Shown here piece after piece: positions 1 to 64,000 of a stretch of DNA of 64,000 nucleotides. Location: assembly GCA_016193465.1 (NCBI GenBank), contig JACPSE010000124.1, positions 290 through 64,289 of the forward strand, in the 5' to 3' direction. Position numbers and translations under genes: made by a program. The stretch comes from Deltaproteobacteria bacterium. Lineage in GTDB: Bacteria; Desulfobacterota; Binatia; UBA9968. Within the stretch, counting starts at the first letter, position 1. The number at the start of each line of letters is the position of its first letter. The notes under the pieces are model-generated. The model was not told the origin of the DNA and did not search any database. It saw nothing but the letters and a program-made list of their open reading frames with translations.

Positions 1-861
1 CCCTCCTCGGCCCAGGTGGTGCAAAGGGTGAAGAAGATTCTCGGCGCGAAAAAGGTGGGGCATCTGGGTACTCTGGACCCCTTTGCCTCTGGTCTTCTTC
101 CGCTGGGAATCAACGACGGGACCAAGATCGCGGATCTGTTTCTAACGGCGCAAAAAAGCTATAGCGGCGTGATCGCTCTGGGGGTGGAAACGGATACCCA
201 AGATTCGACCGGCAAGGTCCTCGAGGTGCGAGACGTTCCTTCCCTGACTCGATCAGATCTCGAGAAGCTCCAGGAAGCCTTTACCGGGACTCTTACCCAG
301 ACTCCACCCATGTATTCCGCCCTTAAGAAGGGAGGCGTGCGTCTCTACCGGCTCGCCCGCCAGGGGCGAAGCGTGCCCCGTTCACCCCGGGAGATCAAGA
401 TCGACCGGCTTCGGCTTTGGTGTCTGGGCCCGGCGGAGGTAGGAATAGAAGTTACCTGTTCCAAGGGAACCTACATCCGAACGTTGGCCGCAGATATGGG
501 GCAATTTCTCGGCTGCGGGGCCCATCTCAAAAGCCTGAGACGTTTCTCCTGTGGTCCCCTCACGTTGGAGCGAGCGGTCCCGCTGAGCGACGTCGAGACG
601 CTCAGAGAGCAGGGAAAATTGCCGGTCATTTCCTTGAATCAAGCCCTGGCGTTCCTCCGCGAGTTTCGCCTGGCGGACCATTTGCTGCCGAGGCTCAGGA
701 TGGGCCAGCAAGAGATGCTGCGCGGTTTGCCCGGGCCGGAAGAAGGAGAATGCACGATCCGCCTTCTGGATGCCCAGGGCAGTTTGGTTGCGTTGGCCCG
801 GTGGTTGGAAGGCGTCCCGAAGGGGAGATGGCGCCTCTTTCGCGTATTCGGCTCTGGTTAA
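1..861 (+). CDS. truB: tRNA pseudouridine(55) synthase TruB, 5' partial (N-terminus outside window)
   Basis: Translation contains GHLGTLDPFASGLL catalytic-Asp motif and TruB-like body; begins mid-protein at window edge. Confidence 0.85.
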   Translation, partial: PSSAQVVQRVKKILGAKKVGHLGTLDPFASGLLPLGINDGTKIADLFLTAQKSYSGVIALGVETDTQDSTGKVLEVRDVPSLTRSDLEKLQEAFTGTLTQTPPMYSALKKGGVRLYRLARQGRSVPRSPREIKIDRLRLWCLGPAEVGIEVTCSKGTYIRTLAADMGQFLGCGAHLKSLRRFSCGPLTLERAVPLSDVETLREQGKLPVISLNQALAFLREFRLADHLLPRLRMGQQEMLRGLPGPEEGECTIRLLDAQGSLVALARWLEGVPKGRWRLFRVFGSG

Positions 862-2447
862 ATACTCCCTTTTTTCCAGTCCTTGAGAATCTCTAACGCG
901 GCCAATCGCCCCGATGCTGCCATCACGCCGCCGCCCGGATGAGTCCCGGCGGCGCACAGGTAAAGGTTCTTTATCGGCGTCCGGTATTGTGCCCATCCAG
1001 GGACAGGACGCATGAAGAAAAGCTGGTCCAGGGAAAGCTCGCCATGAAAGATGTTTCCCTCGGTGAGCCCGAACTCATGCTCCAGATCCCAAGGCGTCAG
1101 CACTTGGCGGTGCAGGATGATGTTTCTCAAATTTGGCGCGTACTCGCCCAGAGTCTCGATGACGGTATCGCCGAATTCCTCCCGTCGGTCCGGCCAGCTT
1201 CCTTCTTTCAGATGATACGGCGCGTACTGAACGAAGATCGACATGACATGTTTTCCTGGCGGCGCCAGAGTGGGGTCGATGGTAGAGGGGATGACGATGT
1301 CCAGGTAAGGCTGGCGCGAGAAGCTTCCGTACTTCGCATCGTCATAGGCGCGCTCCAGATAATCGACAGATGGGCTGATGGATATGGCGCCGCGAAGGTG
1401 CGGGCCTTCTCCAGGGAGGGCAGTAAAATTGGGAAGAGCATCCAAGGCCAGATTGACCTTTCCGGAGGAGCCGCGCATCCTGATCTGGCCTACCCGCTTG
1501 ACAAATTCCGGATCCAGATAAACCGGCTCCACCAGCTTCAAGAAGGTTCGCTTGGGATCTACAGCAGAGGTGACCACCTGGCTTTGAATTTCCTCGCCGC
1601 TCTCCAGCATCACTCCGGTAGCGCGTCCGTTCTTAATGAGAACTCGAGCGGCCCCAGCCTTGGTTCGAATCTCGGCGCCATCGCTCTCAGCGGCTCTTGC
1701 AAGAGCGCGGCTTAGGCTTCCCATGCCGCCTCGCGCCCATCCCCACGAGCGAAAAACGGCGTCAATCTCTCCCATGTAATGGTGGAGGAGTACGTAGGCG
1801 GTTCCGGGAGATCGGGGGCCGAGGAATGTGCCGATGATACCGCTTGCGGACATCGTGGCCTTGAGCGCCTCGGCTTCGAACCACTCGCTGAGATAGTCAG
1901 CCGAACTCATGGTCATGAGCTTCATCATGTCGTAGAGCAAACGGGCTCCCAGTTTCTGGAAGTGGCGACCGAGACGCAGGAGCTTAAAGAGCTCACGGGG
2001 GTTGAGAGAGGTAGGGTCGGGCGGCACCATAGCGAGCAAAGGCTTTACCGCCATAGCGATTTGGTGCATGAGCTTCCCAAACTGATCATAGGCTTCGGCG
2101 TCTGTCGGCGAGTGGCGCATAAGCTCGCGGCGGGTCTGGGCATGATCACTCCAGCGAGCGAGGTAGTTGCCGTCAGGCAGCGGCGTGAAGGTGGAATCCA
2201 GAGGGATCACTTCCAACCCGAATCTGGCCAGATCCAGCTCCCGGATTACTTCCGGCCTGAGGAGGCTCACCACATAAGAGCAGACCGAATACTTAAATCC
2301 AGGATAGATCTCTTCGGTTGCGGCTGCGCCGCCGATCACATGACGGCGCTCTAAAACCAGGACCTTCTTTCCAGCCTTAGCCAGATAGGCCGCGTGGGTG
2401 AGCCCGTTGTGGCCCGCGCCGATAACAATGACGTCATATTTTGTCAT
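858..2447 (-). CDS. FAD-dependent oxidoreductase, phytoene desaturase (CrtI/CrtD)-like family
   Basis: N-terminal Rossmann dinucleotide motif DVIVIGAGHNGL, about 530 aa, C-terminal GGGVMAASGR typical of amine-oxidase/CrtI fold; start taken at MTKYD (alternative 2492). Confidence 0.75.
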   Translation of the reverse strand: MTKYDVIVIGAGHNGLTHAAYLAKAGKKVLVLERRHVIGGAAATEEIYPGFKYSVCSYVVSLLRPEVIRELDLARFGLEVIPLDSTFTPLPDGNYLARWSDHAQTRRELMRHSPTDAEAYDQFGKLMHQIAMAVKPLLAMVPPDPTSLNPRELFKLLRLGRHFQKLGARLLYDMMKLMTMSSADYLSEWFEAEALKATMSASGIIGTFLGPRSPGTAYVLLHHYMGEIDAVFRSWGWARGGMGSLSRALARAAESDGAEIRTKAGAARVLIKNGRATGVMLESGEEIQSQVVTSAVDPKRTFLKLVEPVYLDPEFVKRVGQIRMRGSSGKVNLALDALPNFTALPGEGPHLRGAISISPSVDYLERAYDDAKYGSFSRQPYLDIVIPSTIDPTLAPPGKHVMSIFVQYAPYHLKEGSWPDRREEFGDTVIETLGEYAPNLRNIILHRQVLTPWDLEHEFGLTEGNIFHGELSLDQLFFMRPVPGWAQYRTPIKNLYLCAAGTHPGGGVMAASGRLAALEILKDWKKGSI

Positions 2448-2562
2448 AGCCTCTATTTGCTTCAGGGAGCATTTTTGGTAATTTTGTGCCATAAGTCAAC
2501 GACTGCAAAGACGACCGAGGACCGATGATGGACGACCGGTCTTCCGTCCCCGGTCTATTGTC

Positions 2563-3759
2563 TTGTTGATCATGCCCATCGGGACGCCTTTTCACTCACG
2601 CACTTCGGCCTTATGCATCAGCCACAACTGGCGCGTCTGGTCCGGCTATCTCGTGGCCAGCTCCTATGCGGTCCTTCACGACCATGAATATCACGCTATC
2701 AGGAATTCCGCAGCCCTCATCGATGTTTCTCCGCTCTATAAATATGACATCAGCGGCAGTGATGCCCTCAAGTTTGTCAACCGCGTAATGACCAGAGACG
2801 CGGCAAAGTGCGCTCTCCAGCAGGCGATGTACACCTGCCTCTGCGACGAAGAGGGAAAGGTCATCCAGGACGGTACCTTGTTTCGATTGGGAGAGGACCG
2901 CTTTCGCTTTCATCTGGCCGACCCGAGCCTTCGCTGGTTTCAGATTAATGCCACGGGCATGGACGTAACTATTCAAGATGTCTCCGAGCAAGTGGCTGCC
3001 GTGGCGCTCCAGGGACCCACCTCGCGCGATATTCTAAGGCAACTCCTGGATGCCGGTATGGATTCGTTGAAGTTCTTTCGATTTACCTCCGCCAGTGTCG
3101 GAGGGATTCCGGCCGTAATCTCCCGCACCGGCTATACGGGCGACTTGGGATATGAGATTTGGATCCCCTCGATCCACGCGGAGCGCATCTGGGACATCCT
3201 GGTGGAAAAAGGCAAGCCCTACGGTATTACACCAGCAGGGATGCTCGCATTGGATATGGCCCGGCTCGAGGCGGGTTTCATTCTGATCGAAGTGGATTAC
3301 ACCAGCGCGGAAAAGGCGCTGATACCGTCGCAGAGATATTCGCCTTTCGAGATTGGCCTGGGCTGGACCGTTAGTCTCGACAAGGAAAGCTTCGTTGGTT
3401 GCAGCGCGTTGCTTGGAGAGAGGCAGCACGGTTCATCGAGGCAACTCATAGGCCTGGAGATCGACTGGGACGACTATGAGCGCCTCTATCGGGAGACCGG
3501 CCTGGCTCCTCAGCTTCCAACGGCCGCGTGGAGGGGTGGGGTGCCCGTGTATCGGGATAACAGGCAAGCAGGGCAAGCAACCACCGGTGGTTGGTCACCG
3601 GCGATAAAGAAATATATTGCTCTGGCCACTGTTCAAAGCAAGTTCTCTCAGCCCGGAGCGGAGCTCTTTATGGAAGTGACTGTGGAGCACGTAAGGAAAA
3701 AAGTTAGGGCCGCCGTGGTCAAGCTACCATTTTTTGATCCTCCGAGAAAGCGTGCCTAA
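2563..3759 (+). CDS. Aminomethyltransferase (GcvT/DmdA) family folate-binding protein
   Basis: GcvT-like N-terminus (RTS..H..W..W.GY, EY.A.R..A.L.D.S...K..I.G.DA) and length; divergent from the FAD oxidoreductase. Confidence 0.7.
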   Translation: MLIMPIGTPFHSRTSALCISHNWRVWSGYLVASSYAVLHDHEYHAIRNSAALIDVSPLYKYDISGSDALKFVNRVMTRDAAKCALQQAMYTCLCDEEGKVIQDGTLFRLGEDRFRFHLADPSLRWFQINATGMDVTIQDVSEQVAAVALQGPTSRDILRQLLDAGMDSLKFFRFTSASVGGIPAVISRTGYTGDLGYEIWIPSIHAERIWDILVEKGKPYGITPAGMLALDMARLEAGFILIEVDYTSAEKALIPSQRYSPFEIGLGWTVSLDKESFVGCSALLGERQHGSSRQLIGLEIDWDDYERLYRETGLAPQLPTAAWRGGVPVYRDNRQAGQATTGGWSPAIKKYIALATVQSKFSQPGAELFMEVTVEHVRKKVRAAVVKLPFFDPPRKRA

Positions 3760-3762
3760 CAG

Positions 3763-3838
3763 GCTATCAGCAGCCAGCGCTCAGCTTTCAGCCGCTAACT
3801 TTTTTGGACAGGGCTGATAGCTGATGGCTGAACGCTTC
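3763..3838. terminator. Inverted repeat between convergent genes (gctatcagc / gctgatagc arms) with T-run; possible bidirectional terminator
   Basis: caggctatcagcagccagc ... ttttttggacagggctgatagctgatggct; located between converging stop codons. Confidence 0.35.
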
Positions 3839-3842
3839 CCGG

Positions 3843-4700
3843 CTACAGGTTCAGCACCGCGTGGATGACTCCTTGACAAACCCTCGCCATAAATTCGAGA
3901 TCGAGCGTTTCCACAGTATCGGACGGTCCATGATAATGGGGGTTGCGAAAGAAGGCAGTGTCGGTTACCAGCAGGGCGGGGTAACCGAGGTCCCAGAAGG
4001 GCGAGTGGTCGCTCAAGCGAACCTGGGGAACGAGAAATCCGTTGCCCATGACGGTTAGGGTCTCTACCGAAAGCCCGCGGACTTGGCGTAGCAGGCGGGA
4101 AAACTGTCTGAGGAGCAAGCTAGAGCGCCAGTTTCCGATCACGCCGATGAAGTCGCCGCGATCCGGGTAAAACCACCGAAGTCCGACAGGATATTGCTGG
4201 CTTCCGGGTTTCGGATCGGTAAATCCCACCATCTCTAGGGATACCATGGCCCGGACCTTCACTCCCGCTGCCTTGAGCTTTTTGGCGAAGTGCGCGCTGC
4301 CGATCATATTCAGCTCTTCGAGATTGAAGGCGCAAAAAAGCACCTGGGAGTGGAGCCTCAAGCCGGATAGAATTCTTGCCACCTCTAGAAGAACTGCAAC
4401 CCCGCTGGCGTTATCGTCCGCTCCGGGAGAGCCTTCCACTGAATCGAAATGGGCGCCGAGGATAATCGGCGGCCCACTGCGGGCGGCGCCAAGCCGTCCG
4501 ATGACATTGCGGTAACTCCTTCCCCAGTAGGTAAAGGTGTCGCTTTCCACGCTTAGCCCGTAGGACTCAAACTCCCTCTCGATGTAATTCTCCACCGCTG
4601 CCAAATGACGTGAGTTGCTGAAAGGGCTTCTCTCGCCGACAATGCGCTGCAGCTTCTTTTTTAGTTCTGCCGTGCTGGTTGTAGGTGAGGAGGCGATCAT
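3843..4700 (-). CDS. M28 family zinc aminopeptidase
   Basis: ILGAHFDSV...[14 protein letters not shown] metal-binding motifs of M28 peptidases. Confidence 0.75.
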
Positions 4701-5461
4701 GGATGGGTCAGCCGCACCGGGATGCCTCTCGCGTGGAGATAGCTCTTACATTCCGCGATGGTATATTCTCGATAGTGAAAGATCGAGGCGGCCAGGGCGG
4801 CACTGGCGCCGCCGGTAGTCAGCCCTTCGTAGACGTGCTCTAAATTGCCTACGCCGCCGGAGGCGATTACCGGAACCCGGACCTGCTTAGAGATAGCCCT
4901 GGTCAACTCCAAATCGTAACCCTCCTTAGTCCCGTCGCGATCCATGCTGGTAAGGAGGATCTCCCCCGCGCCGTAACCGGCCATCCTCTCTGCCCACTCG
5001 CAGGCGTCGATCCCCGTGGGTTTTCTCCCGCCGTGAGTGAAGACTTCCCAGCCGTTTGCCGCTCGCTTGGCGTCGATTGCCACAACGATACACTGGCTGC
5101 CGAAGGTTTCTGCCGCTTCGCGCACAAACTCAGGCCGGGCCACGGCGCCGGTGTTGATAGAGACCTTATCTGCCCCGGCCCTTAGTAGCTTGCGGATATC
5201 TTCAAGCCCGTTGATGCCGCCTCCGACGGTAAGGGGCATAAAGATTTCATCCGCCGTGCGGGAGACTACATCGAGGATGGTTTCCCTGTTTTCATGGGAA
5301 GCGGTGATATCCAAGAAACAGAGTTCATCCGCGCCCTCACGGTCGTAGACGCGCGCGACCTCAACCGGGTCGCCGGCATCGCGGAGACCGACGAATTTAA
5401 CTCCTTTAACTACCCGTCCCGCCTCTACGTCGAGACAGGGAATGATGCGCTTGGCAAGCAT
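4697..5461 (-). CDS. hisF: Imidazole glycerol phosphate synthase cyclase subunit HisF
   Basis: KRIIPCLDV...KGV.F...AGDP N-terminus and (beta/alpha)8 HisF hallmark motifs; 4-nt overlap with downstream gene. Confidence 0.9.
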
Positions 5462-5583
5462 ACGATGCCCGGTAGTCTAGCCGAGACTTTGGGATAGCTC
5501 AAGGTAAAAGAGGGGTCGGTTTTGCCGCGGAGTTAGCTTTCGAGTTGACATTATTACCGATCCTTGGATAGGCTCCGCCGATC

Positions 5584-7071
5584 ATGCCTCAGGTAGCGAT
5601 TAGACCTGGAACTGAGAAATGGCCCAGAACTCTTCTCAGGTGGACTATAACGGCCACTGCCATCTTCCTTGGCGGTTGTAGTCTCCATAGACCCATTCTG
5701 CAGGAACATGTCCCGGGACTGGGTCGCTTTGAATTCCGGGAACCGGCTGAAGGGATGGGGGGTGTCGTGGTCGGTGCCCCGCACGGGAGAACGGATCGCT
5801 ATTCGGACAGACTTGCTCGTGCGATCAGTGACCGGACAGGAGCCGGCCTGGCGATCGCCTACGGGTTCCGCTCTAAGCGGATTTCTGTGAATCAGCCTAT
5901 CGTCAGGTCGGGCGCATACTCGACATCCTGGAACTTTCCCCAACGCGGAAGCGTCTTCAGAGAGTACAAAAAGGTCCTGCGCAGAGCGGCCAAAGGGGAG
6001 ATCGACCTGTATATAGGGGTTCACAGATGGGGGACAGGGGAAGCTGATCGGATTGAAGTCGCCACCAGTGGCCTGACGTTTGAGGAGGCAATGATCCTTA
6101 AAGAGACCTACGCTCGAATCCGCGATGAGCTGGTTCCAAAAGGGCAGGCTCCCCGGCTCGAAATGGCCATCGAACCGATCGAGAGGATCTCTTGGCGAGT
6201 TTCGGGAGTGAAGCACCACGGAGTGCTCCTGATTGCGGAAAAGGGCCTGAATATCCGACTGCCCCAATTTTTCTCCTCCGACTCCGGGGAGAGACTCTAC
6301 GCGGAAATCTTATCTCGCTGGGTTGGCCAGGTGATAGTCGTCCTGCGGGAAAATCCGGGGAGACTCCCACAGATTCAGGTCCAGGTCACGGACTTGGGCA
6401 GGTTCGAATTGGTTGAGTCCAGAAAACGGTTTTCAGGGGTTGTCATCGGTTCTCCTCATGGCAGCTACGACGAATTCACGGCGGAGGTGGTGAAGCGTCT
6501 CAGTTATCGGACAGGATTTGCCGCGGTTATCGCCAAGGGCTTTACGCCCACCGAGACGGGGGGAACGCGCATCAACGTCAACCGGCCCACAGAGAAGTTG
6601 CCCTATTCGGAGGGGCGCGAGATCCACAGCCGGCGTGCGACGGAGACCTACCACGCTTTTAAAGATCTTGTGTTCGCCGCCTCGAGCGGAGACTTGGAGC
6701 TCTATATTGATATCCATCAATACAACACGGATAGCAAAATCCAGGTGGCCACAGTAGGTATCTCTCAGAGGGAGGCCAAGATCATCAAAAAGATCTACGG
6801 TGAAATCCGGGACCAAACCCTGAAGAGGCAATCTCATATCCCGGTGGTTGAGCTTCTCATAGAGCCGCTTGATGAGGTGGAGATTGGTGCCTGGGCAGCC
6901 AAGATCGAGGGCATCTTGGGCCAAGCCAAGAAGAGCTTGCACTTTGAGCTGCCGGGCGAAAAAGCCCTTACAACAAGCGAGACCCGGGAGGCCTACACCC
7001 GTATCTTGGCTGCCCTTCTGCGAGAGTCGGCGCCTATACTGGCATCGCGGGCGAAGACGCTAATACGATAG
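5584..7071 (+). CDS. Lipoprotein with two tandem ~200-aa homologous domains (possibly DUF867/poly-gamma-glutamate hydrolase-like)
   Basis: Lipobox LGGC after signal peptide; internal duplication (GVVVGAPHGRTDRYSD.. / GVVIGSPHGSYDEFT.. and LYIGVHRWGTGEADRIEVAT / LYIDIHQYNTDSKIQVAT); family assignment is tentative. Confidence 0.55.
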   Translation: MPQVAIRPGTEKWPRTLLRWTITATAIFLGGCSLHRPILQEHVPGLGRFEFREPAEGMGGVVVGAPHGRTDRYSDRLARAISDRTGAGLAIAYGFRSKRISVNQPIVRSGAYSTSWNFPQRGSVFREYKKVLRRAAKGEIDLYIGVHRWGTGEADRIEVATSGLTFEEAMILKETYARIRDELVPKGQAPRLEMAIEPIERISWRVSGVKHHGVLLIAEKGLNIRLPQFFSSDSGERLYAEILSRWVGQVIVVLRENPGRLPQIQVQVTDLGRFELVESRKRFSGVVIGSPHGSYDEFTAEVVKRLSYRTGFAAVIAKGFTPTETGGTRINVNRPTEKLPYSEGREIHSRRATETYHAFKDLVFAASSGDLELYIDIHQYNTDSKIQVATVGISQREAKIIKKIYGEIRDQTLKRQSHIPVVELLIEPLDEVEIGAWAAKIEGILGQAKKSLHFELPGEKALTTSETREAYTRILAALLRESAPILASRAKTLIR

Positions 7072-7194
7072 CGGAATCGTCAGGGACGGCTGGTCCGGCC
7101 TAGGTTGCGACTTTAGATTGACATCCTTCCGGGGAAGATGTAAAAGGCATCGTAATTACGGCATGTCACCATAACCGTGCGAAAGGAGAAAAAA

Positions 7195-7752
7195 ATGGCT
7201 GATCGTTTAAGTGTGGTGCTCTCCGGGTTAATGTTTTTCTCTTTTCTTGTGCTAACCGGCTGTCCCCCGCCGGCGACCAGCAAGCCAGAGGTGGCGCCTG
7301 CATCGCCCCAGGCAGCGGCTAAGGCAAGTCCCAAACAAAAAGTTGCCAAGTCAAAGTCTCCAGCTTCAAGTCTGGAAGCGAGGCGCGAGGGCAAGGCTCC
7401 GGCTGAGGGCCCCCTGAAGGATATCTATTTTGATTTTGACAAGTACGACCTTCGGGCCGATGCGCGGGCCACGCTTAAAGCGAATGCCAATTGGCTCAAG
7501 GCCAACCCCTCTGCCAGGGTGGAAATCGAGGGACACTGCGACGAGCGGGGAACCAACGAGTACAATTTGGCGTTGGGCGCCAAGAGGGCCCAGGCAGCTA
7601 GGGACTATCTCATTAGCCTGGGGATCGCCAAGGGGCGGACCTCTACCAAGAGCTACGGGGAGGAGTTGCCAGTGTGCAAGGAACAGAATGAGGGCTGCTG
7701 GCAGAAGAACCGCCACGACCGATTTGTTGTCATGGCTGCGCGATCGACTTAA
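7195..7752 (+). CDS. pal: Peptidoglycan-associated lipoprotein Pal (OmpA-family C-terminal domain)
   Basis: Lipobox LTGC, Pro/Ala/Lys linker, OmpA-like domain DIYFDFDKYDLR...NEYNLALGAKRA; RBS aaaggag upstream of ATG 7195. Confidence 0.85.
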   Translation: MADRLSVVLSGLMFFSFLVLTGCPPPATSKPEVAPASPQAAAKASPKQKVAKSKSPASSLEARREGKAPAEGPLKDIYFDFDKYDLRADARATLKANANWLKANPSARVEIEGHCDERGTNEYNLALGAKRAQAARDYLISLGIAKGRTSTKSYGEELPVCKEQNEGCWQKNRHDRFVVMAARST

Positions 7753-7828
7753 GAGTTTTCACCTCCAAGCGCCCTTCGTCCAGAGATCGTAGGGCAGGCT
7801 ATAGGGTCGGCCTGGCAAGGACCGCCAG

Positions 7829-7888
7829 GCCGCCCTCCGGTCTTCACCACCTTCAGCTTTTAAGGCTCGAAGACGGGCGGTTTTTTTT
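7829..7888 (+). terminator. Rho-independent terminator after pal
   Basis: GC stem ccgccc..ggtcttc / gaagacgggcgg followed by T8. Confidence 0.55.
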
Positions 7889-8011
7889 AATCGAACAACA
7901 AGCCCTTTTTCCTCTTGACAAAGGGTGGATTGTTACAGTATAGGGCTTAAGTCGTAGGCAATAATTGTGACCTAAGTCCTATGGAATGTTTAAAACAATT
8001 GGAGGGCAGAA

Positions 8012-8464
8012 ATGAATGGTTTACTTTCGGCAGCGGGTATTATTTTGGTGTTTTTTGCTCTTTCTTCCTGCGCCCTAGAACAGGAGATGGCGACCCCACC
8101 GGCAGAGCCAGCGACACCGGCGGTTGCCGAGGCAAAAAAAGCGCCGGAGCCACCAATCGTTGAGGCCAAGAAGGTTGCACCGCTAGCAAAAGCACCGGAA
8201 GCGAAGGCGAAACCGATCAAGACCTCAGGTGATGTAGGACTGCTGGATTTGGAGAAAAATTACCTCATCCTGGTGACCAAAGAGGGAAAGCTCATTACGG
8301 CCGATTTCAATAATAAGACAAAGGTCCAGAAACTCGTGCCCCAGCCGGCAAAAATGAGCGATATCAGTCTAGGACAAAGCGCTACAGTTGAATACCAACA
8401 GAAAGGTGGAAAAAATATAGCCACCTCCCTTGAATACACAACCAAGGCAAAGAAGGGCGAATAG
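8012..8464 (+). CDS. Small lipoprotein, paralog 1 of conserved ~80-aa secreted domain family (GDVGLLDxEKNYxILVTKEGKLIT)
   Basis: Signal peptide with LSSC lipobox, Ala/Pro/Lys-rich linker, conserved C-terminal domain shared with ORFs at 8490 and 11166. Confidence 0.7.
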   Translation: MNGLLSAAGIILVFFALSSCALEQEMATPPAEPATPAVAEAKKAPEPPIVEAKKVAPLAKAPEAKAKPIKTSGDVGLLDLEKNYLILVTKEGKLITADFNNKTKVQKLVPQPAKMSDISLGQSATVEYQQKGGKNIATSLEYTTKAKKGE

Positions 8465-8489
8465 GATTATAAATAAAGAGGAGACGGAC

Positions 8490-8825
8490 ATGGGAAAGAA
8501 ATTAGCTTGCGCTGCCATCATATTGACATTTTTCGCCGTAGCCCCGACCATGGCCGGGGAGAAAAAAGCTAAACCGTTGAAAGTAACCGGGGACGTTGGC
8601 CTTTTGGACACGGAGAAGAACTACATGATCGTCGTGACCAAGGAGGGCAAGCTCATTACTATTGATTTCGATAAGAAAACCAAGGTGACCAATTATGTCA
8701 CTCAAAAGGCCAAGATGAGCGATCTTAACCTCGGAGAAGCCGCCTCTATAACTTACAAGAAGCAGGGAGATAAAAACATCCTCGATGCCATCGACGTTAA
8801 GGTAAAGGCAAAAAAAGGCGAATAA
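8490..8825 (+). CDS. Small secreted protein, paralog 2 of the same family
   Basis: RBS aaagaggag; signal peptide (AxA cleavage TMA/GE); domain VTGDVGLLDTEKNYMIVVTKEGKLITIDF..KAKKGE. Confidence 0.75.
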   Translation: MGKKLACAAIILTFFAVAPTMAGEKKAKPLKVTGDVGLLDTEKNYMIVVTKEGKLITIDFDKKTKVTNYVTQKAKMSDLNLGEAASITYKKQGDKNILDAIDVKVKAKKGE

Positions 8826-8945
8826 TTTTAAAGGCGGGGCGACTAGCTGGAGTCACCCCATCCTGATGGGCTCAGGTTCCGATTTCTCTCGGGGCCTGAG
8901 CCCACCTCCTTGCGTAACTGGAACAGCAGTCGATCCAGCCGGCCC

Positions 8946-10160
8946 CTATTGGTTTTGGACCGCAACATTTTCTCCCCTTAAAGGTGCTCTAAAAGAGATT
9001 CTGGTTCCTTTGCCGGGAGAGGTTTCGATGGACAGTTCCCCACCGAGCTTATTGATTCTCTCTTCCATGGAAATCAAGCCGAATCCGCCGCCATTCCTTG
9101 CGGCAGAAAGATCAAACCCCACTCCATCGTCTTTCAACGATCCGCGGACTTCTGCCCCTGCTTCCGTCAATAGGAGCTCAGCGCTTGACGCTTGGGAGTG
9201 GCGGGCAATATTGCTCAGTCCTTCCCTGAGAACATAGTAGATTTCCTCCTCGACTTGGGAAGGGAGGGTCAGATCCTCCGGCTCACTCTCCAGCACTACT
9301 TGCAGTCCTAAGCCATCGCGCAAGAAGCGCATCTCTTCTTTTAGCTTTTCGATCAAGATTCCGGGCGTGAAATCCTGACTGTCTTTCCCCGTAAGAAATC
9401 TGCGGATCTCCTCCATCGAGTTTCGAGTAGCCTGCTCCATTAACTCAAGCTCCCGGCTGAGTTCTTCGCGGGTGTCCATCAGGTGCCTGCGGCAAGTCTC
9501 GAGCCGAAGAGTCAGGCTTGCCAGAACCTGGAGTAGGCGGTCATGGAGTTCACGGGCGATTCTTCGTCTTTCTTCCTGGGTTGCAGCTTCCCCGGCAGTT
9601 TTATAAAGGGCCATGAGTTTTTGATTCTGTTTTTTTTCAAATTCGCTGAGAAAGCCAAAAATATAGGCTAGCATGAAAAGGTAGATGGTCCTGATAATAA
9701 AGGTGTCGATGGCCAAAGGATTTTCCCAGAAGGGAGAGAAGCGGATAAATCCATAAAGAACGGCTCCAGCCAGGGCCACGAGGAGGCCTCCTTTGATTCC
9801 GTATCTGGAGCTGGCCGTGATGACGGGGAAAAGGTAATAAACAAAGAACGGCGCCCGGGAGCCGCCAGTGGAGAAGACCATCAAGGAGATCCATAAAATA
9901 TCCAAAAAGGTCGTCACGAGCCCGATGACCCTTGAGTCCCATTTTTCCTTTTTTATGAGATAAAGGACCAGGAGGCTGTAGAAGAAAAAAGAGAATAGGG
10001 AAATGTGGGAGAGCAGCGGGAATTTCGCCACCCTCAGCGGGTTGAGCTGGACGACCAGAAGGGCGGCAAGAGAAAAACCCAGTCTAACCCAGGCGAGCGT
10101 TTTCTCTTTCTGCAGCAGCCATTGATCCTCCAGCGTTACTATCCTCGATGCGGAAGCCAT
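8946..10160 (-). CDS. Sensor histidine kinase, NarL/LiaS-type (multi-TM intramembrane sensor, HisKA_3 + HATPase_c)
   Basis: Five to six N-terminal TM helices with no periplasmic domain; H-box ARELHDRL; ATPase motifs GLSNIARHS, DDGVGFD, GGFGL. Confidence 0.85.
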   Translation of the reverse strand: MASASRIVTLEDQWLLQKEKTLAWVRLGFSLAALLVVQLNPLRVAKFPLLSHISLFSFFFYSLLVLYLIKKEKWDSRVIGLVTTFLDILWISLMVFSTGGSRAPFFVYYLFPVITASSRYGIKGGLLVALAGAVLYGFIRFSPFWENPLAIDTFIIRTIYLFMLAYIFGFLSEFEKKQNQKLMALYKTAGEAATQEERRRIARELHDRLLQVLASLTLRLETCRRHLMDTREELSRELELMEQATRNSMEEIRRFLTGKDSQDFTPGILIEKLKEEMRFLRDGLGLQVVLESEPEDLTLPSQVEEEIYYVLREGLSNIARHSQASSAELLLTEAGAEVRGSLKDDGVGFDLSAARNGGGFGLISMEERINKLGGELSIETSPGKGTRISFRAPLRGENVAVQNQ

Positions 10161-10197
10161 GACAGCACCTTAAGAATGGCCAAGTTTTACCACTCGC

Positions 10198-10905
10198 TTA
10201 CGAACCGCGGCTTTTTCCCCTCCAAGCTTGGGATGGCGCGCCGGATTCCGCAGAGCGGTTCATAATGAGCAGGGCGGCCTTGAACCGGTTATTGACCTTG
10301 AGTTTGTCAAAGATGTTAGTCAGGTGTGTTTTCACAGTCTTCTCACTAATGAAAATCCTTTTGCCGATTTCTTCATTGGTCAGGCCTTCGGCAACGAGTC
10401 TCAAAATCTCCATCTCTCTTTTGGTTAAGTGCTTGATCGCCTCGTTTGCCGGTTCCGTTCCATGCTTGCCAGACTGTAATAAGGCGATCTCCTCGAAGGC
10501 ATCCGCCGAGGACATCTCTTTATCAACCCAAGAGCCACCGCTATGAACTGTCTTGATCGCCTGCAGCAGGGTGGCAGAGGAGACGCCTTTCAGCACATAA
10601 CCCTTAGCCCCTCCCTTCGCGGCATTGAGAATATTTTCGTCTTCGGAGAAGGCTGTGAGGATAAGGACTTTGGCGGTTGGTTTTTTTTCGTTTAAATCGA
10701 GTAGGGTTTGGACTACATCTCCTTTGGGCATTTTCAGATCCAACAGCACCACATCCGGTTTGGTCCGCTCTACCACCTTAGCCACTTCATCTCCTCGGGC
10801 GGCCTCTCCAACTACCAAGACGTCCTTTTCTAAAGAAAGGATACGCTTCAGTCCTTCCCGGAAAAGGGCATGGTCATCAGCGATGACGACTTTAATTGGT
10901 CCCAT
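10198..10905 (-). CDS. Response regulator, NarL/FixJ family (REC + LuxR-type HTH)
   Basis: VVIADDH...DVVLLDLKMP receiver; C-terminal LTKREMEILRLVAEGLTNEEIGKRIFISEKTVKTH HTH. Confidence 0.9.
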   Translation of the reverse strand: MGPIKVVIADDHALFREGLKRILSLEKDVLVVGEAARGDEVAKVVERTKPDVVLLDLKMPKGDVVQTLLDLNEKKPTAKVLILTAFSEDENILNAAKGGAKGYVLKGVSSATLLQAIKTVHSGGSWVDKEMSSADAFEEIALLQSGKHGTEPANEAIKHLTKREMEILRLVAEGLTNEEIGKRIFISEKTVKTHLTNIFDKLKVNNRFKAALLIMNRSAESGAPSQAWRGKSRGS

Positions 10906-11165
10906 GAATCCCTCCGCGGCAGTGGGGATGTGAAAGTATAGGTAAGATACATGAAATTCTCCGCCAAGCCAACGCCGTCGCAGAAGGTCAGTCTTTAAGG
11001 TGCCGTTGGGCTTCTTTTCCTACGACTCTAGTCTTATTCGCTTCCATTCGCGACCGGCAATGGGGACGAAAAATCCTACCTATAGCGTATTGTTAAGGTG
11101 CACCCCAACAGGTTAGGTATTAGCTTGCTAATTGGTGTCGGAGATTTTTTAAGGAGGAACATCAT

Positions 11166-11516
11166 ATGAAAATGAGGCCGATTTTATTTGCTGCCTGCGC
11201 CCTTTCTCTGATCCTGGTTTTCCCTTTGATGGCCCAGGAGGGAAAGAAGGCCGAGAAGAAAAAGGCGGAAAAGGCAAAGGGAGATGTGGGGCTCCTCGAT
11301 ACCGAAAAAAATTACATGATCTTGGTAACTAAAGAAGGTAAGCTGATCACCCTAGATTTCAACCAAAAGTCCAAGGTGACCATGCTGGAGGCAAAAGACG
11401 CCAAGATGGGTGATGTCGGCCTGGGCTCTTCCGCGGAGGTCGAATACGTTGCCGGTGAAGGGGACCAGAAGGTTGTCACCAAGATGGAATTTCGGCCGGC
11501 CAAAGGCGGCGATTAA
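11166..11516 (+). CDS. Small secreted protein, paralog 3 of the same family
   Basis: Signal peptide (LMA/QE), domain KGDVGLLDTEKNYMILVTKEGKLITLDF; RBS aaggagg upstream; divergent from response regulator. Confidence 0.75.
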   Translation: MKMRPILFAACALSLILVFPLMAQEGKKAEKKKAEKAKGDVGLLDTEKNYMILVTKEGKLITLDFNQKSKVTMLEAKDAKMGDVGLGSSAEVEYVAGEGDQKVVTKMEFRPAKGGD

Positions 11517-11801
11517 CCCTCCTTAAGTTTTCATCAGTTTAAAAACAGGGCGGGTTCTGAAACAGTTCAGGGCCTGCCTTCTTTTACTTCAGGCGAAGCT
11601 AATACAGCAAGACGGCTTTCAGATCCGGCACATTGGTTCCAGTTGATCCTCGAAGAGGGCTTCCCAAAGCGGCGCCGTCAGATCGACGCCCTTTCCTGCG
11701 CCAGCCACATAGACATTGCCTGTTAAAGGAGCTTGCGTCCCCAGCCTTTTTTCATCTATATTGTACATGCATCTGGATCTAGGAACCCGTTAGGAGGGGT
11801 T

Positions 11802-12332
11802 ATGAGTGACGCTGAGTTTGTTCCCCAAGAGGGGCCCAAGGCCTTTATAACAGTCTGGCGTAAGGTGATATTAGACCCCCGCGGGTTTTACGGCGACATG
11901 CCGGCGACCGGGGGCTTCGAAAATCCCCTGATTTTCTTGGGCATCTGCGCTCTCTTTTACTTTATACTCAAGGTTATTGTAGGGGGTCTTCCGGAAGCCA
12001 TAAATGCCCTCTTTTTGGTTGCTTTGGCATACATTTTCGGCCCTGGCATCCTGATGCTGGCCTCCCAGTTCATTTTCCAGGGAGAAGGGGACTATGAGGG
12101 GAGCCTGCGCGTATGCGCCTATGCTGGATCCTGTCTGGTTCTCGCCTGGGTACCGACCTTGGGCATCATCGCGTTTGTTTATAGCTTCTATCTCGTTTTT
12201 CTCGGCACGGAAAAAATCCACAAGCTTGACACGACCAAGGCCGTCATCGTCACCCTTGTCGCGATTCTTGTCACTGGAGCTATTATACTTTGGGTTCTCG
12301 GGTGGGACCGGATTCGCCGCCCTCTTTTCTAA
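11802..12332 (+). CDS. Yip1-family integral membrane protein
   Basis: Cytoplasmic N-terminus then 4-5 TM helices; Yip1-like topology and size; start at MSDAEF (long ORF from 11733). Confidence 0.5.
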   Translation: MSDAEFVPQEGPKAFITVWRKVILDPRGFYGDMPATGGFENPLIFLGICALFYFILKVIVGGLPEAINALFLVALAYIFGPGILMLASQFIFQGEGDYEGSLRVCAYAGSCLVLAWVPTLGIIAFVYSFYLVFLGTEKIHKLDTTKAVIVTLVAILVTGAIILWVLGWDRIRRPLF

Positions 12333-12368
12333 GGGGCCTGCTCGGATCAAAAGAAGGAGCTTGGAGAT

Positions 12369-12839
12369 TTACAGGTTATCGTCCTCAGTGTCCGTGATGG
12401 CGAGCTTGCGGTAGCTTCTCTCATCTTCGAACTTCTTTTGCAGCCTGCTTTCCTTTTCCATCTCCTCCTGGCACTTCACGCACAGCCGCGTAAAAGGAAG
12501 GACCTTGAGCCTTCCCAATTGAATCTCGCCCTCGCAGTTTTCGCAGCCGCACTCGCAGATCCCGTAGGTTTTGTCCTTGATCCTCTGAAGGGCCTCGTCG
12601 ATGGCTAACAGCTTTTCCCGCTCGCGGTCGTTAAGGATAAAGTTGATTTCCCGATCTCTCTCGTCGCTGGCCAGGTCGTAGGTGTCCCGCCCTTCGTCCT
12701 TGCTCCCCTCCGTCTCCTCCTTGACGCGCTCCTGGATCTCGCGGAGAAGCTGTTTCTTTGTCTCCAGCAGCGTTTCCTCGGCCTTTTTTAGGAGTTCTTT
12801 TCTCACCTTCTTATCCTGACTCGGTTTAGATTTAGGCAT
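12369..12839 (-). CDS. DksA/TraR-family C4-type zinc-finger protein
   Basis: Coiled-coil N-terminus and CECGCENCEGEI...CVKCQ four-Cys finger. Confidence 0.7.
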   Translation of the reverse strand: MPKSKPSQDKKVRKELLKKAEETLLETKKQLLREIQERVKEETEGSKDEGRDTYDLASDERDREINFILNDREREKLLAIDEALQRIKDKTYGICECGCENCEGEIQLGRLKVLPFTRLCVKCQEEMEKESRLQKKFEDERSYRKLAITDTEDDNL

Positions 12840-14187
12840 CTAATATCGCACCAATTAGATCATAGTCAAGGGCCTGGGTAATCTTCACCTGCACCATATT
12901 CCCAGGCCGCAGTTTTTTCTGTTGGCCTTGCGCGAGGTCATGTTCGAGATAGACGACACCGTCCACCTCGGGAGCGTGGGCTTGCGTACGTCCGAAAATC
13001 CTCTGCGATTCCGGTTCCAAACCATCGATCATCATCTGCTGCGCTGTCCCAACCAGGGTCTCGTTCTTCGCGCGAGAGATCCCCGCCTGTAGATCCATTA
13101 CCTCTTGCCAGCGTCTCTCCTTCTCTTGCTCGGCGATCTGATCCTCCATATGGGCGGCTGCGGTTCCCTCCTCCGCGGAATATTTGAAAACTCCCAAGCG
13201 CTCAAACTGCGCCTCTTCGACAAAATCCATAAGCTCCTGAAAATCCTCTTCCGTCTCGCCGGGGAAACCGACGATGAGCGAGGTCCGAAGGGTGACATCA
13301 GGGATCGCCCGGCGGAGCTTGTGGACCGCCTCACGCACAGCGCTGCCGCTTTTTCCCCTGCGCATGCTTCTCAGAATCCGGCCGCTGATATGCTGAAAGG
13401 GGATATCCACATACTTGCAGATCTTGTCGTTTTCGTGGATCAAGCGGAGCAGAGGCTCATCAAGAAAATTCGGATAGGCGTAGAGGAGACGGATCCACTG
13501 AGCCCCGGGAATCCGCGCCATCTCCTTCAGCAAACCATAGAGCGTGGCGCCGTCCCGGCGATCTCTGCCATATGCGGTAAGGTCTTGAGCAATGAGGTTT
13601 ATTTCTTTGACTCCCGCGCCAGCCAGCGCAATCGCCTCTTGCACGATGGAGTCGATCGGGCGGCTGCGGTGCGGCCCGCGGAGTCGGGGGATAATGCAAA
13701 AGGCGCACTTATGATCGCAGCCCTCCGAGACCTTGAGAAACGCGCTGTGGGAGGGCGCGCTCCGAAGCCGCGGCGTAGAGTGATCGTATAGATAGCGCGG
13801 GATGCCGACGTAGGAGCGCTGTTTTTTGGCTTGGCGATGCTCCTTTAGGATTTCGACGATGCGCGGGACCTCTCCAGTCCCAATAAAGAGATCCACTTCC
13901 GGCAGCTCTCGAGCGAGTTCTTCCGGGTATCTCTGAGAAAGGCAGCCGGCAACGACCAAGGTCTGCAGCCCGCCTTCTTCTTTCAGACGCGCTGTTTCCA
14001 AAATAGTGTCAATAGATTCCTCTTTGGCGGCATCGATGAAGCCGCAGGTGTTAACAAGGACGATGTCGGCCTCAGACGGCTCTGCGACCATTTCGTACGG
14101 GCCTTGCTGAAGGAGCCCTGCCATGACCTCGGTATCGACGAGATTTCGCGCGCAGCCAAGACTGATGATGTTAATTCTTTGTTTCAT
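12832..14187 (-). CDS. rimO: Ribosomal protein S12 methylthiotransferase RimO (radical SAM + TRAM)
   Basis: MKQRINIISLGCARNLVDTEVM..NTCGFIDAAKEES N-terminal MTTase domain, CDHKCAFC radical SAM motif, C-terminal TRAM. Confidence 0.85.
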   Translation of the reverse strand: MKQRINIISLGCARNLVDTEVMAGLLQQGPYEMVAEPSEADIVLVNTCGFIDAAKEESIDTILETARLKEEGGLQTLVVAGCLSQRYPEELARELPEVDLFIGTGEVPRIVEILKEHRQAKKQRSYVGIPRYLYDHSTPRLRSAPSHSAFLKVSEGCDHKCAFCIIPRLRGPHRSRPIDSIVQEAIALAGAGVKEINLIAQDLTAYGRDRRDGATLYGLLKEMARIPGAQWIRLLYAYPNFLDEPLLRLIHENDKICKYVDIPFQHISGRILRSMRRGKSGSAVREAVHKLRRAIPDVTLRTSLIVGFPGETEEDFQELMDFVEEAQFERLGVFKYSAEEGTAAAHMEDQIAEQEKERRWQEVMDLQAGISRAKNETLVGTAQQMMIDGLEPESQRIFGRTQAHAPEVDGVVYLEHDLAQGQQKKLRPGNMVQVKITQALDYDLIGAILDA

Positions 14188-14879
14188 GGAGATAGTGATC
14201 CCAATTCGATCACGTCGACGCCTTCGGGGAGCTGCAGGCGAAACAGAGAATCTTTCAGTCCCGTTCCCTTGCGCATATTGGAAAAACGGATTGTGGTAAC
14301 GTTGCGCGCCGCGTCCCGAATCCGGCTCCAAAGGATGCTGAACGAGTCACGATCGACTCCCAGCAAGATCTCGCCGACCCCTCCCAATTCTCCCTTCGGT
14401 CCAAGCTGGAGGACATAATGGCCCTGTTCCATATCTTTTAAGCTCACTGTGAAGTCCTTCTTAAGGTTGCCTATCCCCAGCAGAAAGGATAGAGGGATAT
14501 CCGAGCGAAAGGCGTTTTTAAGCGGGCTTTTCATGACCTGTCCTTGCCCCGGCTGGTAATAGTAAAGGCTTTTGCCGTCCGCCAAGACAAACTGGCCTTT
14601 CGGCTCATCGTAGCGCCAGAGCATCCTGCCAGGGCGTTTGAAATAGAGTTTTCCCCATCCCTTGAGGCTGCGGGTAAGCGTCTTAAGCTCCGTCTCTTGC
14701 TGAAAATCCGCGACAAAGTCAACTGCAGAATCATAGCTCTTCTGGAGACTTTCGATAACATGCGCTTCCTCCCCGGGCTCTCCCGCAGCCCCCTGAGAGC
14801 TGCCGGCGAGGAGAGACGAGGCAAGGAATAAAAAAGACAACCATTTAGCCAGGCTTCTACTCTTCGATTTTCCTCGCAT
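14184..14879 (-). CDS. lolA: Outer-membrane lipoprotein carrier protein LolA
   Basis: Signal peptide then LolA-like beta-barrel; located immediately after ftsK, the usual ftsK-lolA arrangement; start chosen at MRGKS. Confidence 0.7.
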   Translation of the reverse strand: MRGKSKSRSLAKWLSFLFLASSLLAGSSQGAAGEPGEEAHVIESLQKSYDSAVDFVADFQQETELKTLTRSLKGWGKLYFKRPGRMLWRYDEPKGQFVLADGKSLYYYQPGQGQVMKSPLKNAFRSDIPLSFLLGIGNLKKDFTVSLKDMEQGHYVLQLGPKGELGGVGEILLGVDRDSFSILWSRIRDAARNVTTIRFSNMRKGTGLKDSLFRLQLPEGVDVIELGSLSP

Positions 14880-17094
14880 AGACCTCCCGTGGCTTCGCGC
14901 CATCCGCCGGTCCCACCACTCCATCTCGCTCCATTTGCTCGATCATCCTGGCGGCCCGGTTGTACCCCACTCTAAGCCGTCTCTGGATCATGGAGATAGA
15001 AGCCTGCTCGGTCTCCGTGACCAACTTCACAGCTTGGTCATACATCTCGTCGTAATCGTCATCTCCGTTTGCCGCCTCGACCTCTTTTTTGGCATCGAAA
15101 ATCTCAGGGCGATAGCGCGGTTTTGCCTGCTGGTTGATGAACTCAACGACCTTGCGGACCTCTTGATCGGAGACATAAGCGCCGTGAATGCGGGAGATGC
15201 GCGCGGTGCCCGGAGGTAGAAAGAGCATGTCCCCATCTCCGAGGAGCCGCTCCGCGCCGATGGAATCCAGGATCGTGCGGGAATCCACCCGGGAGGTAAC
15301 CTGGAATGAGATCCGAGCAGGAAAATTGGCTTTGATAAGTCCGGTTATGACATCGACGGATGGGCGCTGGGTTGCCAAAATCATGTGAATTCCCGCTGCC
15401 CTGGCTTTCTGCGCCAGACGAGTGATGTGCTCCTCAATATCGCTTCTCACAGACATGATCAGATCGGCTAACTCATCTACGACAATCACAATCCGGGCCA
15501 GCCGCTCATGGACCAAAGGGGCTTTTTCCTCTAGATCTCCTCCTAACTCTTGTTCTCCATTGGGCTGCTCCGATTGCCGTAGCTCGATAACCCCGTGCCT
15601 ATCTGCCATTTCTTTCTCTAGCAGTCGGTTATAGTGATCGATGTTTCTGGCTCCTTTATCTCGCATCAGCCGGTAACGGCGGTCCATTTCATCCATGGCC
15701 CAAAATAGGGCTGCGGCGGCTTTTTTCGCATCGGTAACGACCGGAACGATCATGTGGGGAAGGTTTTCATAAACCGTGAGCTCAAGCATTTTCGGATCGA
15801 TCATTATGAATTGCACGTCTTGCGGGGCCGCCTTAAAGAGAATGCTTAAGACCATGGCGTTGATGGAGACAGATTTGCCCGTCCCCGTAGCGCCGGCAAC
15901 GAGCAGGTGGGGCATCCGCGCCAGATCCGCCAGAAAAGGAGCTCCGGAGATATCCTTCCCCAGGGCCAGAGTCAGCTTGGACTCGGCGCTTTGATAGGCA
16001 TCGCCCTCGAAGACCTGTTGCAGAAAGACTTTCTCGCGTCTCGGATTGGGTATTTCGATACCGACAACCGACTTGCCGGGAATCGGGGCCAGTATACGTA
16101 TACTCATTGCACGCAGCGCCATGGAGAGATCATCTGCGAGCGTGACGATCCGTCTTACTTTTACGCCTGGGGCAGGTTCAAACTCGTACATCGTGATGAC
16201 CGGTCCGGGTCGCACGGCCACCACCTTTCCCTCGACGCCAAAGTCAGCCAGTTTCTTCTGCAGGATGAGAGAATTGGCCTCCAGGGTTTCCTTGTCGATC
16301 TTGACGTGTTCTCCATCCGGAGAATCCAGCAGGGCGAGAGTGGGAAGCATGTAGCCCTGGCTAATGTCGGGAAAATCGAGCTGTGCCGGCGCAGCTTTCT
16401 TCCTCGGCTTCTTGGGCGGCTCCTCTTTAACTTCCTCTCTGAGGACAATCGGCGGAGGAACAAACTCCTTGCGCTCTTTCTTGGTATTCTCTCCTTTTGC
16501 CTTTTCCCTTCTCTCACGCCATTTCTTGCTCAAGCTCTCGAGGAGAGCCACGGACTGCTTGGCGAATTCTCTCGCCCCCTTCCTTCCCTTTTCCAGAAGG
16601 GTGACGAGAGATTTTTGGGTGACGGACATCAGCGCGAGCAGGAGCGCCGATAAAACGATAAGATAGGCCCCCACGCGGCTGAAGAGAGAAGTTAAGAGAT
16701 ATTTGGAAAAATCCCCCAGGACCCCTCCGGCAGCGGTGGCAACCTCGGTCTCACGGAGGAGACTTGTCAGTACCGCCACGCCCCAGAGAAAAAGGGCATA
16801 GCCGCTGGCCTTCGTCAGTCGGATTCCTTGGTAGGATTCGCGGAATAAATTGTAAGCGGCGATGAACAAAAACATAGATAGAAGGTAAGCAGAGCGGCCT
16901 AATCCGTGAAGCAAGAGATCGGCCAAGTAGGCCCCGACGATTCCGCCCCAGTTTTGGGTTTGTAGGCTCCCCGAAGGGGTGTTAAAGGAACGGTCGCTGG
17001 GGTTGTAAGAGAAAAGGCTCAATGCGACCAGCAGGGCAAAAACAAAGATAACTACCCCTAAAATCTCGCGGTTCAGCCTGGAGCCTTTTTCCAT
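14857..17094 (-). CDS. ftsK: DNA translocase FtsK
   Basis: N-terminal TM helices, Pro/Lys linker, Walker A GATGTGKS, C-terminal gamma wHTH; start MEKGSRLNREILGVV. Confidence 0.9.
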   Translation of the reverse strand: MEKGSRLNREILGVVIFVFALLVALSLFSYNPSDRSFNTPSGSLQTQNWGGIVGAYLADLLLHGLGRSAYLLSMFLFIAAYNLFRESYQGIRLTKASGYALFLWGVAVLTSLLRETEVATAAGGVLGDFSKYLLTSLFSRVGAYLIVLSALLLALMSVTQKSLVTLLEKGRKGAREFAKQSVALLESLSKKWRERREKAKGENTKKERKEFVPPPIVLREEVKEEPPKKPRKKAAPAQLDFPDISQGYMLPTLALLDSPDGEHVKIDKETLEANSLILQKKLADFGVEGKVVAVRPGPVITMYEFEPAPGVKVRRIVTLADDLSMALRAMSIRILAPIPGKSVVGIEIPNPRREKVFLQQVFEGDAYQSAESKLTLALGKDISGAPFLADLARMPHLLVAGATGTGKSVSINAMVLSILFKAAPQDVQFIMIDPKMLELTVYENLPHMIVPVVTDAKKAAAALFWAMDEMDRRYRLMRDKGARNIDHYNRLLEKEMADRHGVIELRQSEQPNGEQELGGDLEEKAPLVHERLARIVIVVDELADLIMSVRSDIEEHITRLAQKARAAGIHMILATQRPSVDVITGLIKANFPARISFQVTSRVDSRTILDSIGAERLLGDGDMLFLPPGTARISRIHGAYVSDQEVRKVVEFINQQAKPRYRPEIFDAKKEVEAANGDDDYDEMYDQAVKLVTETEQASISMIQRRLRVGYNRAARMIEQMERDGVVGPADGAKPREVYARKIEE

Positions 17095-17110
17095 AAGAAA
17101 CACCGGGGCT

Positions 17111-18766
17111 TTATGTCTCCATGATGAAGGGGAGGACAACCGGCCGCCGCTCCAATTTTTTATTAAAGTACCTCCGCAGCGCCTTCCGCACCTCCTCCTG
17201 CAGTTCCGTGGGGTCGGTCCGGGTCTCCCGATTGATTTCCCGTAGTGTCTCCAAGACGACTCTCTTCGCCTGCTCCATGACTTCTTCGCTCTCCTCGGCG
17301 CGCATGAAGCCCCGCGAGATAAGATCCGGTCCCGCCACAAGCTCGCCGGTCTGCTGGTGGATCGCCATTACAGCCAGGACCATCCCGTCTTCAGAGAGAT
17401 GGCGCCGGTCCCTGATCACGACATCCTCGACATCTCCCACCCCTTTTCCGTCGACGAAAAGTCGCCCGACAGAGACCGGCTCTAATTTTCTGGCGCTCTC
17501 GGCGGTGAGTTCCAAGACTCCGCCATCTTCCATAAGAAAACAGTTCTCCACCGGAATTCCCACCTTCTGGGCCAGTTGGATGTGTCTCACAAGGTGGCGA
17601 TATTCTCCATGGACGGGGACGAAGTAGCGCGGGCGGGTCAATTGGAGCATGGTCTTCAATTCCTCCTGGCTGGCATGGCCCGAGACATGAATCTCCGACA
17701 CCTTTTCGTAATGGACCTCGGCGCCACGCCGGTAGAGATGATTGATCAGATTGTTGATCGTTTTTTCATTGCCGGGAATGAATTTTGATGAAAGGACAAC
17801 CGTATCTCCCCGTTCTATTTTAATCCGTTTGTGATCATCCAGGGCGATCCTGTGAAGGGCCGAGAGCGGCTCTCCCTGACTCCCGGTGGTGAGAAAGGTG
17901 ATTTGGTCGCGGGGAAGATCCTGCCACCGCTCGCTCTCGGTTACCACCCCATCCGGGAGATGCAGGAAGCCCAAGTCGGAGGCGATCTGGCTATTGTTGA
18001 TCATGCTTCGCCCGCTCAAGATGAGCCTTCGGTCAAAACGCTCCGATAGCTCGGCGACCTGCTGGATGCGGGGAATGTTGGAAGAGAAAGTGGCGACGAA
18101 TAATCGTCCATGACTTCCATGAAAAATCTCTTCAAGGTTTTTCCCAACCTCCCGCTCCGAGGGGGTGTAGCCCTCCCGCTCCACATTGGTCGAATCAGAG
18201 AGCAGGAGAAGCACCCCTCTTTCGCCGTAGGCGGCAAATTTCTGGAAGTCGAACATCTCGCCGTTCATGGGCGTGTTGTCGATCTTAAAATCGCCGGTGT
18301 GGATGACGGTGCCGCAAGGAGTATCCACCGCCAGGGCGAGGCAGTCCATCAGGCTGTGGGTGACCTTTATCCCTTCGATCTTAAATGGGGCGAGCTCCCA
18401 GCCATAGCCGGCCCTGATTTCCCTGAGGTCCGCTGTTTTATCGAGGCCATGCTCTCGCAGCTTGTTCCCCAACAGGCCAAGGGTAAGCCGGGAGCCAAAA
18501 ACGGGAACCGCAAGCTGTTTCAAAATATAGGGGAGGGCCCCGATATGGTCTTCGTGTGCATGAGTGAGAACGATCCCCTTAAGCTTTTTCTTTTTTTCCA
18601 GAAGGTAGCTTATGTCCGGGATTACCAGATCGATTCCCAGCAGCTCCGCCCCGGGAAACATCAGGCCGCAATCGATGGCGATGGCCGACTCGCCATGCTC
18701 CAGGAGCATCATGTTCAATCCAAACTCTCCCAATCCGCCCAGTGGAATAATTCTAAGTGGTTCCAT
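17111..18766 (-). CDS. rnj: Ribonuclease J
   Basis: Metallo-beta-lactamase HAHEDHIG motif, beta-CASP and C-terminal domain, about 550 aa. Confidence 0.9.
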   Translation of the reverse strand: MEPLRIIPLGGLGEFGLNMMLLEHGESAIAIDCGLMFPGAELLGIDLVIPDISYLLEKKKKLKGIVLTHAHEDHIGALPYILKQLAVPVFGSRLTLGLLGNKLREHGLDKTADLREIRAGYGWELAPFKIEGIKVTHSLMDCLALAVDTPCGTVIHTGDFKIDNTPMNGEMFDFQKFAAYGERGVLLLLSDSTNVEREGYTPSEREVGKNLEEIFHGSHGRLFVATFSSNIPRIQQVAELSERFDRRLILSGRSMINNSQIASDLGFLHLPDGVVTESERWQDLPRDQITFLTTGSQGEPLSALHRIALDDHKRIKIERGDTVVLSSKFIPGNEKTINNLINHLYRRGAEVHYEKVSEIHVSGHASQEELKTMLQLTRPRYFVPVHGEYRHLVRHIQLAQKVGIPVENCFLMEDGGVLELTAESARKLEPVSVGRLFVDGKGVGDVEDVVIRDRRHLSEDGMVLAVMAIHQQTGELVAGPDLISRGFMRAEESEEVMEQAKRVVLETLREINRETRTDPTELQEEVRKALRRYFNKKLERRPVVLPFIMET

Positions 18767-18771
18767 GATGC

Positions 18772-19566
18772 CTACCCCTCTGCCCAGGCCTCCGCCGCAA
18801 CTAAAGCCTGCGCGCTGTCAGTTTCGCTGGGTGCATTACCGTGTCGCCGCGATTGAGACTCCATAATGGTCCGTACGCGACTCAAGAGGCCGCGGCTATT
18901 CCCGGCATGATACCGTTCCAGGGGAACAGGCTCGCTCACGATAACTTCTATTTCACCGCCTTTGATGCGCCAATCTCCCCTTGGCAGGATGGCGCCACTG
19001 CCATTGATCGTGATAGGGACTATCGGGGTTTGCGTCTTAACGGCAAGAACAAATCCGCCCCTTTTGAAGGGCAGGAGCTGTCCGTCGAAGCTGCGGGTCC
19101 CCTCAGGGAAAACGACGACGGAGATCCCCCCCTCAATTCTCTCTCTCGCCTTTCGCAAACTCGCCATCGCCTTGGCGCGATTCGATCGATCTACGACAAT
19201 ATGTTTCGAAGCCCACATAGCCCAGCCGAAGAGAGGAACGAAGAGCAGCTCTCTTTTTGCCACCCAGCGGAGCTGGAAATCGCTCAGACTCTGTACCAGC
19301 ACCGGGATATCGATATTGCTCTGGTGATTGGCCATGAAAATATACTGGCGGCCCGTGTCCAGATGCTCGAGACCTTTGACTTTCAGACAAATGCCGCCAA
19401 TTCTTAGAATTCCCCAGCTCCACAAGCGGGAAATTTTATAAGCGATCTTTCCTTCGCGATCGCAAAACCCCAAGGGGATAATGAGAAGGCTCGCAGGGAG
19501 GGTGATCAGAATGATCAAGGCCAGTTTTATGCCGTAAAGCATTAAAATAAAACTTGTTTTTAACAA
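18772..19566 (-). CDS. plsC: 1-acyl-sn-glycerol-3-phosphate acyltransferase
   Basis: NHQSNIDIP (HX4D) and VFPEGTRS acyltransferase motifs; N-terminal TM anchor. Confidence 0.8.
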   Translation of the reverse strand: MLKTSFILMLYGIKLALIILITLPASLLIIPLGFCDREGKIAYKISRLWSWGILRIGGICLKVKGLEHLDTGRQYIFMANHQSNIDIPVLVQSLSDFQLRWVAKRELLFVPLFGWAMWASKHIVVDRSNRAKAMASLRKARERIEGGISVVVFPEGTRSFDGQLLPFKRGGFVLAVKTQTPIVPITINGSGAILPRGDWRIKGGEIEVIVSEPVPLERYHAGNSRGLLSRVRTIMESQSRRHGNAPSETDSAQALVAAEAWAEG

Positions 19567-19732
19567 ACGCTAATTCATCAAAAAATCAGGAAAAACTAAC
19601 ACATTTTAATCTACGAATGGGGAAAAAGCAATAAAATCTACCGGGCCAAGCTAGGCTCTGGTTTTTTTATTGACTAAAGAGTTTCCTGGCGCTAAGGTCA
19701 ACAGAATAAGTAGGAAGGATGAGGGAGGTCCC

Positions 19733-20155
19733 ATGTCGGTTAATAAAGCGATCCTTATTGGCAATCTCGGCAAAGACCCCGAAGTGCGTTTTACCGCTAA
19801 TGGCAAGGCCGTGGCGCGCTTCCCCATCGCCACCTCCGAGGTGTGGATTGACGGCGAGGGTAACCGGCAGGAGAGAACGGAGTGGCACAACATTATAGTC
19901 TGGGGAAAGCAGGGCGAAAGCTGCGGCCAGTATCTGGCCAAGGGTCGGCAGGTCTTCGTTGAAGGCAGCATCCGTAGCCGCACCTACGACGACAAAAGCG
20001 GCAACAAACGGTACATAACCGAGATTGTAGCCCAGAGAGTCAGGTTCTTGGGCGGCGGTGGCGGAACCCGCGTTGCCACGGAGCCGGAACCCGAGCCTGC
20101 CGCAGAAGCCTCTGCCAGCCAGCCCCCGCCATTGGACGACGACATACCCTTCTAG
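19733..20155 (+). CDS. ssb: Single-stranded DNA-binding protein
   Basis: MSVNKAILIGNLGKDPEVRF OB-fold N-terminus, Gly/Pro tail ending DDDIPF. Confidence 0.9.
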   Translation: MSVNKAILIGNLGKDPEVRFTANGKAVARFPIATSEVWIDGEGNRQERTEWHNIIVWGKQGESCGQYLAKGRQVFVEGSIRSRTYDDKSGNKRYITEIVAQRVRFLGGGGGTRVATEPEPEPAAEASASQPPPLDDDIPF

Positions 20156-20182
20156 TTGGTCCCTCGCCCCATACGTCATGAG

Positions 20183-20659
20183 ATGGAGGCCCACCCGGGA
20201 ACTTATGCGCTTATCCTGCGCGCTTCAACTCGCCAGCGCCTCTTTGTCGGACAGCTTGGGCCGTTGCAGGTCAGCTTTGGTATCTATATCTACGTGGGCA
20301 GTGCCTTCGGCCCCGGCGGTTTGGCCGCCCGGGTAGCGCGCCACCAGCGCCAGACTCAAGTTCGGCATTGGCATATCGACTATTTGCGACCTCTCACGCA
20401 GCCCGAGGCGGTGTGGTACACGTATGATCAACTTCGGCGGGAACACCAGTGGGCTGGGCTATTCCAGGTTCTTCCGGGAGCGGTCGTCCCTTTACCGGGT
20501 TTTGGCTCTTCCGACTGTCAATGTGCCGCGCACCTGTTTTACTTTCGCACGCTACCGGCGTTTGCCACTTTCCGCAAGCATGCCTATGCTGAGGCTCCCA
20601 GTGCTTATCCCATATATCGTTTGGGGAGAGAGCAGGGTTGGGCTTCTGTCAACTTCTGA
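20183..20659 (+). CDS. GIY-YIG nuclease superfamily protein (DUF123-like)
   Basis: GTYALIL...GIYIYVGSA GIY-YIG core; size about 160 aa. Confidence 0.6.
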   Translation: MEAHPGTYALILRASTRQRLFVGQLGPLQVSFGIYIYVGSAFGPGGLAARVARHQRQTQVRHWHIDYLRPLTQPEAVWYTYDQLRREHQWAGLFQVLPGAVVPLPGFGSSDCQCAAHLFYFRTLPAFATFRKHAYAEAPSAYPIYRLGREQGWASVNF

Positions 20660-20743
20660 ACGGGTCTCAAGATAGGGCCGGACATCGCCCGGCAACCTAG
20701 GGTAAAAAAGGATCAAACGAGCTGGGAGTAAGGGGCTGGATTG

Positions 20744-21751
20744 CTACCCCGGCCCTGGGCCGAAAATTTCACCAAAGAGTTTCTGATAGTAGCCGACCTT
20801 GTCGCCGATCTCAGGATTGTTGATGTGAAGCTTGATGCCTTTGGGGACCCAGGGGGCATCAATGCCAGTCCGGGCAGGCTCAAGGCTCTCGCTAAGGTAG
20901 GCTTTTTGTCCTTCTTCGGAAAGAAGATAGTCCATGAAAAGCTTTGCGGCATTGGGATGCGGGGCGTTCTTACTGATGCCCCCAACCACCGTGTGGACGA
21001 TTGCGGGTTCAAGCACGTGCCAGTCTATGGGGGCCCCCTTTTGCTTTAGGCGCTCCACATTGTAGGCATATAGATCGAGCACCAAAGGAATTTCCCCTGT
21101 TGCCACTAAATTGGCCAGGAAGGTAGTTCCCGAGCGCAGGCTCACGTTCTGGCGCGCGAGCTTTTTCATATATTCGATTCCCTGGGCCTCGCCTTTGATC
21201 TTCAGAAGATTGACGAACCAGACGTAGGCGGCATCTTCAACTCCCAGATTATCTTTCCATTTGGGATCCAGGAGATCGTCGTACGAGCGCGGCAAGTCCT
21301 GCTTACGAACCAGCTTGGTATTGTACGCTAGGGCATGAAGGAACTTGTAAAGAGCGGTGTAATGACCGTCAGGATCTTTCAGCTCATTAGGGAAGAACTT
21401 CCTTTCCGGTGACTCATACTTCAGCAGCAGCCCTTTTTTCTTAAAAATGTCGATGTACCAGTCCGTCGTGCGCACGATGTCGGTGACATGTTTGCCGGCT
21501 TTGCTTTCGGCCTCGAAGCGGATCAGAAGTCTCTGGCTCTGGATGCGAAACTTTTTTGCCTGGAGGAACGGGTATTTTTTAGAGAAGTTCTTGCCCAGGA
21601 TTTCGTCGATTTCGCTTGAGCCTCCGCCATACCAGACGACTTCCCCTTCCTTCTTTGCGCCTTCAATAATTTCCGGGCTGGCCGCCAGCACGAGGGAGGC
21701 CGTGAGCCAAAAGCCGGCGAATGCCAAGAGGGTGATAGCGAATTTGCGCAT
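20744..21751 (-). CDS. Periplasmic solute-binding protein (ABC-type SBP family 1; iron(III)/polyamine-like), orphan
   Basis: Signal peptide, about 320 aa bilobed SBP pattern; no permease or ATPase adjacent. Confidence 0.6.
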   Translation of the reverse strand: MRKFAITLLAFAGFWLTASLVLAASPEIIEGAKKEGEVVWYGGGSSEIDEILGKNFSKKYPFLQAKKFRIQSQRLLIRFEAESKAGKHVTDIVRTTDWYIDIFKKKGLLLKYESPERKFFPNELKDPDGHYTALYKFLHALAYNTKLVRKQDLPRSYDDLLDPKWKDNLGVEDAAYVWFVNLLKIKGEAQGIEYMKKLARQNVSLRSGTTFLANLVATGEIPLVLDLYAYNVERLKQKGAPIDWHVLEPAIVHTVVGGISKNAPHPNAAKLFMDYLLSEEGQKAYLSESLEPARTGIDAPWVPKGIKLHINNPEIGDKVGYYQKLFGEIFGPGPG

Positions 21752-22068
21752 CTTGTCCTCCTTTGCGTCAGGAAAGCACCTTAAGTTTGCTTGCCGTGCC
21801 ATAGAATCTCAGAAAGCTTCATCTCCGCTATTATCCGCTATCACAGGGAAAGGTGCGGAATCAAGAGCATGCCCTCTCCCTCATTGGTGAAGCCTAAAAC
21901 TAAGTTCAAAACACAAGAACCGAAACGACCCTGAAAGAGATAACCGTGTATACCTTTCACGCCAAAACCTCGACACCAAACCGATACAACTGCTCGCTAT
22001 GATACCGATGTACGCTCTGCGATCACTGTCGTTGCAGAAGATCGGGATTGAGCGCACGCCCATCTCGC

Positions 22069-22995
22069 TTAATGTTCACACTTATGAACTTCAACGGTTG
22101 CGTGGACAAGCCCGATGTTGTCTGGCAGTAAACTTCTGTAGTGCTCAGGCGGTTTTGGTTGGTCGGTAACAATAGAGATGGCAGCCACGTAAACATCGAG
22201 GCCGATGGACCAAAGATGAAGATCAGCGATGCGGTTCCCGTCTTTTTGTTCGATGGCTTCCTTTATGCTCTTCTCCAACTGCGGTAAAGCCTGTTTATCG
22301 AGCAAGACACTGCTCGTATCTTTTAGCAGACCCCACGACCATCTGGAAACCAAGATTGCGCCTACGACGCCCATCAGCGGGTCCATCCACACAAGACCCA
22401 AAAACTTACCGGCTGACAATGCAAAGATGGCGAGTAAAGAAGTTAAGGCGTCCGCCAGAACATGGAGATAAGCGGCTCTTAGGTTGTGATCAGAGCGATC
22501 AGGTGAATATGGCGAGCAATGCCATTCCTCTTCGTCATGACGCTCACCCAAAATCCAAATACTCAACACATTCACTGCGAGGCCAACGACGGCCACGCCA
22601 ATTGCCGAATTGAAGATAATTTCAACGGGGTTGAGAAATCGATTGATGCTCTCCAGCGCCATAATCAGCGCGAAAACCGCAAGAAGAATAGCGCTGCTAA
22701 AACCGGCTAGTGCGTTAATCTTACCGGTTCCAAAACTAAAACGCCGATCGTGAGCGCGCCTTCGCACGTATAGGTACGCGAACGCCGTGATTCCCAAGGC
22801 CGTAGCATGAGATGCCATATGAAGGCCGTCGGCCAGTAGTGCCATTGAGCCAAAGGCAATGCCAGCGCCGATCTCGACGACCATCATGGCCGTGGTAATC
22901 GCAATAACCAGCAGCGTTCGGCGCTCGCCTGTCTTAACCTGATCCTGACCAAAAATATGCTCGTGCTGCCAAAGGTGAAGAGAATGGGTATGCAT
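22069..22995 (-). CDS. Cation diffusion facilitator (CDF) family metal efflux transporter
   Basis: Six TM helices with HxxxD-type metal sites (ALLADGLHMASHA, HVLADALTS), C-terminal cytoplasmic domain; locally lower GC. Confidence 0.8.
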   Translation of the reverse strand: MHTHSLHLWQHEHIFGQDQVKTGERRTLLVIAITTAMMVVEIGAGIAFGSMALLADGLHMASHATALGITAFAYLYVRRRAHDRRFSFGTGKINALAGFSSAILLAVFALIMALESINRFLNPVEIIFNSAIGVAVVGLAVNVLSIWILGERHDEEEWHCSPYSPDRSDHNLRAAYLHVLADALTSLLAIFALSAGKFLGLVWMDPLMGVVGAILVSRWSWGLLKDTSSVLLDKQALPQLEKSIKEAIEQKDGNRIADLHLWSIGLDVYVAAISIVTDQPKPPEHYRSLLPDNIGLVHATVEVHKCEH

Positions 22996-23113
22996 GAGTC
23001 ACTCCATGAAATTGTTTATTCGATCCGTCTTCAGATACTTTTTTTCGTTTGCGGTATAACGCACGGCTGAGCCGCCCTGTCGGTCTCAAGCCGATGGTTA
23101 GGCACCCCTAAGT

Positions 23114-23162
23114 AAGCCATTGGGGTCAAGTAAGCCATTGGGGTCAAAGCCATTGGGGTCAG
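23114..23162. repeat. Triple tandem REP-like repeat (aagccattggggtca x3) adjacent to RAYT transposase
   Basis: Three consecutive copies of a 15-mer immediately 3' of the transposase gene. Confidence 0.6.
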
Positions 23163-23166
23163 ACTT

Positions 23167-24093
23167 CTACGACTCAACAATTCTAGCAAGTCTCTCTACG
23201 TTCCGTGCAACCTGCTCGTCGGACTGCATCCGCTCGAATAGCCGCGCGACCAAGGTTCCCACCGTTGCCATGTCCCTTCGTAGATAGACCGCCACCTCTC
23301 CAATTCCATAGCCGAGTCGCCGCACTAACACGTACGCTATCATAGTCCGAGCCTTTGATACACTCCAACTACGATCCGGGCTCCTGAGCGCCTCAACTCC
23401 AATCTCCAACCCTTGGGCTAACTCCTTTAAAACAGCAGCGACGGGTTTTCGGTTAGCTGCTTTTTGCCCTTTTCCCAGCTTTTCTTGAATCTTATCCCCA
23501 AATCCTTCGGCTCCTAAAAACCTCTGATCCTCCACCTCGTAATACTCTTCCTTATGTCCATCACCGAGACCGTCAAGAACGAATCTCCTGTAGGCCCCTT
23601 TTCCACCAAAGAGCCTGAGCACTTTTGTTGTATCAAGGACTTCGGTCGGCTTGCCTTCCAAATACACCCTATGTCCACCGTAGCCATACCGCTCAGGTCT
23701 CTTCACTATCCCGGCCCGTACAGGGTTAAGATGAATGTAACGAATGAGCTCCAGTAAGTACTCATCTTTCTCACAAATAATGGCTCTGTATCTCCCCTGA
23801 AAAACGTGTCCGACCTTATGATGCCGTAAGTTAAAATACTGGCTGTAGGATTGCTGAAGTCCCTGCATGAATTTAGCCAAGGGCTGATCGGAACTCTCCA
23901 GCAATAGATGGACATGATTGGGCATCAAACAGTAAGCGTAGACCGAATAATCATATTTTCTACGGTACTTGGCCAGTCGTTCTATGTAGGCCTGATAGTC
24001 CTGGTCGTTAAGGAAGGTTTTCTGTCTTTGGTTTCCTCGAACAATGACATGGTAGAGCAGAGCGGGAGCGAACAATCGTGGACGACGAGCCAC
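23167..24093 (-). mobile_element. IS200/IS605-like Y1 (HuH) transposase of the REP-associated tyrosine transposase type, with C-terminal DnaA-C-like HTH domain
   Basis: YHVIVRGN, CLMPNHVHLL HuH motif, catalytic Tyr region; C-terminal ARTMIAYVLVRRLGYGIGEVAVYL resembles DnaA C-terminal HTH; lower GC than surroundings. Confidence 0.75.
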
Positions 24094-24305
24094 GACCTAT
24101 CTCGATGACCCCTATCTCCTCCCCTATCTCCTCCCCCTTGCACGTTATAGTGGCGCGTTTTGATCGCCTGGCGTACTTCTACCCCAAAGCGGGGTAACCT
24201 TCATATTCCCTTCTGCCCTGACTATCGGCTGACTCTTTAGACGAATGGGAATCAGCAGAGTTCAACAGGCCAAATGGCTGCGGGGTGTTAAACGGAAGGA
24301 AAGAC

Positions 24306-25460
24306 TTAGCCCTTGCAGACGATCCACTCGCGCCGGAAGGAGTTCAGGCTCTCGCAGCCGTTCTTGCGGACGAGCAGTGTCTCGCCGAACTGAAGGCCCA
24401 TCTTCTCGTCGTGGGTGATGACGTTGGGCTGGATAACGATGACCATGTTTTCGCGGAAGATCACTTCGCCGCTTTCGTGGCGGGCGGTGGTGCGGCTCTG
24501 GATGATGGGAGGGTATTGGTTGGCGCCGTGAATCAGATCGTCGTAGATGCTGTAGCCGCGCCGGTGGATGACCTCCGCGGCCTCTTCGGCCTCCCGCGTG
24601 GATGTCCCGTCTTTGATCAGTCCCGCCAGGATCTCGAATGCCTCGACGGCGGCATCGTGGAGCTTGCGCCATTCTGGAGTCGGCCCTTCGCCTAACGAGT
24701 AGCTGCGGTGAATCTGCCCGCTGTAGCCCCAATAGGCGCCGCTGATTTCGGTAATCAGGCAGTCGCCGCGCTGGAGTCGCCTGTTCGATTGGAACTGCGC
24801 CGGCACGGAAAAATGGGGGTCGCGCATCGGCATGCTGGTCATAAAATGGATGCCCGCATAGCCCCCGGCCTTAAGGTAAATCGGCTCGATCAGAGCGGGT
24901 ATCTCATCTTCGCGCATTCCGACCTTGATCCCGTCAGCGAGCGCCTGCATGGACTGGTCGGTGAGCTTCGAGGCGAAGCGAATGCGCTCGATCTCTTCCT
25001 GACTCTTGATCGTCCTCAACATCCTGAACTTACCGCTGAGATCGATGAATTCCGCCTGGGGAAATCGCTCCCGCATCTTTTGATACTGCGCGTGAGGGAT
25101 GCCTCCGACAAGCCCGACCCGCCTGTTCGCCAGCCCGCGCTCCTGGAGCAGCGCCGCAACCCCGTTCCCAGTGTTGGCGCCAGCCCAACGAACATCCCGC
25201 ACGACCGAAAGGACGCGCGCCATCGGCACATGATTGTAGAGCTGCACAAGCACGACAGGTTCCCGCTCCTGCTGGAACAGCACGTATGCCTCGCGGCCTC
25301 CCGGCCAGTCTGTCAACCAATAGATCTCTGACGCAAACCTGCCGGCCCCGTAAACCAGCAGGGCATGGAGATTGTTTTGATCCAGTAATTGACACACCTC
25401 GGCGTGGCGATTAGCCATCTCGCCGTGAGAGAATCGGAGGAACTGGGAACTGTCACGCAT
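24306..25460 (-). CDS. M24 family metallopeptidase (Xaa-Pro aminopeptidase/creatinase-like)
   Basis: Creatinase_N-like N-terminus and pita-bread fold with metal-ligand His/Glu pattern; start chosen at MRDSS, downstream of the repeat-containing upstream part of the long ORF. Confidence 0.75.
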   Translation of the reverse strand: MRDSSQFLRFSHGEMANRHAEVCQLLDQNNLHALLVYGAGRFASEIYWLTDWPGGREAYVLFQQEREPVVLVQLYNHVPMARVLSVVRDVRWAGANTGNGVAALLQERGLANRRVGLVGGIPHAQYQKMRERFPQAEFIDLSGKFRMLRTIKSQEEIERIRFASKLTDQSMQALADGIKVGMREDEIPALIEPIYLKAGGYAGIHFMTSMPMRDPHFSVPAQFQSNRRLQRGDCLITEISGAYWGYSGQIHRSYSLGEGPTPEWRKLHDAAVEAFEILAGLIKDGTSTREAEEAAEVIHRRGYSIYDDLIHGANQYPPIIQSRTTARHESGEVIFRENMVIVIQPNVITHDEKMGLQFGETLLVRKNGCESLNSFRREWIVCKG

Positions 25461-25533
25461 TGAAATCTTCCTCGAGGTCGGATATCCAAAGGTGATAGCG
25501 GAGATTATCCGATGATGAGCGGAACTGTCAACG

Positions 25534-25620
25534 CAAGCCCTTCGGGATTTCAAATAGCATATTTCAAATCTCAGATCTGAAATATGAGATCTGCAATGTG
25601 AGATTCCGAGCGGAGCGAGG
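25534..25620. repeat. About 88-bp intergenic palindrome-containing element, copy A (second copy inverted at 42751..42840)
   Basis: caagcccttcgggat..ttcaaatagca..tcagatctgaaat..tgagattccgagcggagcgagg; near-identical to the reverse complement of 42751..42840. Confidence 0.7.
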
Positions 25621-25621
25621 A

Positions 25622-26848
25622 CTACCGACTGTGCTCTTTGCGGTGGGCGTATAGATCGGTGGCGGTCTTGAAGGCAATCAGAAGGAGCAGAGCCGCCGCA
25701 GGAGTTCCGAGGGCCATCGTGAGGAAGCCCCCAAAGATGATGGTGAGGTGCATCACGATGATCCGTTTGTAGGGCTCGCCCATCTGCGTCTTCATGTCCA
25801 TGCCGACAAACTCGCGCCGGCCGACGTAATTCGTGAAAAAGGAGACGCCGTGGCTGATAAAGAGGCCGGCCAGCGCGGGCCACAGAGGGAGGAAGAGATC
25901 GAGCAGCGCGACCCATGCCCCGGGCTCGGGGCCGGTAGCAGCGAGGCCGCGCACAAAGAAGTAATAAAGGAAAAGGAAGTGGCCCGCCATGAATCCGCCG
26001 AAGTGGCCGACGAAGAACGGGACCACGAAAATAGCAACCCATTTCGCGACAATCACCAGCTTGAGCACGTTCCAGAAACCGATCACCGCGCTCTCGGCCC
26101 AGAAGAGAACCATCACCTCACCGAGCTTCCAGTTCAGGAAAAGCACCCCTCCGAGAGGAATCAAGTTCGCGCCGATCAGGGCGAGAGTGGAAGGGGGGGT
26201 GAGCGAGGGAACGGAACCCTGCCGTGCTGGCTGAGCGGCCGCCCGAGCCCGGGATGGAGCCGGAGAGGGCTCCGGAGCCGGCGGTGCGGCCATTTCGTCT
26301 GCTACGAGTCGGGAGGTGCGCGGGGCCGCCTGCCGGATTACCGCGATCAGTCTTTCCGCGTCGGCCCGCTCCATCGCGTCGCCCAGGCCGCTGCTGCCGT
26401 TGCCGTAATCGAAGCGTATCCGCACGGCCTCTTTGGGATGGCGCTCGGCGCGCTCCAGCCGGAGGTTGCGGATCTTTGCGAGATCGTACTCGGTGCGGAG
26501 CCGCAGCGGGCCCAAGCGGGGCGTGTGTATCAGACGCTCGCCAACTACCTGCGCGGACTCGCCGTAAAAGAAAAACAGGACGGTTAGCGCCCCCAGAAAG
26601 AAGACGCCGGCCGACCAGCCCAGGACCCAGAACCCCTGAAACAGGACGACGGCGAGATCGAAAACGTTCCTGATCTCGTGACCGCGCATCGAGGCGATCT
26701 GGCTCCAGGCGATGGCGGCAAAGATCAGGAACGCGCCCCCGAAGAAGATCCCTACGGGCCACATGCGCCGGGCGGGGAGGGGAAGCGGGATGCCACCCTC
26801 CTCATCGTAGAGCAAAATTCTGAAGCGTTCCGGGCGGGCTTTGCGCAT
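25622..26848 (-). CDS. Hypothetical integral membrane protein (two membrane domains joined by Pro/Ala-rich linker)
   Basis: N-terminal 3 TM + soluble region, PAPEPSPAPS linker, C-terminal about 6-TM domain; no recognisable motif. Confidence 0.45.
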   Translation of the reverse strand: MRKARPERFRILLYDEEGGIPLPLPARRMWPVGIFFGGAFLIFAAIAWSQIASMRGHEIRNVFDLAVVLFQGFWVLGWSAGVFFLGALTVLFFFYGESAQVVGERLIHTPRLGPLRLRTEYDLAKIRNLRLERAERHPKEAVRIRFDYGNGSSGLGDAMERADAERLIAVIRQAAPRTSRLVADEMAAPPAPEPSPAPSRARAAAQPARQGSVPSLTPPSTLALIGANLIPLGGVLFLNWKLGEVMVLFWAESAVIGFWNVLKLVIVAKWVAIFVVPFFVGHFGGFMAGHFLFLYYFFVRGLAATGPEPGAWVALLDLFLPLWPALAGLFISHGVSFFTNYVGRREFVGMDMKTQMGEPYKRIIVMHLTIIFGGFLTMALGTPAAALLLLIAFKTATDLYAHRKEHSR

Positions 26849-26928
26849 CCGGGTAAAGTCGGTAGCTCACCGCTCCACCCTTGGAGAATCGGGAAAAGGG
26901 GGAGCTGTCTCGCATCTGTTAACTCGCG

Positions 26929-27930
26929 TTACGCTATTTTTAGCAGGCGTCTGGCGTTGCCTTCGAGGATCAAGTTCTTCTCTTTGTCGGGGCACTCCAG
27001 GGCCTCGATTTTCTCCACCGTCATCCAGTCGCCCAGCGTGTAGGGGTAGTCCGTGCCGACCAGGATGTGCTCGGCTCCGACGATGCGCTTGAGGTAGTCG
27101 AGGGTATCGACGCGGTAGACCATGCTGTCGAAATAGAGGTTCTTCAAGTACTTGCTCGGAGGAGAGGAGGCCTGGGCCGCCCTGGATCCGGAACGGACCG
27201 CATGACCCTGGTCCAGTCTTCCGAGCTGGTAGGGGAAAAATCCGCCGCCGTGCAGGACGCAGAGCTTCAAATTGGGAAATCTGTCGAACACCCCGCTGTA
27301 GCTCATGTACGCCAAGCTCAGGGTGCTGTCGGCCGGGTTGCCGCAAATCAAGCGCAGCCCGTAGCTTTCCATCCGCTCCGAGCCGGCGACGTCTTCGGGG
27401 TGCATCACGATCAGCACGTCCAGGGCTTCGGCCTTTTGCCAAAAGGGATCGAACTTCGGGCTGTTGTAGTATTCTCCGTTTACGTTCGAGCCGATGTAAC
27501 CGCCGCGAAAATTCAGCTCGCGAACCGCATATTCTAACGTCTCCGCCGCGCGCTGAGGGTCTTGCAGCGGCACCGCGGCCAGGGCAACGAAGCGGTCCGG
27601 ATGCTTTTGCACAAGCTCGTGCGACCCCTCATTATAAAGGCGGCACCACCTCTCTCCTCGCTCGCCGTCGAGGCGATAGCCGAGGCTTGCCGTCTGGGCG
27701 ATCAGAGCGCCGATCGCGATCTTTCCCTTCTCCATGATCTCGAATCTCCGCTCCACTTCCGAGAGATCCGGATTGAGAGTGAACTTGGGGCTACCTGAGA
27801 AGGAGAGGGCGGTCTCGCCGTTCTTAGCCTCGGTCACCTCCACGCCTAAAGCCTCGCCATGGCGCCTGGCTTCTTCCAGAAGGCTCGGGGGGATATAGTG
27901 GTGATGGATGTCAATAGCGCAGGTATTCAT
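26929..27930 (-). CDS. Amidohydrolase_2 family protein (ACMSD/LigW-like metal-dependent decarboxylase or hydrolase)
   Basis: IDIHHHYIP N-terminal His-His metal site, TIM-barrel amidohydrolase-2 pattern, C-terminal VGTDYPY. Confidence 0.7.
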   Translation of the reverse strand: MNTCAIDIHHHYIPPSLLEEARRHGEALGVEVTEAKNGETALSFSGSPKFTLNPDLSEVERRFEIMEKGKIAIGALIAQTASLGYRLDGERGERWCRLYNEGSHELVQKHPDRFVALAAVPLQDPQRAAETLEYAVRELNFRGGYIGSNVNGEYYNSPKFDPFWQKAEALDVLIVMHPEDVAGSERMESYGLRLICGNPADSTLSLAYMSYSGVFDRFPNLKLCVLHGGGFFPYQLGRLDQGHAVRSGSRAAQASSPPSKYLKNLYFDSMVYRVDTLDYLKRIVGAEHILVGTDYPYTLGDWMTVEKIEALECPDKEKNLILEGNARRLLKIA

Positions 27931-27946
27931 GGGTTGGTGGTCAGGG

Positions 27947-29437
27947 TCAAATCGCATCATCCGGCCGCTCGTACCTCGCTCTTCCTCTTCTTTCCTTTAT
28001 GGTCGGGTAGGCGACAATAACGATAGTAATGATGATGAGAATGATAACGCTCGGGAACAGGAGCCACTTGCTGCCGTAGGCAGCGGTCGATATCCATAGA
28101 TAGTTCTCGGCAATTTTTCCCAGGATAAGTCCCAAAATAAGAGGCGGCCTGGGCCAGCCGTAGAGAACCATAAAGTAGCCCGCCACCCCGAAAATCAGCG
28201 TGGCAATAAGGTCGGCCAAACTATTGTTGGCCGTGAAGGAGCCAATAAAGACAAAAAATAACAGAAAGGGGATTAAAAGAGATCCGCGAATAAAAGTGAG
28301 GGCAGCGAGCTGATTCAAAATCAAAAAACATAAACCGGCTACGATCAAATTGGCAATGATCAGCACCCAAACCATGGCGAAGGTTACGTCCAGGTGCTGC
28401 TTGAGCATCTCCGGACCCGGATTGAGTCCGACGATCAGAAGCGCGCCAAGTAAAAGCGCCATGCTTCCGCTGCCAGGGATGCCGAATGCTACAGTGGGAA
28501 TGAGGTCCCCGCCACGGGTAGAATTATTCGCGGCTCCCGGACCTAAAACTCCTTCCACGGCACCCTTCCCTGCGTCCTTCACTCCTTGCACTCCATGCGC
28601 GTATGCAATCCATTGGGCGACATTGGCGCCCAAAACCGGCAGCACGCCGAAATAGACCCCGATGAGACTACAGCGCACGGTAAGCCAGAAATGGCGAAAG
28701 GTATCCTTTACCCCTTCGATCACTCCAACTAGTTTCGTCTTGGGAACCTCAGAAATACTCGTCCCCCTAACTGCCAGGTCAACGATCTCAGGAATGGCAA
28801 AGAGCCCAACCACGACCGGAATGATGTCAAGGCGGTCCCAGAGGTAGAGCGAGCCGAAGGTATAGCGCAAAGAGCCGGTTTGCGGATCAACGCCGATTGC
28901 CGCAAGCATCAAACCCACTCCCCCTGCCAGAAGTCCTTTGAGCAGGGAGGCGCCGGCAAGGGTGCCTATGAAGGTAACTCCCATGATCGCAATGATGAAG
29001 AGCTCAGGCGAGCCGAAGAGAAGGACAAGCGGTCGCATAATCGGGATCGACAAGGCAAGCGATAGCGCGCCGACCATAGCCCCAAAAACCGAGCTCGTGA
29101 TCGCCGCCCCGAGGGCCCTTCCCGCCTCGCCCCTTTTCGACATCGGGTAGCCGTCGAGAATGAGAGCGGCGGAAGAACCCTCCCCGGGAATACCAAATAG
29201 AATGGATGTGATATCGCCGGTCGTCCCGGTTACGGCAAGCATACCCAGGAGAAAACAAAACGCCTCAACAGGCTGCTTGATCGTGTAGGAAAAGGGCAGC
29301 ATCAAGGCAAGCGTAGCGAGCCCTCCTAAGCCGGGAAGAAGACCAACGAAAAACCCGACCGCGATCCCGATCAGCAAATAGCCAAAGGCCGGCCAGGCCA
29401 GCACCTGCCAGAAGCCGCTAACGAACGCATCAATCAC
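27947..29437 (-). CDS. tctA: Tripartite tricarboxylate transporter large permease TctA
   Basis: About 500 aa, many TM helices, duplicated Gly-rich TctA motifs (GLLPGLGG, GFLVGLLPG-like). Confidence 0.85.
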   Translation of the reverse strand: MIDAFVSGFWQVLAWPAFGYLLIGIAVGFFVGLLPGLGGLATLALMLPFSYTIKQPVEAFCFLLGMLAVTGTTGDITSILFGIPGEGSSAALILDGYPMSKRGEAGRALGAAITSSVFGAMVGALSLALSIPIMRPLVLLFGSPELFIIAIMGVTFIGTLAGASLLKGLLAGGVGLMLAAIGVDPQTGSLRYTFGSLYLWDRLDIIPVVVGLFAIPEIVDLAVRGTSISEVPKTKLVGVIEGVKDTFRHFWLTVRCSLIGVYFGVLPVLGANVAQWIAYAHGVQGVKDAGKGAVEGVLGPGAANNSTRGGDLIPTVAFGIPGSGSMALLLGALLIVGLNPGPEMLKQHLDVTFAMVWVLIIANLIVAGLCFLILNQLAALTFIRGSLLIPFLLFFVFIGSFTANNSLADLIATLIFGVAGYFMVLYGWPRPPLILGLILGKIAENYLWISTAAYGSKWLLFPSVIILIIITIVIVAYPTIKERRGRARYERPDDAI

Positions 29438-29460
29438 GTTGTTTCTCCACCTCTCCAGCG

Positions 29461-30486
29461 CTACATTCCCAGCATTTTTCTCATCCGCTCGACGATCTCC
29501 GCAGGCTGAGAGCTAACCTCCTTGGCTAATGCTTCCAGCTCCTCGCCGAAGGTCGCGTCAATCTCAAGTTTCTTCTTTTGCGCGTCCGCCAGGACGGCCT
29601 CGTCTTTCATAGCCTTCGCAAAGGCCTCGCGGACAATGTTCACCCGGTCAGCAGGCGTGTTCGGGGAAAGAACGTAGGGACGACCGAAGACACCCGCGGC
29701 CAGGATCAGCGTTGCCAGGCGTCTGGCAGCTTCGGGCGACTTGTATTGATCCATCAGCTCATAGATGGTCGGGACATCCGGCAGCCTTGGATCCCGCTTT
29801 CTTCCTGTCTGCATCAGCACGCGGACAAAGCCCTTCTTACGCCAGGTCGTGAAGGGCTCGCGGGCGAAGAAGGCCGTAATCGTGAAGGCGCGGCAGACAA
29901 CCTCGCCTCGCTCGACCGCTAGGTCAATGTCCTGGCCCGCCTGGTAGCCTGCGACAATGTTGAAATTCGTCCCGATGACTTGGTCCAGCAGCTTGGGAAC
30001 ATAGTACGCCGTTGAGGTCGTTCCAGTCGCGCCGCACTTCGGAGGCTCGGAAGCCTTCACGACGTCAGCCATGGACCTGTAGGGGCTATCGGCACGCATG
30101 TAGAGGAGGTGGTTCGAGGTTACCGGGCTTCCAATCCAGGCAAATTTGCTCCAATCGAAATTTACCTCTTTGCGGCCGATAACCTGATCGAAATAGAGGG
30201 CAGGGTAAATGGCCCCGATGGTCAGCCCATCAGGCTTGGCGACATTATAGACATGGTTTGCCGCAATCAGGGCGGCGGCGCCCGGCATGTTTTGGACAAT
30301 GATATTGGGGTTGCCCGGGATATTTTTGGGCAGGTGTTGCGCCAGGAGGCGCGCATACAGATCGTAAACATCACCCGCTTTGGTGCCCACAACGATCGTC
30401 ATGGTCTTGCCCTGATAGAAAGGGGTCTGCGCCTCCAGTCCAGAAGCCCAGAAGAACAACAAAAGAGCAAATGCAGTTTTCTTCAT
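29461..30486 (-). CDS. TTT-family periplasmic substrate-binding protein (TctC/Bug-like), copy 1
   Basis: Signal peptide; IVVGTKAGDVYDLYARLLAQHL...VQNMPGAAALIAANHVY..AKPDG pattern characteristic of Bug/TctC receptors. Confidence 0.65.
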   Translation of the reverse strand: MKKTAFALLLFFWASGLEAQTPFYQGKTMTIVVGTKAGDVYDLYARLLAQHLPKNIPGNPNIIVQNMPGAAALIAANHVYNVAKPDGLTIGAIYPALYFDQVIGRKEVNFDWSKFAWIGSPVTSNHLLYMRADSPYRSMADVVKASEPPKCGATGTTSTAYYVPKLLDQVIGTNFNIVAGYQAGQDIDLAVERGEVVCRAFTITAFFAREPFTTWRKKGFVRVLMQTGRKRDPRLPDVPTIYELMDQYKSPEAARRLATLILAAGVFGRPYVLSPNTPADRVNIVREAFAKAMKDEAVLADAQKKKLEIDATFGEELEALAKEVSSQPAEIVERMRKMLGM

Positions 30487-30531
30487 AATAAACTCCTTTC
30501 CGTTAGAAGAGAGCTGTTGAAAGATAGTCAA

Positions 30532-31623
30532 TTATTGGACAAACAATTTTTTGATCTGCTCGATCACCTCGGGTGGTTGGTCCATGCCCTCTTTAGCCAT
30601 GGTCTGCAGCTCTTCACCTTTCGTCGGGCTCACTTCTACTCGTCCCTTTTTCGCCTCGGCTACAAGGTCGGGGTCTTTCGTTGCCTTTTCGTAGGCTTCC
30701 CGCAGGATCTTAACCCGGTCCGGCGGCGTGCCCGGAGGGGCCAGAAGTGAGCGGGCCCATTCGCCGCCTAACAACATGGCTTGAGCGACACGACGGCTGG
30801 TGGCGGCGGTCTTGTATTCGTTCATGAGTTCGAAAATGGTGGGGGCGTCAGGGACGCGGCGATTCCTCTTGCGCCCACTCTGGGCGAGGAATCGAACAAA
30901 GCCTTTTTTTTGCCAGCTCAAAAAAGGCTCCCGGGTAAAGTAAGTGGAGACTGTCAATCCCATGCATATGACCTCGCCCCTTTCCATTGCCAGGGCGATC
31001 TCGCTGCTGCCTGGATAGCCCACTACGTTATCTATCTTTGCCCCTATGGTCTCCTCCAAGATTCTAGACATGACGTAGTCCGAGCTGCCAACGCCTGTCG
31101 AGCCGCACTTGGGCGGCTCCTTGGACTTGACGACATCTCCAATGGACTTATAGGGCGCATCGGCTCGCATGAATATCATCATATCGTCATTTTCCAATGA
31201 GCCGATCCAGTGGAACTTGAGAAGATCAAACTTGACCTCTTTATGCCCCGCAAGCTGGCTCAAGTAAACGTTGTTATGGGGCGTCAGGAGAGTTAAGCCA
31301 TCGGGCGTGGCCACTCCGTAGACGTAGTTGGCCGCGATCACGGATCCGGCGCCTGGCATGTTCTGGACAATCATCTCCGGGTTGCCGGGGATATATTTTC
31401 CCAAGTGGCGCGAGACAATCCGGGCTGCCCGGTCATAACCTCCGCCGGCGCTGAGGCCAACAACGATCCGAATTGTCTTGCCCTTATAGAAGGGTTCTTG
31501 GGCGCAGGCCGAAGTGACGGTTGAAAGGTTAAAATAAAGGCTTAAAGGGATGAAGAGATAAAGGGTTAAAGGGATTAAACCCTTGAACCCTGAGACCCTT
31601 AAACGCTTAAACTTACGCAGCAT
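30532..31623 (-). CDS. TTT-family periplasmic substrate-binding protein (TctC/Bug-like), copy 2; N-terminal signal region encoded by repeat sequence
   Basis: IRIVVGLSAGGGYDRAARIVSRHL...QNMPGAGSVIAANYVY; paralog of copy 1; first about 30 codons overlap the aagggtt repeat. Confidence 0.65.
   Translation of the reverse strand: MLRKFKRLRVSGFKGLIPLTLYLFIPLSLYFNLSTVTSACAQEPFYKGKTIRIVVGLSAGGGYDRAARIVSRHLGKYIPGNPEMIVQNMPGAGSVIAANYVYGVATPDGLTLLTPHNNVYLSQLAGHKEVKFDLLKFHWIGSLENDDMMIFMRADAPYKSIGDVVKSKEPPKCGSTGVGSSDYVMSRILEETIGAKIDNVVGYPGSSEIALAMERGEVICMGLTVSTYFTREPFLSWQKKGFVRFLAQSGRKRNRRVPDAPTIFELMNEYKTAATSRRVAQAMLLGGEWARSLLAPPGTPPDRVKILREAYEKATKDPDLVAEAKKGRVEVSPTKGEELQTMAKEGMDQPPEVIEQIKKLFVQ
31523..31615. 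repeat. aagggtt-type short repeat cluster, copy 1 (related copy at 41515..41565)
   Basis: ttaaagggatgaagagataaagggttaaagggattaaacccttgaaccctgagacccttaaacgcttaaac with internal inverted symmetry. Confidence 0.55.
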
Positions 31624-31646
31624 AAAGCCCTCCAGTCATTGAGTTA

Positions 31647-32135
31647 TTATAAACCTAACCAAACGAATAGTTGCCCTTCCGGAAAGGGGAGGTGGAGCAG
31701 CCAATCAAAAAGTCCCCAGAACAGGAACCACGCGGCCCCGGTAAGCAGAAGAGATAATCCCCATCTCTCACCCGATTGAACCTTCAAATAGAGGAAGACA
31801 AACGCCGGGATGGTAATCTTGAAACCGAGGAGCCAGATGCCGGCAAAAAGCCCGAAAATCCAGGAGAAGATGTTAATTGCCCGGCGCCGGGCGAGAGCAG
31901 GGTCGGTACCCCGCGTGAACTGGAAATCAACCGGGGCGGCGGATGGCTGGCTTGATGGCTTCTTCTTCCCCTTCAACTCCCAGATCATGTGCACGACCGA
32001 CAGCGCCAGCATCGGGATGCCAACCGCCCACGGGTAGAGGCGCGCCTGCAGACGCCAGTCTATGGCTTCGTACACGAAGACCAAGAAGAAAATGATAATC
32101 AGCAGATCAAAAAGAAGCTGGGGCCTAAGCTTCAT
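31647..32135 (-). CDS. tctB: Tripartite tricarboxylate transporter small subunit TctB
   Basis: About 160 aa, four TM helices, position at head of tctB-tctC-tctC-tctA array. Confidence 0.6.
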   Translation of the reverse strand: MKLRPQLLFDLLIIIFFLVFVYEAIDWRLQARLYPWAVGIPMLALSVVHMIWELKGKKKPSSQPSAAPVDFQFTRGTDPALARRRAINIFSWIFGLFAGIWLLGFKITIPAFVFLYLKVQSGERWGLSLLLTGAAWFLFWGLFDWLLHLPFPEGQLFVWLGL

Positions 32136-32276
32136 GGCTTCCTTCCTCATACCGGATGTTATCTCCGCTTATCACAGGGCGGTTTAGAAGGTCAATGTCT
32201 GCTTTTAGGCCCTTTCATTTTTTTGCAGACATGGTAAGACAGGGTTAAAATAATACCCATTAAGGAAGGAGTTTCC

Positions 32277-33095
32277 ATGTCAGACTATAAAACGATTTTG
32301 GTGGAGAAAAAAGAGGGCGTTGCCACTATTACCTTCAACCGCCCAAAAGTTAAAAATTGCATGAATCCTCAGATGCACCTGGATATGGTAGACGCCCTTA
32401 CGGAATTGGAGGACGACGATGAGGTGAGGGTGTTGGTGCTAACCGGAGCAGGGGACAGCTTCTGCGCCGGGCAGGATCTCAAGGAGTATTTCTACGAGAT
32501 CGACGACAACCCCAAGGCGCGAAGAAGGGCGCGGGAGGCGGCGACCACGTGGCGCAGCCATAAACTCAGGCTTTTTCCCAAGCCGACCCTCGGGGCAGTG
32601 AACGGCTGGTGTTTTGGCGGCGCCTTTTCCATCGTCGCCGCCTGCGATATTGTGATCGCCGCGGATGAGGCGGTCTTTGGCTTGAGCGAGGTCAATTTTG
32701 GCAAGTTCCCCGGCGGGATGGTCACCAAGGATGTCAATGATATGTTCCATCCCCGCGACGCCCTCTTCTATATTTTCACCGGGCGCAAATTCGACGGCAA
32801 ACAGGCAGCGGCGATGAAATTTGTTAATTATTCAGTTCCGAGAGAAAAGCTGATGGGTGAGGTTTACGCTCTGGCGGACGAACTCAAGGCCAAACATCCG
32901 GAGGTCTTGCGTATTGCCAAGGAGGCGTACAAATACGGGAAACGGTTTAACTACGAAGAGGCGTACGCGTTTTCGACTGCCAAGACAAGAGAGCTAGACT
33001 ATGTGGCAGGGAAAACATGGAAGCAGGGATTCACCCAGTTTAAAAAAAGGGAGATGAAGCCAGGGCTGGGAACGTACAAGTGGGATAAAGAATAA
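32277..33095 (+). CDS. Crotonase-fold enoyl-CoA hydratase/lyase, hydroxycinnamoyl-CoA hydratase-lyase (HCHL)-like, copy 1
   Basis: ITFNRPKVKNCMNP, LTGAGDSFCAGQDLKEYF, GWCFGGAFSIVAACD; C-terminal ..KQGFTQF..KPGLGTYK resembles HCHL tail. Confidence 0.75.
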   Translation: MSDYKTILVEKKEGVATITFNRPKVKNCMNPQMHLDMVDALTELEDDDEVRVLVLTGAGDSFCAGQDLKEYFYEIDDNPKARRRAREAATTWRSHKLRLFPKPTLGAVNGWCFGGAFSIVAACDIVIAADEAVFGLSEVNFGKFPGGMVTKDVNDMFHPRDALFYIFTGRKFDGKQAAAMKFVNYSVPREKLMGEVYALADELKAKHPEVLRIAKEAYKYGKRFNYEEAYAFSTAKTRELDYVAGKTWKQGFTQFKKREMKPGLGTYKWDKE

Positions 33096-33112
33096 TTAGG
33101 GAGGTAAAGAAA

Positions 33113-33940
33113 ATGACAAAATCTTATCAAACGGTGAAGGTCGAAAAGGACAATGGGATCACGTGGGTGATCCTGAATCGTCCGGAAAAACGCAACGCCA
33201 TGAGCCCGCAGCTCCATTACGATATGCTGGATGCGATTAACGAGCTGGAAACCGACAATGAGACCAGGGTATTGGTCCTGACCGGGGCCGGCGAGAGCTG
33301 GTGCGCGGGGCAGGACCTGAAGGAATATTTTCGCGCGCTGGACAACAATCCGGCCGAGCGGCGTCGCGCCAATTGGGCCTCGCAGGAGTGGCGCTGGCGG
33401 CGGCTGTTCACCTTTCCCAAGCCGACCATCGCCATGGTCAACGGTTACTGCTTCGGCGGGGCTTTTACCCCGCTCATTGCCTGCGATTTTGCGATCGCTG
33501 CGGAGGATGCGGTTTTCGGACTGAGCGAGATCAACTGGGGAATCTTTCCGGGCGGGCTGGTCAGCCGCGTGTTGGCCGATGCCCTGTGCTATCGGGACGC
33601 CGTGTACTACATCATGACGGGCGATCCCTTTGACGGAAAGAAAGCGGCAGAGATGAAGCTGGTGAACTTCGCCGTTCCGCGCGCGCAGTTGCGGGAAGAG
33701 ACAATCAAATTGGCAAAAAAACTTATGGAGAAGAACCCCCATGCCCTGCGCGCGGCGAAGGAGGTCTACAAGCTATGCCGGACCATGGACTATTCGCAGG
33801 CTGAAGACTATATGGGGGCAAAGAGCACGGCATTGCGGGCGACGGATCCGGAGAAAGGTCGTGAGGAGGGAACCAAACAATTTCTCGATGACAAGACCTA
33901 TCGTCCTGGTTTCGGAGCCTATGGGCGGAAAAAGGGATAA
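33113..33940 (+). CDS. Crotonase-fold enoyl-CoA hydratase/lyase, HCHL-like, copy 2
   Basis: ILNRPEKRNAMSPQL, LTGAGESWCAGQDLKEYF, SEINWGIFPGG, KQFLDDKTYRPGFGAY - closely patterned on 4-hydroxycinnamoyl-CoA hydratase/lyase. Confidence 0.8.
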   Translation: MTKSYQTVKVEKDNGITWVILNRPEKRNAMSPQLHYDMLDAINELETDNETRVLVLTGAGESWCAGQDLKEYFRALDNNPAERRRANWASQEWRWRRLFTFPKPTIAMVNGYCFGGAFTPLIACDFAIAAEDAVFGLSEINWGIFPGGLVSRVLADALCYRDAVYYIMTGDPFDGKKAAEMKLVNFAVPRAQLREETIKLAKKLMEKNPHALRAAKEVYKLCRTMDYSQAEDYMGAKSTALRATDPEKGREEGTKQFLDDKTYRPGFGAYGRKKG

Positions 33941-33966
33941 GCTTCTCAAAACTCAAAATTGATTGG

Positions 33967-34968
33967 ATGGACACTTCTACTCGTAGACTTATATCGGCCA
34001 TCCTGTTTTTAGTACTGGCCCTTATTGCCGGGCTTTTGGGCTATCAAATCATTGAAGGATGGAACTTCTCCGATTCTCTCTACATGACTGTCATCACATT
34101 GGCCACGGTTGGGTACGGAGAGACCAACCCGCTGACGCCGACCGGCAGGGTTTTTACAATGTTTCTGATCATGGTTGGGGTGGGGGCTTTGACCTATGGA
34201 CTCACCGCAGCCACAGCCTTTGTGGTTGAGGGCACTCTTACGGATATGATCGGGAGGAGAAGAATGGAGGCAGAGATCAATAAGCTTAAAGACCACATCA
34301 TCCTTTGCGGGATCGGGGAAATCGGAAGGCATATCGTGCGGGAGTTTCTCAAGACCCAGATCCCGTTTATCGTAATCGAGAAGGATGAGGAGAGGCTCAA
34401 GCAGATGGGGAAAATCGGTGGCTTTCTCTACATCGAAGGGGATGCCACTGACGATCATGTCCTGCTGCGGGCTCGAATTGGTGAGGCTAGGGGACTGGTA
34501 ACTGCGCTACCGCAGGACCGGGACAACGTCTTTGTCATCCTCACGGCCCGCGGACTGAATCCGAACCTGAGGATTGTCTCAAGGGTTGTTGAGGAGGAGT
34601 CGCGGGTCAAGCTGGTCAAAGCAGGAGCTGATGATACGGTATCGACGAACTTCATCGGCGGATTGAGGATGGCCTCGGTTATGATCCGTCCTACCGTGGT
34701 CTCTTTCCTGGACAAGATGCTGCGGGCGGGTGGCGATGATGTGAGGGTTGCAGAGGCGAAGGTTCCTCCAGACTCAGCTATCGTGGGGCGCAGCCTCGGG
34801 GAAGCGGGGATTTACAAGGAGACCGGTCTTATCGTGATTGGCATTGCCCGGGGTGAGTCCTATGAGTTGAATCCCGGGCCGGATACCCGGCTCCTGGGAG
34901 GGGACGGGCTTATTGTCTGCTGCTCGGTGGAGCAGTTGAAAAAACTAAACGACTTGGTCGCTGCCTAG
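33967..34968 (+). CDS. Two-TM potassium channel with RCK (TrkA-N/TrkA-C) domains, MthK-like
   Basis: Pore helix + selectivity filter TVGYGE; Rossmann GxGxxG (ILCGIGEIG) and C-terminal TrkA-C. Confidence 0.8.
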   Translation: MDTSTRRLISAILFLVLALIAGLLGYQIIEGWNFSDSLYMTVITLATVGYGETNPLTPTGRVFTMFLIMVGVGALTYGLTAATAFVVEGTLTDMIGRRRMEAEINKLKDHIILCGIGEIGRHIVREFLKTQIPFIVIEKDEERLKQMGKIGGFLYIEGDATDDHVLLRARIGEARGLVTALPQDRDNVFVILTARGLNPNLRIVSRVVEEESRVKLVKAGADDTVSTNFIGGLRMASVMIRPTVVSFLDKMLRAGGDDVRVAEAKVPPDSAIVGRSLGEAGIYKETGLIVIGIARGESYELNPGPDTRLLGGDGLIVCCSVEQLKKLNDLVAA

Positions 34969-35741
34969 TCATTCACGCGCTTGCAGGCGGAGATTAACGA
35001 AGCAAATATTTTTCTCTGAAGAACGTCCCTCTCAGTCAAGAACTCAGGGTGCCACTGGACTCCCAGTACGAAAAAGTGTCTAGTGCTCTCAATGCCCTCA
35101 ATGACGCCATCTTCAGCCGTTGCATTGACGATCAACCCCCTCCCCAGTTTTTTTACCGCCTGATGATGGGTGGTGTTGACCTCGAGTTTTTCCTGTTTCA
35201 CGATCAGCTTGAGTTTCGTCCCGTCGTGGACTGTTATTTTATGGCCGCCTATCTCTTTGAGTTTTCCCTGCTGATGCTGGCCCGCCTCGGGAAGCTGGCT
35301 GGCAATATCCTGGTACAGGGAGCCCCCGAGGGCGACGTTGATCGCCTGCGCGCCGCCGCACACGCCTAGTAGCGGAAGGTCCCTTTCCAGGGCCAAGGAT
35401 ATCAGTCCCAGCTCGAATTGGGTCCGTTCTTCCTTGATCTCTCCCAGTTTGTTTGTCGCTTCCTCACCGTAGAGTCTGGGGTGGATGTCGAAGTTTCCTC
35501 CGCTGACTAAGATGCCATCCAGGCGGTCTGCCATTTGCCGCAGAAGGGTTGAGGAAGAACTGATAGGTAGAATCAGAGGAACACCTCCAGCCTCCTGAAT
35601 CGCGCGTGCGTAGCGCTGCTGCAAAACAATCAACAGCTTCCCTCCGTTACCAGCGGCGCGTGACGGGCTTCTGCCGGTATCCGGGGTGATTCCGATCAGG
35701 GGCGCCTCAGTCCGAGGAGGTTTTTTCGTTCCTGGTATCAT
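34965..35741 (-). CDS. Class I glutamine amidotransferase / peptidase C26 (gamma-glutamyl-GABA hydrolase PuuD-like)
   Basis: LLGVCGGAQAINVALGGSLYQDI catalytic Cys, HH...W(H)PE motif; start uncertain (MIPG chosen; ORF extends to 35834). Confidence 0.65.
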   Translation of the reverse strand: MIPGTKKPPRTEAPLIGITPDTGRSPSRAAGNGGKLLIVLQQRYARAIQEAGGVPLILPISSSSTLLRQMADRLDGILVSGGNFDIHPRLYGEEATNKLGEIKEERTQFELGLISLALERDLPLLGVCGGAQAINVALGGSLYQDIASQLPEAGQHQQGKLKEIGGHKITVHDGTKLKLIVKQEKLEVNTTHHQAVKKLGRGLIVNATAEDGVIEGIESTRHFFVLGVQWHPEFLTERDVLQRKIFASLISACKRVND

Positions 35742-37767
35742 AGATCTTCCGGTAGATGCGGTGGTTGCGCAGCACGAGCTTAACATAGAGGCGGGTCTCT
35801 CTGTAGGGGATCCTCTCGATGAACTCGTCTTCATCCTCCGCCGTGATCTGTTTTTCCCAGCGGGCTACAGCGTTCTCTCCCGCATTGTAGGCGGCGATCG
35901 CTTTGACAAGGTTATTCGAGTAACGCTGGAGCAGCTCTCTCAAGTAATGAGTGCCAAGCGTCAGGTTGATGTCCGGCTCAAAAAGCTCTTCACGCTGCGG
36001 TGGAGGGACTCCCAATTGTTCGGCAGCACGAGCTGCAGTGGAAGGGAGAAGCTGCATCAGGCCAAAGGCTGAGGCCGGGGAGAGCGCCTTGGGATCGAAA
36101 ATGCTCTCCTGCCGAATCAAGGCCACTACGAGATAGGGATCGAGGGCCCTAACTTCGGTGATCTTCTGGATCGTCTCCCAAAAGGCTAAGGGATAACGGT
36201 AGCGGTTCAGCTCGTCTGAGGTAAGGGGGATTTGGTTCGCCAGGGCTACGCTGCGGGCGTAGGCGCTATTGCGGGCATATTCGCGCATCAGCGTGAGTTT
36301 TAACGGGAGGTCGTCATCGCCCGAGTTTCGGACCTCGTCCAGCTCGGCCACAGCCAACTGGTTCAGGGAGATCTCAGCCAGTTCCCGGGCACGGGAAAGG
36401 TGAAAAGAACGGTCTGGGCTAAGGGGGGGGAGCGCTTCAGGGAAGAGGATCGAGCTTGCCCTCTTTTTCTCCTCGACAGCAGCGCCCATTGTTTCCAGCC
36501 ATTTTGCGGCCGGGCCCTTATAGTAGCTGTCCTCCCGTGCGTTCAGGATCTGGGAAAAAAGCTGTTTCGCTTCCTCAGAAAGGCCCATCTTTTGGGCGCT
36601 ACGGGCCTGCCAGTAAAGAGCTGCGGCTTTGTAACGCCCGTCAACTTTATCTGCAACAAGGCGATTGAGCGCGCTGTAGGCACGCTTGTAATCGGCCTGG
36701 AGGTAGTGGAGCCAGGCGAGTCTCCACTGCGCCTCCTCGCGCATTGGGCTGTCCGGGAACCTCTTGGAAAAGTCTCGATAGAGGCGCAGGGCATCCCATT
36801 GTCTGCCCAGCGATTCGTAGATGCGCGCCGAGGCGAGATGGGCAAGATCGTTGAAGAAACTTTGCGGATAACGATCGCGCAGTTGCTTAAAGTGGTCAAG
36901 CGCTTTTACGTTTTCATCTCGGTTCCAGTAGCTCTCGGCCAGCCGGTAGAGAGCGGCCGGGGCTTGAGAACTGGAGGAATGTGCTTTGAAGATTTCGGAC
37001 AGCACAGGTATGGCCTCTTCCCTTTTGCGGGCTGACCGGTAGACGTTGGCGAGCCTCATGAGGAAATATGGCCGAAGAGGACCTTTGGGAACTTGATCCA
37101 GAATTTGGCGGTAACCCTTTTCCGCCTCGGCGTATTCCCGTTCCCGCGATAAGAGTTCTGCCTCCTCGGCGAGGGCATCGACCCTACCCAGGCGGAAGAG
37201 TTCGGGGTGCTTCCCCCTCAACCTCTTGATCTCGTTTCTCGCCCTCGCGGCCCACGGCGAAAGCGGCGAGGTGCGCCGCAGCTCCTGATATCGGGAGTAT
37301 GCCTGCTTCAACTCCCCGAGGGCCTCATGAGTCCGGGCAGTGAGAAACAGGGTCTCTTCAGCAATCTCCTTCTTTAGGCTGCGATTTGTGAGCGCGCGCA
37401 GCTCTCCCAAGGCCTGGTCGTTTTTATTCTCCGCCAGAGAGATTTTGGCTAGGTGGAGCTCCGCGTGGGCAACCCAGGTGCTTAGGGGAAATTGCTGCTT
37501 GAGTTTGGCGAAATGGGCGCGGCCACTTTCCAACTCGCCGCGCGAGACGGCGATGGCGCCGGAGAAATAGAGGCTATAATCCTCCAGGAGAAAATTGCTG
37601 TCCAGGGTCTTCTGGAAGAGATCCTCAGCCTGCGCGAGATTTCCTTCTGCGAATAAGGCATAGGCCTTGGAAAAGAGCTCCCGGGATTCCTGTTCTTGCG
37701 AATAAACTGAAGGGGGACCGGCGGCGAAGAATAAACACAGAAGAATAACGGCGAGGTTTTTCATCTC
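35707..37767 (-). CDS. Soluble lytic murein transglycosylase (Slt70-like: TPR/superhelical domain + lysozyme-like domain)
   Basis: Signal peptide, long helical repeat region, C-terminal ESIFDPKALSPASAFGLMQLLPSTA...AYNAGENAV transglycosylase SLT motifs. Confidence 0.8.
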   Translation of the reverse strand, partial: EMKNLAVILLCLFFAAGPPSVYSQEQESRELFSKAYALFAEGNLAQAEDLFQKTLDSNFLLEDYSLYFSGAIAVSRGELESGRAHFAKLKQQFPLSTWVAHAELHLAKISLAENKNDQALGELRALTNRSLKKEIAEETLFLTARTHEALGELKQAYSRYQELRRTSPLSPWAARARNEIKRLRGKHPELFRLGRVDALAEEAELLSREREYAEAEKGYRQILDQVPKGPLRPYFLMRLANVYRSARKREEAIPVLSEIFKAHSSSSQAPAALYRLAESYWNRDENVKALDHFKQLRDRYPQSFFNDLAHLASARIYESLGRQWDALRLYRDFSKRFPDSPMREEAQWRLAWLHYLQADYKRAYSALNRLVADKVDGRYKAAALYWQARSAQKMGLSEEAKQLFSQILNAREDSYYKGPAAKWLETMGAAVEEKKRASSILFPEALPPLSPDRSFHLSRARELAEISLNQLAVAELDEVRNSGDDDLPLKLTLMREYARNSAYARSVALANQIPLTSDELNRYRYPLAFWETIQKITEVRALDPYLVVALIRQESIFDPKALSPASAFGLMQLLPSTAARAAEQLGVPPPQREELFEPDINLTLGTHYLRELLQRYSNNLVKAIAAYNAGENAVARWEKQITAEDEDEFIERIPYRETRLYVKLVLRNHRIYRKIYDTRNEKTSSD

Positions 37768-37948
37768 TGGGGGAAAGTTTAACGAAGGAAAGGCGAATAG
37801 GCAACAGACAGGTTGCGGGGCTGCTCGGGTCTCTGCTAAGGAAAAGGAATAACGGCAGGATAGAAGCAAGCCCATGCGCCGTCCGGCGCCGTCATAGAGC
37901 AGGGAGGTAGGAACGATTTGAGATTAAATATTTAAGGAGGGAAATCTT

Positions 37949-38380
37949 TTGAAAATCGAGGGCAGTTATATTTTTAAGGCCCCCAGGGAGAAAGTCTGGG
38001 AGGTGTTGTTGGATCCGGAAATGATAGCCCAGTGCATGCCGGGATGCGAGGGACTCAAGGAGGTCGGGCCGGATCAGTATGAGGCGACAATGAAGATCGG
38101 CGTCGCGTCGGTTAAGGGCACTTATAAAGGGAAGGTGTCTATAAGAGAGAAACAGGCGCCTTCCCACTACGTCCTCAGCGGTGAAGGTTCGGGAAGTCCT
38201 GGCTTCATGCAGGGCGACATGAGCGTTGATCTCGAAGAAAAAAACGGCGAAACCATCCTGAAATACAGTGCTGACACGAAAATCGGCGGATTGATCGCCG
38301 GGGTGGGGCAGCGAATGCTCGGCGGAATAGCGAAGATGATGGCGGATCAGTTCTTCAAGAAGATGGAGAGTTTAGTCTGA
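37949..38380 (+). CDS. SRPBCC-fold protein, CoxG (carbon monoxide dehydrogenase subunit G)-like
   Basis: MKIEGSYIFKAPREKVWEVLLDPEMIAQCMPGCE typical CoxG N-terminus; 143 aa. Confidence 0.7.
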   Translation: MKIEGSYIFKAPREKVWEVLLDPEMIAQCMPGCEGLKEVGPDQYEATMKIGVASVKGTYKGKVSIREKQAPSHYVLSGEGSGSPGFMQGDMSVDLEEKNGETILKYSADTKIGGLIAGVGQRMLGGIAKMMADQFFKKMESLV

Positions 38381-39161
38381 TCAGGTGGAGACGTGGGTCG
38401 ATGGGCACGCCGTTGACGCGCACTTCGTAATGGAGGTGGGGGCTTGTGGTTTTTCCCGTATTCCCGCTCGCCGCGATCCGTTGACCCTTACGGACCCGAT
38501 CTCCCTTTTTGACGTTGGCCTTGGATAGATGCGCGTACTGCGTCGTAATGCCCTGACCGTGGCTCAAGACGACAGCGAGGCCGTTGCCGTTGCTCACCCC
38601 GACTGCTTCCACGACACCGTCCCCTGGAGCGTAGACCGGCGTTCCTATAGGGTTCGGGATGTCGAGCCCGGAGTGAAAATCGGGTTTTCCCGTCCAGGGA
38701 GAAAGACGTGTCCCGACCCCAGAAGTTACCCGTCCACTGACGGGCATGGCAGAAGGGATAGAGGCGATAAGACCCTGGAGGTCGCCTTGGAGCGCCGCAA
38801 GACTTTTTTCCAACTCTTTTATGGCCTGGTGACCATTAAAAGAAGATCTGTTTTGGGACGGAAGGGAGGCATGGACTCCTTGCTGCAGCCCTTTCCAATT
38901 GGCGAGAAGGAGCTGGAGATTCTTGGTCTGATCCTCCAAGAGCGAGAGTTGTTCTCGCTGGGCCAGGGCCTCCATTCGGAGCTCCTTAAGCTCTCTTTTT
39001 TGCATTTTCATCCACACATAGTCGCCCATTAGCCACGCGCCGATAGCCAGCAGAAAAACTCCTGCGGAGACAAGGCAACGAATCGAGTTTTGCGATAAGA
39101 TGAGGCGCCGCATCTGCGTTCCGCGCCATGGGAGAATAAGGATCGAGTACCTCTTGTCCAT
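38355..39161 (-). CDS. M23 family metallopeptidase (LytM/NlpD/EnvC-like) with N-terminal TM and coiled coil
   Basis: HSGLDI...G..V.A.GDG.V and HLHYEV zinc-ligand motifs; start ambiguous (39188/39161/39113). Confidence 0.75.
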   Translation of the reverse strand: MDKRYSILILPWRGTQMRRLILSQNSIRCLVSAGVFLLAIGAWLMGDYVWMKMQKRELKELRMEALAQREQLSLLEDQTKNLQLLLANWKGLQQGVHASLPSQNRSSFNGHQAIKELEKSLAALQGDLQGLIASIPSAMPVSGRVTSGVGTRLSPWTGKPDFHSGLDIPNPIGTPVYAPGDGVVEAVGVSNGNGLAVVLSHGQGITTQYAHLSKANVKKGDRVRKGQRIAASGNTGKTTSPHLHYEVRVNGVPIDPRLHLIRLNSPSS

Positions 39162-39165
39162 AGGA

Positions 39166-39549
39166 TCAGGAGCTTTTCTGTACCGCACGAAGCTCTTCGC
39201 TTTTCATTTTACAGTGGCCGTCAAAGACGACGCCTTCCTCCAGGACCAGCACAGGAGTTACGATGTCCCCGAAAATGCGCGCGCTGCTTCGCAGCTCAAC
39301 GCGCTCACGAGCGATGATGTTCCCTGTGATGTGGCCGCTTACGATGGCGGCGCCCACCTGCACCTCGGCCTCCACCTCTCCGGTCTCGCCCACCAGGAGC
39401 GTATCTGACGTGAAAAGTTCTCCCCGGAATTTGCCGTTCAGAACAAGCGTCCCGACAAATGTGAGACGCCCTTCGACCTCACACCCCTGATCAATGACAG
39501 ATGTCGAAGCGTGGTCGGGGGCGGAACTGTTCCCTCTCCAGCGCCACAT
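39166..39549 (-). CDS. Bactofilin (DUF583) family cytoskeletal protein, copy 1
   Basis: Beta-helical repeat of G.V.G.I pattern (EVQVGAAIVSGHITGNIIARERVEL). Confidence 0.8.
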   Translation of the reverse strand: MWRWRGNSSAPDHASTSVIDQGCEVEGRLTFVGTLVLNGKFRGELFTSDTLLVGETGEVEAEVQVGAAIVSGHITGNIIARERVELRSSARIFGDIVTPVLVLEEGVVFDGHCKMKSEELRAVQKSS

Positions 39550-39589
39550 GCGATCTGCTCCTAACTGCAGGCAGTTGCCAATGCTAGGC

Positions 39590-40018
39590 CTATCTCTTGG
39601 CAGCTACTTGTTTTTGGTCCAGCAGCGATGGCCCGCTGCGGCGCTCCGGGGCTATCTCAGCCCGTTGAATCTTGATCACATTGCCGTTGAAGAAACCTCC
39701 CTTGGAGATGACCAGGGAATCGGTCTCGATGTTGCCTGCCGCCCGGCCGGTCGAGGTAATTTCCACGTTACCCGTGGCTACCATATTCCCCTCGTACCGT
39801 CCCATGATCAGGGCATCGGCGGTGTGGACATCGGCCCGAACCACCCCTTTCTCTCCGATCACCAGCTTTCCATCCACATTGACCTCGCCGGCAAGTTCAC
39901 ATTCGATCTGAATCGATTCCGCGATGTTGAACTTACCCTCAAGGCGCGCGGTTTCGCCCATGATGGTGAGCAGGGGGCCCTCCCGCCCTGTGCTGTCAGG
40001 AGTTTTTTTGCCGAACAT
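39590..40018 (-). CDS. Bactofilin (DUF583) family cytoskeletal protein, copy 2
   Basis: TIMGETARLEGKFNIAESIQIECELAGEVNVDGKLVIGEKGVVRADVHT beta-helix repeats. Confidence 0.8.
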   Translation of the reverse strand: MFGKKTPDSTGREGPLLTIMGETARLEGKFNIAESIQIECELAGEVNVDGKLVIGEKGVVRADVHTADALIMGRYEGNMVATGNVEITSTGRAAGNIETDSLVISKGGFFNGNVIKIQRAEIAPERRSGPSLLDQKQVAAKR

Positions 40019-40153
40019 AGCTACCCTCCTTGTTTAAGGTCTCGCGTTAAAGGCGCCAGAGGAAAGAGAAATCACTCAGGCGAAAGCGGAAGGATACTAT
40101 CCCGACTTCTCACGGCTTGTCAATATTAAATTGGGGTGCTAGGAAAGATAAAA

Positions 40154-41059
40154 ATGCAGCCTTTAGTGAGCGTTGTTATCCCCACATACAATCGCTGGCC
40201 AATGCTCTGTGAAGCGATTGAGTCGGTTTTGCGTCAGAGCTTTAAAGACTTCGAGCTCATTGTGGTGGATGATGGGTCCGAGGATGGAACGGTTGGAAAC
40301 TTGATGAAATGCTTCTCGAACCTGCGCGTGCCCTCCCAGCCCCGCCGGGGCGTTGCGGCAGCGCGCAACCTGGGTGTTCGTTGTTCGAGCGGCAGATATC
40401 TGGCCTTTCTCGATTCCGATGATCTCTGGCGACCGAAAAAGCTTGAGGCCCAGGCTGGCTTTATGATGGCATCGCCGCAGGCCGAGATCTGCCAGACGGA
40501 GGAGATCTGGATACGGCATGGGCGAAGGGTCAATCCGAGAAGAAAGCATCGCAAACCCTCTGGAGATCTCTTTCGCGCCAGCCTCGATCTCTGTCTGATC
40601 AGCCCTTCGGCGGTGATGATGACCAGGGAATTGTTCGACAGGGTAGGAGGATTTGACGAGACCTTCGCGGTATGTGAAGACTACGACCTCTGGCTGCGAG
40701 TAACTGCCGATACGCCGGTTTACCTGGTTCCCGAGCCACTGGTGGTAAAAAGGGGAGGGCACCAGGACCAGTTGTCTCGCTCCACTTGGGGGCTGGACCG
40801 TTTTCGAGTTATGGCAATTAGGAAGCTGCTTGCCTCTGGCCTACAGGGGGAGAAGAGGATGTGGGCTATAGAGGCGCTGGCACATAAAGTGGCGATTTTG
40901 AGCCAAGGGGCACGGAAGAGAGAAAAAGAAAGCGAAGCTTTAAATTATGAGAGATTACTATTTGAAATTACTGGGGAAATAAGATATGCTAAACGAGAAG
41001 ATTCTCGCCTATGGGAGCGCGAAGGGGTTTCACCGAAAGAGCCTGGAGCGATGGCTTAG
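40154..41059 (+). CDS. Family 2 glycosyltransferase (GT-A fold)
   Basis: VSVVIPTYNR...LIVVDDGSEDGT...FLDSDD DXD motif. Confidence 0.75.
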   Translation: MQPLVSVVIPTYNRWPMLCEAIESVLRQSFKDFELIVVDDGSEDGTVGNLMKCFSNLRVPSQPRRGVAAARNLGVRCSSGRYLAFLDSDDLWRPKKLEAQAGFMMASPQAEICQTEEIWIRHGRRVNPRRKHRKPSGDLFRASLDLCLISPSAVMMTRELFDRVGGFDETFAVCEDYDLWLRVTADTPVYLVPEPLVVKRGGHQDQLSRSTWGLDRFRVMAIRKLLASGLQGEKRMWAIEALAHKVAILSQGARKREKESEALNYERLLFEITGEIRYAKREDSRLWEREGVSPKEPGAMA

Positions 41060-41516
41060 GCTGGCCGAGAACGATCAGGAGGCGCTCTTCGATCTGGCTC
41101 AGGGTTTGAAGCTTGGGGAAAACCATCTTAAGGATTTTCTGGAGTGGCTGGAAGAGATTGCGCTGCGGGACGGCGTGGGTCTCAGTGAAATTCTGCAAAG
41201 TGATTCCATGTCGCGGATCTCGTCGGACTCGAGACTGAGCCGCAACGACAAGCTCAAGCAGATGAAAGCGGAGCTCAGGCGGCTCAGATTCCCCAGACTG
41301 ACTTCTATGGAGGAGCAGATCCGGAAGAGGATCCACGAAATACGGCTTCATCCACAGATCCAAATGACCATTCCGCCCGGTTTGGAAGGGGGAGTAACCG
41401 TGCAGATGAGGGCCGCGAGCCATAACGAACTGAAGAGGTTGGTCGGAGAACTTTCCGAGCTTTTGGAGAAGAAGGCGGTAAGAGAGATGTTTTCATTACT
41501 AGAGGGGTCAGAGTGA
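40986..41516 (+). CDS. Hypothetical helical protein; 74-nt overlap with GT2 gene in a different frame
   Basis: ORF only; charged/helical composition; precedes SPL-family radical SAM gene. Confidence 0.35.
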   Translation: MLNEKILAYGSAKGFHRKSLERWLRLAENDQEALFDLAQGLKLGENHLKDFLEWLEEIALRDGVGLSEILQSDSMSRISSDSRLSRNDKLKQMKAELRRLRFPRLTSMEEQIRKRIHEIRLHPQIQMTIPPGLEGGVTVQMRAASHNELKRLVGELSELLEKKAVREMFSLLEGSE

Positions 41517-41565
41517 AAAAGGTTTAAGGGTTGAAGAGTTCAAGGGTTCAAAGGTTAAAAAAAGC
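41515..41565. repeat. aagggtt-type short repeat cluster, copy 2
   Basis: ggtttaagggttgaagagttcaagggttcaaaggttaaa resembles reverse complement of 31523..31615. Confidence 0.5.
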
Positions 41566-41605
41566 GGAAAAACTGACTGCTGATGGCTGGAGCGAAAAGA
41601 ACGGT

Positions 41606-42700
41606 ATGAAAGATTTTGAGCCTAGTGAGATCATCGTTGAGGCCGGCTCGGAGGGAAGCCCTCTTTACAGGAACCTGAGAAAGGCCTTCCCGGACGTTCC
41701 GTTTACTGTCGTCAACCAAACCGACGCGCACGGCCCAGCCCCTTTCGCTTCTCAGGATCCTTTCGGGGATGGGAAAACGCGACTCGTCTTGACGCGCCAC
41801 AAAGGGGATTTTCTGAAAAAGTGTCCCGGCAGCGACGGACAGCTCTGCTGCAACTATTTCGTCGTCAATTTTGCCAGCAACTGCCCGATGGATTGCAGCT
41901 ACTGCTATCTTCAGGAGTACCTTGGGCAGAACCCGGCGCTCAAGGTCTTCAGCAATGTGGGCGATCTTATCGAAGAGACCGATAGGCTTCTCAGCCGGCA
42001 TCGTCGGTTTTTGTTCCGCATAGGCACCGGCGAAATAACGGACAGTCTCGCGCTGGATCCCTATATCGGTTTTTCCTCCGAAGTAGTGCCGTTCTTTGCC
42101 GAGCAGCCCAATGCCCTGCTGGAGCTGAAGACCAAGAGCGACCGGATAGAGGGATTGCTCGGTTTAGACTCCAAGGAACGCGTGGTGGTCTCCTGGTCAA
42201 TGAACCCCCAGAAGGTGATCGATGCCGATGAGCCTCTTACGGCCTCCTTCGAGGAAAGGCTTACGGCTGCCCGGCATTGCCAGGAGGCTGGCTACAAGCT
42301 GGGTTTCCACTTCGACCCCATAGTTGAATATCCCGGCTGGGAAGTAGACTATCGGGAGATGGTAGAGAGGATATTTGCTGCTGTGGACCACCGCAGAATC
42401 GCCTGGCTCAGCATGGGGGTATTGCGCAACACTCTCGGCTTAAAACGGATCATGCGAGAGAGATTCCCTTCCACGCGCGTCCTCTCCGGAGAGCAGGTCC
42501 TCTGCGCGGACGGCAAGATGCGCTATTTCCAGCCGTTGCGCGTCAGCATGTATCGCAAGATGCTCGGTTGGATCCGCGAAGCCTCGCCGACGGTCTTTGT
42601 CTATTTGTGTATGGAGTCGAAGGAGGTCTGGCGGCAGGTCTTCGGCTTTGCGCCCACTTGCGAAAAGGAATTGGGCAACCGTCTGGTGGCATATGAATGA
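41606..42700 (+). CDS. Spore-photoproduct-lyase family radical SAM protein (SplB-like DNA repair lyase)
   Basis: CPMDCSYCYLQ CX3CX2C-type radical SAM cluster motif in SPL arrangement, about 360 aa; start chosen downstream of repeat. Confidence 0.7.
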   Translation: MKDFEPSEIIVEAGSEGSPLYRNLRKAFPDVPFTVVNQTDAHGPAPFASQDPFGDGKTRLVLTRHKGDFLKKCPGSDGQLCCNYFVVNFASNCPMDCSYCYLQEYLGQNPALKVFSNVGDLIEETDRLLSRHRRFLFRIGTGEITDSLALDPYIGFSSEVVPFFAEQPNALLELKTKSDRIEGLLGLDSKERVVVSWSMNPQKVIDADEPLTASFEERLTAARHCQEAGYKLGFHFDPIVEYPGWEVDYREMVERIFAAVDHRRIAWLSMGVLRNTLGLKRIMRERFPSTRVLSGEQVLCADGKMRYFQPLRVSMYRKMLGWIREASPTVFVYLCMESKEVWRQVFGFAPTCEKELGNRLVAYE

Positions 42701-42750
42701 CAGGTCCAGAGCCTTCGGGAAACGCGCCTTCGGCTGCGGCCGATGGGTCA

Positions 42751-42840
42751 AGTCCTCGCTACGCTCTGAATCTCAAATCGCAGATTTCAGATCTCAGATC
42801 TGCTATTTGAAATTTGAGATTTGCCATCCCAAAGGGCTTG
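42751..42840. repeat. About 88-bp intergenic palindrome-containing element, copy B (inverted relative to 25534..25620)
   Basis: Reverse complement reads caagccctttgggatggcaaatctcaaatttcaaatagcagatctgagatctgaaatctgcgatttgagattcagagcgtagcgaggact. Confidence 0.7.
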
Positions 42841-42915
42841 TCCGCAGCCTCACTCGCGCTCCCCTCGGGCTCGTCCGGTTGTTCCGGCCAGCAGCCCGCA
42901 TTGGTATCCTGCTTT

Positions 42916-43713
42916 ATGAATCGCGATAGCGCAATAGGCGTTTTTGACTCCGGCATTGGCGGGCTGACAGTTCTGCAAAGGATCATGGAGGCGCTGCCGA
43001 GGGAGAACACGGTCTATCTTGGGGACACCGCCCGCTCTCCCTACGGGACCAAGTCGGTGGAGACGGTGCTGCGCTACTCGTTCGAGAATACCGACTTCCT
43101 GTTGGAGAAGGGTGTTAAGCTGGTCGTGGTGGCGTGCAACACTTCGACGGCGATAGCCCTGGAGTCATTGAAGGAAAACGTTTCAGTCCCTGTTATTGGT
43201 GTGATTGAGCCCGGGGTCAGAGGGGCGCTGGAAAAGACGCGAAATGGGAAGATCGGCGTCATCGGAACAGAGGCCACGATCCAGAGCGGGGCTTATTCTC
43301 GAGCCCTCAAGGAAAAAGATTCCGGAGTCGAGGTTTACAGCCGCGCCTGCCCTCTCTTTGTTCCCCTGGTGGAAGAGGGCTGGCTCGATAACGCGGTAGT
43401 GAAGATGACCGTGGAATCGTACCTCGGCAGTCTCAAGCAAAGCGGCATCGATACGCTCATCCTGGGCTGCACCCACTATCCGCTGCTTAAGAAGACGATC
43501 CAGAAATTTTTGGGTCGCGGCGTGCGGCTCGTGGACTCGGCGGAGGAGACCGCCAAGCAAGTGCAAACAACCTTGAAGAAAAGGTCTCTCGCGCGTGAGC
43601 GAGGGAAAGGGGCACCGAGCTTCTTTGTCACCGACGCGCCGGATCGCTTCATCAAGGTGGGGCAGCGCTTTTTAGGCGAGAAGGTGGAGTCCGCGGTCCG
43701 GATCGAGCGGTGA
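42916..43713 (+). CDS. murI: Glutamate racemase
   Basis: IGVFDSGIGGLTV, VVACNTS, LGCTHYP motifs with the two catalytic Cys. Confidence 0.85.
   Translation: MNRDSAIGVFDSGIGGLTVLQRIMEALPRENTVYLGDTARSPYGTKSVETVLRYSFENTDFLLEKGVKLVVVACNTSTAIALESLKENVSVPVIGVIEPGVRGALEKTRNGKIGVIGTEATIQSGAYSRALKEKDSGVEVYSRACPLFVPLVEEGWLDNAVVKMTVESYLGSLKQSGIDTLILGCTHYPLLKKTIQKFLGRGVRLVDSAEETAKQVQTTLKKRSLARERGKGAPSFFVTDAPDRFIKVGQRFLGEKVESAVRIER
43611..43656 (+). repeat. Direct repeat copy 1 (inside murI 3' end), matched by 44141..44186
   Basis: ggcaccgagcttctttgtcaccgacgcgccggatcgcttcat vs ggcagcgagcttctttgtcaccgacgcgccggaccgcctcat. Confidence 0.7.
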
Positions 43714-43739
43714 GCCGACTCTGCATTTTGCTTGTCCTT

Positions 43740-43862
43740 ATGAACGAAGAAAGCCGCCCCATTCATGTGGTATGCTCGCCCAAGGACGATTACCTCGCGA
43801 TCATCACCGCGTATCTGCCGGACCCAGCGCAGGGGTCACCCGACTTTAAAAGGAGGCAGTAG
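43740..43862 (+). pseudogene. N-terminally truncated DUF4258-type toxin remnant (40 codons)
   Basis: HVVCSPKDDYLAIITAYLP matches C-terminal consensus of DUF4258; lacks about 40 N-terminal residues; immediately followed by zinc-finger antitoxin-like gene. Confidence 0.4.
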
Positions 43863-43864
43863 TT

Positions 43865-44095
43865 ATGGAATGCATCCATTGCAAAGGTCAGATGAAGAAG
43901 GCCACGGCACCGTTCACCGTCGACCGGAAGGGCTACCTCGTTCATTGGGACGCTATTCCTGCGTGGGTTTGTGTCCAATGCGGTGAGGCGTACTTTGAAT
44001 CACGAGAGGTTGACTTGATTCAGAAGGCCTTTTCGGTCTTAGACCGCGAGAGTGCTGCATTGACGGCTTCAAGCCGCGCAACTAATGCCAGATAG
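43865..44095 (+). CDS. YgiT/MqsA-type zinc-finger protein (putative antitoxin)
   Basis: CIHCKG...CVQCGEAY two CxxC pairs, 76 aa; RBS aaaaggagg. Confidence 0.6.
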   Translation: MECIHCKGQMKKATAPFTVDRKGYLVHWDAIPAWVCVQCGEAYFESREVDLIQKAFSVLDRESAALTASSRATNAR

Positions 44096-44140
44096 CATTC
44101 AATCGTAGGTTTCCCTTAAGAAAAATCCCTCCGATAGGGG

Positions 44141-44186
44141 GGGCAGCGAGCTTCTTTGTCACCGACGCGCCGGACCGCCTCATTTA
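44141..44186 (+). repeat. Direct repeat copy 2 (duplicate of murI 3' end)
   Basis: 42/45 identity to 43611..43656. Confidence 0.7.
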
Positions 44187-44256
44187 CCTTCAATGAAACC
44201 GGCCTGTCCCCTCTACATCTGCATCTCTCCGGTTCCGCAAGCACTCATACGGCCCC

Positions 44257-46647
44257 TTAGAGCGCCTGAGCCAGGCGAATTAGGATAGCTGCTTGGTCGG
44301 CAGTCAGCGCCTTCCCACTCTGGGCGTGAACCTCGTTGATGAAGGCGCCGATTGCGCCGGCCTTGGCCTGGGTGTTGCCACGGGCTGCAGCGGCCTCAGC
44401 CGCGTTCAGCTTGCTAATCATGGAATTGGCAACTCCCGCTTTGGTGACGAACTGCATGACCAGGTTCCCAAGGCCAGCGGCTGTCACCTGGACCGTAAAG
44501 CTAGTGGACCCGGTGCCCGTATTCCCCGCATTGTCGGTGGCGGACGCGGAGAAGTTGTTCGTCCCCAGAGGGAATGTGTAGGCCGCTCCACTGATGTTCA
44601 CACAGGTTGTGGAAGCGACACCAGACAGGGGGTCAGCAGCCGTGCAAGTGATGGAGACCATCTGGTCGATTGTATAGGTGCCCGCGTTGCCAGAGTACGT
44701 CACCGTGGGCGGTGTCTTGTCGATGTTGATCCCGCCCACCGTGGTCGATGCCGTATTGCCGGCTTTATCCACCGCCGTCCCACTCCTCGACTGTCCCATA
44801 CCCTCTGTAGTCACCACCTGAGGAGTAGGCCCGCAGCTATTAATGCCGGAAAGACCATCGGAGCAGGTGAAGCTCACGGTGACATCAGTGTTGTTCCACC
44901 CGTTGGCGTTGGGTCCAGGCGCGCGGAGGGCCATGATCGACGGTGGTGTCTTGTCGATCTGAACTGTCAAGTTCTTTGCCCCCTCGGTATTTCCTGCATT
45001 GTCTTTGGCGAAGTAGGCGAGGCTGTTCGTCCCCTCCGCTGAGATCACTACCGAAGCAACATTCCCGGCCACCACCGTCTCAGGGCCGCCGTTGAGCGAA
45101 TAGTGGATCTCCTTGACCCCGGAGCCTCCCTCGTTGTCCGTCGCGTTCAGCGTCACGGTTACATCCGTCCTATTCCACCCGTTGGCATTGGGCGCTGGGG
45201 AAGGAGTCGCGGTCGTTGTCGGCGCTGTCGTATCCGTAGGCGCCGTGCACATGCCCGCGCTGCCGGCGTTGAAGATGGCTTGGATTTCTGAAGCAGAGAG
45301 GGCGCGGTTGTAGACTTCAGCTTCATCCATAAGCCCAACAAACCTGTGCTCGTGAGGGACCGCTATCGGAGGGCGATGCCCCAGATAAAGATCGTAACTG
45401 GTCTGCGGCGTGATTGTTCCCACAGCTACAGCAGCGACCGGATTCCCGTTCAGGTAGATTTTGGCAATGCCCGTCTGCTTTTCGTATGTCAGGGCGACAT
45501 GTTGCCACACGCTTGCCTGGACGATGCCTCCTGAGGTGCCTACGAGGTGATGAGCTCCAGTCGTATCAACGAGGGTTGCAGCCAGAGCCGCGCCTGGCAC
45601 TATCCAGAAAACCGCCCCAGGTCCGAATTGCCCCGATCCATTGTTCCATTCGAAGAGTGGCCGGTACGTTGAAGCATCAGCCGGCTTGATCCAGGCATCG
45701 AGCGTGAAGCCACTGCCCAGCCCGACATCAAGATTGGCAGACGCCGGAATCTTTACAAAGTCATCCACACCATCAAAGCTGAAGGCCTGCCCGACCTTTC
45801 CAGGGGCAAAAGTCGCGCCGCCTTGCAATGTGCCGTCGTTGCCATCCGCAATATCATCCGCATTCCCCTCCCCTGGCCACCAGGAGACGAGTCCTGATGG
45901 GGGCTCGACGCATGTGTCGGCCGGTGGCGGAGGTGCCGTCCCTTCGTACAACTCTCGAATCTCCGCATCCGACAAGGCACGGCCATAGATGCCGACATCA
46001 TCTATGGTGCCCTTGAAAGAAAACCCATCGAAGAAACCACCACCGCTTCTGGGATGCACCCCAATCATCCAAGGAATAGTATCGATTGGTATTCCTTGAG
46101 AATACGGCGTACTTCCATCCAGCACACCATTCAGAAAAACCTTGATGTGTGAACCGTCATACGTTGCAGCAACGTGATACCACCGATCGCCAGCCAATGG
46201 GGTGCTTCCCAGTGCTTGGTGCCAGACACTGCTACCATCTCTATTGAGTATCATCGCTATGACGTTGCCTCTGATCTCCAAAGCAAGATTGCCTGGTGTA
46301 TCCCAGCCAGTCAGTTTTGCGATGATCACCTTTCTTCCTGTTGCATCCGAGTCATACTTAACCCATGCATGTAGAGTCAAATATGTTGGGCTATAGGCAT
46401 AAAGCGATGGAAGATCGACATAACTATTGCTCCCATTGAAACTATACGCTTGATTGGAATTTCCGAGCCTGTCCGTGGTCAGTGTCGCGTTGCTGACGAC
46501 GCCGTTGTTCCCATTCCCGCTCTCATCGTTGGCATTGCCATTGAACGGCCAGTAGGCAACAAGGCCATCATTCATGCCTGCGTGGGTGGGACTGAAGACA
46601 AGAAACACTAACAAGAACGTGACAAGTACCCCAATCGACTTCTTCAT
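44257..46647 (-). CDS. Large secreted LamG-like (concanavalin A-like lectin) repeat protein with OmpL47-type Ig-like domains and C-terminal helical domain
   Basis: Signal peptide; three repeats of the LamG_3 pattern (LVAYWPFNGNANDESGNGNNG, ..FDGVDD.V..P.S.., ..L.AW.K), two NANGWN.TDVTV..A.D..SG OmpL47-like modules. Confidence 0.75.
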   Translation of the reverse strand: MKKSIGVLVTFLLVFLVFSPTHAGMNDGLVAYWPFNGNANDESGNGNNGVVSNATLTTDRLGNSNQAYSFNGSNSYVDLPSLYAYSPTYLTLHAWVKYDSDATGRKVIIAKLTGWDTPGNLALEIRGNVIAMILNRDGSSVWHQALGSTPLAGDRWYHVAATYDGSHIKVFLNGVLDGSTPYSQGIPIDTIPWMIGVHPRSGGGFFDGFSFKGTIDDVGIYGRALSDAEIRELYEGTAPPPPADTCVEPPSGLVSWWPGEGNADDIADGNDGTLQGGATFAPGKVGQAFSFDGVDDFVKIPASANLDVGLGSGFTLDAWIKPADASTYRPLFEWNNGSGQFGPGAVFWIVPGAALAATLVDTTGAHHLVGTSGGIVQASVWQHVALTYEKQTGIAKIYLNGNPVAAVAVGTITPQTSYDLYLGHRPPIAVPHEHRFVGLMDEAEVYNRALSASEIQAIFNAGSAGMCTAPTDTTAPTTTATPSPAPNANGWNRTDVTVTLNATDNEGGSGVKEIHYSLNGGPETVVAGNVASVVISAEGTNSLAYFAKDNAGNTEGAKNLTVQIDKTPPSIMALRAPGPNANGWNNTDVTVSFTCSDGLSGINSCGPTPQVVTTEGMGQSRSGTAVDKAGNTASTTVGGINIDKTPPTVTYSGNAGTYTIDQMVSITCTAADPLSGVASTTCVNISGAAYTFPLGTNNFSASATDNAGNTGTGSTSFTVQVTAAGLGNLVMQFVTKAGVANSMISKLNAAEAAAARGNTQAKAGAIGAFINEVHAQSGKALTADQAAILIRLAQAL

Positions 46648-46763
46648 ACTACTACCCTCCGTTCAGTTACCAGTAAAATGTCCGCTGGGGGCGGTGAATT
46701 GCACGAGCTGGCGATCGCACACGCGATCCCCAGTACTGCCGCTAGGAAGATGCGTCGGCTCAT
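46644..46763 (-). CDS. Possible 39-aa signal-peptide-like small ORF overlapping start of LamG gene (ATGA)
   Basis: Strong SD ggaaggagg 4 nt before ATG; MSRRIFLAAVLGIACAIASSC; speculative. Confidence 0.25.
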   Translation of the reverse strand: MSRRIFLAAVLGIACAIASSCNSPPPADILLVTERRVVV

Positions 46764-46968
46764 ACTGCCTCCTTCCTGAGAGCGTAGTCGCCATAAAAGG
46801 CCCTTATGAGTTTCACCCCTTAAGATCACACGTTCTGGTCTTTTCATGACTTTCTCCCTCAGGTCAGATTTATCGCTGCGTTTTCCTGCACCGGCCTTGA
46901 CAGTTTGCTTTTTTCCGACTGATTTGACAATAATCACTTTCAATCATTTTTATGATTAACCTGACCAC

Positions 46969-47631
46969 ATGCGCCTCAAGGAAATCAGAAAATTAGTCGA
47001 GAGCACAGGCGATCCTGCGTTCGCGGTTGATGGCTTGGGTTTGATTGTTGCCTGGAACTCCGCCGCCGCGGCTCTATTCGGCGTGACCGCCGGGGAGACG
47101 GTGGGTAAACCGTGCAGCCAGATCATTCAAGGCGCCGATGAGTGCGGCCTCGTCTGCTCTAACGTTTGCACAGTGCTACCGGCGGCTCGAAAGCGCCGTC
47201 CTGTCAGCAACTTCGACCTTCAGATTGAGACCAGGCAAGGCCGCAAGTGGTGTAACGTGTCGGTCTTGATAGCGCGCGAACGGGAGTCAACATCGCCGTA
47301 TTGCATCCACATCGTTCGCCCCACCGATATTCCCAAACGGCTTGAGTTGTTGATGCGCGATTTTATAGTTACTGAGACAGGGCTACCCCCTAAATCTGCC
47401 AGGAGGCTCGGCTCTTTGCGCCGTATTCCTACGGGCGAGGCAGAGCTGACAAAGCGGCAGGGTGAGATTCTCCGCTTACTTGTCAAAGGCGCCACAACGG
47501 CATCCATAGCCGTAGAGCTACATATCAGCCGGACCACCGTCAACAACCACGTTCAGCAGATCCTCCGCAAGCTCAATGCGCACACGCGCCTGGAGGCGAT
47601 CCGGCGCGCTGAGCGCGCAGGCTCGATCTGA
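46969..47631 (+). CDS. PAS-domain LuxR-family transcriptional regulator
   Basis: N-terminal PAS-like (FAVDGLGLIVAWNSAAAALFG); C-terminal LTKRQGEILRLLVKGATTASIAVELHISRTTVNNHV HTH. Confidence 0.75.
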   Translation: MRLKEIRKLVESTGDPAFAVDGLGLIVAWNSAAAALFGVTAGETVGKPCSQIIQGADECGLVCSNVCTVLPAARKRRPVSNFDLQIETRQGRKWCNVSVLIARERESTSPYCIHIVRPTDIPKRLELLMRDFIVTETGLPPKSARRLGSLRRIPTGEAELTKRQGEILRLLVKGATTASIAVELHISRTTVNNHVQQILRKLNAHTRLEAIRRAERAGSI

Positions 47632-47777
47632 GAATCTTGACGCCTTGCGGCGCTGGAGTGACGTTAATCGTTAATGGCTATTCGTCGGGGACACTGGGCG
47701 CAAGCGCAAACGCCGAGTAACGATTATACGAGTAACGAATCTCTTGTATCAACTGTCCAGAATCGTGTATTTTAATC

Positions 47778-47850
47778 AGAAGGCATTAGGCAATAGGCAG
47801 AAGGCAACAGGAAGATGATTTAACTCTCGCCTCACGCCTTTCGCCTGAAA
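47778..47850. repeat. Heptamer-arm hairpin element (AGGCNNG arm / complementary arm), upstream of secA
   Basis: aggcattaggcaataggcagaaggcaacagg-aagatgatttaactctcg-cctcacgcctttcgcctg. Confidence 0.6.
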
Positions 47851-47855
47851 GCTTT

Positions 47856-50800
47856 ATGCTTAACTTCATCAAAAAAATCATCGGCACGAAAAACGAGCGC
47901 GAGATCCGGCGCATTCAGCCCCTGGTGGAGCAGACTAACGCCCTCGAACCCCAATACGAGAAGCTCACCAACGCGGAGCTAAAGGCCAAGACTGACGAGT
48001 TTAAGAAAAGGATCCAGGAGGCGACCTCAGCCTGCCGCGCCGCGCTCGAAGAGAAACAAGCTCAGGCTGCGGCGGTAACCGGGGAGGAGCGCGAGGAGCT
48101 GAAGGCTGAGGCGGAGGGGATCGAGAAAGAATTGCGTCTGGCCGGAGCTAAGGTTCTCGATAGCCTCATCCCCGAGGCCTTTGCCGCAGTGCGCGAGGCC
48201 TCCAGGCGCACGATAGGGCTGCGCCATTTTGACGCCCAGCTCATTGGCGGCGTGGTCCTGCACGAGGGCAAGATCGCCGAGATGAAGACCGGTGAGGGCA
48301 AGACCCTGGTGGCCACGCTCCCGTTCTATCTGAACGCCCTTACAGGAGATGGAGTTCACCTCATCACGGTCAACGACTATCTCGCGCGCCGGGATGTCCA
48401 ATGGATGGGACCGATTTACCATCTGCTGGGTCTTTCCGTGGCCTCCATGGTGCACGAGGCGAGCTATCTCTTCGACCCTGCTTACATCACCAAGGACTAC
48501 CGTTATCTGAATCTCCGCCCCATCTCGCGCAAAGAGGCTTACCTGGCGGACATCACCTACGGGACCAACAATGAGTTTGGCTTCGATTATCTGCGCGACA
48601 ATATGAAATTTTCCCTGGAGGAATATGTCCAGCGGGATCTGAATTACGCCATCGTGGACGAGGTCGACAATATCCTGATCGACGAGGCCAGGACGCCGCT
48701 GATCATCTCTGGTCCTGCGGAGGAATCGACCGACAAGTACTACATCATCGATCGGATTATCCCCAAGCTGCAGCGCGGCGCGGTCATTCAGGGGGATGCC
48801 TCGCAGGAAAAGCGCGCCGAGATCGAGGCGCAGGGCGACTATACGGTCGATGAAAAGAGCCGGACGGTTACGCTGACCGAGACCGGAGTGGCCAAGGTCG
48901 AGCGCCTGCTCAGTATCCACAACCTCTACGATCCGCGGCAGATCGATACCCTGCACCACGTTAACCAGGCCCTTAAGGCCCACGCGCTTTTTAAACGCGA
49001 TGTCGATTACGTCATTAAGGATGGCGAGGTGATCATCGTCGACGAATTCACCGGCCGCCTCATGCCCGGAAGGCGCTGGTCCGACGGTCTCCATCAGGCG
49101 ATCGAAGCCAGAGAAGGGGTGCACATTCGCGAGGAGAATCAAACCCTGGCGACGATCACGATTCAGAACTATTTCCGCATGTACAAAAAGCTCGCCGGCA
49201 TGACCGGGACAGCCGACACCGAGGCCACGGAGTTCAAGAAGATCTATAAGCTCGACGTGGTGGTTGTCCCAACGCACAGGAAGATGATCCGCAATGATAA
49301 TGCCGATATGGTCTACCGGAGCGAGAAAGAGAAGTTCGACGCGGTAGTGGAGGAGATTGAGGCGTGCGATCAGAAAGGCCAGCCGGTTTTGGTCGGCACG
49401 ACCTCGGTGGCGAAGTCCGAGCGTCTCTCCCGGATGCTCAAGAAAAAAGGGATCAAGCATAACGTGCTGAACGCCGTAAATCACGAGGCGGAGGCGAGCA
49501 TCATCGCCCAGGCCGGTCGGTTTGAGGCCGTGACCATTGCCACTAACATGGCCGGGCGGGGGACCGATATTTTGCTCGGTGGCAATCCGGAATTTTTGGC
49601 CCGTTCGGACATGGAGAACGAATGGATCAGCCGGGCCTCCAAACTGCCGTTGCAAGGGGCCACGCGATACGAAGATGCGCTGCGGGAGCTAAGGGAGAAA
49701 TGCGAAGAGGAGATCCAGCGGGTGGAAGCGCGTTATCGCAAGGAAGCGGAGATCCACGAGCAGAAACGAGGGAATGCGCTGAAAAGGGCCACCGAGATCC
49801 AGCGCCGCTTAAGAGAGCTTTCCCCGTTTCGAGGGCTGCGGCAGGAATACGAAGAGGTCTCAACCAGCGAATTGATCGAGGCGCTGCATGAGCTGCGCGG
49901 CATTCCCGGGGGTTACCTTAAAGTTAAGGAGAAGCTGGAAGAAACCCTTTTTAAGGAAGGGGATGCGGGAGCTATCGAGGCCCGGCGCGCCTTTGAAGAG
50001 GCCCGCGACTCCTTCGGAGAATACCTGGATCGCTGGCAGCGGGGGGATGGTGAAAGACGCGAACTCATGGAGGCCCTGGACGAGAAGAGGCGCAACTACG
50101 AACAGCGTATTAACGATTACGAGGTCGGGGTGACGAACGCGGTTCTGTCGCAGGGGGAACATGCTCCCTTGGTCGCGGAATACGAGGAGACTCGCCGGGC
50201 GTATGAAGAGGCGGAGGCGCGCTGCGAGGAACTCCGGCGTCCTTACGAGGAGGCGGTTCGTGAGGCGCAGAGGAGTTACGAGGCCAAACGGCAGGAGTAT
50301 GTTCGCATAGTCGAGGAGATTCGAGAACAGTTGGAGAAGGCCCCGGAAGCCTACCGGCAGAGATACGAGGAGATCCTGGAAGGGTATAACAAGCTGTGCG
50401 CCGAAGAGAGGGAGAAGGTTATTGCCGCCGGGGGGCTCCACATCGTCGGGACAGAACGGCACGAGAGCCGCAGGATCGACAACCAGTTGCGCGGCCGTTC
50501 CGGCCGCCAGGGCGATCCGGGTTCGTCCCGTTTCTACCTTTCGCTGGAAGATGATCTCATGCGCATCTTTGGCGCGGATCGGATTCAGGGCATTATGAAC
50601 CGCTTGGGCATGGAAGAGGGCGTGCCTATCGAGCATCGCCTGGTGACCCGGGCCATAGAGAACGCCCAGAAAAAGGTCGAGGCCCATAACTTCGATATCC
50701 GCAAACACCTCCTGGAATACGATGACGTTATGAACAAGCAGCGGGAGGTGATCTACCACCAGAGGAGGGAAGTCCTCAAAGGGGAGAACCTGAAAGAGGA

Positions 50801-51452
50801 TGTCCTGGAAATGGCCCAGGGCTTGGGTGAGGATATGGTGGGGCGCTGCGTGGATAAAAATCTCCACCCCTCGGAGTGGGACCTCAGCGGGCTGCGGGAG
50901 GCGCTCTATCACCAATTTAATTTTCGTCTGGATCTGAAGCCAGAGGAACAGGAAGATTTGAGCGTCGAGAAGCTGCAGGAAATTGTTGTGGAGAAGCTAA
51001 GCCAGACCTACGAGAAGAAGGAAGAGCGGTTCAGCTCTCCTATGCTCCGGCAGTTGGAGAAGATTATCATGCTCCAGACGATCGACAGCTTGTGGAAGGA
51101 CCACCTCCTTAATATGGACCATCTGAAAGAGGGGGTTGGGTTGCGTGGTTATGGCCAGAAGAACCCTTTGCAGGAGTATCAGAAGGAAGGGTTCGAGATG
51201 TTTGAGGAGATGGTCCGCCAGATTCAAGTGGATGTCGTGCAGAAGCTCTTTACCATTGAAATGGCGCGGGAAGGCGCTTTAGAAGAGATGGAAGTTCAGC
51301 GTCGCCCGCAGAGAATTGTTTTGAGCCATGGCGGCGACGGGGAAGAGCCGGCGCGGGTGACCCCGATCAAGCGGCAGGGCAGTAAGGTTGGCAGGAACCA
51401 GCCTTGTCCCTGCGGCAGCGGCAAGAAGTACAAACGTTGTTGCGGCAAATGA
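47856..51452 (+). CDS. secA: Preprotein translocase ATPase SecA with about 270-aa expanded variable (VAR) subdomain
   Basis: Walker [42 protein letters not shown]-terminal zinc site [14 protein letters not shown]; 1198 aa with E/R/A-rich insertion about 49600..50430. Confidence 0.95.
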
Positions 51453-51490
51453 GAACGTGGCTCGTGATCGTGGTTCGTGCTCGTCGTGGG
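51453..51490. repeat. CGTG/CACGA-rich repeat, left flank of four-helix-bundle gene
   Basis: gaacgtggctcgtgatcgtggttcgtgctcgtcgtggg. Confidence 0.5.
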
Positions 51491-51532
51491 TAAGAATACT
51501 TGGCAGATCGCCCCAAAGAGGTCGCGGAATCA

Positions 51533-51889
51533 ATGAAATCCGTTGAGGACCTAGACGTCTTCAAGCTTGCCCATGAACTCACTCTAAGAATCTACAAAGT
51601 AACGGCTGATTTTCCGCGAGAAGAGAGCTTTGGCATTGTCTCGCAGATGAGACGAGCGGTAAGCTCTGTAGGAGCGAATTTAGTTGAGGGATCCATGAGG
51701 CTTAATAGCCGGGAGTTCAGGCAGTTTGTAGGTATTGCTAGGGGCTCAGCGGCTGAAGTCGGCTACCAACTACTTTTGGCCAGGGATTTGGGCTATATCT
51801 CAAATCAGGTCTACGAAGAAACTCGGTCAGACTACGACAGAGTAGGTCAGATGCTTACTTGCCTGGGTCAATCACTGGATCGTGAGTAG
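51533..51889 (+). CDS. Four-helix-bundle protein (23S rRNA intervening-sequence protein family, TIGR02436-like)
   Basis: DLDVFKLAHELTLRIYKVTADFPREE..GIVSQMRRAVSSVGANLVEG...ARGSAAEV.YQLLLARDLGYI. Confidence 0.7.
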   Translation: MKSVEDLDVFKLAHELTLRIYKVTADFPREESFGIVSQMRRAVSSVGANLVEGSMRLNSREFRQFVGIARGSAAEVGYQLLLARDLGYISNQVYEETRSDYDRVGQMLTCLGQSLDRE

Positions 51890-51950
51890 CGAGGACGAAC
51901 CACGAGCACTATCAATGAAACGAACACGAGCAACGAGCACGAACACGATT
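51890..51950. repeat. CGTG/CACGA-rich repeat, right flank (inverted relative to left flank)
   Basis: cgaggacgaaccacgagcactatcaatgaaacgaacacgagcaacgagcacgaacacga. Confidence 0.5.
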
Positions 51951-53126
51951 AAAGGTCCCGGTTTTAAATTCGCCGGCGTCGCCTGCGGCATCAAGAAAAG
52001 CAAGAAAAAGGATCTCGCCTTGATCTTTTGCGAACGGCCCGCCACGGCCGCCGCGCTTTTTACCACCAACCGGGTGAAAGCCGCCCCGGTGCTTGTCGGG
52101 ATGAGACGAATGCGCCGCGGGATCGCTCAGGCGGTAGTCGTGAACAGCGGCAACGCCAACGCCTGCACCGGCGCCAGGGGGCTTCGGGACGCCGAAGCCA
52201 CCTGCCGCCAGGTCGGTGCCCGGCTCGGGATAGACCCCGGGCTGGTGATTCCTTGCTCCACGGGTATTATCGGAGTCCCGATGCCCATGGAAAAAGTGAG
52301 GAGCGGGATCGAGAGGGCTGCTGCCAGCCTTTCGGCCGATTCTTTTTCACATGCCGCCGAGGCGATCCTTACGACCGATCGTTTTATCAAGGTTGCCTCC
52401 GCTACCTGTTCGCTGAAGGGCAAAAAGGTCGTGCTTGCAGGAATGGTGAAAGGGGCGGGAATGATTGCCCCTAACATGGCCACCATGCTGGCCTATATTC
52501 TCACCAATGCGGCAGTGGAGCATCGTAGTCTCCGTAGTATCCTGCGCCGCTCGGCGGAAGAGAGCTTCAACCGTGTCACGGTGGATGGGGATGTGAGCAC
52601 GAACGACACGGTTCTCTTTCTGGCCAACGGCCTTGCCGGGAACTCCCCGGTAAGGCGGGCAAGCAGGGAGGAAAGAGTTCTCGTCAGAGCGGCTCAGGAG
52701 CTCATGAAGGAGCTTGCCATCAAGCTGGTCGAAGACGGGGAGGGAGCGACCAAGGTCGTTGAGGTTTTTGTCGAGGGCGCCCGCACTGTGGCCGAGGCCA
52801 AAAAGGTTGCCTTCTCTGTTGGCAATTCCAAGCTTGTCAAAACCGCGTTTTTCGGATCCGACCCCAATTTTGGCCGCATCATGGCGGCTATCGGTTATGC
52901 GGGGGTGCCAATCCGCCCTGAACGGATCGACATTGCCTTTGACAACGTTACGGTAGTGAAGAGCGGTGTAGGGATGGCGTCCAGAGAAAAAAAGGCGGCC
53001 CGTGTCTTAAGGCACCCCTCGTTGCGGCTGAAAATAGACCTGCATCAGGGAAGGCGGTCGGCCGCTGTGTGGACCTCGGATTTAAGCTACGAATACGTGC
53101 GTATTAACTCGGCTTATAGAACGTGA
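51915..53126 (+). CDS. argJ: Bifunctional glutamate N-acetyltransferase / amino-acid acetyltransferase ArgJ
   Basis: ATMLAYILTNAAV self-cleavage site region and ArgJ body; start chosen after repeat-encoded leader of ORF. Confidence 0.85.
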   Translation: MKRTRATSTNTIKGPGFKFAGVACGIKKSKKKDLALIFCERPATAAALFTTNRVKAAPVLVGMRRMRRGIAQAVVVNSGNANACTGARGLRDAEATCRQVGARLGIDPGLVIPCSTGIIGVPMPMEKVRSGIERAAASLSADSFSHAAEAILTTDRFIKVASATCSLKGKKVVLAGMVKGAGMIAPNMATMLAYILTNAAVEHRSLRSILRRSAEESFNRVTVDGDVSTNDTVLFLANGLAGNSPVRRASREERVLVRAAQELMKELAIKLVEDGEGATKVVEVFVEGARTVAEAKKVAFSVGNSKLVKTAFFGSDPNFGRIMAAIGYAGVPIRPERIDIAFDNVTVVKSGVGMASREKKAARVLRHPSLRLKIDLHQGRRSAAVWTSDLSYEYVRINSAYRT

Positions 53127-53172
53127 ACAAGGCTTCAGCCATCAGCTTAAAGCACAATTGACGGCTGAGAGC

Positions 53173-54618
53173 TTAGTTTCCTAGTTTTTTCCTCAGTATC
53201 TCATTGACCATTTGGGGGTTGGCCTTGCCCCGGGTGGCCTTCATGACTTGCCCCACCAGAAAGCCGAAAACCTTCTCTTTTCCGGCGCGATAGTCTGATA
53301 CCTGCTCCGGCTGGCCGGCAAGCACCTCGTCGATGGCCCTTTCGATGTTGCCCGCGTCCGTGACCTGCTCTAAGCCTTTCTCGCGGACTATCCTGTCCGG
53401 GGACTCTCGTCGTTCCAGCATCTCTAGAAATAGAGCTTTGGCCATCTTGCCGCTGATCTTTCCTTCATCGATCATGCGGACCATCTCGGCTAAATGATCG
53501 GGGGCAATCGGCCAGGCGGTGATGCGGAGGTTCTCATCCAGTTTCTTCTCCCTGATGATCCGAAAGAGATCGCCCATGACCCAATTGCTGATCGCCTTGG
53601 GATTGGGGTGGCTCTTCACTGCCGCTTCGAAGTAGTCCGCCACATCCCTGCGACTTGTGAGAAGCTCGGCATCGTAGAGGGGGAGAGCGTATTCGGACAT
53701 AAAGCGTTCCTTTTGCTGCTCTGGCAGTTCCGGAAGGCCGGCCCTGATCGCTTCGATCCATTTTTCCTCGATGATAAGGGGGAGCAGATCTGGCTCCGGG
53801 AAATAGCGGTAGTCGTGGGCAAACTCCTTGGAGCGCATGGAGCGGGTGATTTCACGCTCCGCGTCCCAAAGCCTGGTTTCCTGGATAAGTTTGCCTCCTT
53901 CCGAGAGGGTCTCGATCTGCCTCCGGATCTCATATTCCAGGGCCTTTTCTACCGCCTTGAAGGAGTTCATGTTCTTGATCTCAACCTTGGTGCCGAACTC
54001 GCTGGAGCCGCGCGGACGCACGGAAATATTGGCATCGCAGCGAAAGGAGCCTTCCTCCATGTTGCCATCGCAGACCTCTAGATATTGCAAAATGGCTCTC
54101 AGATTCTTGAGGTAGCGGCCGGCCTCTTCGGCGCTGCGGATATCCGGCTCGCTGACGATCTCCATGAGCGGGACGCCGGCTCGATTCAGATCTACCAGAC
54201 TGTAGTCCCCACGGACGTCGTGGATGTTTTTTCCCGCGTCTTCCTCCATGTGGATGCGGGTCAGGCGGATTTTCTTTTTGCCCCCATTGGACTCGATCTC
54301 GATGTGACCGTTGCGGCATAAGGGCAGCTCGTACTGGCTGATCTGATAGCCCTTGGGAAGGTCGGGGTAGAAGTAGTTTTTTCTGGCCCAACGGCTGAAG
54401 CGCGCGATCTCGCAGTGAGTGGCCAGCCCTGTGCGGACGGCGAATTCAACGACTTTCTTGTTGAGCACCGGCAAGACTCCAGGGAATCCCATGCATACCG
54501 GACAGCTATTTTGGTTGGGATGTGCCCCAAAACGTGTCGAGCAGCCGCAGAAAATCTTGGACTCGGTTAAAAGCTGGGCGTGGACCTCAAGGCCGATGAC
54601 AGGCTCGTAGTTGCTCAT
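53173..54618 (-). CDS. gatB: Asp/Glu-tRNA amidotransferase subunit B
   Basis: [16 protein letters not shown]..., C-terminal YqeY-like domain. Confidence 0.95.
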
Positions 54619-55016
54619 TTCTTACCGCCTATCTTTTCCCGAATCTCAGTAACGATGGCTTTCGCGTCTTTCAGTGCATTTTGAGCATCCGCCTTCGTAG
54701 GCTCCCCCGCGGGCAGCAGGCCTGGAAGGGCATCGGCATATCGTGTCGGAATGTAGAAACGATCCAGGTTCCGGCACAGTGTCCGCCACTTCCGCAGCTC
54801 AGTGCGGATTCCAGCGTCGTAGAGAAGCATCTGCTCCAGGGAATGGCTCTTGGGATGAGTTCCTAGTCGGGCATCCAAGAGTCCCTTTAGTGCTTTTTCA
54901 ACGGCCTGCTGGGCGTGAAAGCAGGTTTGCCGGAAAATGCTCCGAGACAAGGCGTATTCAGCCATCTCGATGTCTTCATTCGCAAGTTCCAACCAGCGCT
55001 CAGCCTCAGGCTTCAT
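54615..55016 (-). CDS. HEPN domain protein (putative toxin/partner of adjacent nucleotidyltransferase)
   Basis: HEPN helices with R..(4-6)..H-type motif ([12 protein letters not shown]) ; 133 aa; 4-nt overlap with upstream NTase gene. Confidence 0.65.
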
Positions 55017-56203
55017 ACCGGAAAAAGCACTTGCCCTTTCTTGAGAATCTCACCCCTCACGAAGAAGTGCCCCTCCTGCTCCGCCCGATTAAACTCCTCA
55101 GGGGTATAGACAATGGCATTCAGGCCAACCCGTGGTTGGAGCAGGTCCATGACTTCTCGGATGCGATCCAAGAAGCTCGCCGGAGTCGATTTCACAATAG
55201 CCAGATCAATATCGCTCCACTGGTGAACCGCATCTGGGGAATGGTCGGCAAGGGAGCCGAAGAGGATAATACGCTCAGGACGATACTGTTCGACCAACTT
55301 GCTCTTGATTCGTTCCAGCTCTCGTAGGAGCGTTTCTCTCCTGTCAAAGAGCTTCCGGAAGATTTTTTTGAGCTCTGGCCTTAGGGGGTGAGCCGCCCGC
55401 GGGTTTGTAAACAGACGACTATGGACTCTCACATCGTGAAAGTGTGGGACTAGCTTCATCCATACGAGAGCGCTTATGCGGGATGTTCCTCCCCTATCGT
55501 CAGGGAGACAAAAGAGCCCATCGGGGACTCGCTCGTTTCTAATTTCACGTCTTAGAGCATTAGCCTTGTAAACCTCATCCCCCCAGAGGACCGACTCCAT
55601 ATCTTCTAAGCGGCCTCCGCGTGCTCCGACAACCAGGACCGTCGGCTTCCCGGACGGGAGTTGGTCAAGTTCTTTCGTAATTCGTTGACGCAACTCCTGA
55701 GAGGCCGGAATTCCTCGGATCTCTGAATTATCTCTAGCGGTGGTCGGATCAAAGGTTGCCTCGACGGTGACGCGACCATAGACACGCGTATCATCAGCAA
55801 CGGTATCCGACCCGTAAACAGGCGGGAACCTATCCTCCCTGGTCGTGACCTCGAGGAATACTTCTTGCCCCTTTAACTGGCACTTCAAGTCACATTTGGC
55901 GGCGCCAACTTTCGGCGCCAGTTCCAACTTGTCGGCAACGGGAGCTAGCATGGCTGCAACTCTTATTTCGTACATCGCCGCGAGGAACTGGCCGGCGTTT
56001 TGCAACAACGTTCGATAGGCGGTTGCGATTTTAACGCATGGCAAGTGACGTGTCAGAAGCTCAAGGTCTTGTTCCACCTGCCACAGCGGAAGGATGCCGA
56101 GTTGCTCAAACTCGCGCTTCCGCGCACTAAGGTTGCGACTCCCAAGCAGTTCGGCTAGACGAGGGAACTTATTCGAGATTAGAGAAGTCAACGTATTATC
56201 CAT
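55013..56203 (-). CDS. Minimal nucleotidyltransferase (MNT) domain protein with about 290-aa N-terminal domain of unknown function
   Basis: C-terminal [10 protein letters not shown]...DIDLAIV (GS...D.D) pol-beta-type NTase motif; start MDNTL overlaps gatA stop by 8 nt; upstream ORF extension overlapping gatA rejected. Confidence 0.6.
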
Positions 56204-57662
56204 GGTCGAGCAGCGGTTTCTTTTTGTGCCATTCCGTGGCCTGCTCATAGGCGAAGGCCAGCCTGAGGATCGTGGCCTCGTCGAAATGCCTGCCGATGAT
56301 CTGCATGCCGATGGGTAGCCCCTCAGCGTCAAAACCGCACGGCACCGAGATTGCGGGGAGCCCCGCGAGGTTCGCCGAGATGGTAAAGATATCGGAGAGA
56401 TACATCTGCAACGGATCCTGGGTCTTTTCTCCGATCTTAAATGCGGTGGTGGGCGCCGTGGGGGTAATGATGGCGTCACATTTTCGGAACGCCGCTTCGA
56501 AATCCTTCTTGACGAGAGTCCTCACCCGCTGGGCCTTCAGGTAATAGGCGTCGTAGTAGCCGGCTGAGAGGGCATAGGTCCCGAGCATGATCCGCCGCTT
56601 CACTTCCGCTCCGAATCCTTGCTCCCTGCTCCTCGTGTAGGTCTCAGTGAGATCCCTGGCGAGGGCGCGATAGCCGTACTTCATGCCGTCGTAACGCGCC
56701 AGGTTGGAGCTGGCCTCGGCCGTTGCGATGATATAATAGACCGCGACCGCGTACTCCGTGTGCGGCAGAGAGACCTTCTCGATTCTGATGCCGTTTTTTT
56801 CCAGCACGCGAATCGCCTCTTTAACGGCCTGTTCCACTTCCGGCTGCATTCCGGGGATAAAATACTCTTTGGGGATCCCGACTCTTAGCCCTTTCGCATC
56901 GCCGTTCAGAAAGCTGGCGTAAGCGGGGACAGGCGCGTTGACCGAAGTGGAGTCCGACGGATCATAGCCGGCGACCGCCTCCAGCATCAGGGCGCAGTCA
57001 GTGACATTTTTTGTCATCGGGCCGACCTGATCCAGGGAAGAGGCGAAGGCGATGATGCCGTAGCGGCTGACTCGACCATAAGTAGGTTTTAGCCCCACGA
57101 TCCCGCAGCAGGCCGCAGGCTGGCGGATGGAGCCTCCCGTATCGGTCCCCAGCGCAGCGATGCATTGATCCGCAGCCACTGCCGCTGCTGAGCCGCCGGA
57201 GGAGCCGCCGGGGACCCGATCCAGTTTCCAGGGGTTATGGGTTATGGCGATAGCGGAGTTTTCCGTCGAGGAGCCCATGGCAAACTCGTCCATGTTTGTT
57301 TTCCCCACGGCGACGGCTCCGGCTTCTTTCAATTTTCTTACCGCAGTGCCGTCGTAAGGAGGGACAAAGTTTCCCAATATCTTGGAGGCGCAGGTCGTCA
57401 ACACCCCTTGGGTGAGAAAGATATCCTTCAGGGCAAGTGGAATGCCCAGCAACGGGGAAGATTCTCCGCCTTTTCCGAGTCTTTCGTCGGCCTGCTTCGC
57501 CTCTGCAATGGCCTTGTCCCGGCAAAGCGTGATATAGGAGTGTAATTTATCCTCGGTGGCCGAGATCCTGCGGAACACCGACTCGGTGACCTCTACCGAC
57601 GAGACCTCGCGCTTTTTGAGTTTCCCGTGCAGCTCGTGAAGGGTTAAGGTATGGAGGCTCAT
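56196..57662 (-). CDS. gatA: Glutamyl-tRNA(Gln) amidotransferase subunit A
   Basis: Amidase signature [13 protein letters not shown], Ser-cisSer-Lys triad region. Confidence 0.95.
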
Positions 57663-57946
57663 TCAATGATCTTTGGAACTTTAAAGAAATCCCTTTCCCG
57701 TGCCGGCGCGTTAGCAAGCAGGGTATCGGGCGAGGGTTGGTTGACAACGCGATCTTCGCGGAAGGCGTTGACGATGTCCGCCACGTGGGCGAGTGGCTCC
57801 ACATTTGCCGTATCCAGTTGGTTCAGCTTCTCGATGTATTGAAGGATCCTGTCCAGTTGGCCGGTTAGAATTTCCTCCTCTTGCGGAGAGAACTGCAGGC
57901 GGGCCAACAGGGCGACTCGCTGGACTTCGTCACGGGTAATTTTCAT
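57659..57946 (-). CDS. gatC: Asp/Glu-tRNA amidotransferase subunit C
   Basis: [25 protein letters not shown], 95 aa, overlaps gatA. Confidence 0.9.
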
Positions 57947-57960
57947 ATGATTTTTCTAAC

Positions 57961-58066
57961 ATAGGCGAATAGGCAATAGCAATCAGCGGACTTAGGCGTG
58001 AGGCGGTAGGCGTCAGGCAACAGTTGAGCCTTTTCTATCGCCTATTGCCTGATGCCTGTTGCCTTC
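57961..58066. repeat. Heptamer-arm hairpin element between gatC and rnhB
   Basis: ataggcgaataggcaatagc...gcgtgaggcggtaggcgtcaggcaacag-ttgagcc-ttttctatcgcctattgcctgatgcctgttgcc. Confidence 0.6.
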
Positions 58067-58118
58067 TTTTTTAGCTTTTTATTTGCAGTTCTATTCCCTT
58101 TTGGTTAAAAAGGAGTGC

Positions 58119-58961
58119 ATGAAGGAAAGTTGGAATAGCGCCGAACTGGAGGAAGAAGCCTATTCTCGCGGCTTTAAGTGTGTCGCCGGGCTGGACGAAG
58201 TAGGCAGGGGACCGTGGGCGGGTCCGGTGGTGGCCGCCGCTGTGGTTCTCCCTCCGGGTGTGAGCCATCCAGAGATCAAAGACTCGAAACTCCTTACCGC
58301 TAAGAAACGGGAGGAACTAACGATTTGGATTAGAGAGCGGGCCGTGGCGTGGGGATTAGGGGTTGTTGAGTCCGAAGAGATCGACCGGATGAATATCCTG
58401 AAGGCGAGCCTTCTGGCGATGTCCCTCGCTTTTAAGCGCCTCAATCCGCTCCCGGATTACCTGCTGATTGACGGGCCGCATAAAATTCCGTTGGAGTTCC
58501 TAAGGGCAGAAGAAGCCAGGCAACAGGCAGAAGACAGGCGAGAGGCAACAGGCAACAGGCTAGAGCCGGGAGGCGACAGGAGGGAGGAAGATGATTTAGC
58601 TCTCGTCTCAAGCCTCACGCCTTCCGCCTCATGCCTTTCCCCTCACGCCTCGCGCCTCACGCCTCATGCCTTGCCCTTCCAGAAGGCGATCAAGAAGGGC
58701 GACCGGTTGTCTATTTCTATTGGCGCGGCCTCTATCGTGGCCAAGGTGGCGCGGGATGAGATAATGAAAAAATATGACAGCCTGTATCCTGAATACGGAT
58801 TTAGGCAGCATAAGGGCTACGGATCCCCTGCGCACCTGGCAGCGCTCCGTCGCTATGGCCCGGCGCCGATTCACCGCAGGAGCTTCAGGCCGGTGCGGGA
58901 ATGTCTCAGCTTACCAGCCTCCCAGCTTCCTAGCCTCCTAGCTTGGAGGCGAGAAGGCTAG
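58119..58961 (+). CDS. rnhB: Ribonuclease HII carrying an in-frame about 56-aa low-complexity insertion derived from a heptamer hairpin element
   Basis: GLDEVGRGPWAGPVV, LLIDG, KGD..S.SIGAASIVAKV, GYGS motifs; insert between LIDG and KGD (58514..58676); RBS aaaggag before ATG 58119. Confidence 0.85.
   Translation: MKESWNSAELEEEAYSRGFKCVAGLDEVGRGPWAGPVVAAAVVLPPGVSHPEIKDSKLLTAKKREELTIWIRERAVAWGLGVVESEEIDRMNILKASLLAMSLAFKRLNPLPDYLLIDGPHKIPLEFLRAEEARQQAEDRREATGNRLEPGGDRREEDDLALVSSLTPSASCLSPHASRLTPHALPFQKAIKKGDRLSISIGAASIVAKVARDEIMKKYDSLYPEYGFRQHKGYGSPAHLAALRRYGPAPIHRRSFRPVRECLSLPASQLPSLLAWRREG
58514..58676. repeat. Heptamer-arm hairpin element inserted in-frame within rnhB
   Basis: aggcaacaggcagaagacaggcgagaggcaacaggcaacaggc...ggaggaagatgatttagctctcg...cctcacgccttccgcctcatgcctttcccctcacgcctcgcgcctcacgcctcatgcc; centre matches 47778 element. 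Confidence 0.7.
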
Positions 58962-58974
58962 AAAGCCTGATCGC

Positions 58975-59340
58975 ATGGAAGGTCAAAAGCAGATTCTGGG
59001 CAAAGAAGGGGAGCGGATTGCCGAGACGTTTCTCAGGAAGAAAGGCTACAGGCTCGTGGAACGGAACTACCGCTGTCCGGTCGGGGAGTTGGACCTTGTT
59101 TTGTTGGATCGCCGGGTTTTGGTTTTCGTTGAGGTGAAGACCCGCACGGATGATCGCTTCGGCGGGCCTCTTGAGGCGGTCCATCCGCGCAAGCAACATA
59201 AGATGGTCAAGGCAGCGCTTTTTTTCCTCAGCCAGCATCGGCTGCACCACAGGGAAGCGAGGTTCGACGTCGTGGGTATCTCCTGGAAAGACCGAGAACC
59301 GCTGGTGGAACATGTGCAAAATGCCTTTGAGATTTCATAA
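58975..59340 (+). CDS. yraN: YraN family (UPF0102) endonuclease-like protein
   Basis: GE..AE.FL...GY....RN.R...GE.DLV......LVFVEVK.R pattern; follows rnhB as commonly seen. Confidence 0.8.
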   Translation: MEGQKQILGKEGERIAETFLRKKGYRLVERNYRCPVGELDLVLLDRRVLVFVEVKTRTDDRFGGPLEAVHPRKQHKMVKAALFFLSQHRLHHREARFDVVGISWKDREPLVEHVQNAFEIS

Positions 59341-59425
59341 AGAAGGCGTGAGGCGTGAGGCATGAGGCGCGAGGCGTGAGTAAAAACTTCTTCTGGTTGC
59401 CTGTTGCCTTTCGCCTCAAGCCTAA
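59341..59425. repeat. Heptamer-arm hairpin element between yraN and serS
   Basis: aggcgtgaggcgtgaggcatgaggcgcgaggcgtgag-taaaaacttcttctg-gttgcctgttgcctttcgcctcaagcct. Confidence 0.6.
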
Positions 59426-59436
59426 AGTGTTTTCTC

Positions 59437-60708
59437 ATGCTGGATATTAAGCTTCTTCGAGACAATTTGGATCTGGTTAAAGAGCGGATCGGCGCCAGGG
59501 GGACGAAGATCGACTGGGAAGAGTTCGGCGCCGTGGACCGGGAGCGCCGGGAGACGCTGGCGAAGTGGGAGAGACTGAAGGAGAAAAAAAATCAGCTTTC
59601 CGGCGAGATCGGCAGGCTAAAAAAATCGGGTCAGGATGCCGCTTCGCTGATGCGGGATGTGGAGCAGCTTTCCCAGGCGATCCGCGACGGTGAGGGACCT
59701 TTAGCGGAGATCGAAGGGCGATTCCAGAAATGGATGCTTTGGATTCCGAACCTACCGCACCCCAGCGTGCCGTTGGGATCGGGCCCCGAAGACAACAAGG
59801 AGGTGAGACAATGGGGCGAGCTTCCCCGTTTCGATTTTTCTCCGAAAAACCATTGGGAGATAGGGGAAGAGCTGGGAATTCTGGATTTTACCAGGGCGGC
59901 AAAAATTGCGGCCTCTCGGTTCGCGATTTACTATAGACAGGGGGCGTTGCTGGAGCGGGCGCTGATCAATTTCATGCTCGATCTGCACACGCGCGAGCGT
60001 GGTTACCGGGAGACGGTGCCGCCGTTTCTGGTGAATCGAGAGACCATGACGGGCACGGGGCAGCTACCAAAATTTGAAGAAGAGCTTTTCCGCACCGCGG
60101 AACCGGAGCTTTTCCTCGTGCCAACGGCTGAGGTGCCGTTGACGAACATCCACCGGGATGAGGTTTTGAGCCGGGAAGATATCCCTATCTGCTACGTCGC
60201 CTATACTCCTTGCTTTCGCCGCGAGGCGGGCTCCTACGGACAGGACGTGCGCGGGCTGATACGCCTGCACCAGTTCAACAAGGTGGAGCTGGTGAAATTG
60301 ACCGGGCCGCAGAATTCTTACGAGGAGCTGGAGAAAATGGTGCGGGATGCCGAGGAGGTCCTTCAAAGGCTTAGGCTTCCTTATCGCGTCGTGGAGCTTT
60401 GCGCTGGCGATTTGGGCTTTTCCTCGGCGAAAACCTACGATTTGGAGGTGTGGCTGCCAGGGCAGGGGGCTTACCGGGAGATCAGCTCCTGCTCGAACTG
60501 TGAGGATTTTCAGGCGCGCCGGGCTCAAATCCGCTATCGCCCGGAAAAAAAAGGAAAACCCGTTTTTGTCCACACGCTCAACGGCTCCGGCCTGGCTGTG
60601 GGAAGGACAGTGGTTGCGGTCTTGGAGAATTACCAGCAGAAGGATGGGACCGTGATTGTGCCGGAGGCGCTACGTCCGTATATGGGAGGTCTGGAGCGGA
60701 TCAGCTAA
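59437..60708 (+). CDS. serS: Seryl-tRNA synthetase
   Basis: N-terminal coiled coil, class II motifs ([23 protein letters not shown]). Confidence 0.9.
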
Positions 60709-60852
60709 AAAAACAGTTTTGAGTGGTGAGTTTTTAGTTCTTAGTTGACAGAAGTTTCCTTTCAACTCAAAACTAATAACCTAAAATTAAAAACTTAAAT
60801 GTTGAGCTGGAGCCTATTTACTATTGACTATTTACTGTTTACTGTAATTGCA

Positions 60853-60941
60853 GGAGGGGTGGCCGAGCGGTTTAAGGCACCGGTCTTGAAAACCGGCGTC
60901 CACTGCGTGGACCGCGAGTTCGAATCTCGCCCCCTCCGCCA
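60853..60941 (+). tRNA. tRNA-Ser (anticodon TGA)
   Basis: GGAGGGGTGGCCGAGCGGTTTAAGGCACCGGTCTTGAAAACCGG + long variable arm + GAGTTCGAATCTCGCCCCCTCCGCCA; near-identical architecture to E. coli tRNA-Ser(UGA). Confidence 0.9.
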
Positions 60942-60955
60942 CTAGTTTGGATAAA

Positions 60956-61015
60956 ACGTGTCCCGTGTTCGTGATTCGTGTTCGTACGAGCACGAGAAAC
61001 GAGCACGATCACGGC
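60956..61015. repeat. CGTG/CACGA-rich inverted repeat between the two tRNA-Ser genes
   Basis: cgtgttcgtgattcgtgttcgtacgagcacgagaaacgagcacgatcacgg; same family as flanks of four-helix-bundle gene. Confidence 0.5.
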
Positions 61016-61029
61016 TTTTACTTCACCAC

Positions 61030-61122
61030 GGAGAGATGGCCGAGCGGTCGAAGGCGCACGCCTGCTAAGCGTGTGTACCCCTTAAAAGGGTACCGAGGGT
61101 TCGAATCCCTCTCTCTCCGCCA
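61030..61122 (+). tRNA. tRNA-Ser (anticodon GCT)
   Basis: GGAGAGATGGCCGAGCGGTCGAAGGCGCACGCCTGCTAAGCGTGTG + long variable arm + GGGTTCGAATCCCTCTCTCTCCGCCA. Confidence 0.9.
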
Positions 61123-61158
61123 TCAATTCAGTAAATTTTGCTATTCACTATTTGCCGG

Positions 61159-61584
61159 CTAGCGCCGCCCGGTCACGGAGGCGTGGATAGCTCTCCACCT
61201 CTTCAGTTGTTCGGGGGAAAGGAGCCTGTTAACTTTTCTTTCTGTGGCAATTTCGCCGACCCTCAAATTTGTCTGGATGTCAGCTTTCTCTCTTAACCTT
61301 TTTTCAATCTGCGCCGGATCAGCTTCCTTCTCGGTAAGATCCTCCAATTCGTCGTCGATAAGGACAATCTTTGCGCTGGCTAGGCGGCGCTGTCTAAATT
61401 GTTGCTTCCAAATGGCACTGATCTCGCTTACCTGATTGTCGGTCAATTTCAGATCATCCCTTACATCTATGATTAGCGGGACAGGGTCCGCATAGGCCAC
61501 AGTAGAAAAGCTGATAGCTAAGAGCTGACAGCTAAGAGCAGAGAGGGCGAGAGAGAGCAGAAAAACCTTTAAACGGCTTTGCAT
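61159..61584 (-). CDS. Periplasmic LTXXQ-motif (Spy/CpxP-like) protein, copy 1; signal peptide encoded by heptamer repeat
   Basis: Signal peptide; LTDNQVSEI and LSPEQLKRW motifs. Confidence 0.65.
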   Translation of the reverse strand: MQSRLKVFLLSLALSALSCQLLAISFSTVAYADPVPLIIDVRDDLKLTDNQVSEISAIWKQQFRQRRLASAKIVLIDDELEDLTEKEADPAQIEKRLREKADIQTNLRVGEIATERKVNRLLSPEQLKRWRAIHASVTGRR

Positions 61585-61589
61585 CGTAA

Positions 61590-61700
61590 TAGCTGAAAGC
61601 TAAGGGCTGAAGGCTAATAGCTAAGAGCGAATAGCTGAGGGCTAAGAGCTTAGACAAACGGCTCTCGGCTCTAGACCCTAAGCTCTAGAGCTGTTTTTCT
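61590..61700. repeat. Heptamer tandem repeats (AGCTNAG/GGCTNAR type) between the two LTXXQ genes
   Basis: agctgaaagctaagggctgaaggctaatagctaagagcgaatagctgagggctaagagcttagac; 7-nt periodicity. Confidence 0.6.
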
Positions 61701-62158
61701 TATCTGGCGGCGGCCTGAATCCCCCTCCATCTCTTGAGCTGCTCGGGGGAAAGAGTTCGATTGATCTTTCTAGTTGCCTCAATGTCGGCGATTCTCATAA
61801 CTATACGAATGTCAGCCGCTTCTCTCAGCTTCTTCCTAATGAGGTCGAGATCGCCCTCTTTGTTGAGAAGATCCTCCAGCTCAGAATCAATGATAACAAG
61901 CCTCGCATTGCTCAACCGGGCGTCTTTGTTAAGGTTTTGCAGGATGGTCCTGATGTCCTGCTCCTGCTTGTCTGTCATATTGAGATCGCCCTTATAGTCG
62001 AATATGGTCCTTCCCCGAGCCGGCTCGGCTTGCGTGGGCTGAGCCGTAGGGGAGGGCGCTGCCTTTGCTGCGGGTGCAACCTGAGCCGGCTGAGCCGTGC
62101 CCACCATGACAATACTGACAACAACCATCGTCGCAATCTTCAAGAAGCCTTTGACCAT
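61700..62158 (-). CDS. Periplasmic LTXXQ-motif (Spy/CpxP-like) protein, copy 2
   Basis: Signal peptide, Ala/Pro/Gln linker, MTDKQEQDI and LSPEQLKRW motifs; paralog of copy 1. Confidence 0.65.
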   Translation of the reverse strand: MVKGFLKIATMVVVSIVMVGTAQPAQVAPAAKAAPSPTAQPTQAEPARGRTIFDYKGDLNMTDKQEQDIRTILQNLNKDARLSNARLVIIDSELEDLLNKEGDLDLIRKKLREAADIRIVMRIADIEATRKINRTLSPEQLKRWRGIQAAAR

Positions 62159-62210
62159 CTATTCGTTCCTCCCTGTAAAAATTATCGTCTCACTCCATTT
62201 CCCTTTTGTA

Positions 62211-64000
62211 TCATCCGCCGATTCCCAGCCTGCGCTTCAGTTCCTCCTCAAGCTCGATCTCTTTTGGCTCCTCGGTAACTATGGCCTCTTCAGCCAGGCT
62301 GATGAGCCTCCCGGTAGTGGTTGCAGGGCCTCCGGTTTCGGAGACGGTGCTACCAAATACACCCAATATGAGCAAGCCTTTAGTACCGCCGATGGACCCT
62401 TGGAAGTCAAGGATTCCTGTGACGCCTCCATCTGTTGGTGCGGGCGAGCCCTCAAGGAACGCATCGCCACTGGCCGAAACAGTGAATCCTCCTCCTGAGA
62501 CATTGTACGCGAAGGGATTGGCGTCCGATCCAATGGAGCCGCCATTTGCCTTGAGTTCAGAGTTAGTCCCTGCGGTCAGGTTGGGATCGAAATTGCCCGC
62601 CATTATGCCTCCAGCCGAGGTGAGGAAAATCCCACCGTTGGTCGCCTCTACCTGGTTCACGGTCATGTCGCCGGATATCGTCTGAAGCACAACGTCGCCG
62701 TTTGTGGTCGTTGCGGTCAGCGTGGATTCAGAGATCTCAAGGGGTTCTGACTGGGTCCCAATCCCATTGCTTGCTGTGAGATCCAGCGTACTACCTGTGA
62801 TATCCACGCCGGCATCCGGGTTCTCCAAAATGGCGCCAGCGGCCGTTATGGTTACCGTGTCATTCTCCGCTTTGACGTCGTCAACGATGATGTCACCGGA
62901 CCCAGTGGTTTCAAGAGTCAGATCTCCGTCGCCAGGGGCCGCCGTGCCTGCCGTCACCGTCTGTGCTTTTAGGTTCGCACCGGCATTCTGTAAGGTAATA
63001 TCCCCGGAAGTCGTAGTGACATTGACGAAGGTTACGGCCCCGCCTCCACTCTGCTCAAAGGTGATGGTTCCTGTGCCTGTGGTGAGGCTATTGACCGACA
63101 CGGCCGTACCTAGCGCATTGTCAATGTCAATGTTGCCGTTGGTGGTGTCAGCGGTAATTGTGCTAGCCGCCAACTCCAGGGCTGTGGTGTTTCCGATACC
63201 TGTGGTGGCATCGAGGTCTGCCGTTGAAGCGGTGATCAAGCCAGCGCCGTTGATCGAACCGGAGGTAACATTCAGAGTAACAGTGCCTGCCCCCGCATTA
63301 ACCGCCTGGCTGACCGTCAGATTGCCTCCAGTCTGGACCGTAACGTTCCCACCATTGGAGCTAATACCGCTCAAGGAGCCCACCGTGCCAATCGTCATAT
63401 CATCGGTATCCCGGATCTTAATATCCCCGGCTGTATCGGCCTTGGCTGCCACGGTGTTGACGTCATTGCCAGCTTGGTTGACGGTAATTGGGCTACCGGA
63501 CTCCAAGGAGAGCTTATCAGCGGTGATGGCGCCGCCAGTCTGATTGATGGCGCCGTCTGAGACGAGGGTGACCGTGCCCGCACCGGCGCTGATGTTGACA
63601 CCGATGGTAAGGGCACTAGTAGAATCCAGCGTGACGTTGCCGTCAGCCGTGGTGATATTCCCGTTAGCGTTGATGGTGTCCGCCGTCACGTCCAGAGCGT
63701 CTAGGGCCATGGTAGTGCCGACGGCGCCCCCTAGTGTCACCGTGCCGCCACCCGCTGTAATGGTAAGCCCCTCAGTGCCTGCGGTAGTGGCATCAATGGT
63801 GGAGGTAAAGGTTAGGCTGTTATCTGCTGCGCCATCGGTGTCGATGGTGACGTTGGCTCCTAAGACCACCGCCCCTGTAAAGGTCGCCGTGGCCCCACCG
63901 GCCCCGTCATCCACTGTCACGCCCGTGCTGTTCAGATTGATCGTGGCTGCCGTCACGTCCAGATCGGCTAGCGCCTGTGTGCCGCCCACGATCCCGCCAA
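62211..64000 (-). CDS. Large Thr/Gly/Ala-rich beta-helical repeat protein (filamentous haemagglutinin/adhesin-like), N-terminus outside window
   Basis: Long tracts of T/G/A/V/N-rich repeats (TVTLGGAVGTTMALDALDVTADTINANGNITT...), typical of secreted beta-helical adhesins; ORF runs to window edge. Confidence 0.65.
   Translation of the reverse strand, partial: GGIVGGTQALADLDVTAATINLNSTGVTVDDGAGGATATFTGAVVLGANVTIDTDGAADNSLTFTSTIDATTAGTEGLTITAGGGTVTLGGAVGTTMALDALDVTADTINANGNITTADGNVTLDSTSALTIGVNISAGAGTVTLVSDGAINQTGGAITADKLSLESGSPITVNQAGNDVNTVAAKADTAGDIKIRDTDDMTIGTVGSLSGISSNGGNVTVQTGGNLTVSQAVNAGAGTVTLNVTSGSINGAGLITASTADLDATTGIGNTTALELAASTITADTTNGNIDIDNALGTAVSVNSLTTGTGTITFEQSGGGAVTFVNVTTTSGDITLQNAGANLKAQTVTAGTAAPGDGDLTLETTGSGDIIVDDVKAENDTVTITAAGAILENPDAGVDITGSTLDLTASNGIGTQSEPLEISESTLTATTTNGDVVLQTISGDMTVNQVEATNGGIFLTSAGGIMAGNFDPNLTAGTNSELKANGGSIGSDANPFAYNVSGGGFTVSASGDAFLEGSPAPTDGGVTGILDFQGSIGGTKGLLILGVFGSTVSETGGPATTTGRLISLAEEAIVTEEPKEIELEEELKRRLGIGG

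Follow-up and report, generated by a model that had tools for sequence, protein, structure and literature searches.

Dispersed hairpins with tandem-repeat arms in a 64-kb stretch of a Deltaproteobacteria genome, and a cassette in which similar arms bracket an IVS-protein gene

The 64-kb stretch of DNA analyzed here (the window) contains about 20 sites with tandem arrays of 7- or 8-nt units, where about 0.1 would be expected by chance, and most of these arrays have a reverse-complement partner array with which they form long imperfect hairpins. The palindromes are genuine and fast-evolving, and their arms are runs of 6-8-base units. Since an IVS-protein gene is bracketed by similar arms both in the window and in many other bacteria, the hairpins look like gene-less copies, and we think it fairly probable that they are IVS-like selfish palindromic elements together with gene-less derivatives of them. 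Selfish elements of this type are little studied, and they sit in frame even inside genes.

Distribution and folding of the arrays

At least seven unit types were found among the arrays. A periodicity scan of the window gave seven period-7 segments by a strict score and nine by a window score (0.1 and 0.0 in shuffles) and three period-8 segments (again 0.1 and 0.0), with no enrichment over shuffles at other periods. A unit-agnostic scan, which required a 4-nt core repeated at least four times at 6-8 nt spacing, found 14-15 arrays versus 0.1 in shuffles. The array density of the window was 0.23/kb. For comparison, the serS loci of 80 other species (1.15 Mb in all) had 0.042/kb, and in 49 of these species there was no array.

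Besides the full cassette described below, the window contains about 18 hairpins or single arrays that have a cassette-like build but no gene. The elements are as follows (no strand is assigned to them; two z values are given for some sites):

3762..3844, CAGC/GCTGA-type hairpin in the convergent gap between gcvT and an M28-peptidase gene; z -3.2
25538..25613, ATTTCAA/ATCTCAG-type hairpin upstream of an M24 peptidase gene; z -4.4
31538..31612, 8-mer hairpin, AAAGGGTT / AACCCTTN, within the TctC-family ORF 30532-31623 (minus strand)
41517..41562, single 8-mer array, AAGGGTTN five times, no complementary arm; z -0.5
42763..42825, ATCTCAG-type hairpin, extending on the right over the called start of ORF 42814-43713; z -3.9
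47655..47745, CGTTAAT/ACGATTA hairpin, weaker (z -1.1 / -1.8), adjoining the next
47778..47850, AGGC-type hairpin upstream of secA, with the loop GGAAGATGATTTAACTCTCG
53123..53179, CAGC-type hairpin in the convergent argJ/gatB gap; z -1.9 / -2.5
57963..58064, AGGC-type hairpin in the divergent gatC/rnhB gap; MFE -44.6, z -3.6
58519..58677, AGGC-type hairpin in rnhB, an in-frame insertion; MFE -78.2, z -4.4
58902..58975, CAGC/CTAGC-type hairpin with an 8/16-nt period across the rnhB stop codon; z -2.2 / -2.9
59344..59423, AGGCGTG-type hairpin in the yraN/serS gap; MFE -45.0, z -6.4
60715..60795, TTTTGAG/AACTNAA hairpin, AT-rich, after serS; z -1.6 / -3.5
60812..60848, CTATTTA single array (five units) directly before tRNA-Ser(TGA), for which a complementary arm was not found
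60958..61013, CGTG-type hairpin, gene-less, between two tRNA-Ser genes; MFE -29.2, z -4.1
61509..61539, AGCTNAG single array within ORF 61159-61584
61587..61697, AGCTNAG array with a complementary GCTCTNN arm after it, flanked on both sides by Spy-like genes; z -1.5

All nine sites named in a preliminary description of this sequence carry the arrays it reported, and its picture of a dispersed, REP- or MITE-like family of hairpins with tandem-repeat substructure is borne out, while its list of sites was too short. The sites added here are 25538-25613, 31538-31612 (8-mers), 41517-41562, 42763-42825, 47655-47745, 51453-51490 with 51893-51948, 60715-60795, 60812-60848 and 60958-61013. The folding that it proposed gave stable, long interrupted hairpins at most sites (z -2 to -6.4), weaker folds at 47655-47750, 47772-47852 (+ strand), 60712-60802 (+ strand) and 61585-61700, and single arms only at 41505-41625 and 61500-61585. 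Pairing in the 47778-47850 hairpin is limited to the 4-nt cores.

The functional roles that had been suggested for the hairpins fared less well. Only one element matches an intrinsic-terminator pattern, at 61666-61693 within the 61587-61697 element and on the non-coding, non-transcribed strand; the same check found no U-tracts in the direction of transcription at any window element, and elements are also found within genes, between convergent genes and in a divergent promoter gap, all of which speaks against terminators or attenuators. No Rfam family matches the window elements, and sense and antisense arm duplexes were equally stable (33 vs 32 loci) with no G-U strand asymmetry, so that there is no sign of selection on RNA and the proposal of small RNA genes is not upheld.

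A cassette carrying an IVS-protein gene

The window has one full cassette, between secA and argJ:

51453..51490, no strand assigned, left arm with CGTG-core units CGTGGCT, CGTGAT, CGTGGTT and CGTGCT, CGTCGTGG
51533..51889, + strand, 23S rRNA IVS protein (S23p) gene, 118 aa, four-helix bundle, in the loop between the arms
51893..51948, no strand assigned, right arm, made of ACGA/CACG units and reverse-complementary to the left one

When the entire 521-nt cassette was folded, the left arm paired with 51893-51935, with an arm duplex energy of -41.8 kcal/mol; this arm is almost identical in the syntenic locus L287. The gene product hits Pfam PF05635 (E = 8e-36), scores 109 bits with TIGR02436 (cut-off 24), is 100% identical to protein P0001, and has relatives of pentameric structure in PDB entries 2GSC and 2RLD (five chains each). 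The Avd model scored below its cut-off. The ORF that holds the gene spans 51500-51889. The start codon of argJ (ATG at 51915) falls within the right arm, which codes for an N-terminal extension of ArgJ, MKRTRATSTN; the ArgJ of locus L003 begins MIIKVPGF. The closest relatives of the IVS protein (IVP; 77-82% identity) lie in a neighbourhood other than secA-argJ. The preliminary description had made no link between the hairpins and this gene.

IVP loci in other genomes

Tandem arms are a near-constant companion of the PF05635 gene family in several phyla. We compared 67 metagenome loci with IVP homologues (50-82% identity) to 104 control genes from the same loci, using the 95th percentile of the control inverted-flank scores as threshold. 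This threshold was exceeded at 57 of the 67 IVP loci (Mann-Whitney p = 4e-23), and paired core chains of at least three units were present at 39 of 67 IVP loci versus 0 of 104 control genes. Most arrays had 3-5 units, with a mode of 3-4 upstream and 4-5 downstream and a broad spread.

The arm units of distant homologues include CTAGGNN (L052), TTCGTNA (L003), TTAGGNN (L288), TAGTCNG (L282), GAGGCNT (L189 and L283), AGGCTYC (L222) and TAGGCNN (L281). AGGC-type arms resembling those of the gene-less hairpins in the window thus do bracket IVP genes elsewhere. Within the 64 kb of this organism that are covered, no IVP gene has AGGC-, AGCT-, ATCT- or AAGGGTT-type arms, so the IVP link of these families rests on other genomes. 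Inverted arrays also flank the S23p genes of Nostoc edaphicum (GGGAGTA), Calothrix brevissima (AGGGTGT), Nostoc ATCC 53789 and Azospirillum lipoferum; among six plasmid examples, one had direct instead of inverted arrays and one had none. The array-gene-array architecture was found in Planctomycetes as well, where one clade (70-75% identity) has three unit types, unit type thus being not strictly clade-bound.

The cassette occurs in many gene neighbourhoods (at least 25 contexts on the upstream side, at least 32 on the downstream side) and is mostly co-oriented with its neighbours (the upstream ORF in 47 of 57 loci, the downstream ORF in 50 of 60).

Homology and turnover of the gene-less copies

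Long exact stretches indicate that gene-less copies are homologous to copies elsewhere and not merely alike in style. The 60958-61013 hairpin is identical over 41 nt to a hairpin that closely precedes an IVP gene in L285, and the left arm of the 58519-58677 hairpin has a 43-nt exact match to L300, whose flanking genes are only about 78% identical to those of the window. The loop at 47810-47829 recurs at 58586-58605 (two matches versus 0.02 expected), and the L287 gap orthologous to 47778-47850 also contains AGGC arrays. The presence of homologous copies in four independent assemblies (L300, L299, L285 and L287) disposes of the concern that the repeats are assembly artefacts. The unit type at 47655-47745 is similar to the arms of the L003 IVP gene. 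The 59344-59423 hairpin has an orthologous copy in L299 and L300, with four units versus five in the window, and is 88.5% identical to it compared with 75-82% for the flanking genes, which could mean function and not selfishness.

Whole hairpins have been gained, lost or swapped between near-identical strains, with unit number varying too, so that there are presence/absence differences among related strains. The loci L299, L300 and L301 are 97-99.5% identical to one another around the rnhB site. At that site L299 has a remnant with no hairpin, L300 an AGGC hairpin and L301 one of GTTCAA type, and the reading frame is kept in each. In the gatC-rnhB gap the outer arm CATAGGCGAAYAGGCAATAGCAATCAGC is conserved in all three, and together with the window these loci have four different inner hairpins.

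Elements within coding sequence

Hairpin copies within genes keep the reading frame. The rnhB ORF reads through the 58519-58677 hairpin, an insertion evident by comparison with L001 and L002, which adds about 47 amino acids between IDGPHKIP and FQKAIKKGD and is open in the used frame only (no stops, versus two and one in the other frames). In an AF2 model of RnhB the core is confident and residues 145-182 have pLDDT < 50. Translation runs in frame through at least four arrays, and close relatives have other in-frame arrays at the same rnhB spot; the earlier statement that a 7-nt period is incompatible with coding is therefore wrong. Its placement of most copies in intergenic gaps does not hold for 58519-58677, for 58902-58975, which codes for the final ~19 amino acids of RnhB and then fills the gap to yraN, for the signal-peptide regions at 61509-61539 (on the minus strand, the hydrophobic core in ORF 61159-61584) and 31538-31612 (the N-terminal region of ORF 30532-31623), and for the argJ 5' end from 51915 onward. 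Protein P0248 has a C-terminal tail similar to the one encoded by 58902-58975.

Origin of the elements

A RAYT Y1 transposase is encoded in the window (ORF 23167-24093, minus strand; NCBIfam REP_Tyr_transpos 85.4 bits, cut-off 80; Pfam Y1_Tnp), and the hairpins could be REP/REPIN-type elements carried as its cargo. Their distribution is REP-like, and the paired octamer arrays of Geobacter metallireducens are insertion targets of IS110 and IS481, as REPs are (PMC2700814). We regard this origin as unlikely, however, because the repeats on either side of the RAYT gene are of another kind, an 18-mer with CCATTGGGGTC (three times) and CCCCTATCTCCT (twice), of which the window has no further copy, and none of the heptamer families adjoins the gene. 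Read by eye, the window arms consist of tandem units and lack the GTAG/CGTC tag reported for REPs (PMC3733652); at least seven unit families are unlike a cognate REPIN population, and the gene association measured for the arrays is with PF05635. Little weight can likewise be given to the arrays being plain long SSRs, produced in place by replication slippage or template switching and immobile, with the IVP tie reflecting a shared mutational bias. Heptamers are reported to be the commonest long-SSR class in most surveyed prokaryotic genomes (cited in PMC4679880), unit number varies from strain to strain, and unit sequence is largely locus-specific; against this stand the loops and 41-43-nt arm stretches common to unlinked loci and to genomes ~22% diverged in flanking genes, the strong and specific tie to one gene family (none of 104 control genes), and the replacement of whole hairpins by unrelated unit types in strains with 97-99.5% identical flanks.

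Stable folds (z down to -6.4), the recurrence of hairpins in equivalent intergenic gaps of L003, L287 and L299-L301, and the conservation of 59344-59423 would all suit RNA structures that act in cis as terminators, attenuators, mRNA stabilisers or processing signals and that each arose where they now stand under selection by the host. This is nevertheless improbable given the lack of U-tracts, strand asymmetry and Rfam matches, the elements in a divergent promoter gap, convergent gaps and coding sequence, the core-only pairing at 47778-47850, and the swapping of unit types between near-identical strains. The conserved 4-nt cores, fixed 6-8 nt spacing and often unpaired variable positions could instead point to binding sites, either for IHF/HU global regulators, as Aklujkar et al. 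(2009) hypothesized in Geobacter (PMC2700814), or for a multimeric RNA-binding protein with one unit per subunit, the IVP being a homopentamer (2GSC, 2RLD; PMC4990558) and arrays having 3-5 units. We find this very doubtful, as one 64-kb window has at least seven unrelated cores, cores differ at one site between near-identical strains, arrays lie inside genes, and the unit-number distribution is broad with no sharp peak at five.

If the hairpins are IVS-like selfish elements, the full form would be a promoter-less cassette with a PF05635 gene of ~118 aa between inverted arrays of 3-9 units of 6-8 nt. Slippage would lengthen and shorten the arrays, and recombination or gene conversion between similar arrays may spread and exchange hairpins, existing hairpin loops providing a further landing place; neither a target-site duplication nor a transposase was identified for the window hairpins. 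By analogy with known IVSs, long imperfect stems, once transcribed, may be cleaved by RNase III. The elements would mostly be neutral passengers, but might incidentally affect how operon mRNAs are processed, how accessible start codons are, and the termini or loops of proteins.

Relation to known systems

A close counterpart is the 23S IVS of Coxiella burnetii and Leptospira, in which, as in the window, a PF05635 protein is encoded in the loop of a long stem (PMC4990558). The Coxiella IVS has an S23p ORF, a 28-bp terminal stem, cleaved in vitro by RNase III, and GACAGAT heptamers in tandem, two or three depending on the strain; transcription of the S23p gene relies on read-through from promoters of the host, and these IVSs are regarded as selfish (PMC4990558). 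The 23S IVS lies in helix 25 or 45, whereas the window cassette lies between the protein-coding genes secA and argJ, both its arms are multi-unit arrays, and it is accompanied by many dispersed gene-less copies, some in coding sequence. RNase III cleavage is experimental for the Coxiella and other IVSs and is extended to the window elements by analogy.

Rickettsia RPEs are palindromic selfish elements with in-frame insertions in housekeeping genes, and the TIR stems of Neisseria Correia elements are cut by RNase III in mRNAs (PMC10969869). Neither is related in sequence to the window elements, and their arms are not tandem short-unit arrays. We know of no associated four-helix-bundle gene for either. 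REPIN-RAYT systems (PMC3116915) share with the window a protein gene inside inverted copies of an element that is also dispersed, gene-less, as intergenic hairpins. The bracketed gene there encodes a Y1 transposase, in contrast to the small four-helix-bundle protein here, and the window's own RAYT is flanked by repeats other than the heptamer families. To our knowledge the IVP protein has no catalytic motif.

In G. metallireducens, sets of 3-5 tandem 7-9-nt units (consensus GTTGCTYN, TCTCCGTS and MTYCTGA) form pairs at dozens of intergenic sites, one set on each strand and at varying distances, and were drawn as hairpins and read as IHF/HU sites (Aklujkar et al. 2009, PMC2700814); a link to a PF05635 gene is not reported there. 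These sites resemble the window arrays in their paired tandem units and differ in unit consensus.

Cyanobacterial STRRs, the short tandemly repeated repetitive heptamers reportedly described by Mazel et al. in 1990, are said to extend a helix of RNase P RNA (Vioque, 1997). They are direct arrays by definition, and a paired-arm hairpin and gene association are not part of that definition. Like the window arrays they are tandem heptamers with family-specific units, mostly intergenic and able to extend RNA helices; the phylum and unit sequences differ. On the Nostoc and Calothrix plasmids, STRR-like heptamer arrays are found inverted around S23p genes.

Tandem-repeat hairpins in the window

The arrays of heptamers described in the preliminary description were present at every site that it listed. 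Against dinucleotide shuffles, the window held 7 segments of period 7 by the strict score (0.1 expected) and 9 by the window score (0.0 expected), and 3 segments of period 8 compared with 0.1 and 0.0 by the same two scores; periods of 4-6 and 9-12 nt were not enriched in the window over such shuffles. The heptamer and octamer periodicity is far beyond chance. A unit-agnostic scan, which accepted any 4-nt core repeated at least four times at a spacing of 6-8 nt, returned 14-15 arrays against 0.1 expected. Array density was 0.23 per kb in the window; for 80 other species, in which 1.15 Mb of sequence surrounding serS was scanned, it was 0.042 per kb, and 49 of these serS loci had no array at all. 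Eight sites beyond those first listed were found with TRF and an inverted-repeat finder.

Additional sites found by TRF and the inverted-repeat finder
25538-25613, additional site
31538-31612, additional site, 8-mers
41517-41562, additional site, 8-mers
42763-42825, additional site
47655-47745, additional site
60715-60795, additional site
60812-60848, additional site
60958-61013, additional site

At least seven unit types occur in the window (AGGCNNN, AGCTNAG/CAGC, CGTGNN(N), ATCTCAG/ATTTCAA, AAAGGGTT, TTTTGAG and CTATTTA), and the arms of the elements are tandem arrays of 25-70 nt. RNA folding of the copies, proposed earlier as a check, gave stable, long interrupted hairpins at most sites, with z between -2 and -6.4, and weak structures or single arms at a few. 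The tandem-repeat hairpin finding is real, and broader than first reported.

An IVP cassette between secA and argJ

One pair of inverted arrays encloses a gene, while the remaining sites, about 18 in number, are without an ORF.

Features of the cassette
51453-51490, left arm, CGTG-type array
51533-51889, ORF of 118 aa
51893-51948, right arm, inverted copy of the left arm

The ORF matches PF05635 (23S rRNA intervening-sequence protein, here IVP) with an E value of 8e-36, and also TIGR02436 (four helix bundle protein); its relatives are PDB entries 2GSC and 2RLD, in each of which five chains were deposited. When the 521-nt cassette is folded, 51453-51490 pairs with 51893-51935 at a duplex energy of -41.8 kcal/mol. 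The cassette thus shares with the 23S rRNA intervening sequences (IVSs) a PF05635/TIGR02436 ORF and a long terminal inverted-repeat stem around it, but differs from them in site, since it lies between secA and argJ instead of in helix 25 or 45 of 23S rRNA, and no rRNA is found in the window. PF05635/TIGR02436 is a very large family with solved structures, for which we know of no function outside diversity-generating retroelements (DGRs). Identity with the DGR accessory protein Avd was rejected: NF033474 scored 20.9 bits where its cut-off is 80, and the neighbours are secA and argJ, not the reverse transcriptase with template and variable repeats that an Avd gene would have beside it. PADLOC returned no defence-system match for the IVP. 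A gene-less hairpin of the cassette's CGTG unit type lies at 60958-61013, between two tRNA-Ser genes.

Inverted arrays around IVP genes in other genomes

Metagenome contigs were scanned and yielded 80 loci with IVP homologues of 50-82% identity. By eye, nearly all of them combined an upstream (CGTGNN)n with a downstream (CACGAN)n, while in the most distant loci these were replaced by (CAGTGN)n and (TGACAC)n respectively. Quantification was restricted to the 67 IVP loci with both flanks, and 104 genes from the same loci served as controls; swapping flanks between loci was discarded as a null for arm complementarity because the loci share arms. The inverted-flank score exceeded the 95th percentile of the controls at 57 of 67 IVP loci (by definition 5% of the 104 controls; Mann-Whitney p = 4e-23), and a core chain of at least three units upstream, matched by its reverse complement on the downstream side, was present at 39 of 67 IVP loci and at 0 of 104 control genes. 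Distant homologues and plasmid cassettes have arms built of other units.

Arm units of distant homologues and plasmid cassettes
L052, distant homologue: CTAGGNN
L003, distant homologue, syntenic secA-IVP-argJ, 34% identity: TTCGTNA
Planctomycete-type cassettes: GAGGCNT, AGGCTYC, TTAGGNN
L281, distant homologue: TAGGCNN
L282, distant homologue: TAGTCNG
Nostoc edaphicum, plasmid: GGGAGTA / CTCCCTA
Calothrix brevissima, plasmid: AGGGTGT

AGGC-type arms, resembling those of gene-less hairpins in the window, are therefore found on both sides of IVP genes elsewhere. Plasmid cassettes of Nostoc ATCC 53789 and Azospirillum lipoferum have the same build; the exceptions among the six plasmid cases, which come from cultured organisms, were one with direct arrays (Pseudanabaena) and one with no arrays. 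In the former (L302, Pseudanabaena galeata plasmid NZ_CP112875, 45868-47012) the IVP gene stands between cas6 and cas4, inside a CRISPR-cas operon, and the long arrays on either side of it, (CTAAAAG)n before and (CCAAAAG)n after the gene, are direct, not inverted. A scan of viral contigs for AGGC arrays recovered mostly perfect VNTRs, plus two IVP cassettes, and an alignment-based viral scan returned 4 loci. A strict correspondence of unit to IVP clade was rejected, as it is true of the CGTG and CAGTG clades and fails in a Planctomycete clade; the idea of five units for a pentamer was likewise dropped, the distribution of unit numbers being broad. In the cultured planctomycete Roseiconus nitratireducens (L298, GCA_008629675, VWOX01000028, 10376-17450) several tandem-repeat hairpins lie at most 7 kb from an IVP gene, with units GAAGAGT/CTTCAAA, TTAGCNN/GCTAANN, TGAGNCT and TAGGNNT, and this organism is a possible experimental model. 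Within a limited literature search, we found no paper stating that PF05635 genes are generally associated with tandem-repeat arms.

Placement relative to genes

Most copies had been said to sit in intergenic gaps. This is true of some copies, which occupy the divergent gap between gatC and rnhB, convergent gaps (3762-3844 and 53123-53179) or gaps between co-directional genes, but others fall in rnhB, the N-terminus of ArgJ and signal-peptide regions.

Elements and arrays within coding sequences
58519-58677, AGGC-type hairpin in the rnhB frame
58902-58975, element encoding about the last 19 residues of RnhB
51915-51948, part of the cassette's right arm forming about the first ten codons of ArgJ (MKRTRATSTN; ATG at 51915)
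30532-31623, minus strand, TctC-family periplasmic protein, signal-peptide region encoded by an array of 8-mers
61159-61584, minus strand, Spy-like protein, signal-peptide region encoded by an array of AGCTNAG heptamers

The rnhB ORF reads uninterrupted through 58519-58677, where the sole open frame is the one in use (it has 0 stops, the two alternatives 2 and 1), and RnhB of the window, 280 aa with the insertion, has about 47 residues between IDGPHKIP and FQKAIKKGD that orthologues in the comparison loci L001 and L002 do not. In an AlphaFold model the RNase HII core is confident, and pLDDT is below 50 at residues 145-148 and 150-182. ArgJ of the syntenic relative L003 begins MIIKVPGF, without the N-terminal extension. 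With its start codon inside the right arm, the argJ start would therefore be buried in a long stem; in another assembly (L287) the argJ start is likewise inside the right arm of a cassette (ATGGCACGAGCACGAG). The arrays in the TctC-family and Spy-like genes may have been co-opted as export signals. An adjoining Spy-like paralogue (61700-62158) has an ordinary signal peptide.

Signs of mobility and turnover

The gene contexts of the cassettes are diverse, at least 25 on the upstream side and at least 32 on the downstream side, and the closest relatives of the window IVP (77-82% identity) are in a gene context other than secA-argJ. The cassette points the same way as its upstream neighbour at 47 of 57 loci and as its downstream neighbour at 50 of 60, a bias that fits a promoter-less passenger in operons. 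Gene-less hairpins also share sequence. A 20-nt loop is common to 47810-47829 and 58586-58605 (2 matches versus 0.02 expected), hairpin 60958-61013 has 41 exact nt in common with a hairpin adjoining an IVP gene in L285, and the left arm of the rnhB element has 43 exact nt in common with L300, even though identity in the surrounding genes is no more than about 78%. Both AGGC-type loops, at 47810-47824 and 58586-58600, contain AGGAAG-ATG-ATT-TAA/TAG, in which a Shine-Dalgarno-like motif precedes a start codon, a single further codon and a stop. It could represent a start-stop mini-ORF or a scar of a deleted cassette gene; as an IVP remnant it is no more than suggestive.

RnhB homologues of the lineage range from 218 to 303 aa and have an AGGC-type insert, a GTTCAA-type insert or none, all at one site. 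A comparison among relatives, which had also been proposed as a check, showed that the presence and type of hairpin at this hot spot differ among three contigs from different samples whose flanks are 97-99.5% identical: L299 has a short remnant, L300 an AGGC hairpin and L301 a GTTCAA hairpin, all in frame. In the gatC-rnhB gap the outer arm is conserved among these contigs and the window, but the inner hairpin within it is different in each of the four. Between filled and empty rnhB alleles about 30 nt of flanking codons also differ, along with the L300 insert, which resembles a recombined patch more than a clean transposition. No target-site duplication was visible in the comparison of 60958-61013 with L285, nor at the rnhB site, where the flank of about 30 nt differs. 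Hairpin 59344-59423 is a stable copy, orthologous in L299 and L300, where it has 4 rather than 5 units, and is 88.5% identical there compared with 75-82% for the flanking genes. In L003 (Ca. Binatia OZ244621, 9030-9110) an rnhB insertion of about 26 aa occupies the same hot spot, and its DNA (CCCAAATCTCAAAGGCAAATCGCAGGTCTCC) resembles a decayed ATCTCAN-type array.

Comparison with known classes of elements

The analysis shows the anatomy of the elements, their gene association, their spread over many contexts, the variation in unit number and strain-level gain, loss and replacement. The description that suits them best is that of palindromic selfish elements, IVS-like and associated with IVP genes, plus gene-less derivatives. 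A terminator role, raised in the preliminary description, found no favour in a scan for intrinsic terminators, which gave 23 matches in total versus a shuffle mean of 17.3; the one match that fell on an element, 61666-61693, is on the plus strand between minus-strand genes and hence on the non-transcribed strand. The intrinsic (Rho-independent) class was rejected, since in no element does a U-tract follow a G+C-rich stem when read in the transcribed direction. Gathering-threshold and E <= 1 Rfam searches of the window returned just two tRNAs and antisense noise, and no family for the elements. Sub-threshold matches to Plastid-psbl-rps4 (60888-60938 and 61065-61119, minus strand, 54 and 30 bits; gathering score 68) are antisense to the two tRNA-Ser genes and are in all likelihood spurious hits of a model that is complementary to tRNA.

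The earlier likening to MITEs was set aside in so far as it implies a transposase or IS partner, because the gene-carrying partner encodes PF05635. The hairpins might instead be served, as REPINs are, by a REP-associated tyrosine transposase (RAYT), and the window does encode one (23167-24093, minus strand, 308 aa; NCBIfam NF047646, 85.4 bits; Pfam Y1_Tnp and a weak DnaA_C-like HTH). It is flanked by AAGTAAGCCATTGGGGTC x3 and, at its opposite end, by CCCCTATCTCCT x2.3 (23110-23163 and 24109-24136), 18-mer and 12-mer repeats that are unrelated to the dispersed hairpins and have no other copy in the window, and REPIN-RAYT is therefore only a minor rival. The hallmark of a REP, as given in PMC3733652, is a palindrome of 20-40 nt, one end of which bears a conserved GTAG or CGTC tag; across the window sites no such tag was read at the element ends, and the arms are tandem arrays of 25-70 nt. 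The two RAYT flanks also form a short inverted motif, one containing GGGGTCA and the other TGACCCC.

Cyanobacterial STRRs are tandem heptamers of set consensus types in heterocystous cyanobacteria. The window too has tandem heptamers, but membership was rejected, as both the units (AGGCNNN, AGCTNAG, CGTGNN and others) and the host differ; the window SerRS is closest to those of Binatia / Thermodesulfobacteriota MAGs (68-75%). To our knowledge, the origin of rRNA IVSs, cyanobacterial STRRs and the paired sites of Geobacter has been unsettled for decades. The elements are a variant of these three kinds and appear to unify them, and the data place the three in a single frame, a gene with inverted-array arms plus dispersed gene-less hairpins, which makes the question of origin directly testable. 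In Coxiella burnetii the 23S rRNA IVS has an S23p ORF, a 28-bp terminal stem cut by RNase III in vitro, and two or three tandem GACAGAT heptamers ahead of the ORF, their number varying among strains (PMC4990558). In G. metallireducens, Aklujkar et al. (2009) described paired opposite-strand sets of 3-5 tandem units of 7-9 nt, guessed to be IHF/HU sites and given in a supplementary table as IS110/IS481 insertion targets (PMC2700814), and MacGregor (2015) described TAACTGA direct repeats (PMC4679880). Precedents also exist for in-frame palindromic elements (Rickettsia RPEs) and for stems cleaved by RNase III (Correia elements) (PMC10969869).

Possible mechanism and significance

Array length would change by slippage, and hairpins and cassettes may move when similar arrays recombine, or may enter the loops of hairpins already present. 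IVSs and Correia elements suggest by analogy that transcribed stems could be substrates that RNase III cuts, excision from transcripts having been demonstrated solely for Coxiella and other IVSs. Selection at the RNA level through G-U asymmetry was rejected: the sense and antisense arm duplexes were equally stable (33 versus 32 loci), which, with the confinement of pairing in hairpin 47778-47850 to its 4-nt cores, argues against selection on RNA. We consider it an unlikely speculation that the pentameric four-helix-bundle IVP, a relative of Avd, is the trans-acting partner of a new class of mobile element, reading the iterated units of arms and gene-less hairpins as RNA or folded single-stranded DNA and helping them to be copied or inserted, for instance through a polymerase, reverse transcriptase or nuclease of the host that it recruits. 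If this were true, 23S rRNA IVSs, cyanobacterial STRRs and Geobacter paired sites would have in common a REPIN-RAYT-like system of gene plus hairpin population, built on a non-enzymatic protein.

Housekeeping proteins are altered in frame by the elements, for instance in the loop of RnhB, at the N-terminus of ArgJ and in signal peptides, and the elements themselves turn over among strains that are nearly identical. This is of relevance to protein evolution, strain typing and breaks in metagenome assemblies.

Other observations

The SecA protein (47856-51452) has 1198 aa, and the 290 positions of the SecA_DEAD profile are spread over residues 6-461, so that its motor domain holds a large insertion; no tandem arrays were detected inside the gene, and SecA of L287 is of the same length. 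At 62211-63998 (minus strand) a long, low-complexity repetitive ORF rich in T, G, A and N, adhesin- or haemagglutinin-like, runs past the end of the window.

Follow-up and report, generated by a model that had tools for sequence, protein, structure and literature searches.

A four-helix-bundle gene of the 23S rRNA intervening-sequence type between complementary repeat arms in a secA-argJ spacer, with gene-less hairpins of the same kind

The spacer between secA and argJ in a deltaproteobacterial genome holds an inserted module in which a short leader and a gene for a four-helix-bundle (4HB) protein are enclosed by two arms, G-rich on the 5′ side and C-rich on the 3′ side. We analysed it within a stretch of 64,000 nt, hereafter the window, and compared it with related loci from other genomes. 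The module is one instance of a unit that recurs across phyla, genuine intervening sequences (IVSs) of 23S rRNA included. Our preferred reading, to which we assign a probability of roughly 0.6, is that it is a selfish 4HB module of the IVS type, which rides in sense orientation in the secA-argJ operon, forms a stem of the RNase III type and decays to gene-less hairpins.

secA, the 4HB gene and argJ share one direction of transcription, and the secA stop codon abuts the left arm (Table 1). The gap between secA and argJ is ~460 nt long and contains a single ORF, on the same strand; a promoter scan of positions 51453-51533 revealed no sigma-70-like promoter. The argJ ATG is placed between the proximal and the distal copy of the right arm, and there is no alternative in-frame start before the conserved KGPGFKFAG. 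As this is the sole usable argJ start, ArgJ residues 1-12 (MKRTRATSTNTI) are encoded by the arm, the distal copy of which lies inside about the first 12 argJ codons. Arm-encoded ArgJ N-termini like this one were found also in three related loci (L044, L055 and L130). None of the window ORFs scanned encodes a transposase, and the arms enclose no gene besides the 4HB gene. The element sits between secA and argJ rather than in an rRNA gene; two tRNAs are the sole Rfam matches of the window. A 10-nt direct repeat, ATCAATGAAA, is found at the start codons of both the 4HB gene and argJ. We considered it as a possible duplication and set this aside; the chance of one such match in 600 nt is ~0.2 (a rough estimate), and the relatives lack it.

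Table 1. Features of the window, with positions counted from its first nucleotide
Feature	Position	Strand	Remarks
secA, upstream gene	47856..51452	+	1198 aa; Pfam SecA domains, E 1e-123
Left (5′) arm	51452..51489	+	About five tandem 6-7-nt units of TCGTG type; G>C on the sense strand
Leader, left arm to start codon	51490..51532	+	SD-like AAAGAGG at 51515-51521
4HB protein gene	51533..51889	+	118 aa; S23p / 23S rRNA IVS protein family; PF05635 match
Right (3′) arm, proximal copy	51888..51910	+	CACGA type; pairs with 51463-51485; duplex -33.9 kcal/mol
Right (3′) arm, distal copy	51917..51949	+	CACGA type; pairs with 51464-51489; duplex -34.0 kcal/mol
argJ, downstream gene	51915..53126	+	Pfam ArgJ, E 8e-146; ATG at 51915
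tRNA-Ser(TGA)	60853-60941		Flanks the solo hairpin
Solo CGTG-type hairpin	60956..61015	+	Left arm and right arm head to head, no gene
tRNA-Ser(GCT)	61030-61122		Flanks the solo hairpin
AGGCGTG/AGGCAAC-type array	47781-47846, 57961-58064, 58511-58676, 59343-59423		Repeat scans
GTTAATCG-type array	47655-47745		Repeat scans
AATCTCA/AGATCTG-type array	25542-25609, 42769-42821		Repeat scans
TAAAGGG-type array	31535-31612		Repeat scans
GTTTTGAG-type array	60715-60800		Repeat scans
AGCTAAG-type array	61509-61654		Repeat scans

A sequence-only reading of this DNA had proposed a 4HB gene of the 23S rRNA IVS type with inverted CGTG-rich flanks, and the gene and the inversion were both borne out. The description of the flanks needs two corrections: the right arm is double, and its distal copy falls within the start region of argJ. 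TRF reports a period of 13 (= 6+7) for the left arm. Inverted-repeat pairs I1-I6 are located at the left arm, where I2 joins it to the proximal right copy (20 nt, 90% complementary) and I1, I4 and I6 join it to the distal copy; another pair spans 12 nt with 100% complementarity. The arms pair with each other in the minimum-free-energy fold of positions 51445-51960 (z -3.7), and the duplex of left and right arm has an energy of -41.8 kcal/mol, versus -25.5 +/- 3.9 for shuffled arms. At this length, the arms are predicted to be able to form a stem of ~30 bp, which would be long enough for RNase III.

The profile search assigned the product of the ORF to PF05635 (23S_rRNA_IVP, E 8e-36) and to TIGR02436 (E 1e-31), both above the curated cut-offs. 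An exact look-up of the protein sequence returned nothing; a homology search recovered the protein of the source MAG. The family is very large and best known from the ORF that some 23S rRNA intervening sequences carry; structures have been solved, but to our knowledge no function has been established. Two crystal structures, 2GSC (XCC0516, E 1e-17) and 2RLD, match the window protein. Its AF2 (AlphaFold) model comprises four helices with a pLDDT of 93, and Foldseek aligned it with TM 0.85-0.88 to 2GSC and 2RLD, both of which are pentameric, and next, at ~0.8, to Avd of the diversity-generating retroelements (DGRs; 8UB7/4DWL). The protein does not reach the Avd equivalog level, with 20.9 bits for the Avd model versus a cut-off of 80; PHROGs gave a weak Avd match only, and no PADLOC model matched. 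Eight residues (Q38, R41, S45, N49, E52, G53, S72 and E75) do not vary among 23 diverse members of the family, one of them the rRNA-borne protein, and they extend the earlier-noted motif RxxxSxxxNxxE (PMC3936711). Because these residues are alike in subtypes with different arms, any specificity for the arms would lie elsewhere in the protein, the charge of which is, by our own count, roughly neutral and not basic; both points count against the preferred reading. The four-helix fold and the polar motif also prompted us to consider membership in the HEPN superfamily; this was dropped, as the 4HB family is absent from the HEPN survey paper.

To compare the secA-argJ spacing in relatives, as the sequence-only reading had proposed, we used a metagenome scan with ArgJ, which provided 80 loci, with ArgJ 67-83% identical in the closer relatives. 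The synteny of secA and argJ is kept in almost all of the 80 loci, and their adjacency is conserved in about 60 related ones. Among the closer relatives the content of the spacer varies. In L051, L052, L060 and L062 it is short (30-60 nt) and free of arrays. Other loci carry gene-less hairpins of another type: GTCAAT in L043 and L050, GAGGATC in L046 and L059, AGGCGTG in L058 and AGCxxTC in L044. L049 has CGTG arms around a non-coding core of 90 nt, L055 retains, between CGTG arms, the window's 4HB gene as far as codon ~22, and in L045, L054 and L056 the spacer is occupied by another 4HB gene (37-40% identical) with GTTAAT-type arms. These states are scattered on the ArgJ tree, and sister genomes differ. 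L059 and L062, which come from one sample, align with mostly identical flanks and are distinguished by a precise indel of a 57-nt hairpin. Thus, the module is present sporadically among close relatives, with empty, otherwise filled and decayed sites in L043-L062 and a filled one in L130, and the site is insertion-polymorphic with quick turnover. That gene and arms form a small insertion element is upheld by the empty and otherwise filled spacers, in so far as they were inserted as one unit; the element is apparently not a classical transposon, as the inspected boundaries lack duplications and its termini are not conserved.

The sequence-only reading had named CGTG repeats at this site without the 4HB gene as evidence against such an element. 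They are formally present in part, in L049, L044 and L055, none of which has an intact 4HB gene. However, the ~22 codons retained in L055 make loss of the cargo a better explanation for the gene-less CGTG sites than independence of repeat and gene. Internal deletion removes the 4HB gene, and what stays behind is a gene-less hairpin, as in the spacer of the two tRNA-Ser genes of the window. The hairpin in that spacer had been noted in the sequence-only reading as a third cluster of the motif, and it proved to be exactly that: at least four TCGTG/CACGA pentamers per 60 nt occur at three places only in the 64 kb, namely both flanks of the 4HB gene and the tRNA-Ser spacer, where the dense stretch covers 60945-61028. 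The hairpin aligns in register, first with the left arm (26/31) and then at once with the distal right arm (25/29), and its fold has an energy of -33 kcal/mol (z -4.3). Its 36-nt core recurs exactly in L128, a different locus from another sample, which carries a 4HB gene for a protein 84% identical in a ubiD-like/ubiA-like context (as read from the translated flanks). This exact recurrence implies that the solo form, besides arising by decay, is a conserved repeat dispersed to other loci.

A survey of the window that combined tandem-repeat scans, inverted-repeat scans and folding revealed at least six further types of gene-less arrays besides CGTG (Table 1), ~seven repeat types overall. Three of these (CGTG, GTTAATCG and the AGC type) flank a 4HB gene either here or in a close relative. 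The window has one 4HB gene only versus ~seven repeat types, which counts against the preferred reading. One hairpin of 165 nt sits inside rnhB.

The arrangement is not a peculiarity of the secA-argJ spacer. A protein scan with one genome per species provided 42 homologous loci, from Deltaproteobacteria-like MAGs, Binatia, Nitrospirota, Acidobacteriota, Bacteroidales, Campylobacterota, Planctomycetota, Patescibacteria and archaeal bins, and by inspection nearly all of them have a short-period array before the gene and a complementary array after it. To quantify this, we took the best local alignment between the upstream flank and the reverse complement of the downstream flank, with control pairs drawn from the same loci. 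For 29 of 41 loci the score was above the highest of the 139 control pairs, and the mean was 30.4 versus 16.0 +/- 2.4. Thirteen loci have arm units of 7 nt, 12 have units of 6 nt and three have units of 8 nt; the unit sequence varies widely, with examples such as TCGTG/CACGA, CCGTG/CACGG, GTGTCAG/CTGACAC, GGGGTCA/TGACCCC, GGATTTG/CAAATCC and GACTGGT/ACCAGTC; there are more than 10 unrelated units across the family, with no conservation of terminal sequence among its members. G exceeds C in the upstream arm, on the sense strand of the gene, in 24 of 28 loci (p 1.8e-4). The features kept across the family are complementarity, a periodicity of 6-8 nt and strand polarity only, and not the arm sequence. 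The polarity argues that a single-stranded species matters, which may be either RNA or single-stranded DNA; the energies of sense and antisense duplexes were alike (p 0.31; 130-nt flanks, 41 loci) in what is a noisy measure, with controls at -58 +/- 18 kcal/mol.

In 37 of 42 loci the 4HB gene has the same direction as the gene upstream, and in 33 of 36 the same as the gene downstream, mostly across gaps of <130 nt. On the cyanobacterial plasmids L124 and L125 it is antisense to both neighbours, so read-through from a host operon is not universal. Closed plasmids of cultured cyanobacteria share the design: Nostoc has arms of GTAGGGA x8 / TCCCTAC x5 and of GGGGAAA / TTTCCCC, and in Pseudanabaena an AAAAGCT x15 array is found at the 4HB gene. 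As isolates of Nostoc, Pseudanabaena and Xanthomonas (see below) all have it, the design is no artefact of metagenome assembly.

The sequence of the arm unit tracks the 4HB subtype and not the host or the site. In a Bacteroidales locus (L028), three 4HB paralogues lie no more than 8 kb apart and have arms of the GGTGGAAA, GACTGGT/GATTGGT and GTTGTTTATTTGTTGA types, respectively, and two paralogues in L045 have GTTAATCG-type and AGCCATC-type arms. Conversely, GTGTCAG-type arms accompany one protein clade in Nitrospirota, Nitrospinota, Thermodesulfobacteriota and archaeal bins. The sharing of arm 5-mers increases with protein identity, being ~0.26 at identities of at least 65% versus 0.02-0.06 below that (Mantel p about 0.001).

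Strong purifying selection acts on the 4HB protein and also on the left arm. Against close homologues, the 4HB gene has pN 0.10-0.22 and pS 0.59-0.89. The comparison with L130, which has the orthologous secA-4HB-argJ arrangement, is informative for the arms too: the pS values of secA, argJ and the 4HB gene are 0.63, 0.68 and 0.46, respectively, with a pN of 0.06 for the 4HB gene, while the left arm is identical at 35 of 37 positions (95%) and arm plus leader at 68 of 80. In the right arms the motif is retained, with changes in copy number and arrangement. Four loci that have reached synonymous saturation with respect to the window (L001, L003, L005 and L006) retain the TCGTG motif as well. Complementarity alone would permit compensatory drift, and so the conservation of the motif points to sequence-specific recognition.

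The link to rRNA intervening sequences was found directly on plasmid p2 of Azospirillum lipoferum 4B (L126), where a 4HB ORF lies inside 23S rRNA (Rfam LSU, 2529 bits). Its arms are GAGGACG-GATGACA-GAGGACG-GAGGACA upstream and the complementary CCGTCCT-CTGTCTT-CTGTCAT-CCGTCTT downstream, with the G-rich arm at the 5′ side. This is a genuine 23S rRNA intervening sequence, and its design is the same as that in the window. In the Coxiella IVS, a terminal stem of 28 bp is cut inside by RNase III at a site where the heptamer GACAGAT occurs three times in tandem, and present or past mobility of this ORF-bearing element is a long-standing idea (PMC4990558).

A second link leads to the published heptamer repeats. 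The X. campestris genome has 186 GGGAATC sites, 70 of them in convergent pairs, and their function was left open (Rehm et al., PMC4692102). We found that an XCC0516 homologue of X. campestris is flanked by accB and accC, to which it is co-oriented, with an upstream arm of GGGAATC-GGGAGTG-GAGAATC-GGGAATC and a C-rich complement, CCCATTCCCCATTCTCGACTCCCTATTCCC, downstream. The upstream arm is listed in the supplementary table as repeat 15, between bccP (XCC0517) and XCC0516, and XCC0516 is unmentioned in the main text (PMC4692102). A search of literature largely outside the subscription journals returned no paper linking PF05635 to repeat arrays.

Under the preferred reading of a selfish IVS-type module, the element, apparently having no promoter of its own, would be transcribed by read-through from secA. 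By analogy with the homologous rRNA elements of Coxiella and Leptospira, the arms would form a stem of ~30 bp in the transcript and RNase III would cleave it; this cleavage would free the 4HB mRNA as a panhandle and uncouple the secA and argJ messages. The 4HB pentamer may recognise its own arm repeats, as suggested by the co-variation of arm and protein and by the Avd-like fold, Avd being an RNA-binding protein and the only characterised structural relative. Recognition of this kind would account for arm sequences that are conserved and co-vary with the protein. Its role may be to regulate or protect the RNA of the module itself; the alternative, to which we give a rather low probability, is that the protein propagates the hairpins.

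The strongest competitor, though in our judgement a doubtful one, is a partnership like that of REP sequences and RAYT, where the 4HB protein would act in trans as the maker, spreader or maintainer of all hairpins of its type, with the gene-flanking copy as master and the solo copies as products. RAYT is a Y1 (HUH) transposase with known chemistry, and REP sequences are fixed 20-40-mers. In both systems a single small gene lies between inverted copies of a repeat, and the repeat is also found dispersed without the gene, here as the tRNA-Ser hairpin and its core in L128. Further points speak for such a partnership: one of the 186 GGGAATC sites abuts XCC0516, the homologue of which lies between arms of that type; the arm motif is conserved past synonymous saturation and co-varies with the protein clade; the invariant polar motif Q-R-S-N-E-G...S-E resembles a functional site; and three of the ~seven repeat types of the window are known to flank a 4HB gene. 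Unlike RAYT, however, the 118-aa helical bundle has no recognised catalytic fold and no known nuclease or recombinase chemistry, its arms are tandem arrays of 6-8-nt units, and neither PADLOC nor the weak Avd match of PHROGs hints at such an activity. Moreover, L055 demonstrates that some solo arms arise by decay in place.

It is improbable that the element is a classical DNA transposon or MITE, in which the CGTG repeats would be terminal inverted repeats, as the sequence-only reading had suggested, and would be bound by a transposase encoded elsewhere, with the 4HB gene as a passenger. Inverted termini, filled and empty sites among relatives and a short gene-less form would all suit such an element. 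Yet no target-site duplication was seen at any inspected boundary (those of the window element, the solo hairpin and the L059/L062 indel), and no transposase lies between the arms, which in each of the loci examined enclose the 4HB gene and no other. The termini are arrays of short tandem units that differ by subtype and vary even between orthologous copies (the right arm here versus L130), and double-stranded DNA repeats would not need a strand polarity relative to the gene. Nor does the 4HB gene behave like cargo, as the same gene is found in every family member across phyla.

Less probable still is a non-autonomous retroelement, where the Avd-like 4HB protein would bind the folded arm RNA and recruit a reverse transcriptase encoded elsewhere, and the module or its bare stem would be copied to new sites. 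The closest fold with a known function is indeed Avd, which shares with the 4HB protein the four-helix bundle and the pentameric state and binds RNA and reverse transcriptase in the DGR RNP, and the module lies in sense orientation inside operons. Against this, sequence similarity to Avd is marginal, its score being far below the cut-off; no reverse transcriptase was found among the ORFs scanned or the called genes of the looked-up loci; and the neighbours are secA and argJ, with no template/variable repeat pairs adjoining. As to slippage-prone simple repeats that accumulate in spacers with incidental pairing and no function, we give this explanation almost no credence: in many bacteria no short tandem repeat is commoner than the heptamer, for which polymerase slippage has been proposed as the source (PMC4679880; PMC4692102), but the complementarity is a specific property of the paired flanks of a single gene family, the arms have a strand polarity, and the left arm is conserved at 95% where synonymous sites differ by 46-68%.

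The design appears to connect the ORF-bearing rRNA intervening sequences with the unexplained heptamer repeats of bacteria. We know of no accepted origin or role for heptanucleotide tandem repeats, and this connection ties two puzzles together, the function of PF05635/TIGR02436 and the origin and role of the repeats. A broader proposal, which we put forward tentatively as a possibility, is that 4HB (S23p) genes are the master copies of the heptamer hairpins overrepresented in many bacteria (the cyanobacterial ones, GGGAATC of Xanthomonas and the types of this MAG), each subtype recognising and propagating or maintaining its own unit in a manner resembling RAYT and REP, possibly with chemistry at the RNA level. 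The design may also explain the reported association of the PF05635 family with cas loci. For annotators, it is of practical concern that such hairpins can invade coding sequence, here rnhB and argJ.

Among known systems, Rickettsia palindromic elements, which are short hairpin repeats inserting into genes, and MITE-like hairpins share with the present ones an in-frame tolerance inside coding sequence (here rnhB and the ArgJ N-terminus). They differ from the elements described here, which are tandem arrays of many sequence types per genome and have a protein-coding master form. The published heptamers, i.e. the cyanobacterial ones, Xanthomonas GGGAATC and Nostoc GGGGA(T/C)T (PMC4692102) and TAACTGA of Beggiatoaceae (PMC4679880), are intergenic tandem 7-nt units like the window arrays, often in convergent pairs and with a copy number that varies between close relatives. 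Those papers (PMC4692102; PMC4679880) treat them as free-standing G-quadruplex or translational elements, with no link to a 4HB gene in the text searched, whereas the repeats described here serve as arms, either in a module with a gene or in the derivative that has lost it.

The closest counterparts are the 23S rRNA intervening sequences with an S23p ORF, as in Leptospira, Coxiella burnetii, Brucella and Azospirillum. They share with the window element the PF05635/TIGR02436 family, an ORF in sense orientation, complementary termini of ~7-nt units with the G-rich arm at the 5′ side, a sporadic distribution and decay of the ORF. At the level of sequence, the window element has every feature of the rRNA IVS family except the location in rRNA. 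The host transcript here is the secA-argJ mRNA operon and not helix 9, 25 or 45 of 23S rRNA. In contrast to the Coxiella ORF, which was reported to be decaying and untranslated, the window protein is under strong purifying selection, and, unlike in the 23S rRNA intervening sequences, the distal arm has been recruited here as coding sequence of the downstream gene.

Repeat hairpins of the kind that flanks four-helix-bundle (4HB) genes were also found within coding sequences (see the table). A heptamer hairpin lies in frame within rnhB (RNase HII), to whose product it contributes about 55 extra residues, and the Pfam RNase_HII match falls into two stretches, one on each side of the insertion. 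At argJ, the CACGA arm encodes the N-terminus of the protein, in its first ~12 codons (MKRTRATSTNTI). This arm-derived N-terminus is common to the relatives with CGTG-type arms (L044, L055 and L130), and ArgJ begins MPI(I/L)R in relatives whose spacers are of other kinds. SecA (1198 aa) carries a Glu/Arg/Ala-rich insertion of ~250 aa within its second P-loop domain, which is kept in the relatives L045, L054 and L130; the insertion in the window's SecA showed no sign of an origin from repeat arrays.

The window contains at least 12 hairpins or arrays that lack a gene and are built from 6-8-nt units. They represent about six sequence types besides CGTG, and the majority occupy spacers adjoining start and stop codons. 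The AGGCGTG/AGGCAAC type accounts for four of them; no cognate 4HB gene was found for this type. Separately, an 18-nt unit (AAGTAAGCCATTGGGGTC) is repeated three times in tandem in the spacer between two minus-strand ORFs; this array is not of the hairpin type.

Coordinates of repeat arrays and associated genes
Feature	Locus	Position	Strand	Remark
Gene-less hairpins/arrays	window	25542-25609, 31535-31612, 41521-41556, 42769-42821, 47655-47745, 47781-47846
Gene-less hairpins/arrays, continued	window	57961-58064, 58907-58960, 59343-59423, 60715-60843, 61509-61654
18-nt tandem array	window	23110-23163
secA	window	47856-51452
CACGA arm in argJ	window	51915-51950
rnhB ORF	window	58059/58119-58961	+
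AGGCAAC... / ...CTCACGC hairpin	window	58511-58676		165 nt; in frame within rnhB
4HB paralogues	L028	482-5994		Bacteroidales MAG
4HB gene with solo hairpin and CACGA arrays upstream	L128	300-930		ubiD-like/ubiA-like locus
accB-4HB-accC	L131	1420-1880		XCC0516-type gene between GGGAATC-type arms

The Bacteroidales MAG (L028) has three 4HB paralogues in 8 kb (35-51% identical, the first broken by a run of N), each with a different arm unit. At L128, the 4HB gene follows a complete solo hairpin (two arms joined head to head) and additional CACGA arrays whose orientation is 'wrong'. Nesting or stacking of arrays is thus possible, and L014, L030 and L037 show it too.

In the Nostoc edaphicum (L124) and Calothrix (L125) plasmids, the 4HB gene runs antisense to the genes on either side of it (nrdB/nrdA and secretion genes, respectively), in contrast to the sense orientation in 37 of the 42 other loci; despite its antisense placement, the L124 gene has the G-rich arm at its 5′ side. 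In Xanthomonas campestris (L131) the accBC operon houses the XCC0516-type gene; PMC4692102 lists the array upstream of this gene as repeat 15 in its supplementary table. A Pseudanabaena plasmid (L123) shows the order cas6-4HB-cas4, with AAAAGCT x15 upstream of the 4HB gene. Earlier reports associated 23S_rRNA_IVP with cas loci (PMC3936711, PMC10910872), associations that may reflect the operon-riding habit of 4HB genes or repeat arrays mistaken for CRISPRs.

Follow-up and report, generated by a model that had tools for sequence, protein, structure and literature searches.

How does a gene pair resembling a toxin-antitoxin module come to lie between gatA and gatB, inside an essential operon and between the subunits of one enzyme, and what might it do there? 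Few predicted toxin-antitoxin modules of archaea and thermophilic bacteria are as abundant as class II pairs, in which a minimal nucleotidyltransferase (MNT) gene accompanies a HEPN gene. As of 2020, these pairs had been the subject of no known biochemical study (PMC7641770), and our literature search found none published since, no toxicity, nucleotidylylation or nuclease activity for this module or any class II pair, and no HEPN/nucleotidyltransferase pair linked with gatB. The locus was analysed in a 64,000-nt stretch of contig JACPSE010000124.1 from a Deltaproteobacteria bacterium, hereafter the window.

The inserted genes and their products

Open reading frame (ORF) and Pfam analysis of the window gave the minus-strand order gatC, gatA, X, HEPN and gatB, with consecutive genes overlapping by 4, 8, 4 and 4 nt. 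The gene order, the overlaps and the unusual placement of the pair between gatA and gatB were therefore as originally predicted. The features are as follows.

57946..57659, minus strand: gatC, first gene of the host operon (Pfam GatC, E 6.9e-24)
57662..56196, minus strand: gatA, amidase subunit (Pfam Amidase, E 8.7e-170)
56203..55013, minus strand: X, ATG start, 396 aa plus stop; encodes a predicted PD-(D/E)XK-like N-domain followed by a minimal nucleotidyltransferase
55994..56203, minus strand: X residues 1-70, N-terminal helical sub-domain with conserved Q42, E44, D46 and R52
55394..55987, minus strand: X residues 73-270, modelled restriction-endonuclease-fold core
55969-55967, 55891-55889, 55852-55850 and 55846-55844, minus strand: core motif residues E79, D105, E118 and T120 of X
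55016..55339, minus strand: X residues 289-396, linker helix and MNT
55258-55253, 55213-55211 and 55207-55205, minus strand: MNT motif residues G316-S317, D331 and D333
55016..54615, minus strand: class II HEPN protein, 133 aa, second gene of the cassette (Pfam PF05168, E 1.4e-26)
54618..53173, minus strand: gatB, downstream host gene (Pfam GatB_N, E 1.4e-129, and GatB_Yqey); its ATG overlaps the HEPN stop codon

The ATG of X sits inside the last gatA codons (LDHG*), the 8-nt overlap reading ATGGATAA, and ATGA forms the overlap at both X/HEPN and HEPN/gatB. The operon gave no Rfam match, and consensus sites for internal promoters and terminators were no commoner in it than in shuffles. No further copy of X, MNT or HEPN was detected elsewhere in the window.

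X is not a chance ORF, because it has about 75 full-length homologues (387-418 aa, 35-89% identity) and a dN/dS of 0.34; values for X and HEPN together ranged from 0.27 to 0.34, indicating purifying selection on both. The original prediction had allowed that X might be two genes divided at an internal Met in VWMKLVPH. This split was ruled out: every homologue is full length, M249 falls within a β-strand of the N-domain in the AlphaFold model (pLDDT 90), and stand-alone relatives of the N-domain reach approximately residue 288 of X, which places the domain border there.

The C-terminal nucleotidyltransferase was recognized by its motif, G316-S317...D331-x-D333, which is invariant in 63 homologues and bears out its earlier identification as a minimal enzyme of this type. 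Pfam returned only sub-threshold Polbeta/NTP_transf_2 matches for residues 296-393, and the NCBIfam MntA model, whose cut-off is 60 bits, scored the window MNT at only 18.9. Its position adjacent to and upstream of the HEPN gene, its PF01909/Pol-beta type and its GSX(n)DXD motif are those that define the MNT of class II modules. The adjoining protein is a HEPN, as predicted, and belongs to PF05168 (93 bits against a cut-off of 22), with relatives of known structure in TT1696 (1ufb), TM0613 (1o3u) and 1wol; it gave no match to DUF86 (PF01934). Its conserved residues are Q36-Q37..E40-K41, H58 and R92-Y93 (54743-54738), but the histidine of Rx4H is missing: position R+5 is Leu in the window protein and Leu, Val, Ala or Pro in the TRY(A/P)DALPG motif of 21/21 aligned members. 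Y93 is nearly invariant among the same 21 proteins, with His in L025 only. PF05168 membership, the absent RX4HXY and the conserved Tyr identify this protein, at the level of sequence, as a class II HEPN in the sense of PMC7641770.

The original prediction had described the N-terminal extension of X as having no recognizable motif and had proposed structure prediction. The extension is indeed unannotated, with no Pfam match to residues 1-290, and no curated family in Pfam, NCBIfam, PADLOC, PHROGs or PDB sequences matched residues 1-288 or the stand-alone relatives (23 family members were searched against Pfam at E up to 5, and PDB was searched by profile). It is not motif-less, for it has an E...D...ExT/K signature, and its AlphaFold model, a confident one, adopts the alpha-beta-beta-beta-alpha-beta core fold of the PD-(D/E)XK superfamily. 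On this model the 288-aa N-terminal part of X is a divergent PD-(D/E)XK domain with a restriction-endonuclease-like fold. E79, D105 and E118 are conserved and are located on H73-86, E106-110 and E113-123 of the model, and position 120 is the canonical Lys site. The window clade has Thr, Ala or Ser at this position, whereas Lys is present in the X2 subtype, the third fused subtype and ~60% of the wider N-domain family. That family comprises ~283 clusters with the signature ED(D/E)xK/T, clearly of a catalytic type. Because the HEPN lacks Rx4H and the nuclease-fold domain of the window clade has Thr for Lys, either or both of these putative effectors may be non-catalytic. The N-domain also occurs in stand-alone proteins of ~300 aa in mobile-element contexts, either beside an integrase or next to a caspase-like peptidase accompanied by an MNT/HEPN pair and by genes for Rep, an excisionase and an integrase; no matches were found in IMG/VR viral contigs or PLSDB plasmids.

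Relation to known modules

In class II HEPN/MNT modules (Makarova 2009; Yao 2020, PMC7641770), an MNT gene likewise directly precedes a PF05168 HEPN gene, the nucleotidyltransferase has the same GS...DxD motif, and the HEPN lacks RX4HXY and has the conserved Tyr (TRY), QQxxEK and HSL motifs. The window pair departs from them in that its MNT is fused to the 288-aa nuclease-fold domain, its GS-DxD spacer, a segment of variable length, is 13 residues long, and the cassette lacks its own promoter and is translationally coupled inside gatCAB. Ordinary pairs of a stand-alone MNT (~110 aa) and a HEPN are found in the Planctomycetia, Chloroflexota, cyanobacteria and other groups, sharing 50-56% identity with the window proteins in the MNT and 40-49% in the HEPN; none was found beside gat genes. 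These identities indicate that the X-HEPN fusion derives from an ordinary MNT-HEPN pair.

In type VII HepT/MntA systems (Shewanella SO_3166/3165, Aphanizomenon 7ae2, Legionella 8xeh), the antitoxin oligo-AMPylates a HEPN toxin that by itself arrests growth. The HEPN of these systems is DUF86, and its RNase residues and AMPylated Tyr both lie in the Rx4HxY motif; the window HEPN is PF05168 and has no such motif. Since a class II HEPN without RX4HXY is involved, the HepT/MntA mechanism cannot simply be assumed. Archaeal proteins joining MNT to the REase-fold DUF1626, in operons with PaREP1-type HEPN genes (Anantharaman 2013, PMC3710099, Table 1), follow the same REase-MNT-HEPN theme, but the systems studied here have bacterial hosts, another HEPN subfamily and a gat operon context, and our sequence search found no match between the N-domain and Pfam REase families, DUF1626 included, at E up to 5.

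By fold, the N-domain comes closest to the PD-(D/E)XK toxin domain CdiA-CT of Burkholderia pseudomallei 1026b, reported by Morse et al. (2012) to be a tRNase. Identity to this domain and to the DNase CdiA-CT of E. coli EC869 is 8-12%, a likeness of fold only that does not indicate substrate, and the window has neither a CDI context nor an immunity gene.

Exchange of the cassette at the gatA-gatB slot

Fused X falls into three deeply divergent subtypes (X1, X2 and a third), and 13/16 distinct fused loci lie between gatA and gatB, the other 3/16 being elsewhere (L011, L158 and L159). In every fused locus with downstream DNA available, HEPN follows X. The cassette is no universal part of the gatCAB operon in this lineage, a possibility rejected on the evidence of L071 and of many cassette-free operons. 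L071 is 93% identical in nucleotide sequence to the cassette-bearing L009 over 3.1 kb and has no cassette, its arrangement being gatA-130 nt-gatB with homology stopping at the final gatA codons, and gatA adjoins gatB directly in most gatCAB operons among 80 relatives. The gatA product ends in ...KKKPPL* in the empty L071 and in ...LDHG* in the window, L001 and L009; in the junction alignment, LDHG* is restricted to cassette-bearing alleles. The same slot holds a 23S-IVS/four-helix-bundle gene in L072, a 332-aa ORF in L087 and a reverse-strand gene in L073, and in L160 a GGACT gene and an ORF lie upstream of X. In L099 and L108, the DNA inserted between gatC and gatA was considered as a mobile cassette and rejected, as it is panD, a metabolic gene.

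Divergence of the cassette was far lower than that of its flanks. Between the window and L001, dS was 0.27 for X and 0.17 for HEPN but 1.96 for gatA and 2.04 for gatB, which are close to synonymous saturation so that a dS of ~2 is imprecise; the proportion of differing four-fold third positions was 0.17 in X, 0.10 in HEPN and ~0.57 in the gat genes. Nucleotide identity between the two loci stepped from ~72% in the flanks to 83-97% in the cassette at the gene borders, and GC3 was 0.58-0.59 in the cassette (X, 0.58) against 0.72 in gatA and gatB. The same dS contrast was obtained for window-L009 and L001-L009. Protein relationships were also incongruent: the N-domain of L010 is 64-66% identical to the window clade and 44-57% to its own gatA/gatB clade-mates, its HEPN is 72-74% identical to the window clade, and its gatA and gatB show the reverse affinity. 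Conversely, in L014, L007 and L008, GatA is 77-79% identical to that of the window and the N-domain only 30-33%. Clustering at 90% identity placed 18 members with the HEPN and one each with gatA and gatB. Together, these comparisons indicate that X-HEPN is a discrete cassette that has been laterally exchanged into the same slot between related bacteria.

No recombinase, terminal repeats or att-like sites were detected in the cassette, no integron attC was found at it, the borders consisting of ORF overlaps with no non-coding DNA on either side, and no integrase was seen at the loci examined. By inspection, the hairpin of the empty L071 site does not fit the RYYYAAC/GTTRRRY cores; nothing favoured integron attC or site-specific recombination as the insertion mechanism. 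With its fixed position, conserved flanks, alternative cargo, presence/absence polymorphism and lateral replacement, the slot resembles hotspots of defence and accessory genes. It differs from them in lying inside an essential operon between subunits of one enzyme, in the translational coupling of its cargo and in having no integrase or att site.

A proposed mechanism and its alternatives

We consider X-HEPN most probably a mobile class II MNT-HEPN conflict module lodged in an essential operon, and put the probability of this reading at roughly 0.6. The module would belong to a widespread class of predicted toxin-antitoxin or abortive-infection systems, its MNT having acquired an N-terminal PD-(D/E)XK-fold domain otherwise seen in stand-alone genes of integrative elements. 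With neither a promoter nor intergenic DNA of its own, the X1 cassette, the subtype present in the window, would be co-transcribed with gatCAB and translated by stop/start overlap; because these overlaps couple it to the operon, translation of gatB would run through the cassette. The MNT, with its intact GS...DxD, may nucleotidylylate the HEPN, probably on Tyr93 of the TRY motif, or form an inhibitory complex with it. Loss of control, for instance through phage attack, lost operon expression or ATP depletion, would then release the HEPN, the nuclease-fold domain or both, and growth would stop as they attacked RNA, possibly tRNA, or DNA. An essential, coupled operon would guarantee expression and would make polar inactivation or imprecise deletion costly, aiding persistence of the cassette. 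The idea that the pair is an addiction module stabilizing the operon reverses this logic, because the operon is essential anyway; the laterally exchanged, presence/absence-variable cassette exploits the slot. The other suggestion of the original prediction, a sensor-fused defence variant, may still hold.

That lateral exchange is itself an artefact of chimeric assemblies or of synonymous-site constraint, with X-HEPN an old and vertically inherited part of the operon, we regard as very improbable. Every sequence used for comparison comes from a metagenome contig or MAG, and the near-saturated dS of the gat genes would also leave room for such an effect, but the contrast recurs in three independent pairs, one locus was assembled independently as L001 and L002 (JGI and Logan), the borders coincide with gene ends on both sides, GC3 differs, the protein-level incongruence of L010 and L014 is independent of dS, and a near-identical genome has an empty site. 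It is unlikely, if less so, that X-HEPN is a heteromeric nucleotidyltransferase and no toxin system, with the nuclease fold serving as a catalytically altered module that binds nucleic acid or a ligand and the enzyme modifying a small molecule or a nucleic-acid end, for example in resistance or repair. The conserved acidic triad and the Lys of most family members suggest real nuclease chemistry in the family, conflict systems typically show mobile contexts, presence/absence variation and allelic replacement like those found here, and there are no candidate substrate genes nearby.

A domesticated role in the tRNA-dependent amidotransferase, acting on GatCAB or its tRNA substrates, is a further view that we find distinctly unlikely; for example, it might nucleotidylylate a Gat subunit as do GlnE/GlnD, which combine a nucleotidyltransferase with a HEPN-like domain, or it might process, repair or check the quality of tRNA(Gln) and tRNA(Asn). 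The preference for the gatA-gatB slot in three divergent subtypes, in hosts with different outer flanks, would fit domestication, as would the tight coupling, the purifying selection, the tRNase as best fold match and the domestication of MNT-HEPN into regulatory nucleotidyltransferases described by Anantharaman et al. (PMC3710099). Against this stand the cassette-free relative and the direct gatA-gatB junction of most relatives, the three fused loci outside gat operons, lateral exchange with foreign GC3 and a dS far below that of the flanks, the unrelated cargo in the same slot and the N-domain relatives in integrative elements. The bias to the slot across such deeply diverged subtypes could nonetheless reflect a functional link. 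Since cassette expression would need ribosomes finishing gatA and gatB expression would need ribosomes finishing HEPN, the cassette might be wired to its own pathway as a sensor of translation or tRNA state, which we consider a long shot. If so, the target of the nuclease-fold domain or the HEPN would be tRNA(Gln) or tRNA(Asn), to be cleaved or marked; alternatively, the nucleotidyltransferase would nucleotidylylate GatCAB. Either action would link translational shut-off by phage or stress to the indirect aminoacylation pathway.

The natural fusion of N-domain and MNT offers a handle on the targets of class II modules, and the N-domain family, new to annotation and found in mobile contexts, may supply a new effector or sensor domain. 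An accessory cassette exchanged into one slot of an essential, coupled operon with no recognizable recombination machinery is also an unusually clean example of its kind. It is relevant to the ways in which selfish or defence genes ensure that they are expressed and retained, and to the tolerance of operons for foreign DNA inserted into them. X1 cassettes in the gat slot overlap the gatA stop codon, and the off-site and X2 cassettes have a TATAAT- or TATACT-like box just upstream of the ATG.

Operon layout and anatomy of the fusion protein

The original prediction placed a fused nucleotidyltransferase gene (here X) and a HEPN gene between gatA and gatB, with overlaps along the operon, and coordinates and Pfam matches agree exactly with this layout.

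Genes of the gat operon in the window
57946..57659, minus strand, gatC (Pfam GatC)
57662..56196, minus strand, gatA (Pfam Amidase)
56203..55013, minus strand, X, 396 codons (in Pfam only sub-threshold Polbeta/NTP_transf_2, residues 296-393)
55016..54615, minus strand, HEPN gene, 133 codons (PF05168, E 1.4e-26)
54618..53173, minus strand, gatB (Pfam GatB_N and GatB_Yqey)

Overlaps are 4 nt at gatC/gatA, 8 nt at gatA/X (ATGGATAA), and 4 nt (ATGA) at both X/HEPN and HEPN/gatB. No Rfam elements are present in the window operon, promoters and terminators show no excess there, and the window copy of the X-HEPN cassette depends on operon read-through. Translation of gatB would be routed through the cassette by the stop/start overlaps, so that its polar or imprecise loss would be costly. 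The serS gene (59404-61122 region) is followed by two tRNA-Ser genes with anticodons TGA and GCT.

About 75 full-length homologs of X (387-418 aa, 35-89% identity) turned up among 5.8 billion proteins searched, and in their alignment G316, S317, S330, D331, and D333 (GS-x13-DxD) of the minimal nucleotidyltransferase (MNT) part are invariant and the conserved N-terminal residues include D46, E79, D105, E118, R144, and G208. The AlphaFold2 model built with this alignment has a pLDDT of 90 and pTM of 0.88. An alternative start at an internal Met, splitting X into two genes, was not borne out: the Met sits within a β-strand of the model, the homologs are full-length, and relatives of the N-domain run to about residue 288. 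Since stand-alone N-domain relatives end near that residue, the domain border of X was placed there.

NCBIfam and PADLOC detect just the nucleotidyltransferase part of X. Residues 1-290 have no Pfam match, and no sequence match to the N-domain was found in Pfam (even at E up to 5, 23 members), NCBIfam, PADLOC, PHROGs, or PDB sequences. Foldseek matches were weak (best E 8e-4) and almost all to restriction-endonuclease-fold proteins, including SfsA, VC1899, Cdn1, Cas4, Can2, HincII, and N.BspD6I; further fold matches, ranked after the top one, were BsmI, SfsA, NucC, CdiA-CT EC869, YaeQ, NucS, Bax1, and HindIII. The model puts E79 in helix 73-86, D105 at strand 106-110, and the stretch E118-V-T120 within strand 113-123, a predicted arrangement in which the conserved acidic residues coincide with the active-site place of the fold. 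An N-domain profile matched 283 clusters among 1.84 billion representative proteins, many of them stand-alone proteins of about 300 aa. In the 134 sequences with every motif position aligned (A3 members and best profile matches), the signature is ED(D/E)xK in 74 and EDExT in 44; the Thr form is that of the window clade, and the canonical Lys form that of the divergent fused subtypes and most stand-alone members. The fold matches and the acidic signature therefore predict that the N-domain is a new, unannotated PD-(D/E)XK family.

The HEPN partner and module class

The HEPN protein is closest to TT1696 (1ufb), TM0613 (1o3u), and 1wol, and its family conserves the motifs CFHxQQxxEK, K(S/T)H(S/A)L, and LDxFYIPTRYxDALPG. 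Across the family alignment, position R+5, that of the canonical Rx4H histidine, is always occupied by Leu, Val, Ala, or Pro. [quoted passage not shown] X-HEPN is of this class II type and differs from type VII HepT/MntA (class I) in that its HEPN lacks RX4HXY. No biochemical study of class II modules was known in 2020 (PMC7641770), and our literature search found nothing later on their biochemistry. PF05168 is the HEPN-T family of Anantharaman et al., in which an alternative conserved His could add to activity (PMC3710099). The catalytic site of a Legionella class I HEPN is reported as a Q44/E47 metal site, not Rx4H (PMC11586414), and by analogy the conserved Q37/E40 of the window HEPN could be its counterpart, a lead to follow. 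If the pair acts as class I HepT/MntA does, the nucleotidyltransferase would modify or sequester HEPN, probably at Y93, and a trigger would free HEPN, the nuclease-fold domain, or both for an attack on nucleic acid. That the pair instead forms a KNTase-like heteromeric transferase, in which HEPN is a non-toxic subunit, appears unlikely.

Slot occupancy and lateral exchange

X-HEPN pairing is obligate: wherever DNA downstream of a fused X is available, a HEPN gene follows. The gatA|gatB junction is the site of 13 of 16 distinct fused loci, in three deeply diverged subtypes (the window and the related metagenome loci L001, L003, L005, L007, L008, L009, L010, L012, L013, L014, L155, and L160). 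Their outer flanks vary, with RNase HII and serS in some and UvrD and FtsEX in others. The off-site loci lie between copper ATPase and amidohydrolase genes (L011), between metalloenzyme and aspartokinase genes (L158), and near PIN toxin-antitoxin genes (L159). L011 also has another PF05168 HEPN gene (2570-3022), separate from its X-HEPN and about 3 kb upstream of it. Relatives are MAGs labeled Methylomirabilia, Rokuibacteriota, Deltaproteobacteria, or Acidobacteria.

A GatB-based metagenome scan gave 80 relatives, mostly with gatB directly after gatA. Cassette-free L071, whose gatA and gatB are 85% identical to those of the window, matches cassette-bearing L009 at 93% nt identity over 3.1 kb; its slot holds just a 130-nt AT-rich spacer, and homology stops at the final gatA codons. 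Other cargo comprises a 23S-rRNA-IVS/four-helix-bundle gene (L072, 1504-1887), an uncharacterized 332-aa ORF (L087), and a reverse-strand gene (L073). This varied occupancy makes the junction a variable slot and X-HEPN no fixed component of the operon. In L160 (3191-3997), two extra ORFs, of 118 aa (uncharacterized) and 146 aa (gamma-glutamyl-cyclotransferase-like, GGACT/AIG2), precede X-HEPN, and the slot is therefore able to build up an islet. The window also has a gene of the L072 cargo family (bAvd-like) between secA and argJ (51500-51889, plus strand), which suggests that this gene is likewise an itinerant insertion. Some more distant bacteria carry panD (aspartate 1-decarboxylase) between gatC and gatA (L099 2152-2502; L108 2109-2471).

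Divergence between the window and L001
gatA: aa identity 79%, dS 1.96, dN/dS 0.07
gatB: aa identity 79%, dS 2.04, dN/dS 0.07
X: aa identity 83%, dS 0.27, dN/dS 0.34
HEPN: aa identity 90%, dS 0.17, dN/dS 0.27

Both cassette genes are under purifying selection. Four-fold third-position differences run at about 0.57 in both gatA and gatB, against 0.17 for X and 0.10 for HEPN, and the shift falls inside the initial or final 40 codons. Nucleotide identity rises abruptly at 56240-56200, from about 72% to 83-97%, and drops again at 54620-54570, and GC3 is 0.58-0.59 in the cassette vs. 0.72 in gatA and gatB. The dS contrast recurs in the window-L009 and L001-L009 pairs. The L010 cassette proteins group with the window clade and its gatA and gatB with a Rokubacteria-type clade; in L014, L007, and L008, gatA and gatB resemble those of the window (77-79%) but the cassette is of another type (N-domain identity 30-33%). 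At 90% the window HEPN falls into a cluster of 18 proteins from many samples; the corresponding clusters of gatA and gatB hold the window protein alone. An artifactual dS contrast is unlikely because independent assemblies and the protein-level incongruence concur. X-HEPN is exchanged laterally as a cassette, and the simplest reading is that a discrete unit has been repeatedly replaced at one slot. Slot bias and the tRNase-like fold of the N-domain would suit a domesticated GatCAB or tRNA accessory, but a near-identical genome with an empty site, cassettes located elsewhere, lateral transfer, and the cassette's foreign composition speak against this reading, which is quite improbable; a functional link to the gat pathway is likewise improbable. 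New elements of the module are the unannotated PD-(D/E)XK fusion partner, the translationally coupled placement within an operon, and evidence of lateral exchange specific to this slot.

Each cassette border falls within roughly 10-15 nt of an ORF end, and cassette-bearing gatA alleles end in a short cassette-encoded tail (LDHG*) that holds the X start codon. The cassette has neither repeats nor att-like sites and carries no recombinase gene. TATAAT- or TATACT-like boxes lie 7-12 nt before the X start in cassettes of the X2 subtype and off-site cassettes (L007 ~2320-2350; L008 ~540-571; L011 ~5970-6000; L159 ~3960-4000), a spacing suggestive of transcripts with a very short leader or none; copies of X1, the window's subtype, in the gat slot lack the box and overlap gatA instead. 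Tandem heptamer arrays occur in the window at 58536-58683 and 59342-59423 (GCCTCAC/GCCTCAT units and inverse AGGCGTG x5), the first in-frame within an unusually long rnhB ORF (300 aa vs. 241 aa in L001) and the inverse array between yraN and serS. Inverted arrays of like style (GTTATTG or CAGTAAT units) fill the cassette-free gatA-gatB spacers of L071 (3268-3385) and L074 (~3870-3995).

Probable origin of the fusion

Planctomycetia, Chloroflexota, cyanobacteria, Elusimicrobia, and other groups have ordinary pairs of an MNT (about 110 aa) and a HEPN protein, which share 50-56% (MNT) and 40-49% (HEPN) identity with those of the window; none of the pairs found lies beside gat genes. Given these pairs and the stand-alone N-domains in mobile contexts, X looks like the product of joining a mobile-element nuclease-fold gene with the MNT from a standard class II pair. 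In archaea, MNT is similarly combined with a REase-fold domain (DUF1626), alongside PaREP1-type HEPN (PMC3710099). A stand-alone N-domain gene adjoins an integrase fragment in L151. In L152 (5001-8560), as in L153 and L154, the stand-alone homolog lies within an integrative element beside a caspase-like peptidase (Peptidase_C14) and a separate class II MNT/HEPN pair, with a Rep protein, an excisionase-type HTH, and an integrase nearby, and this element may be a defense islet joining the same components unfused.
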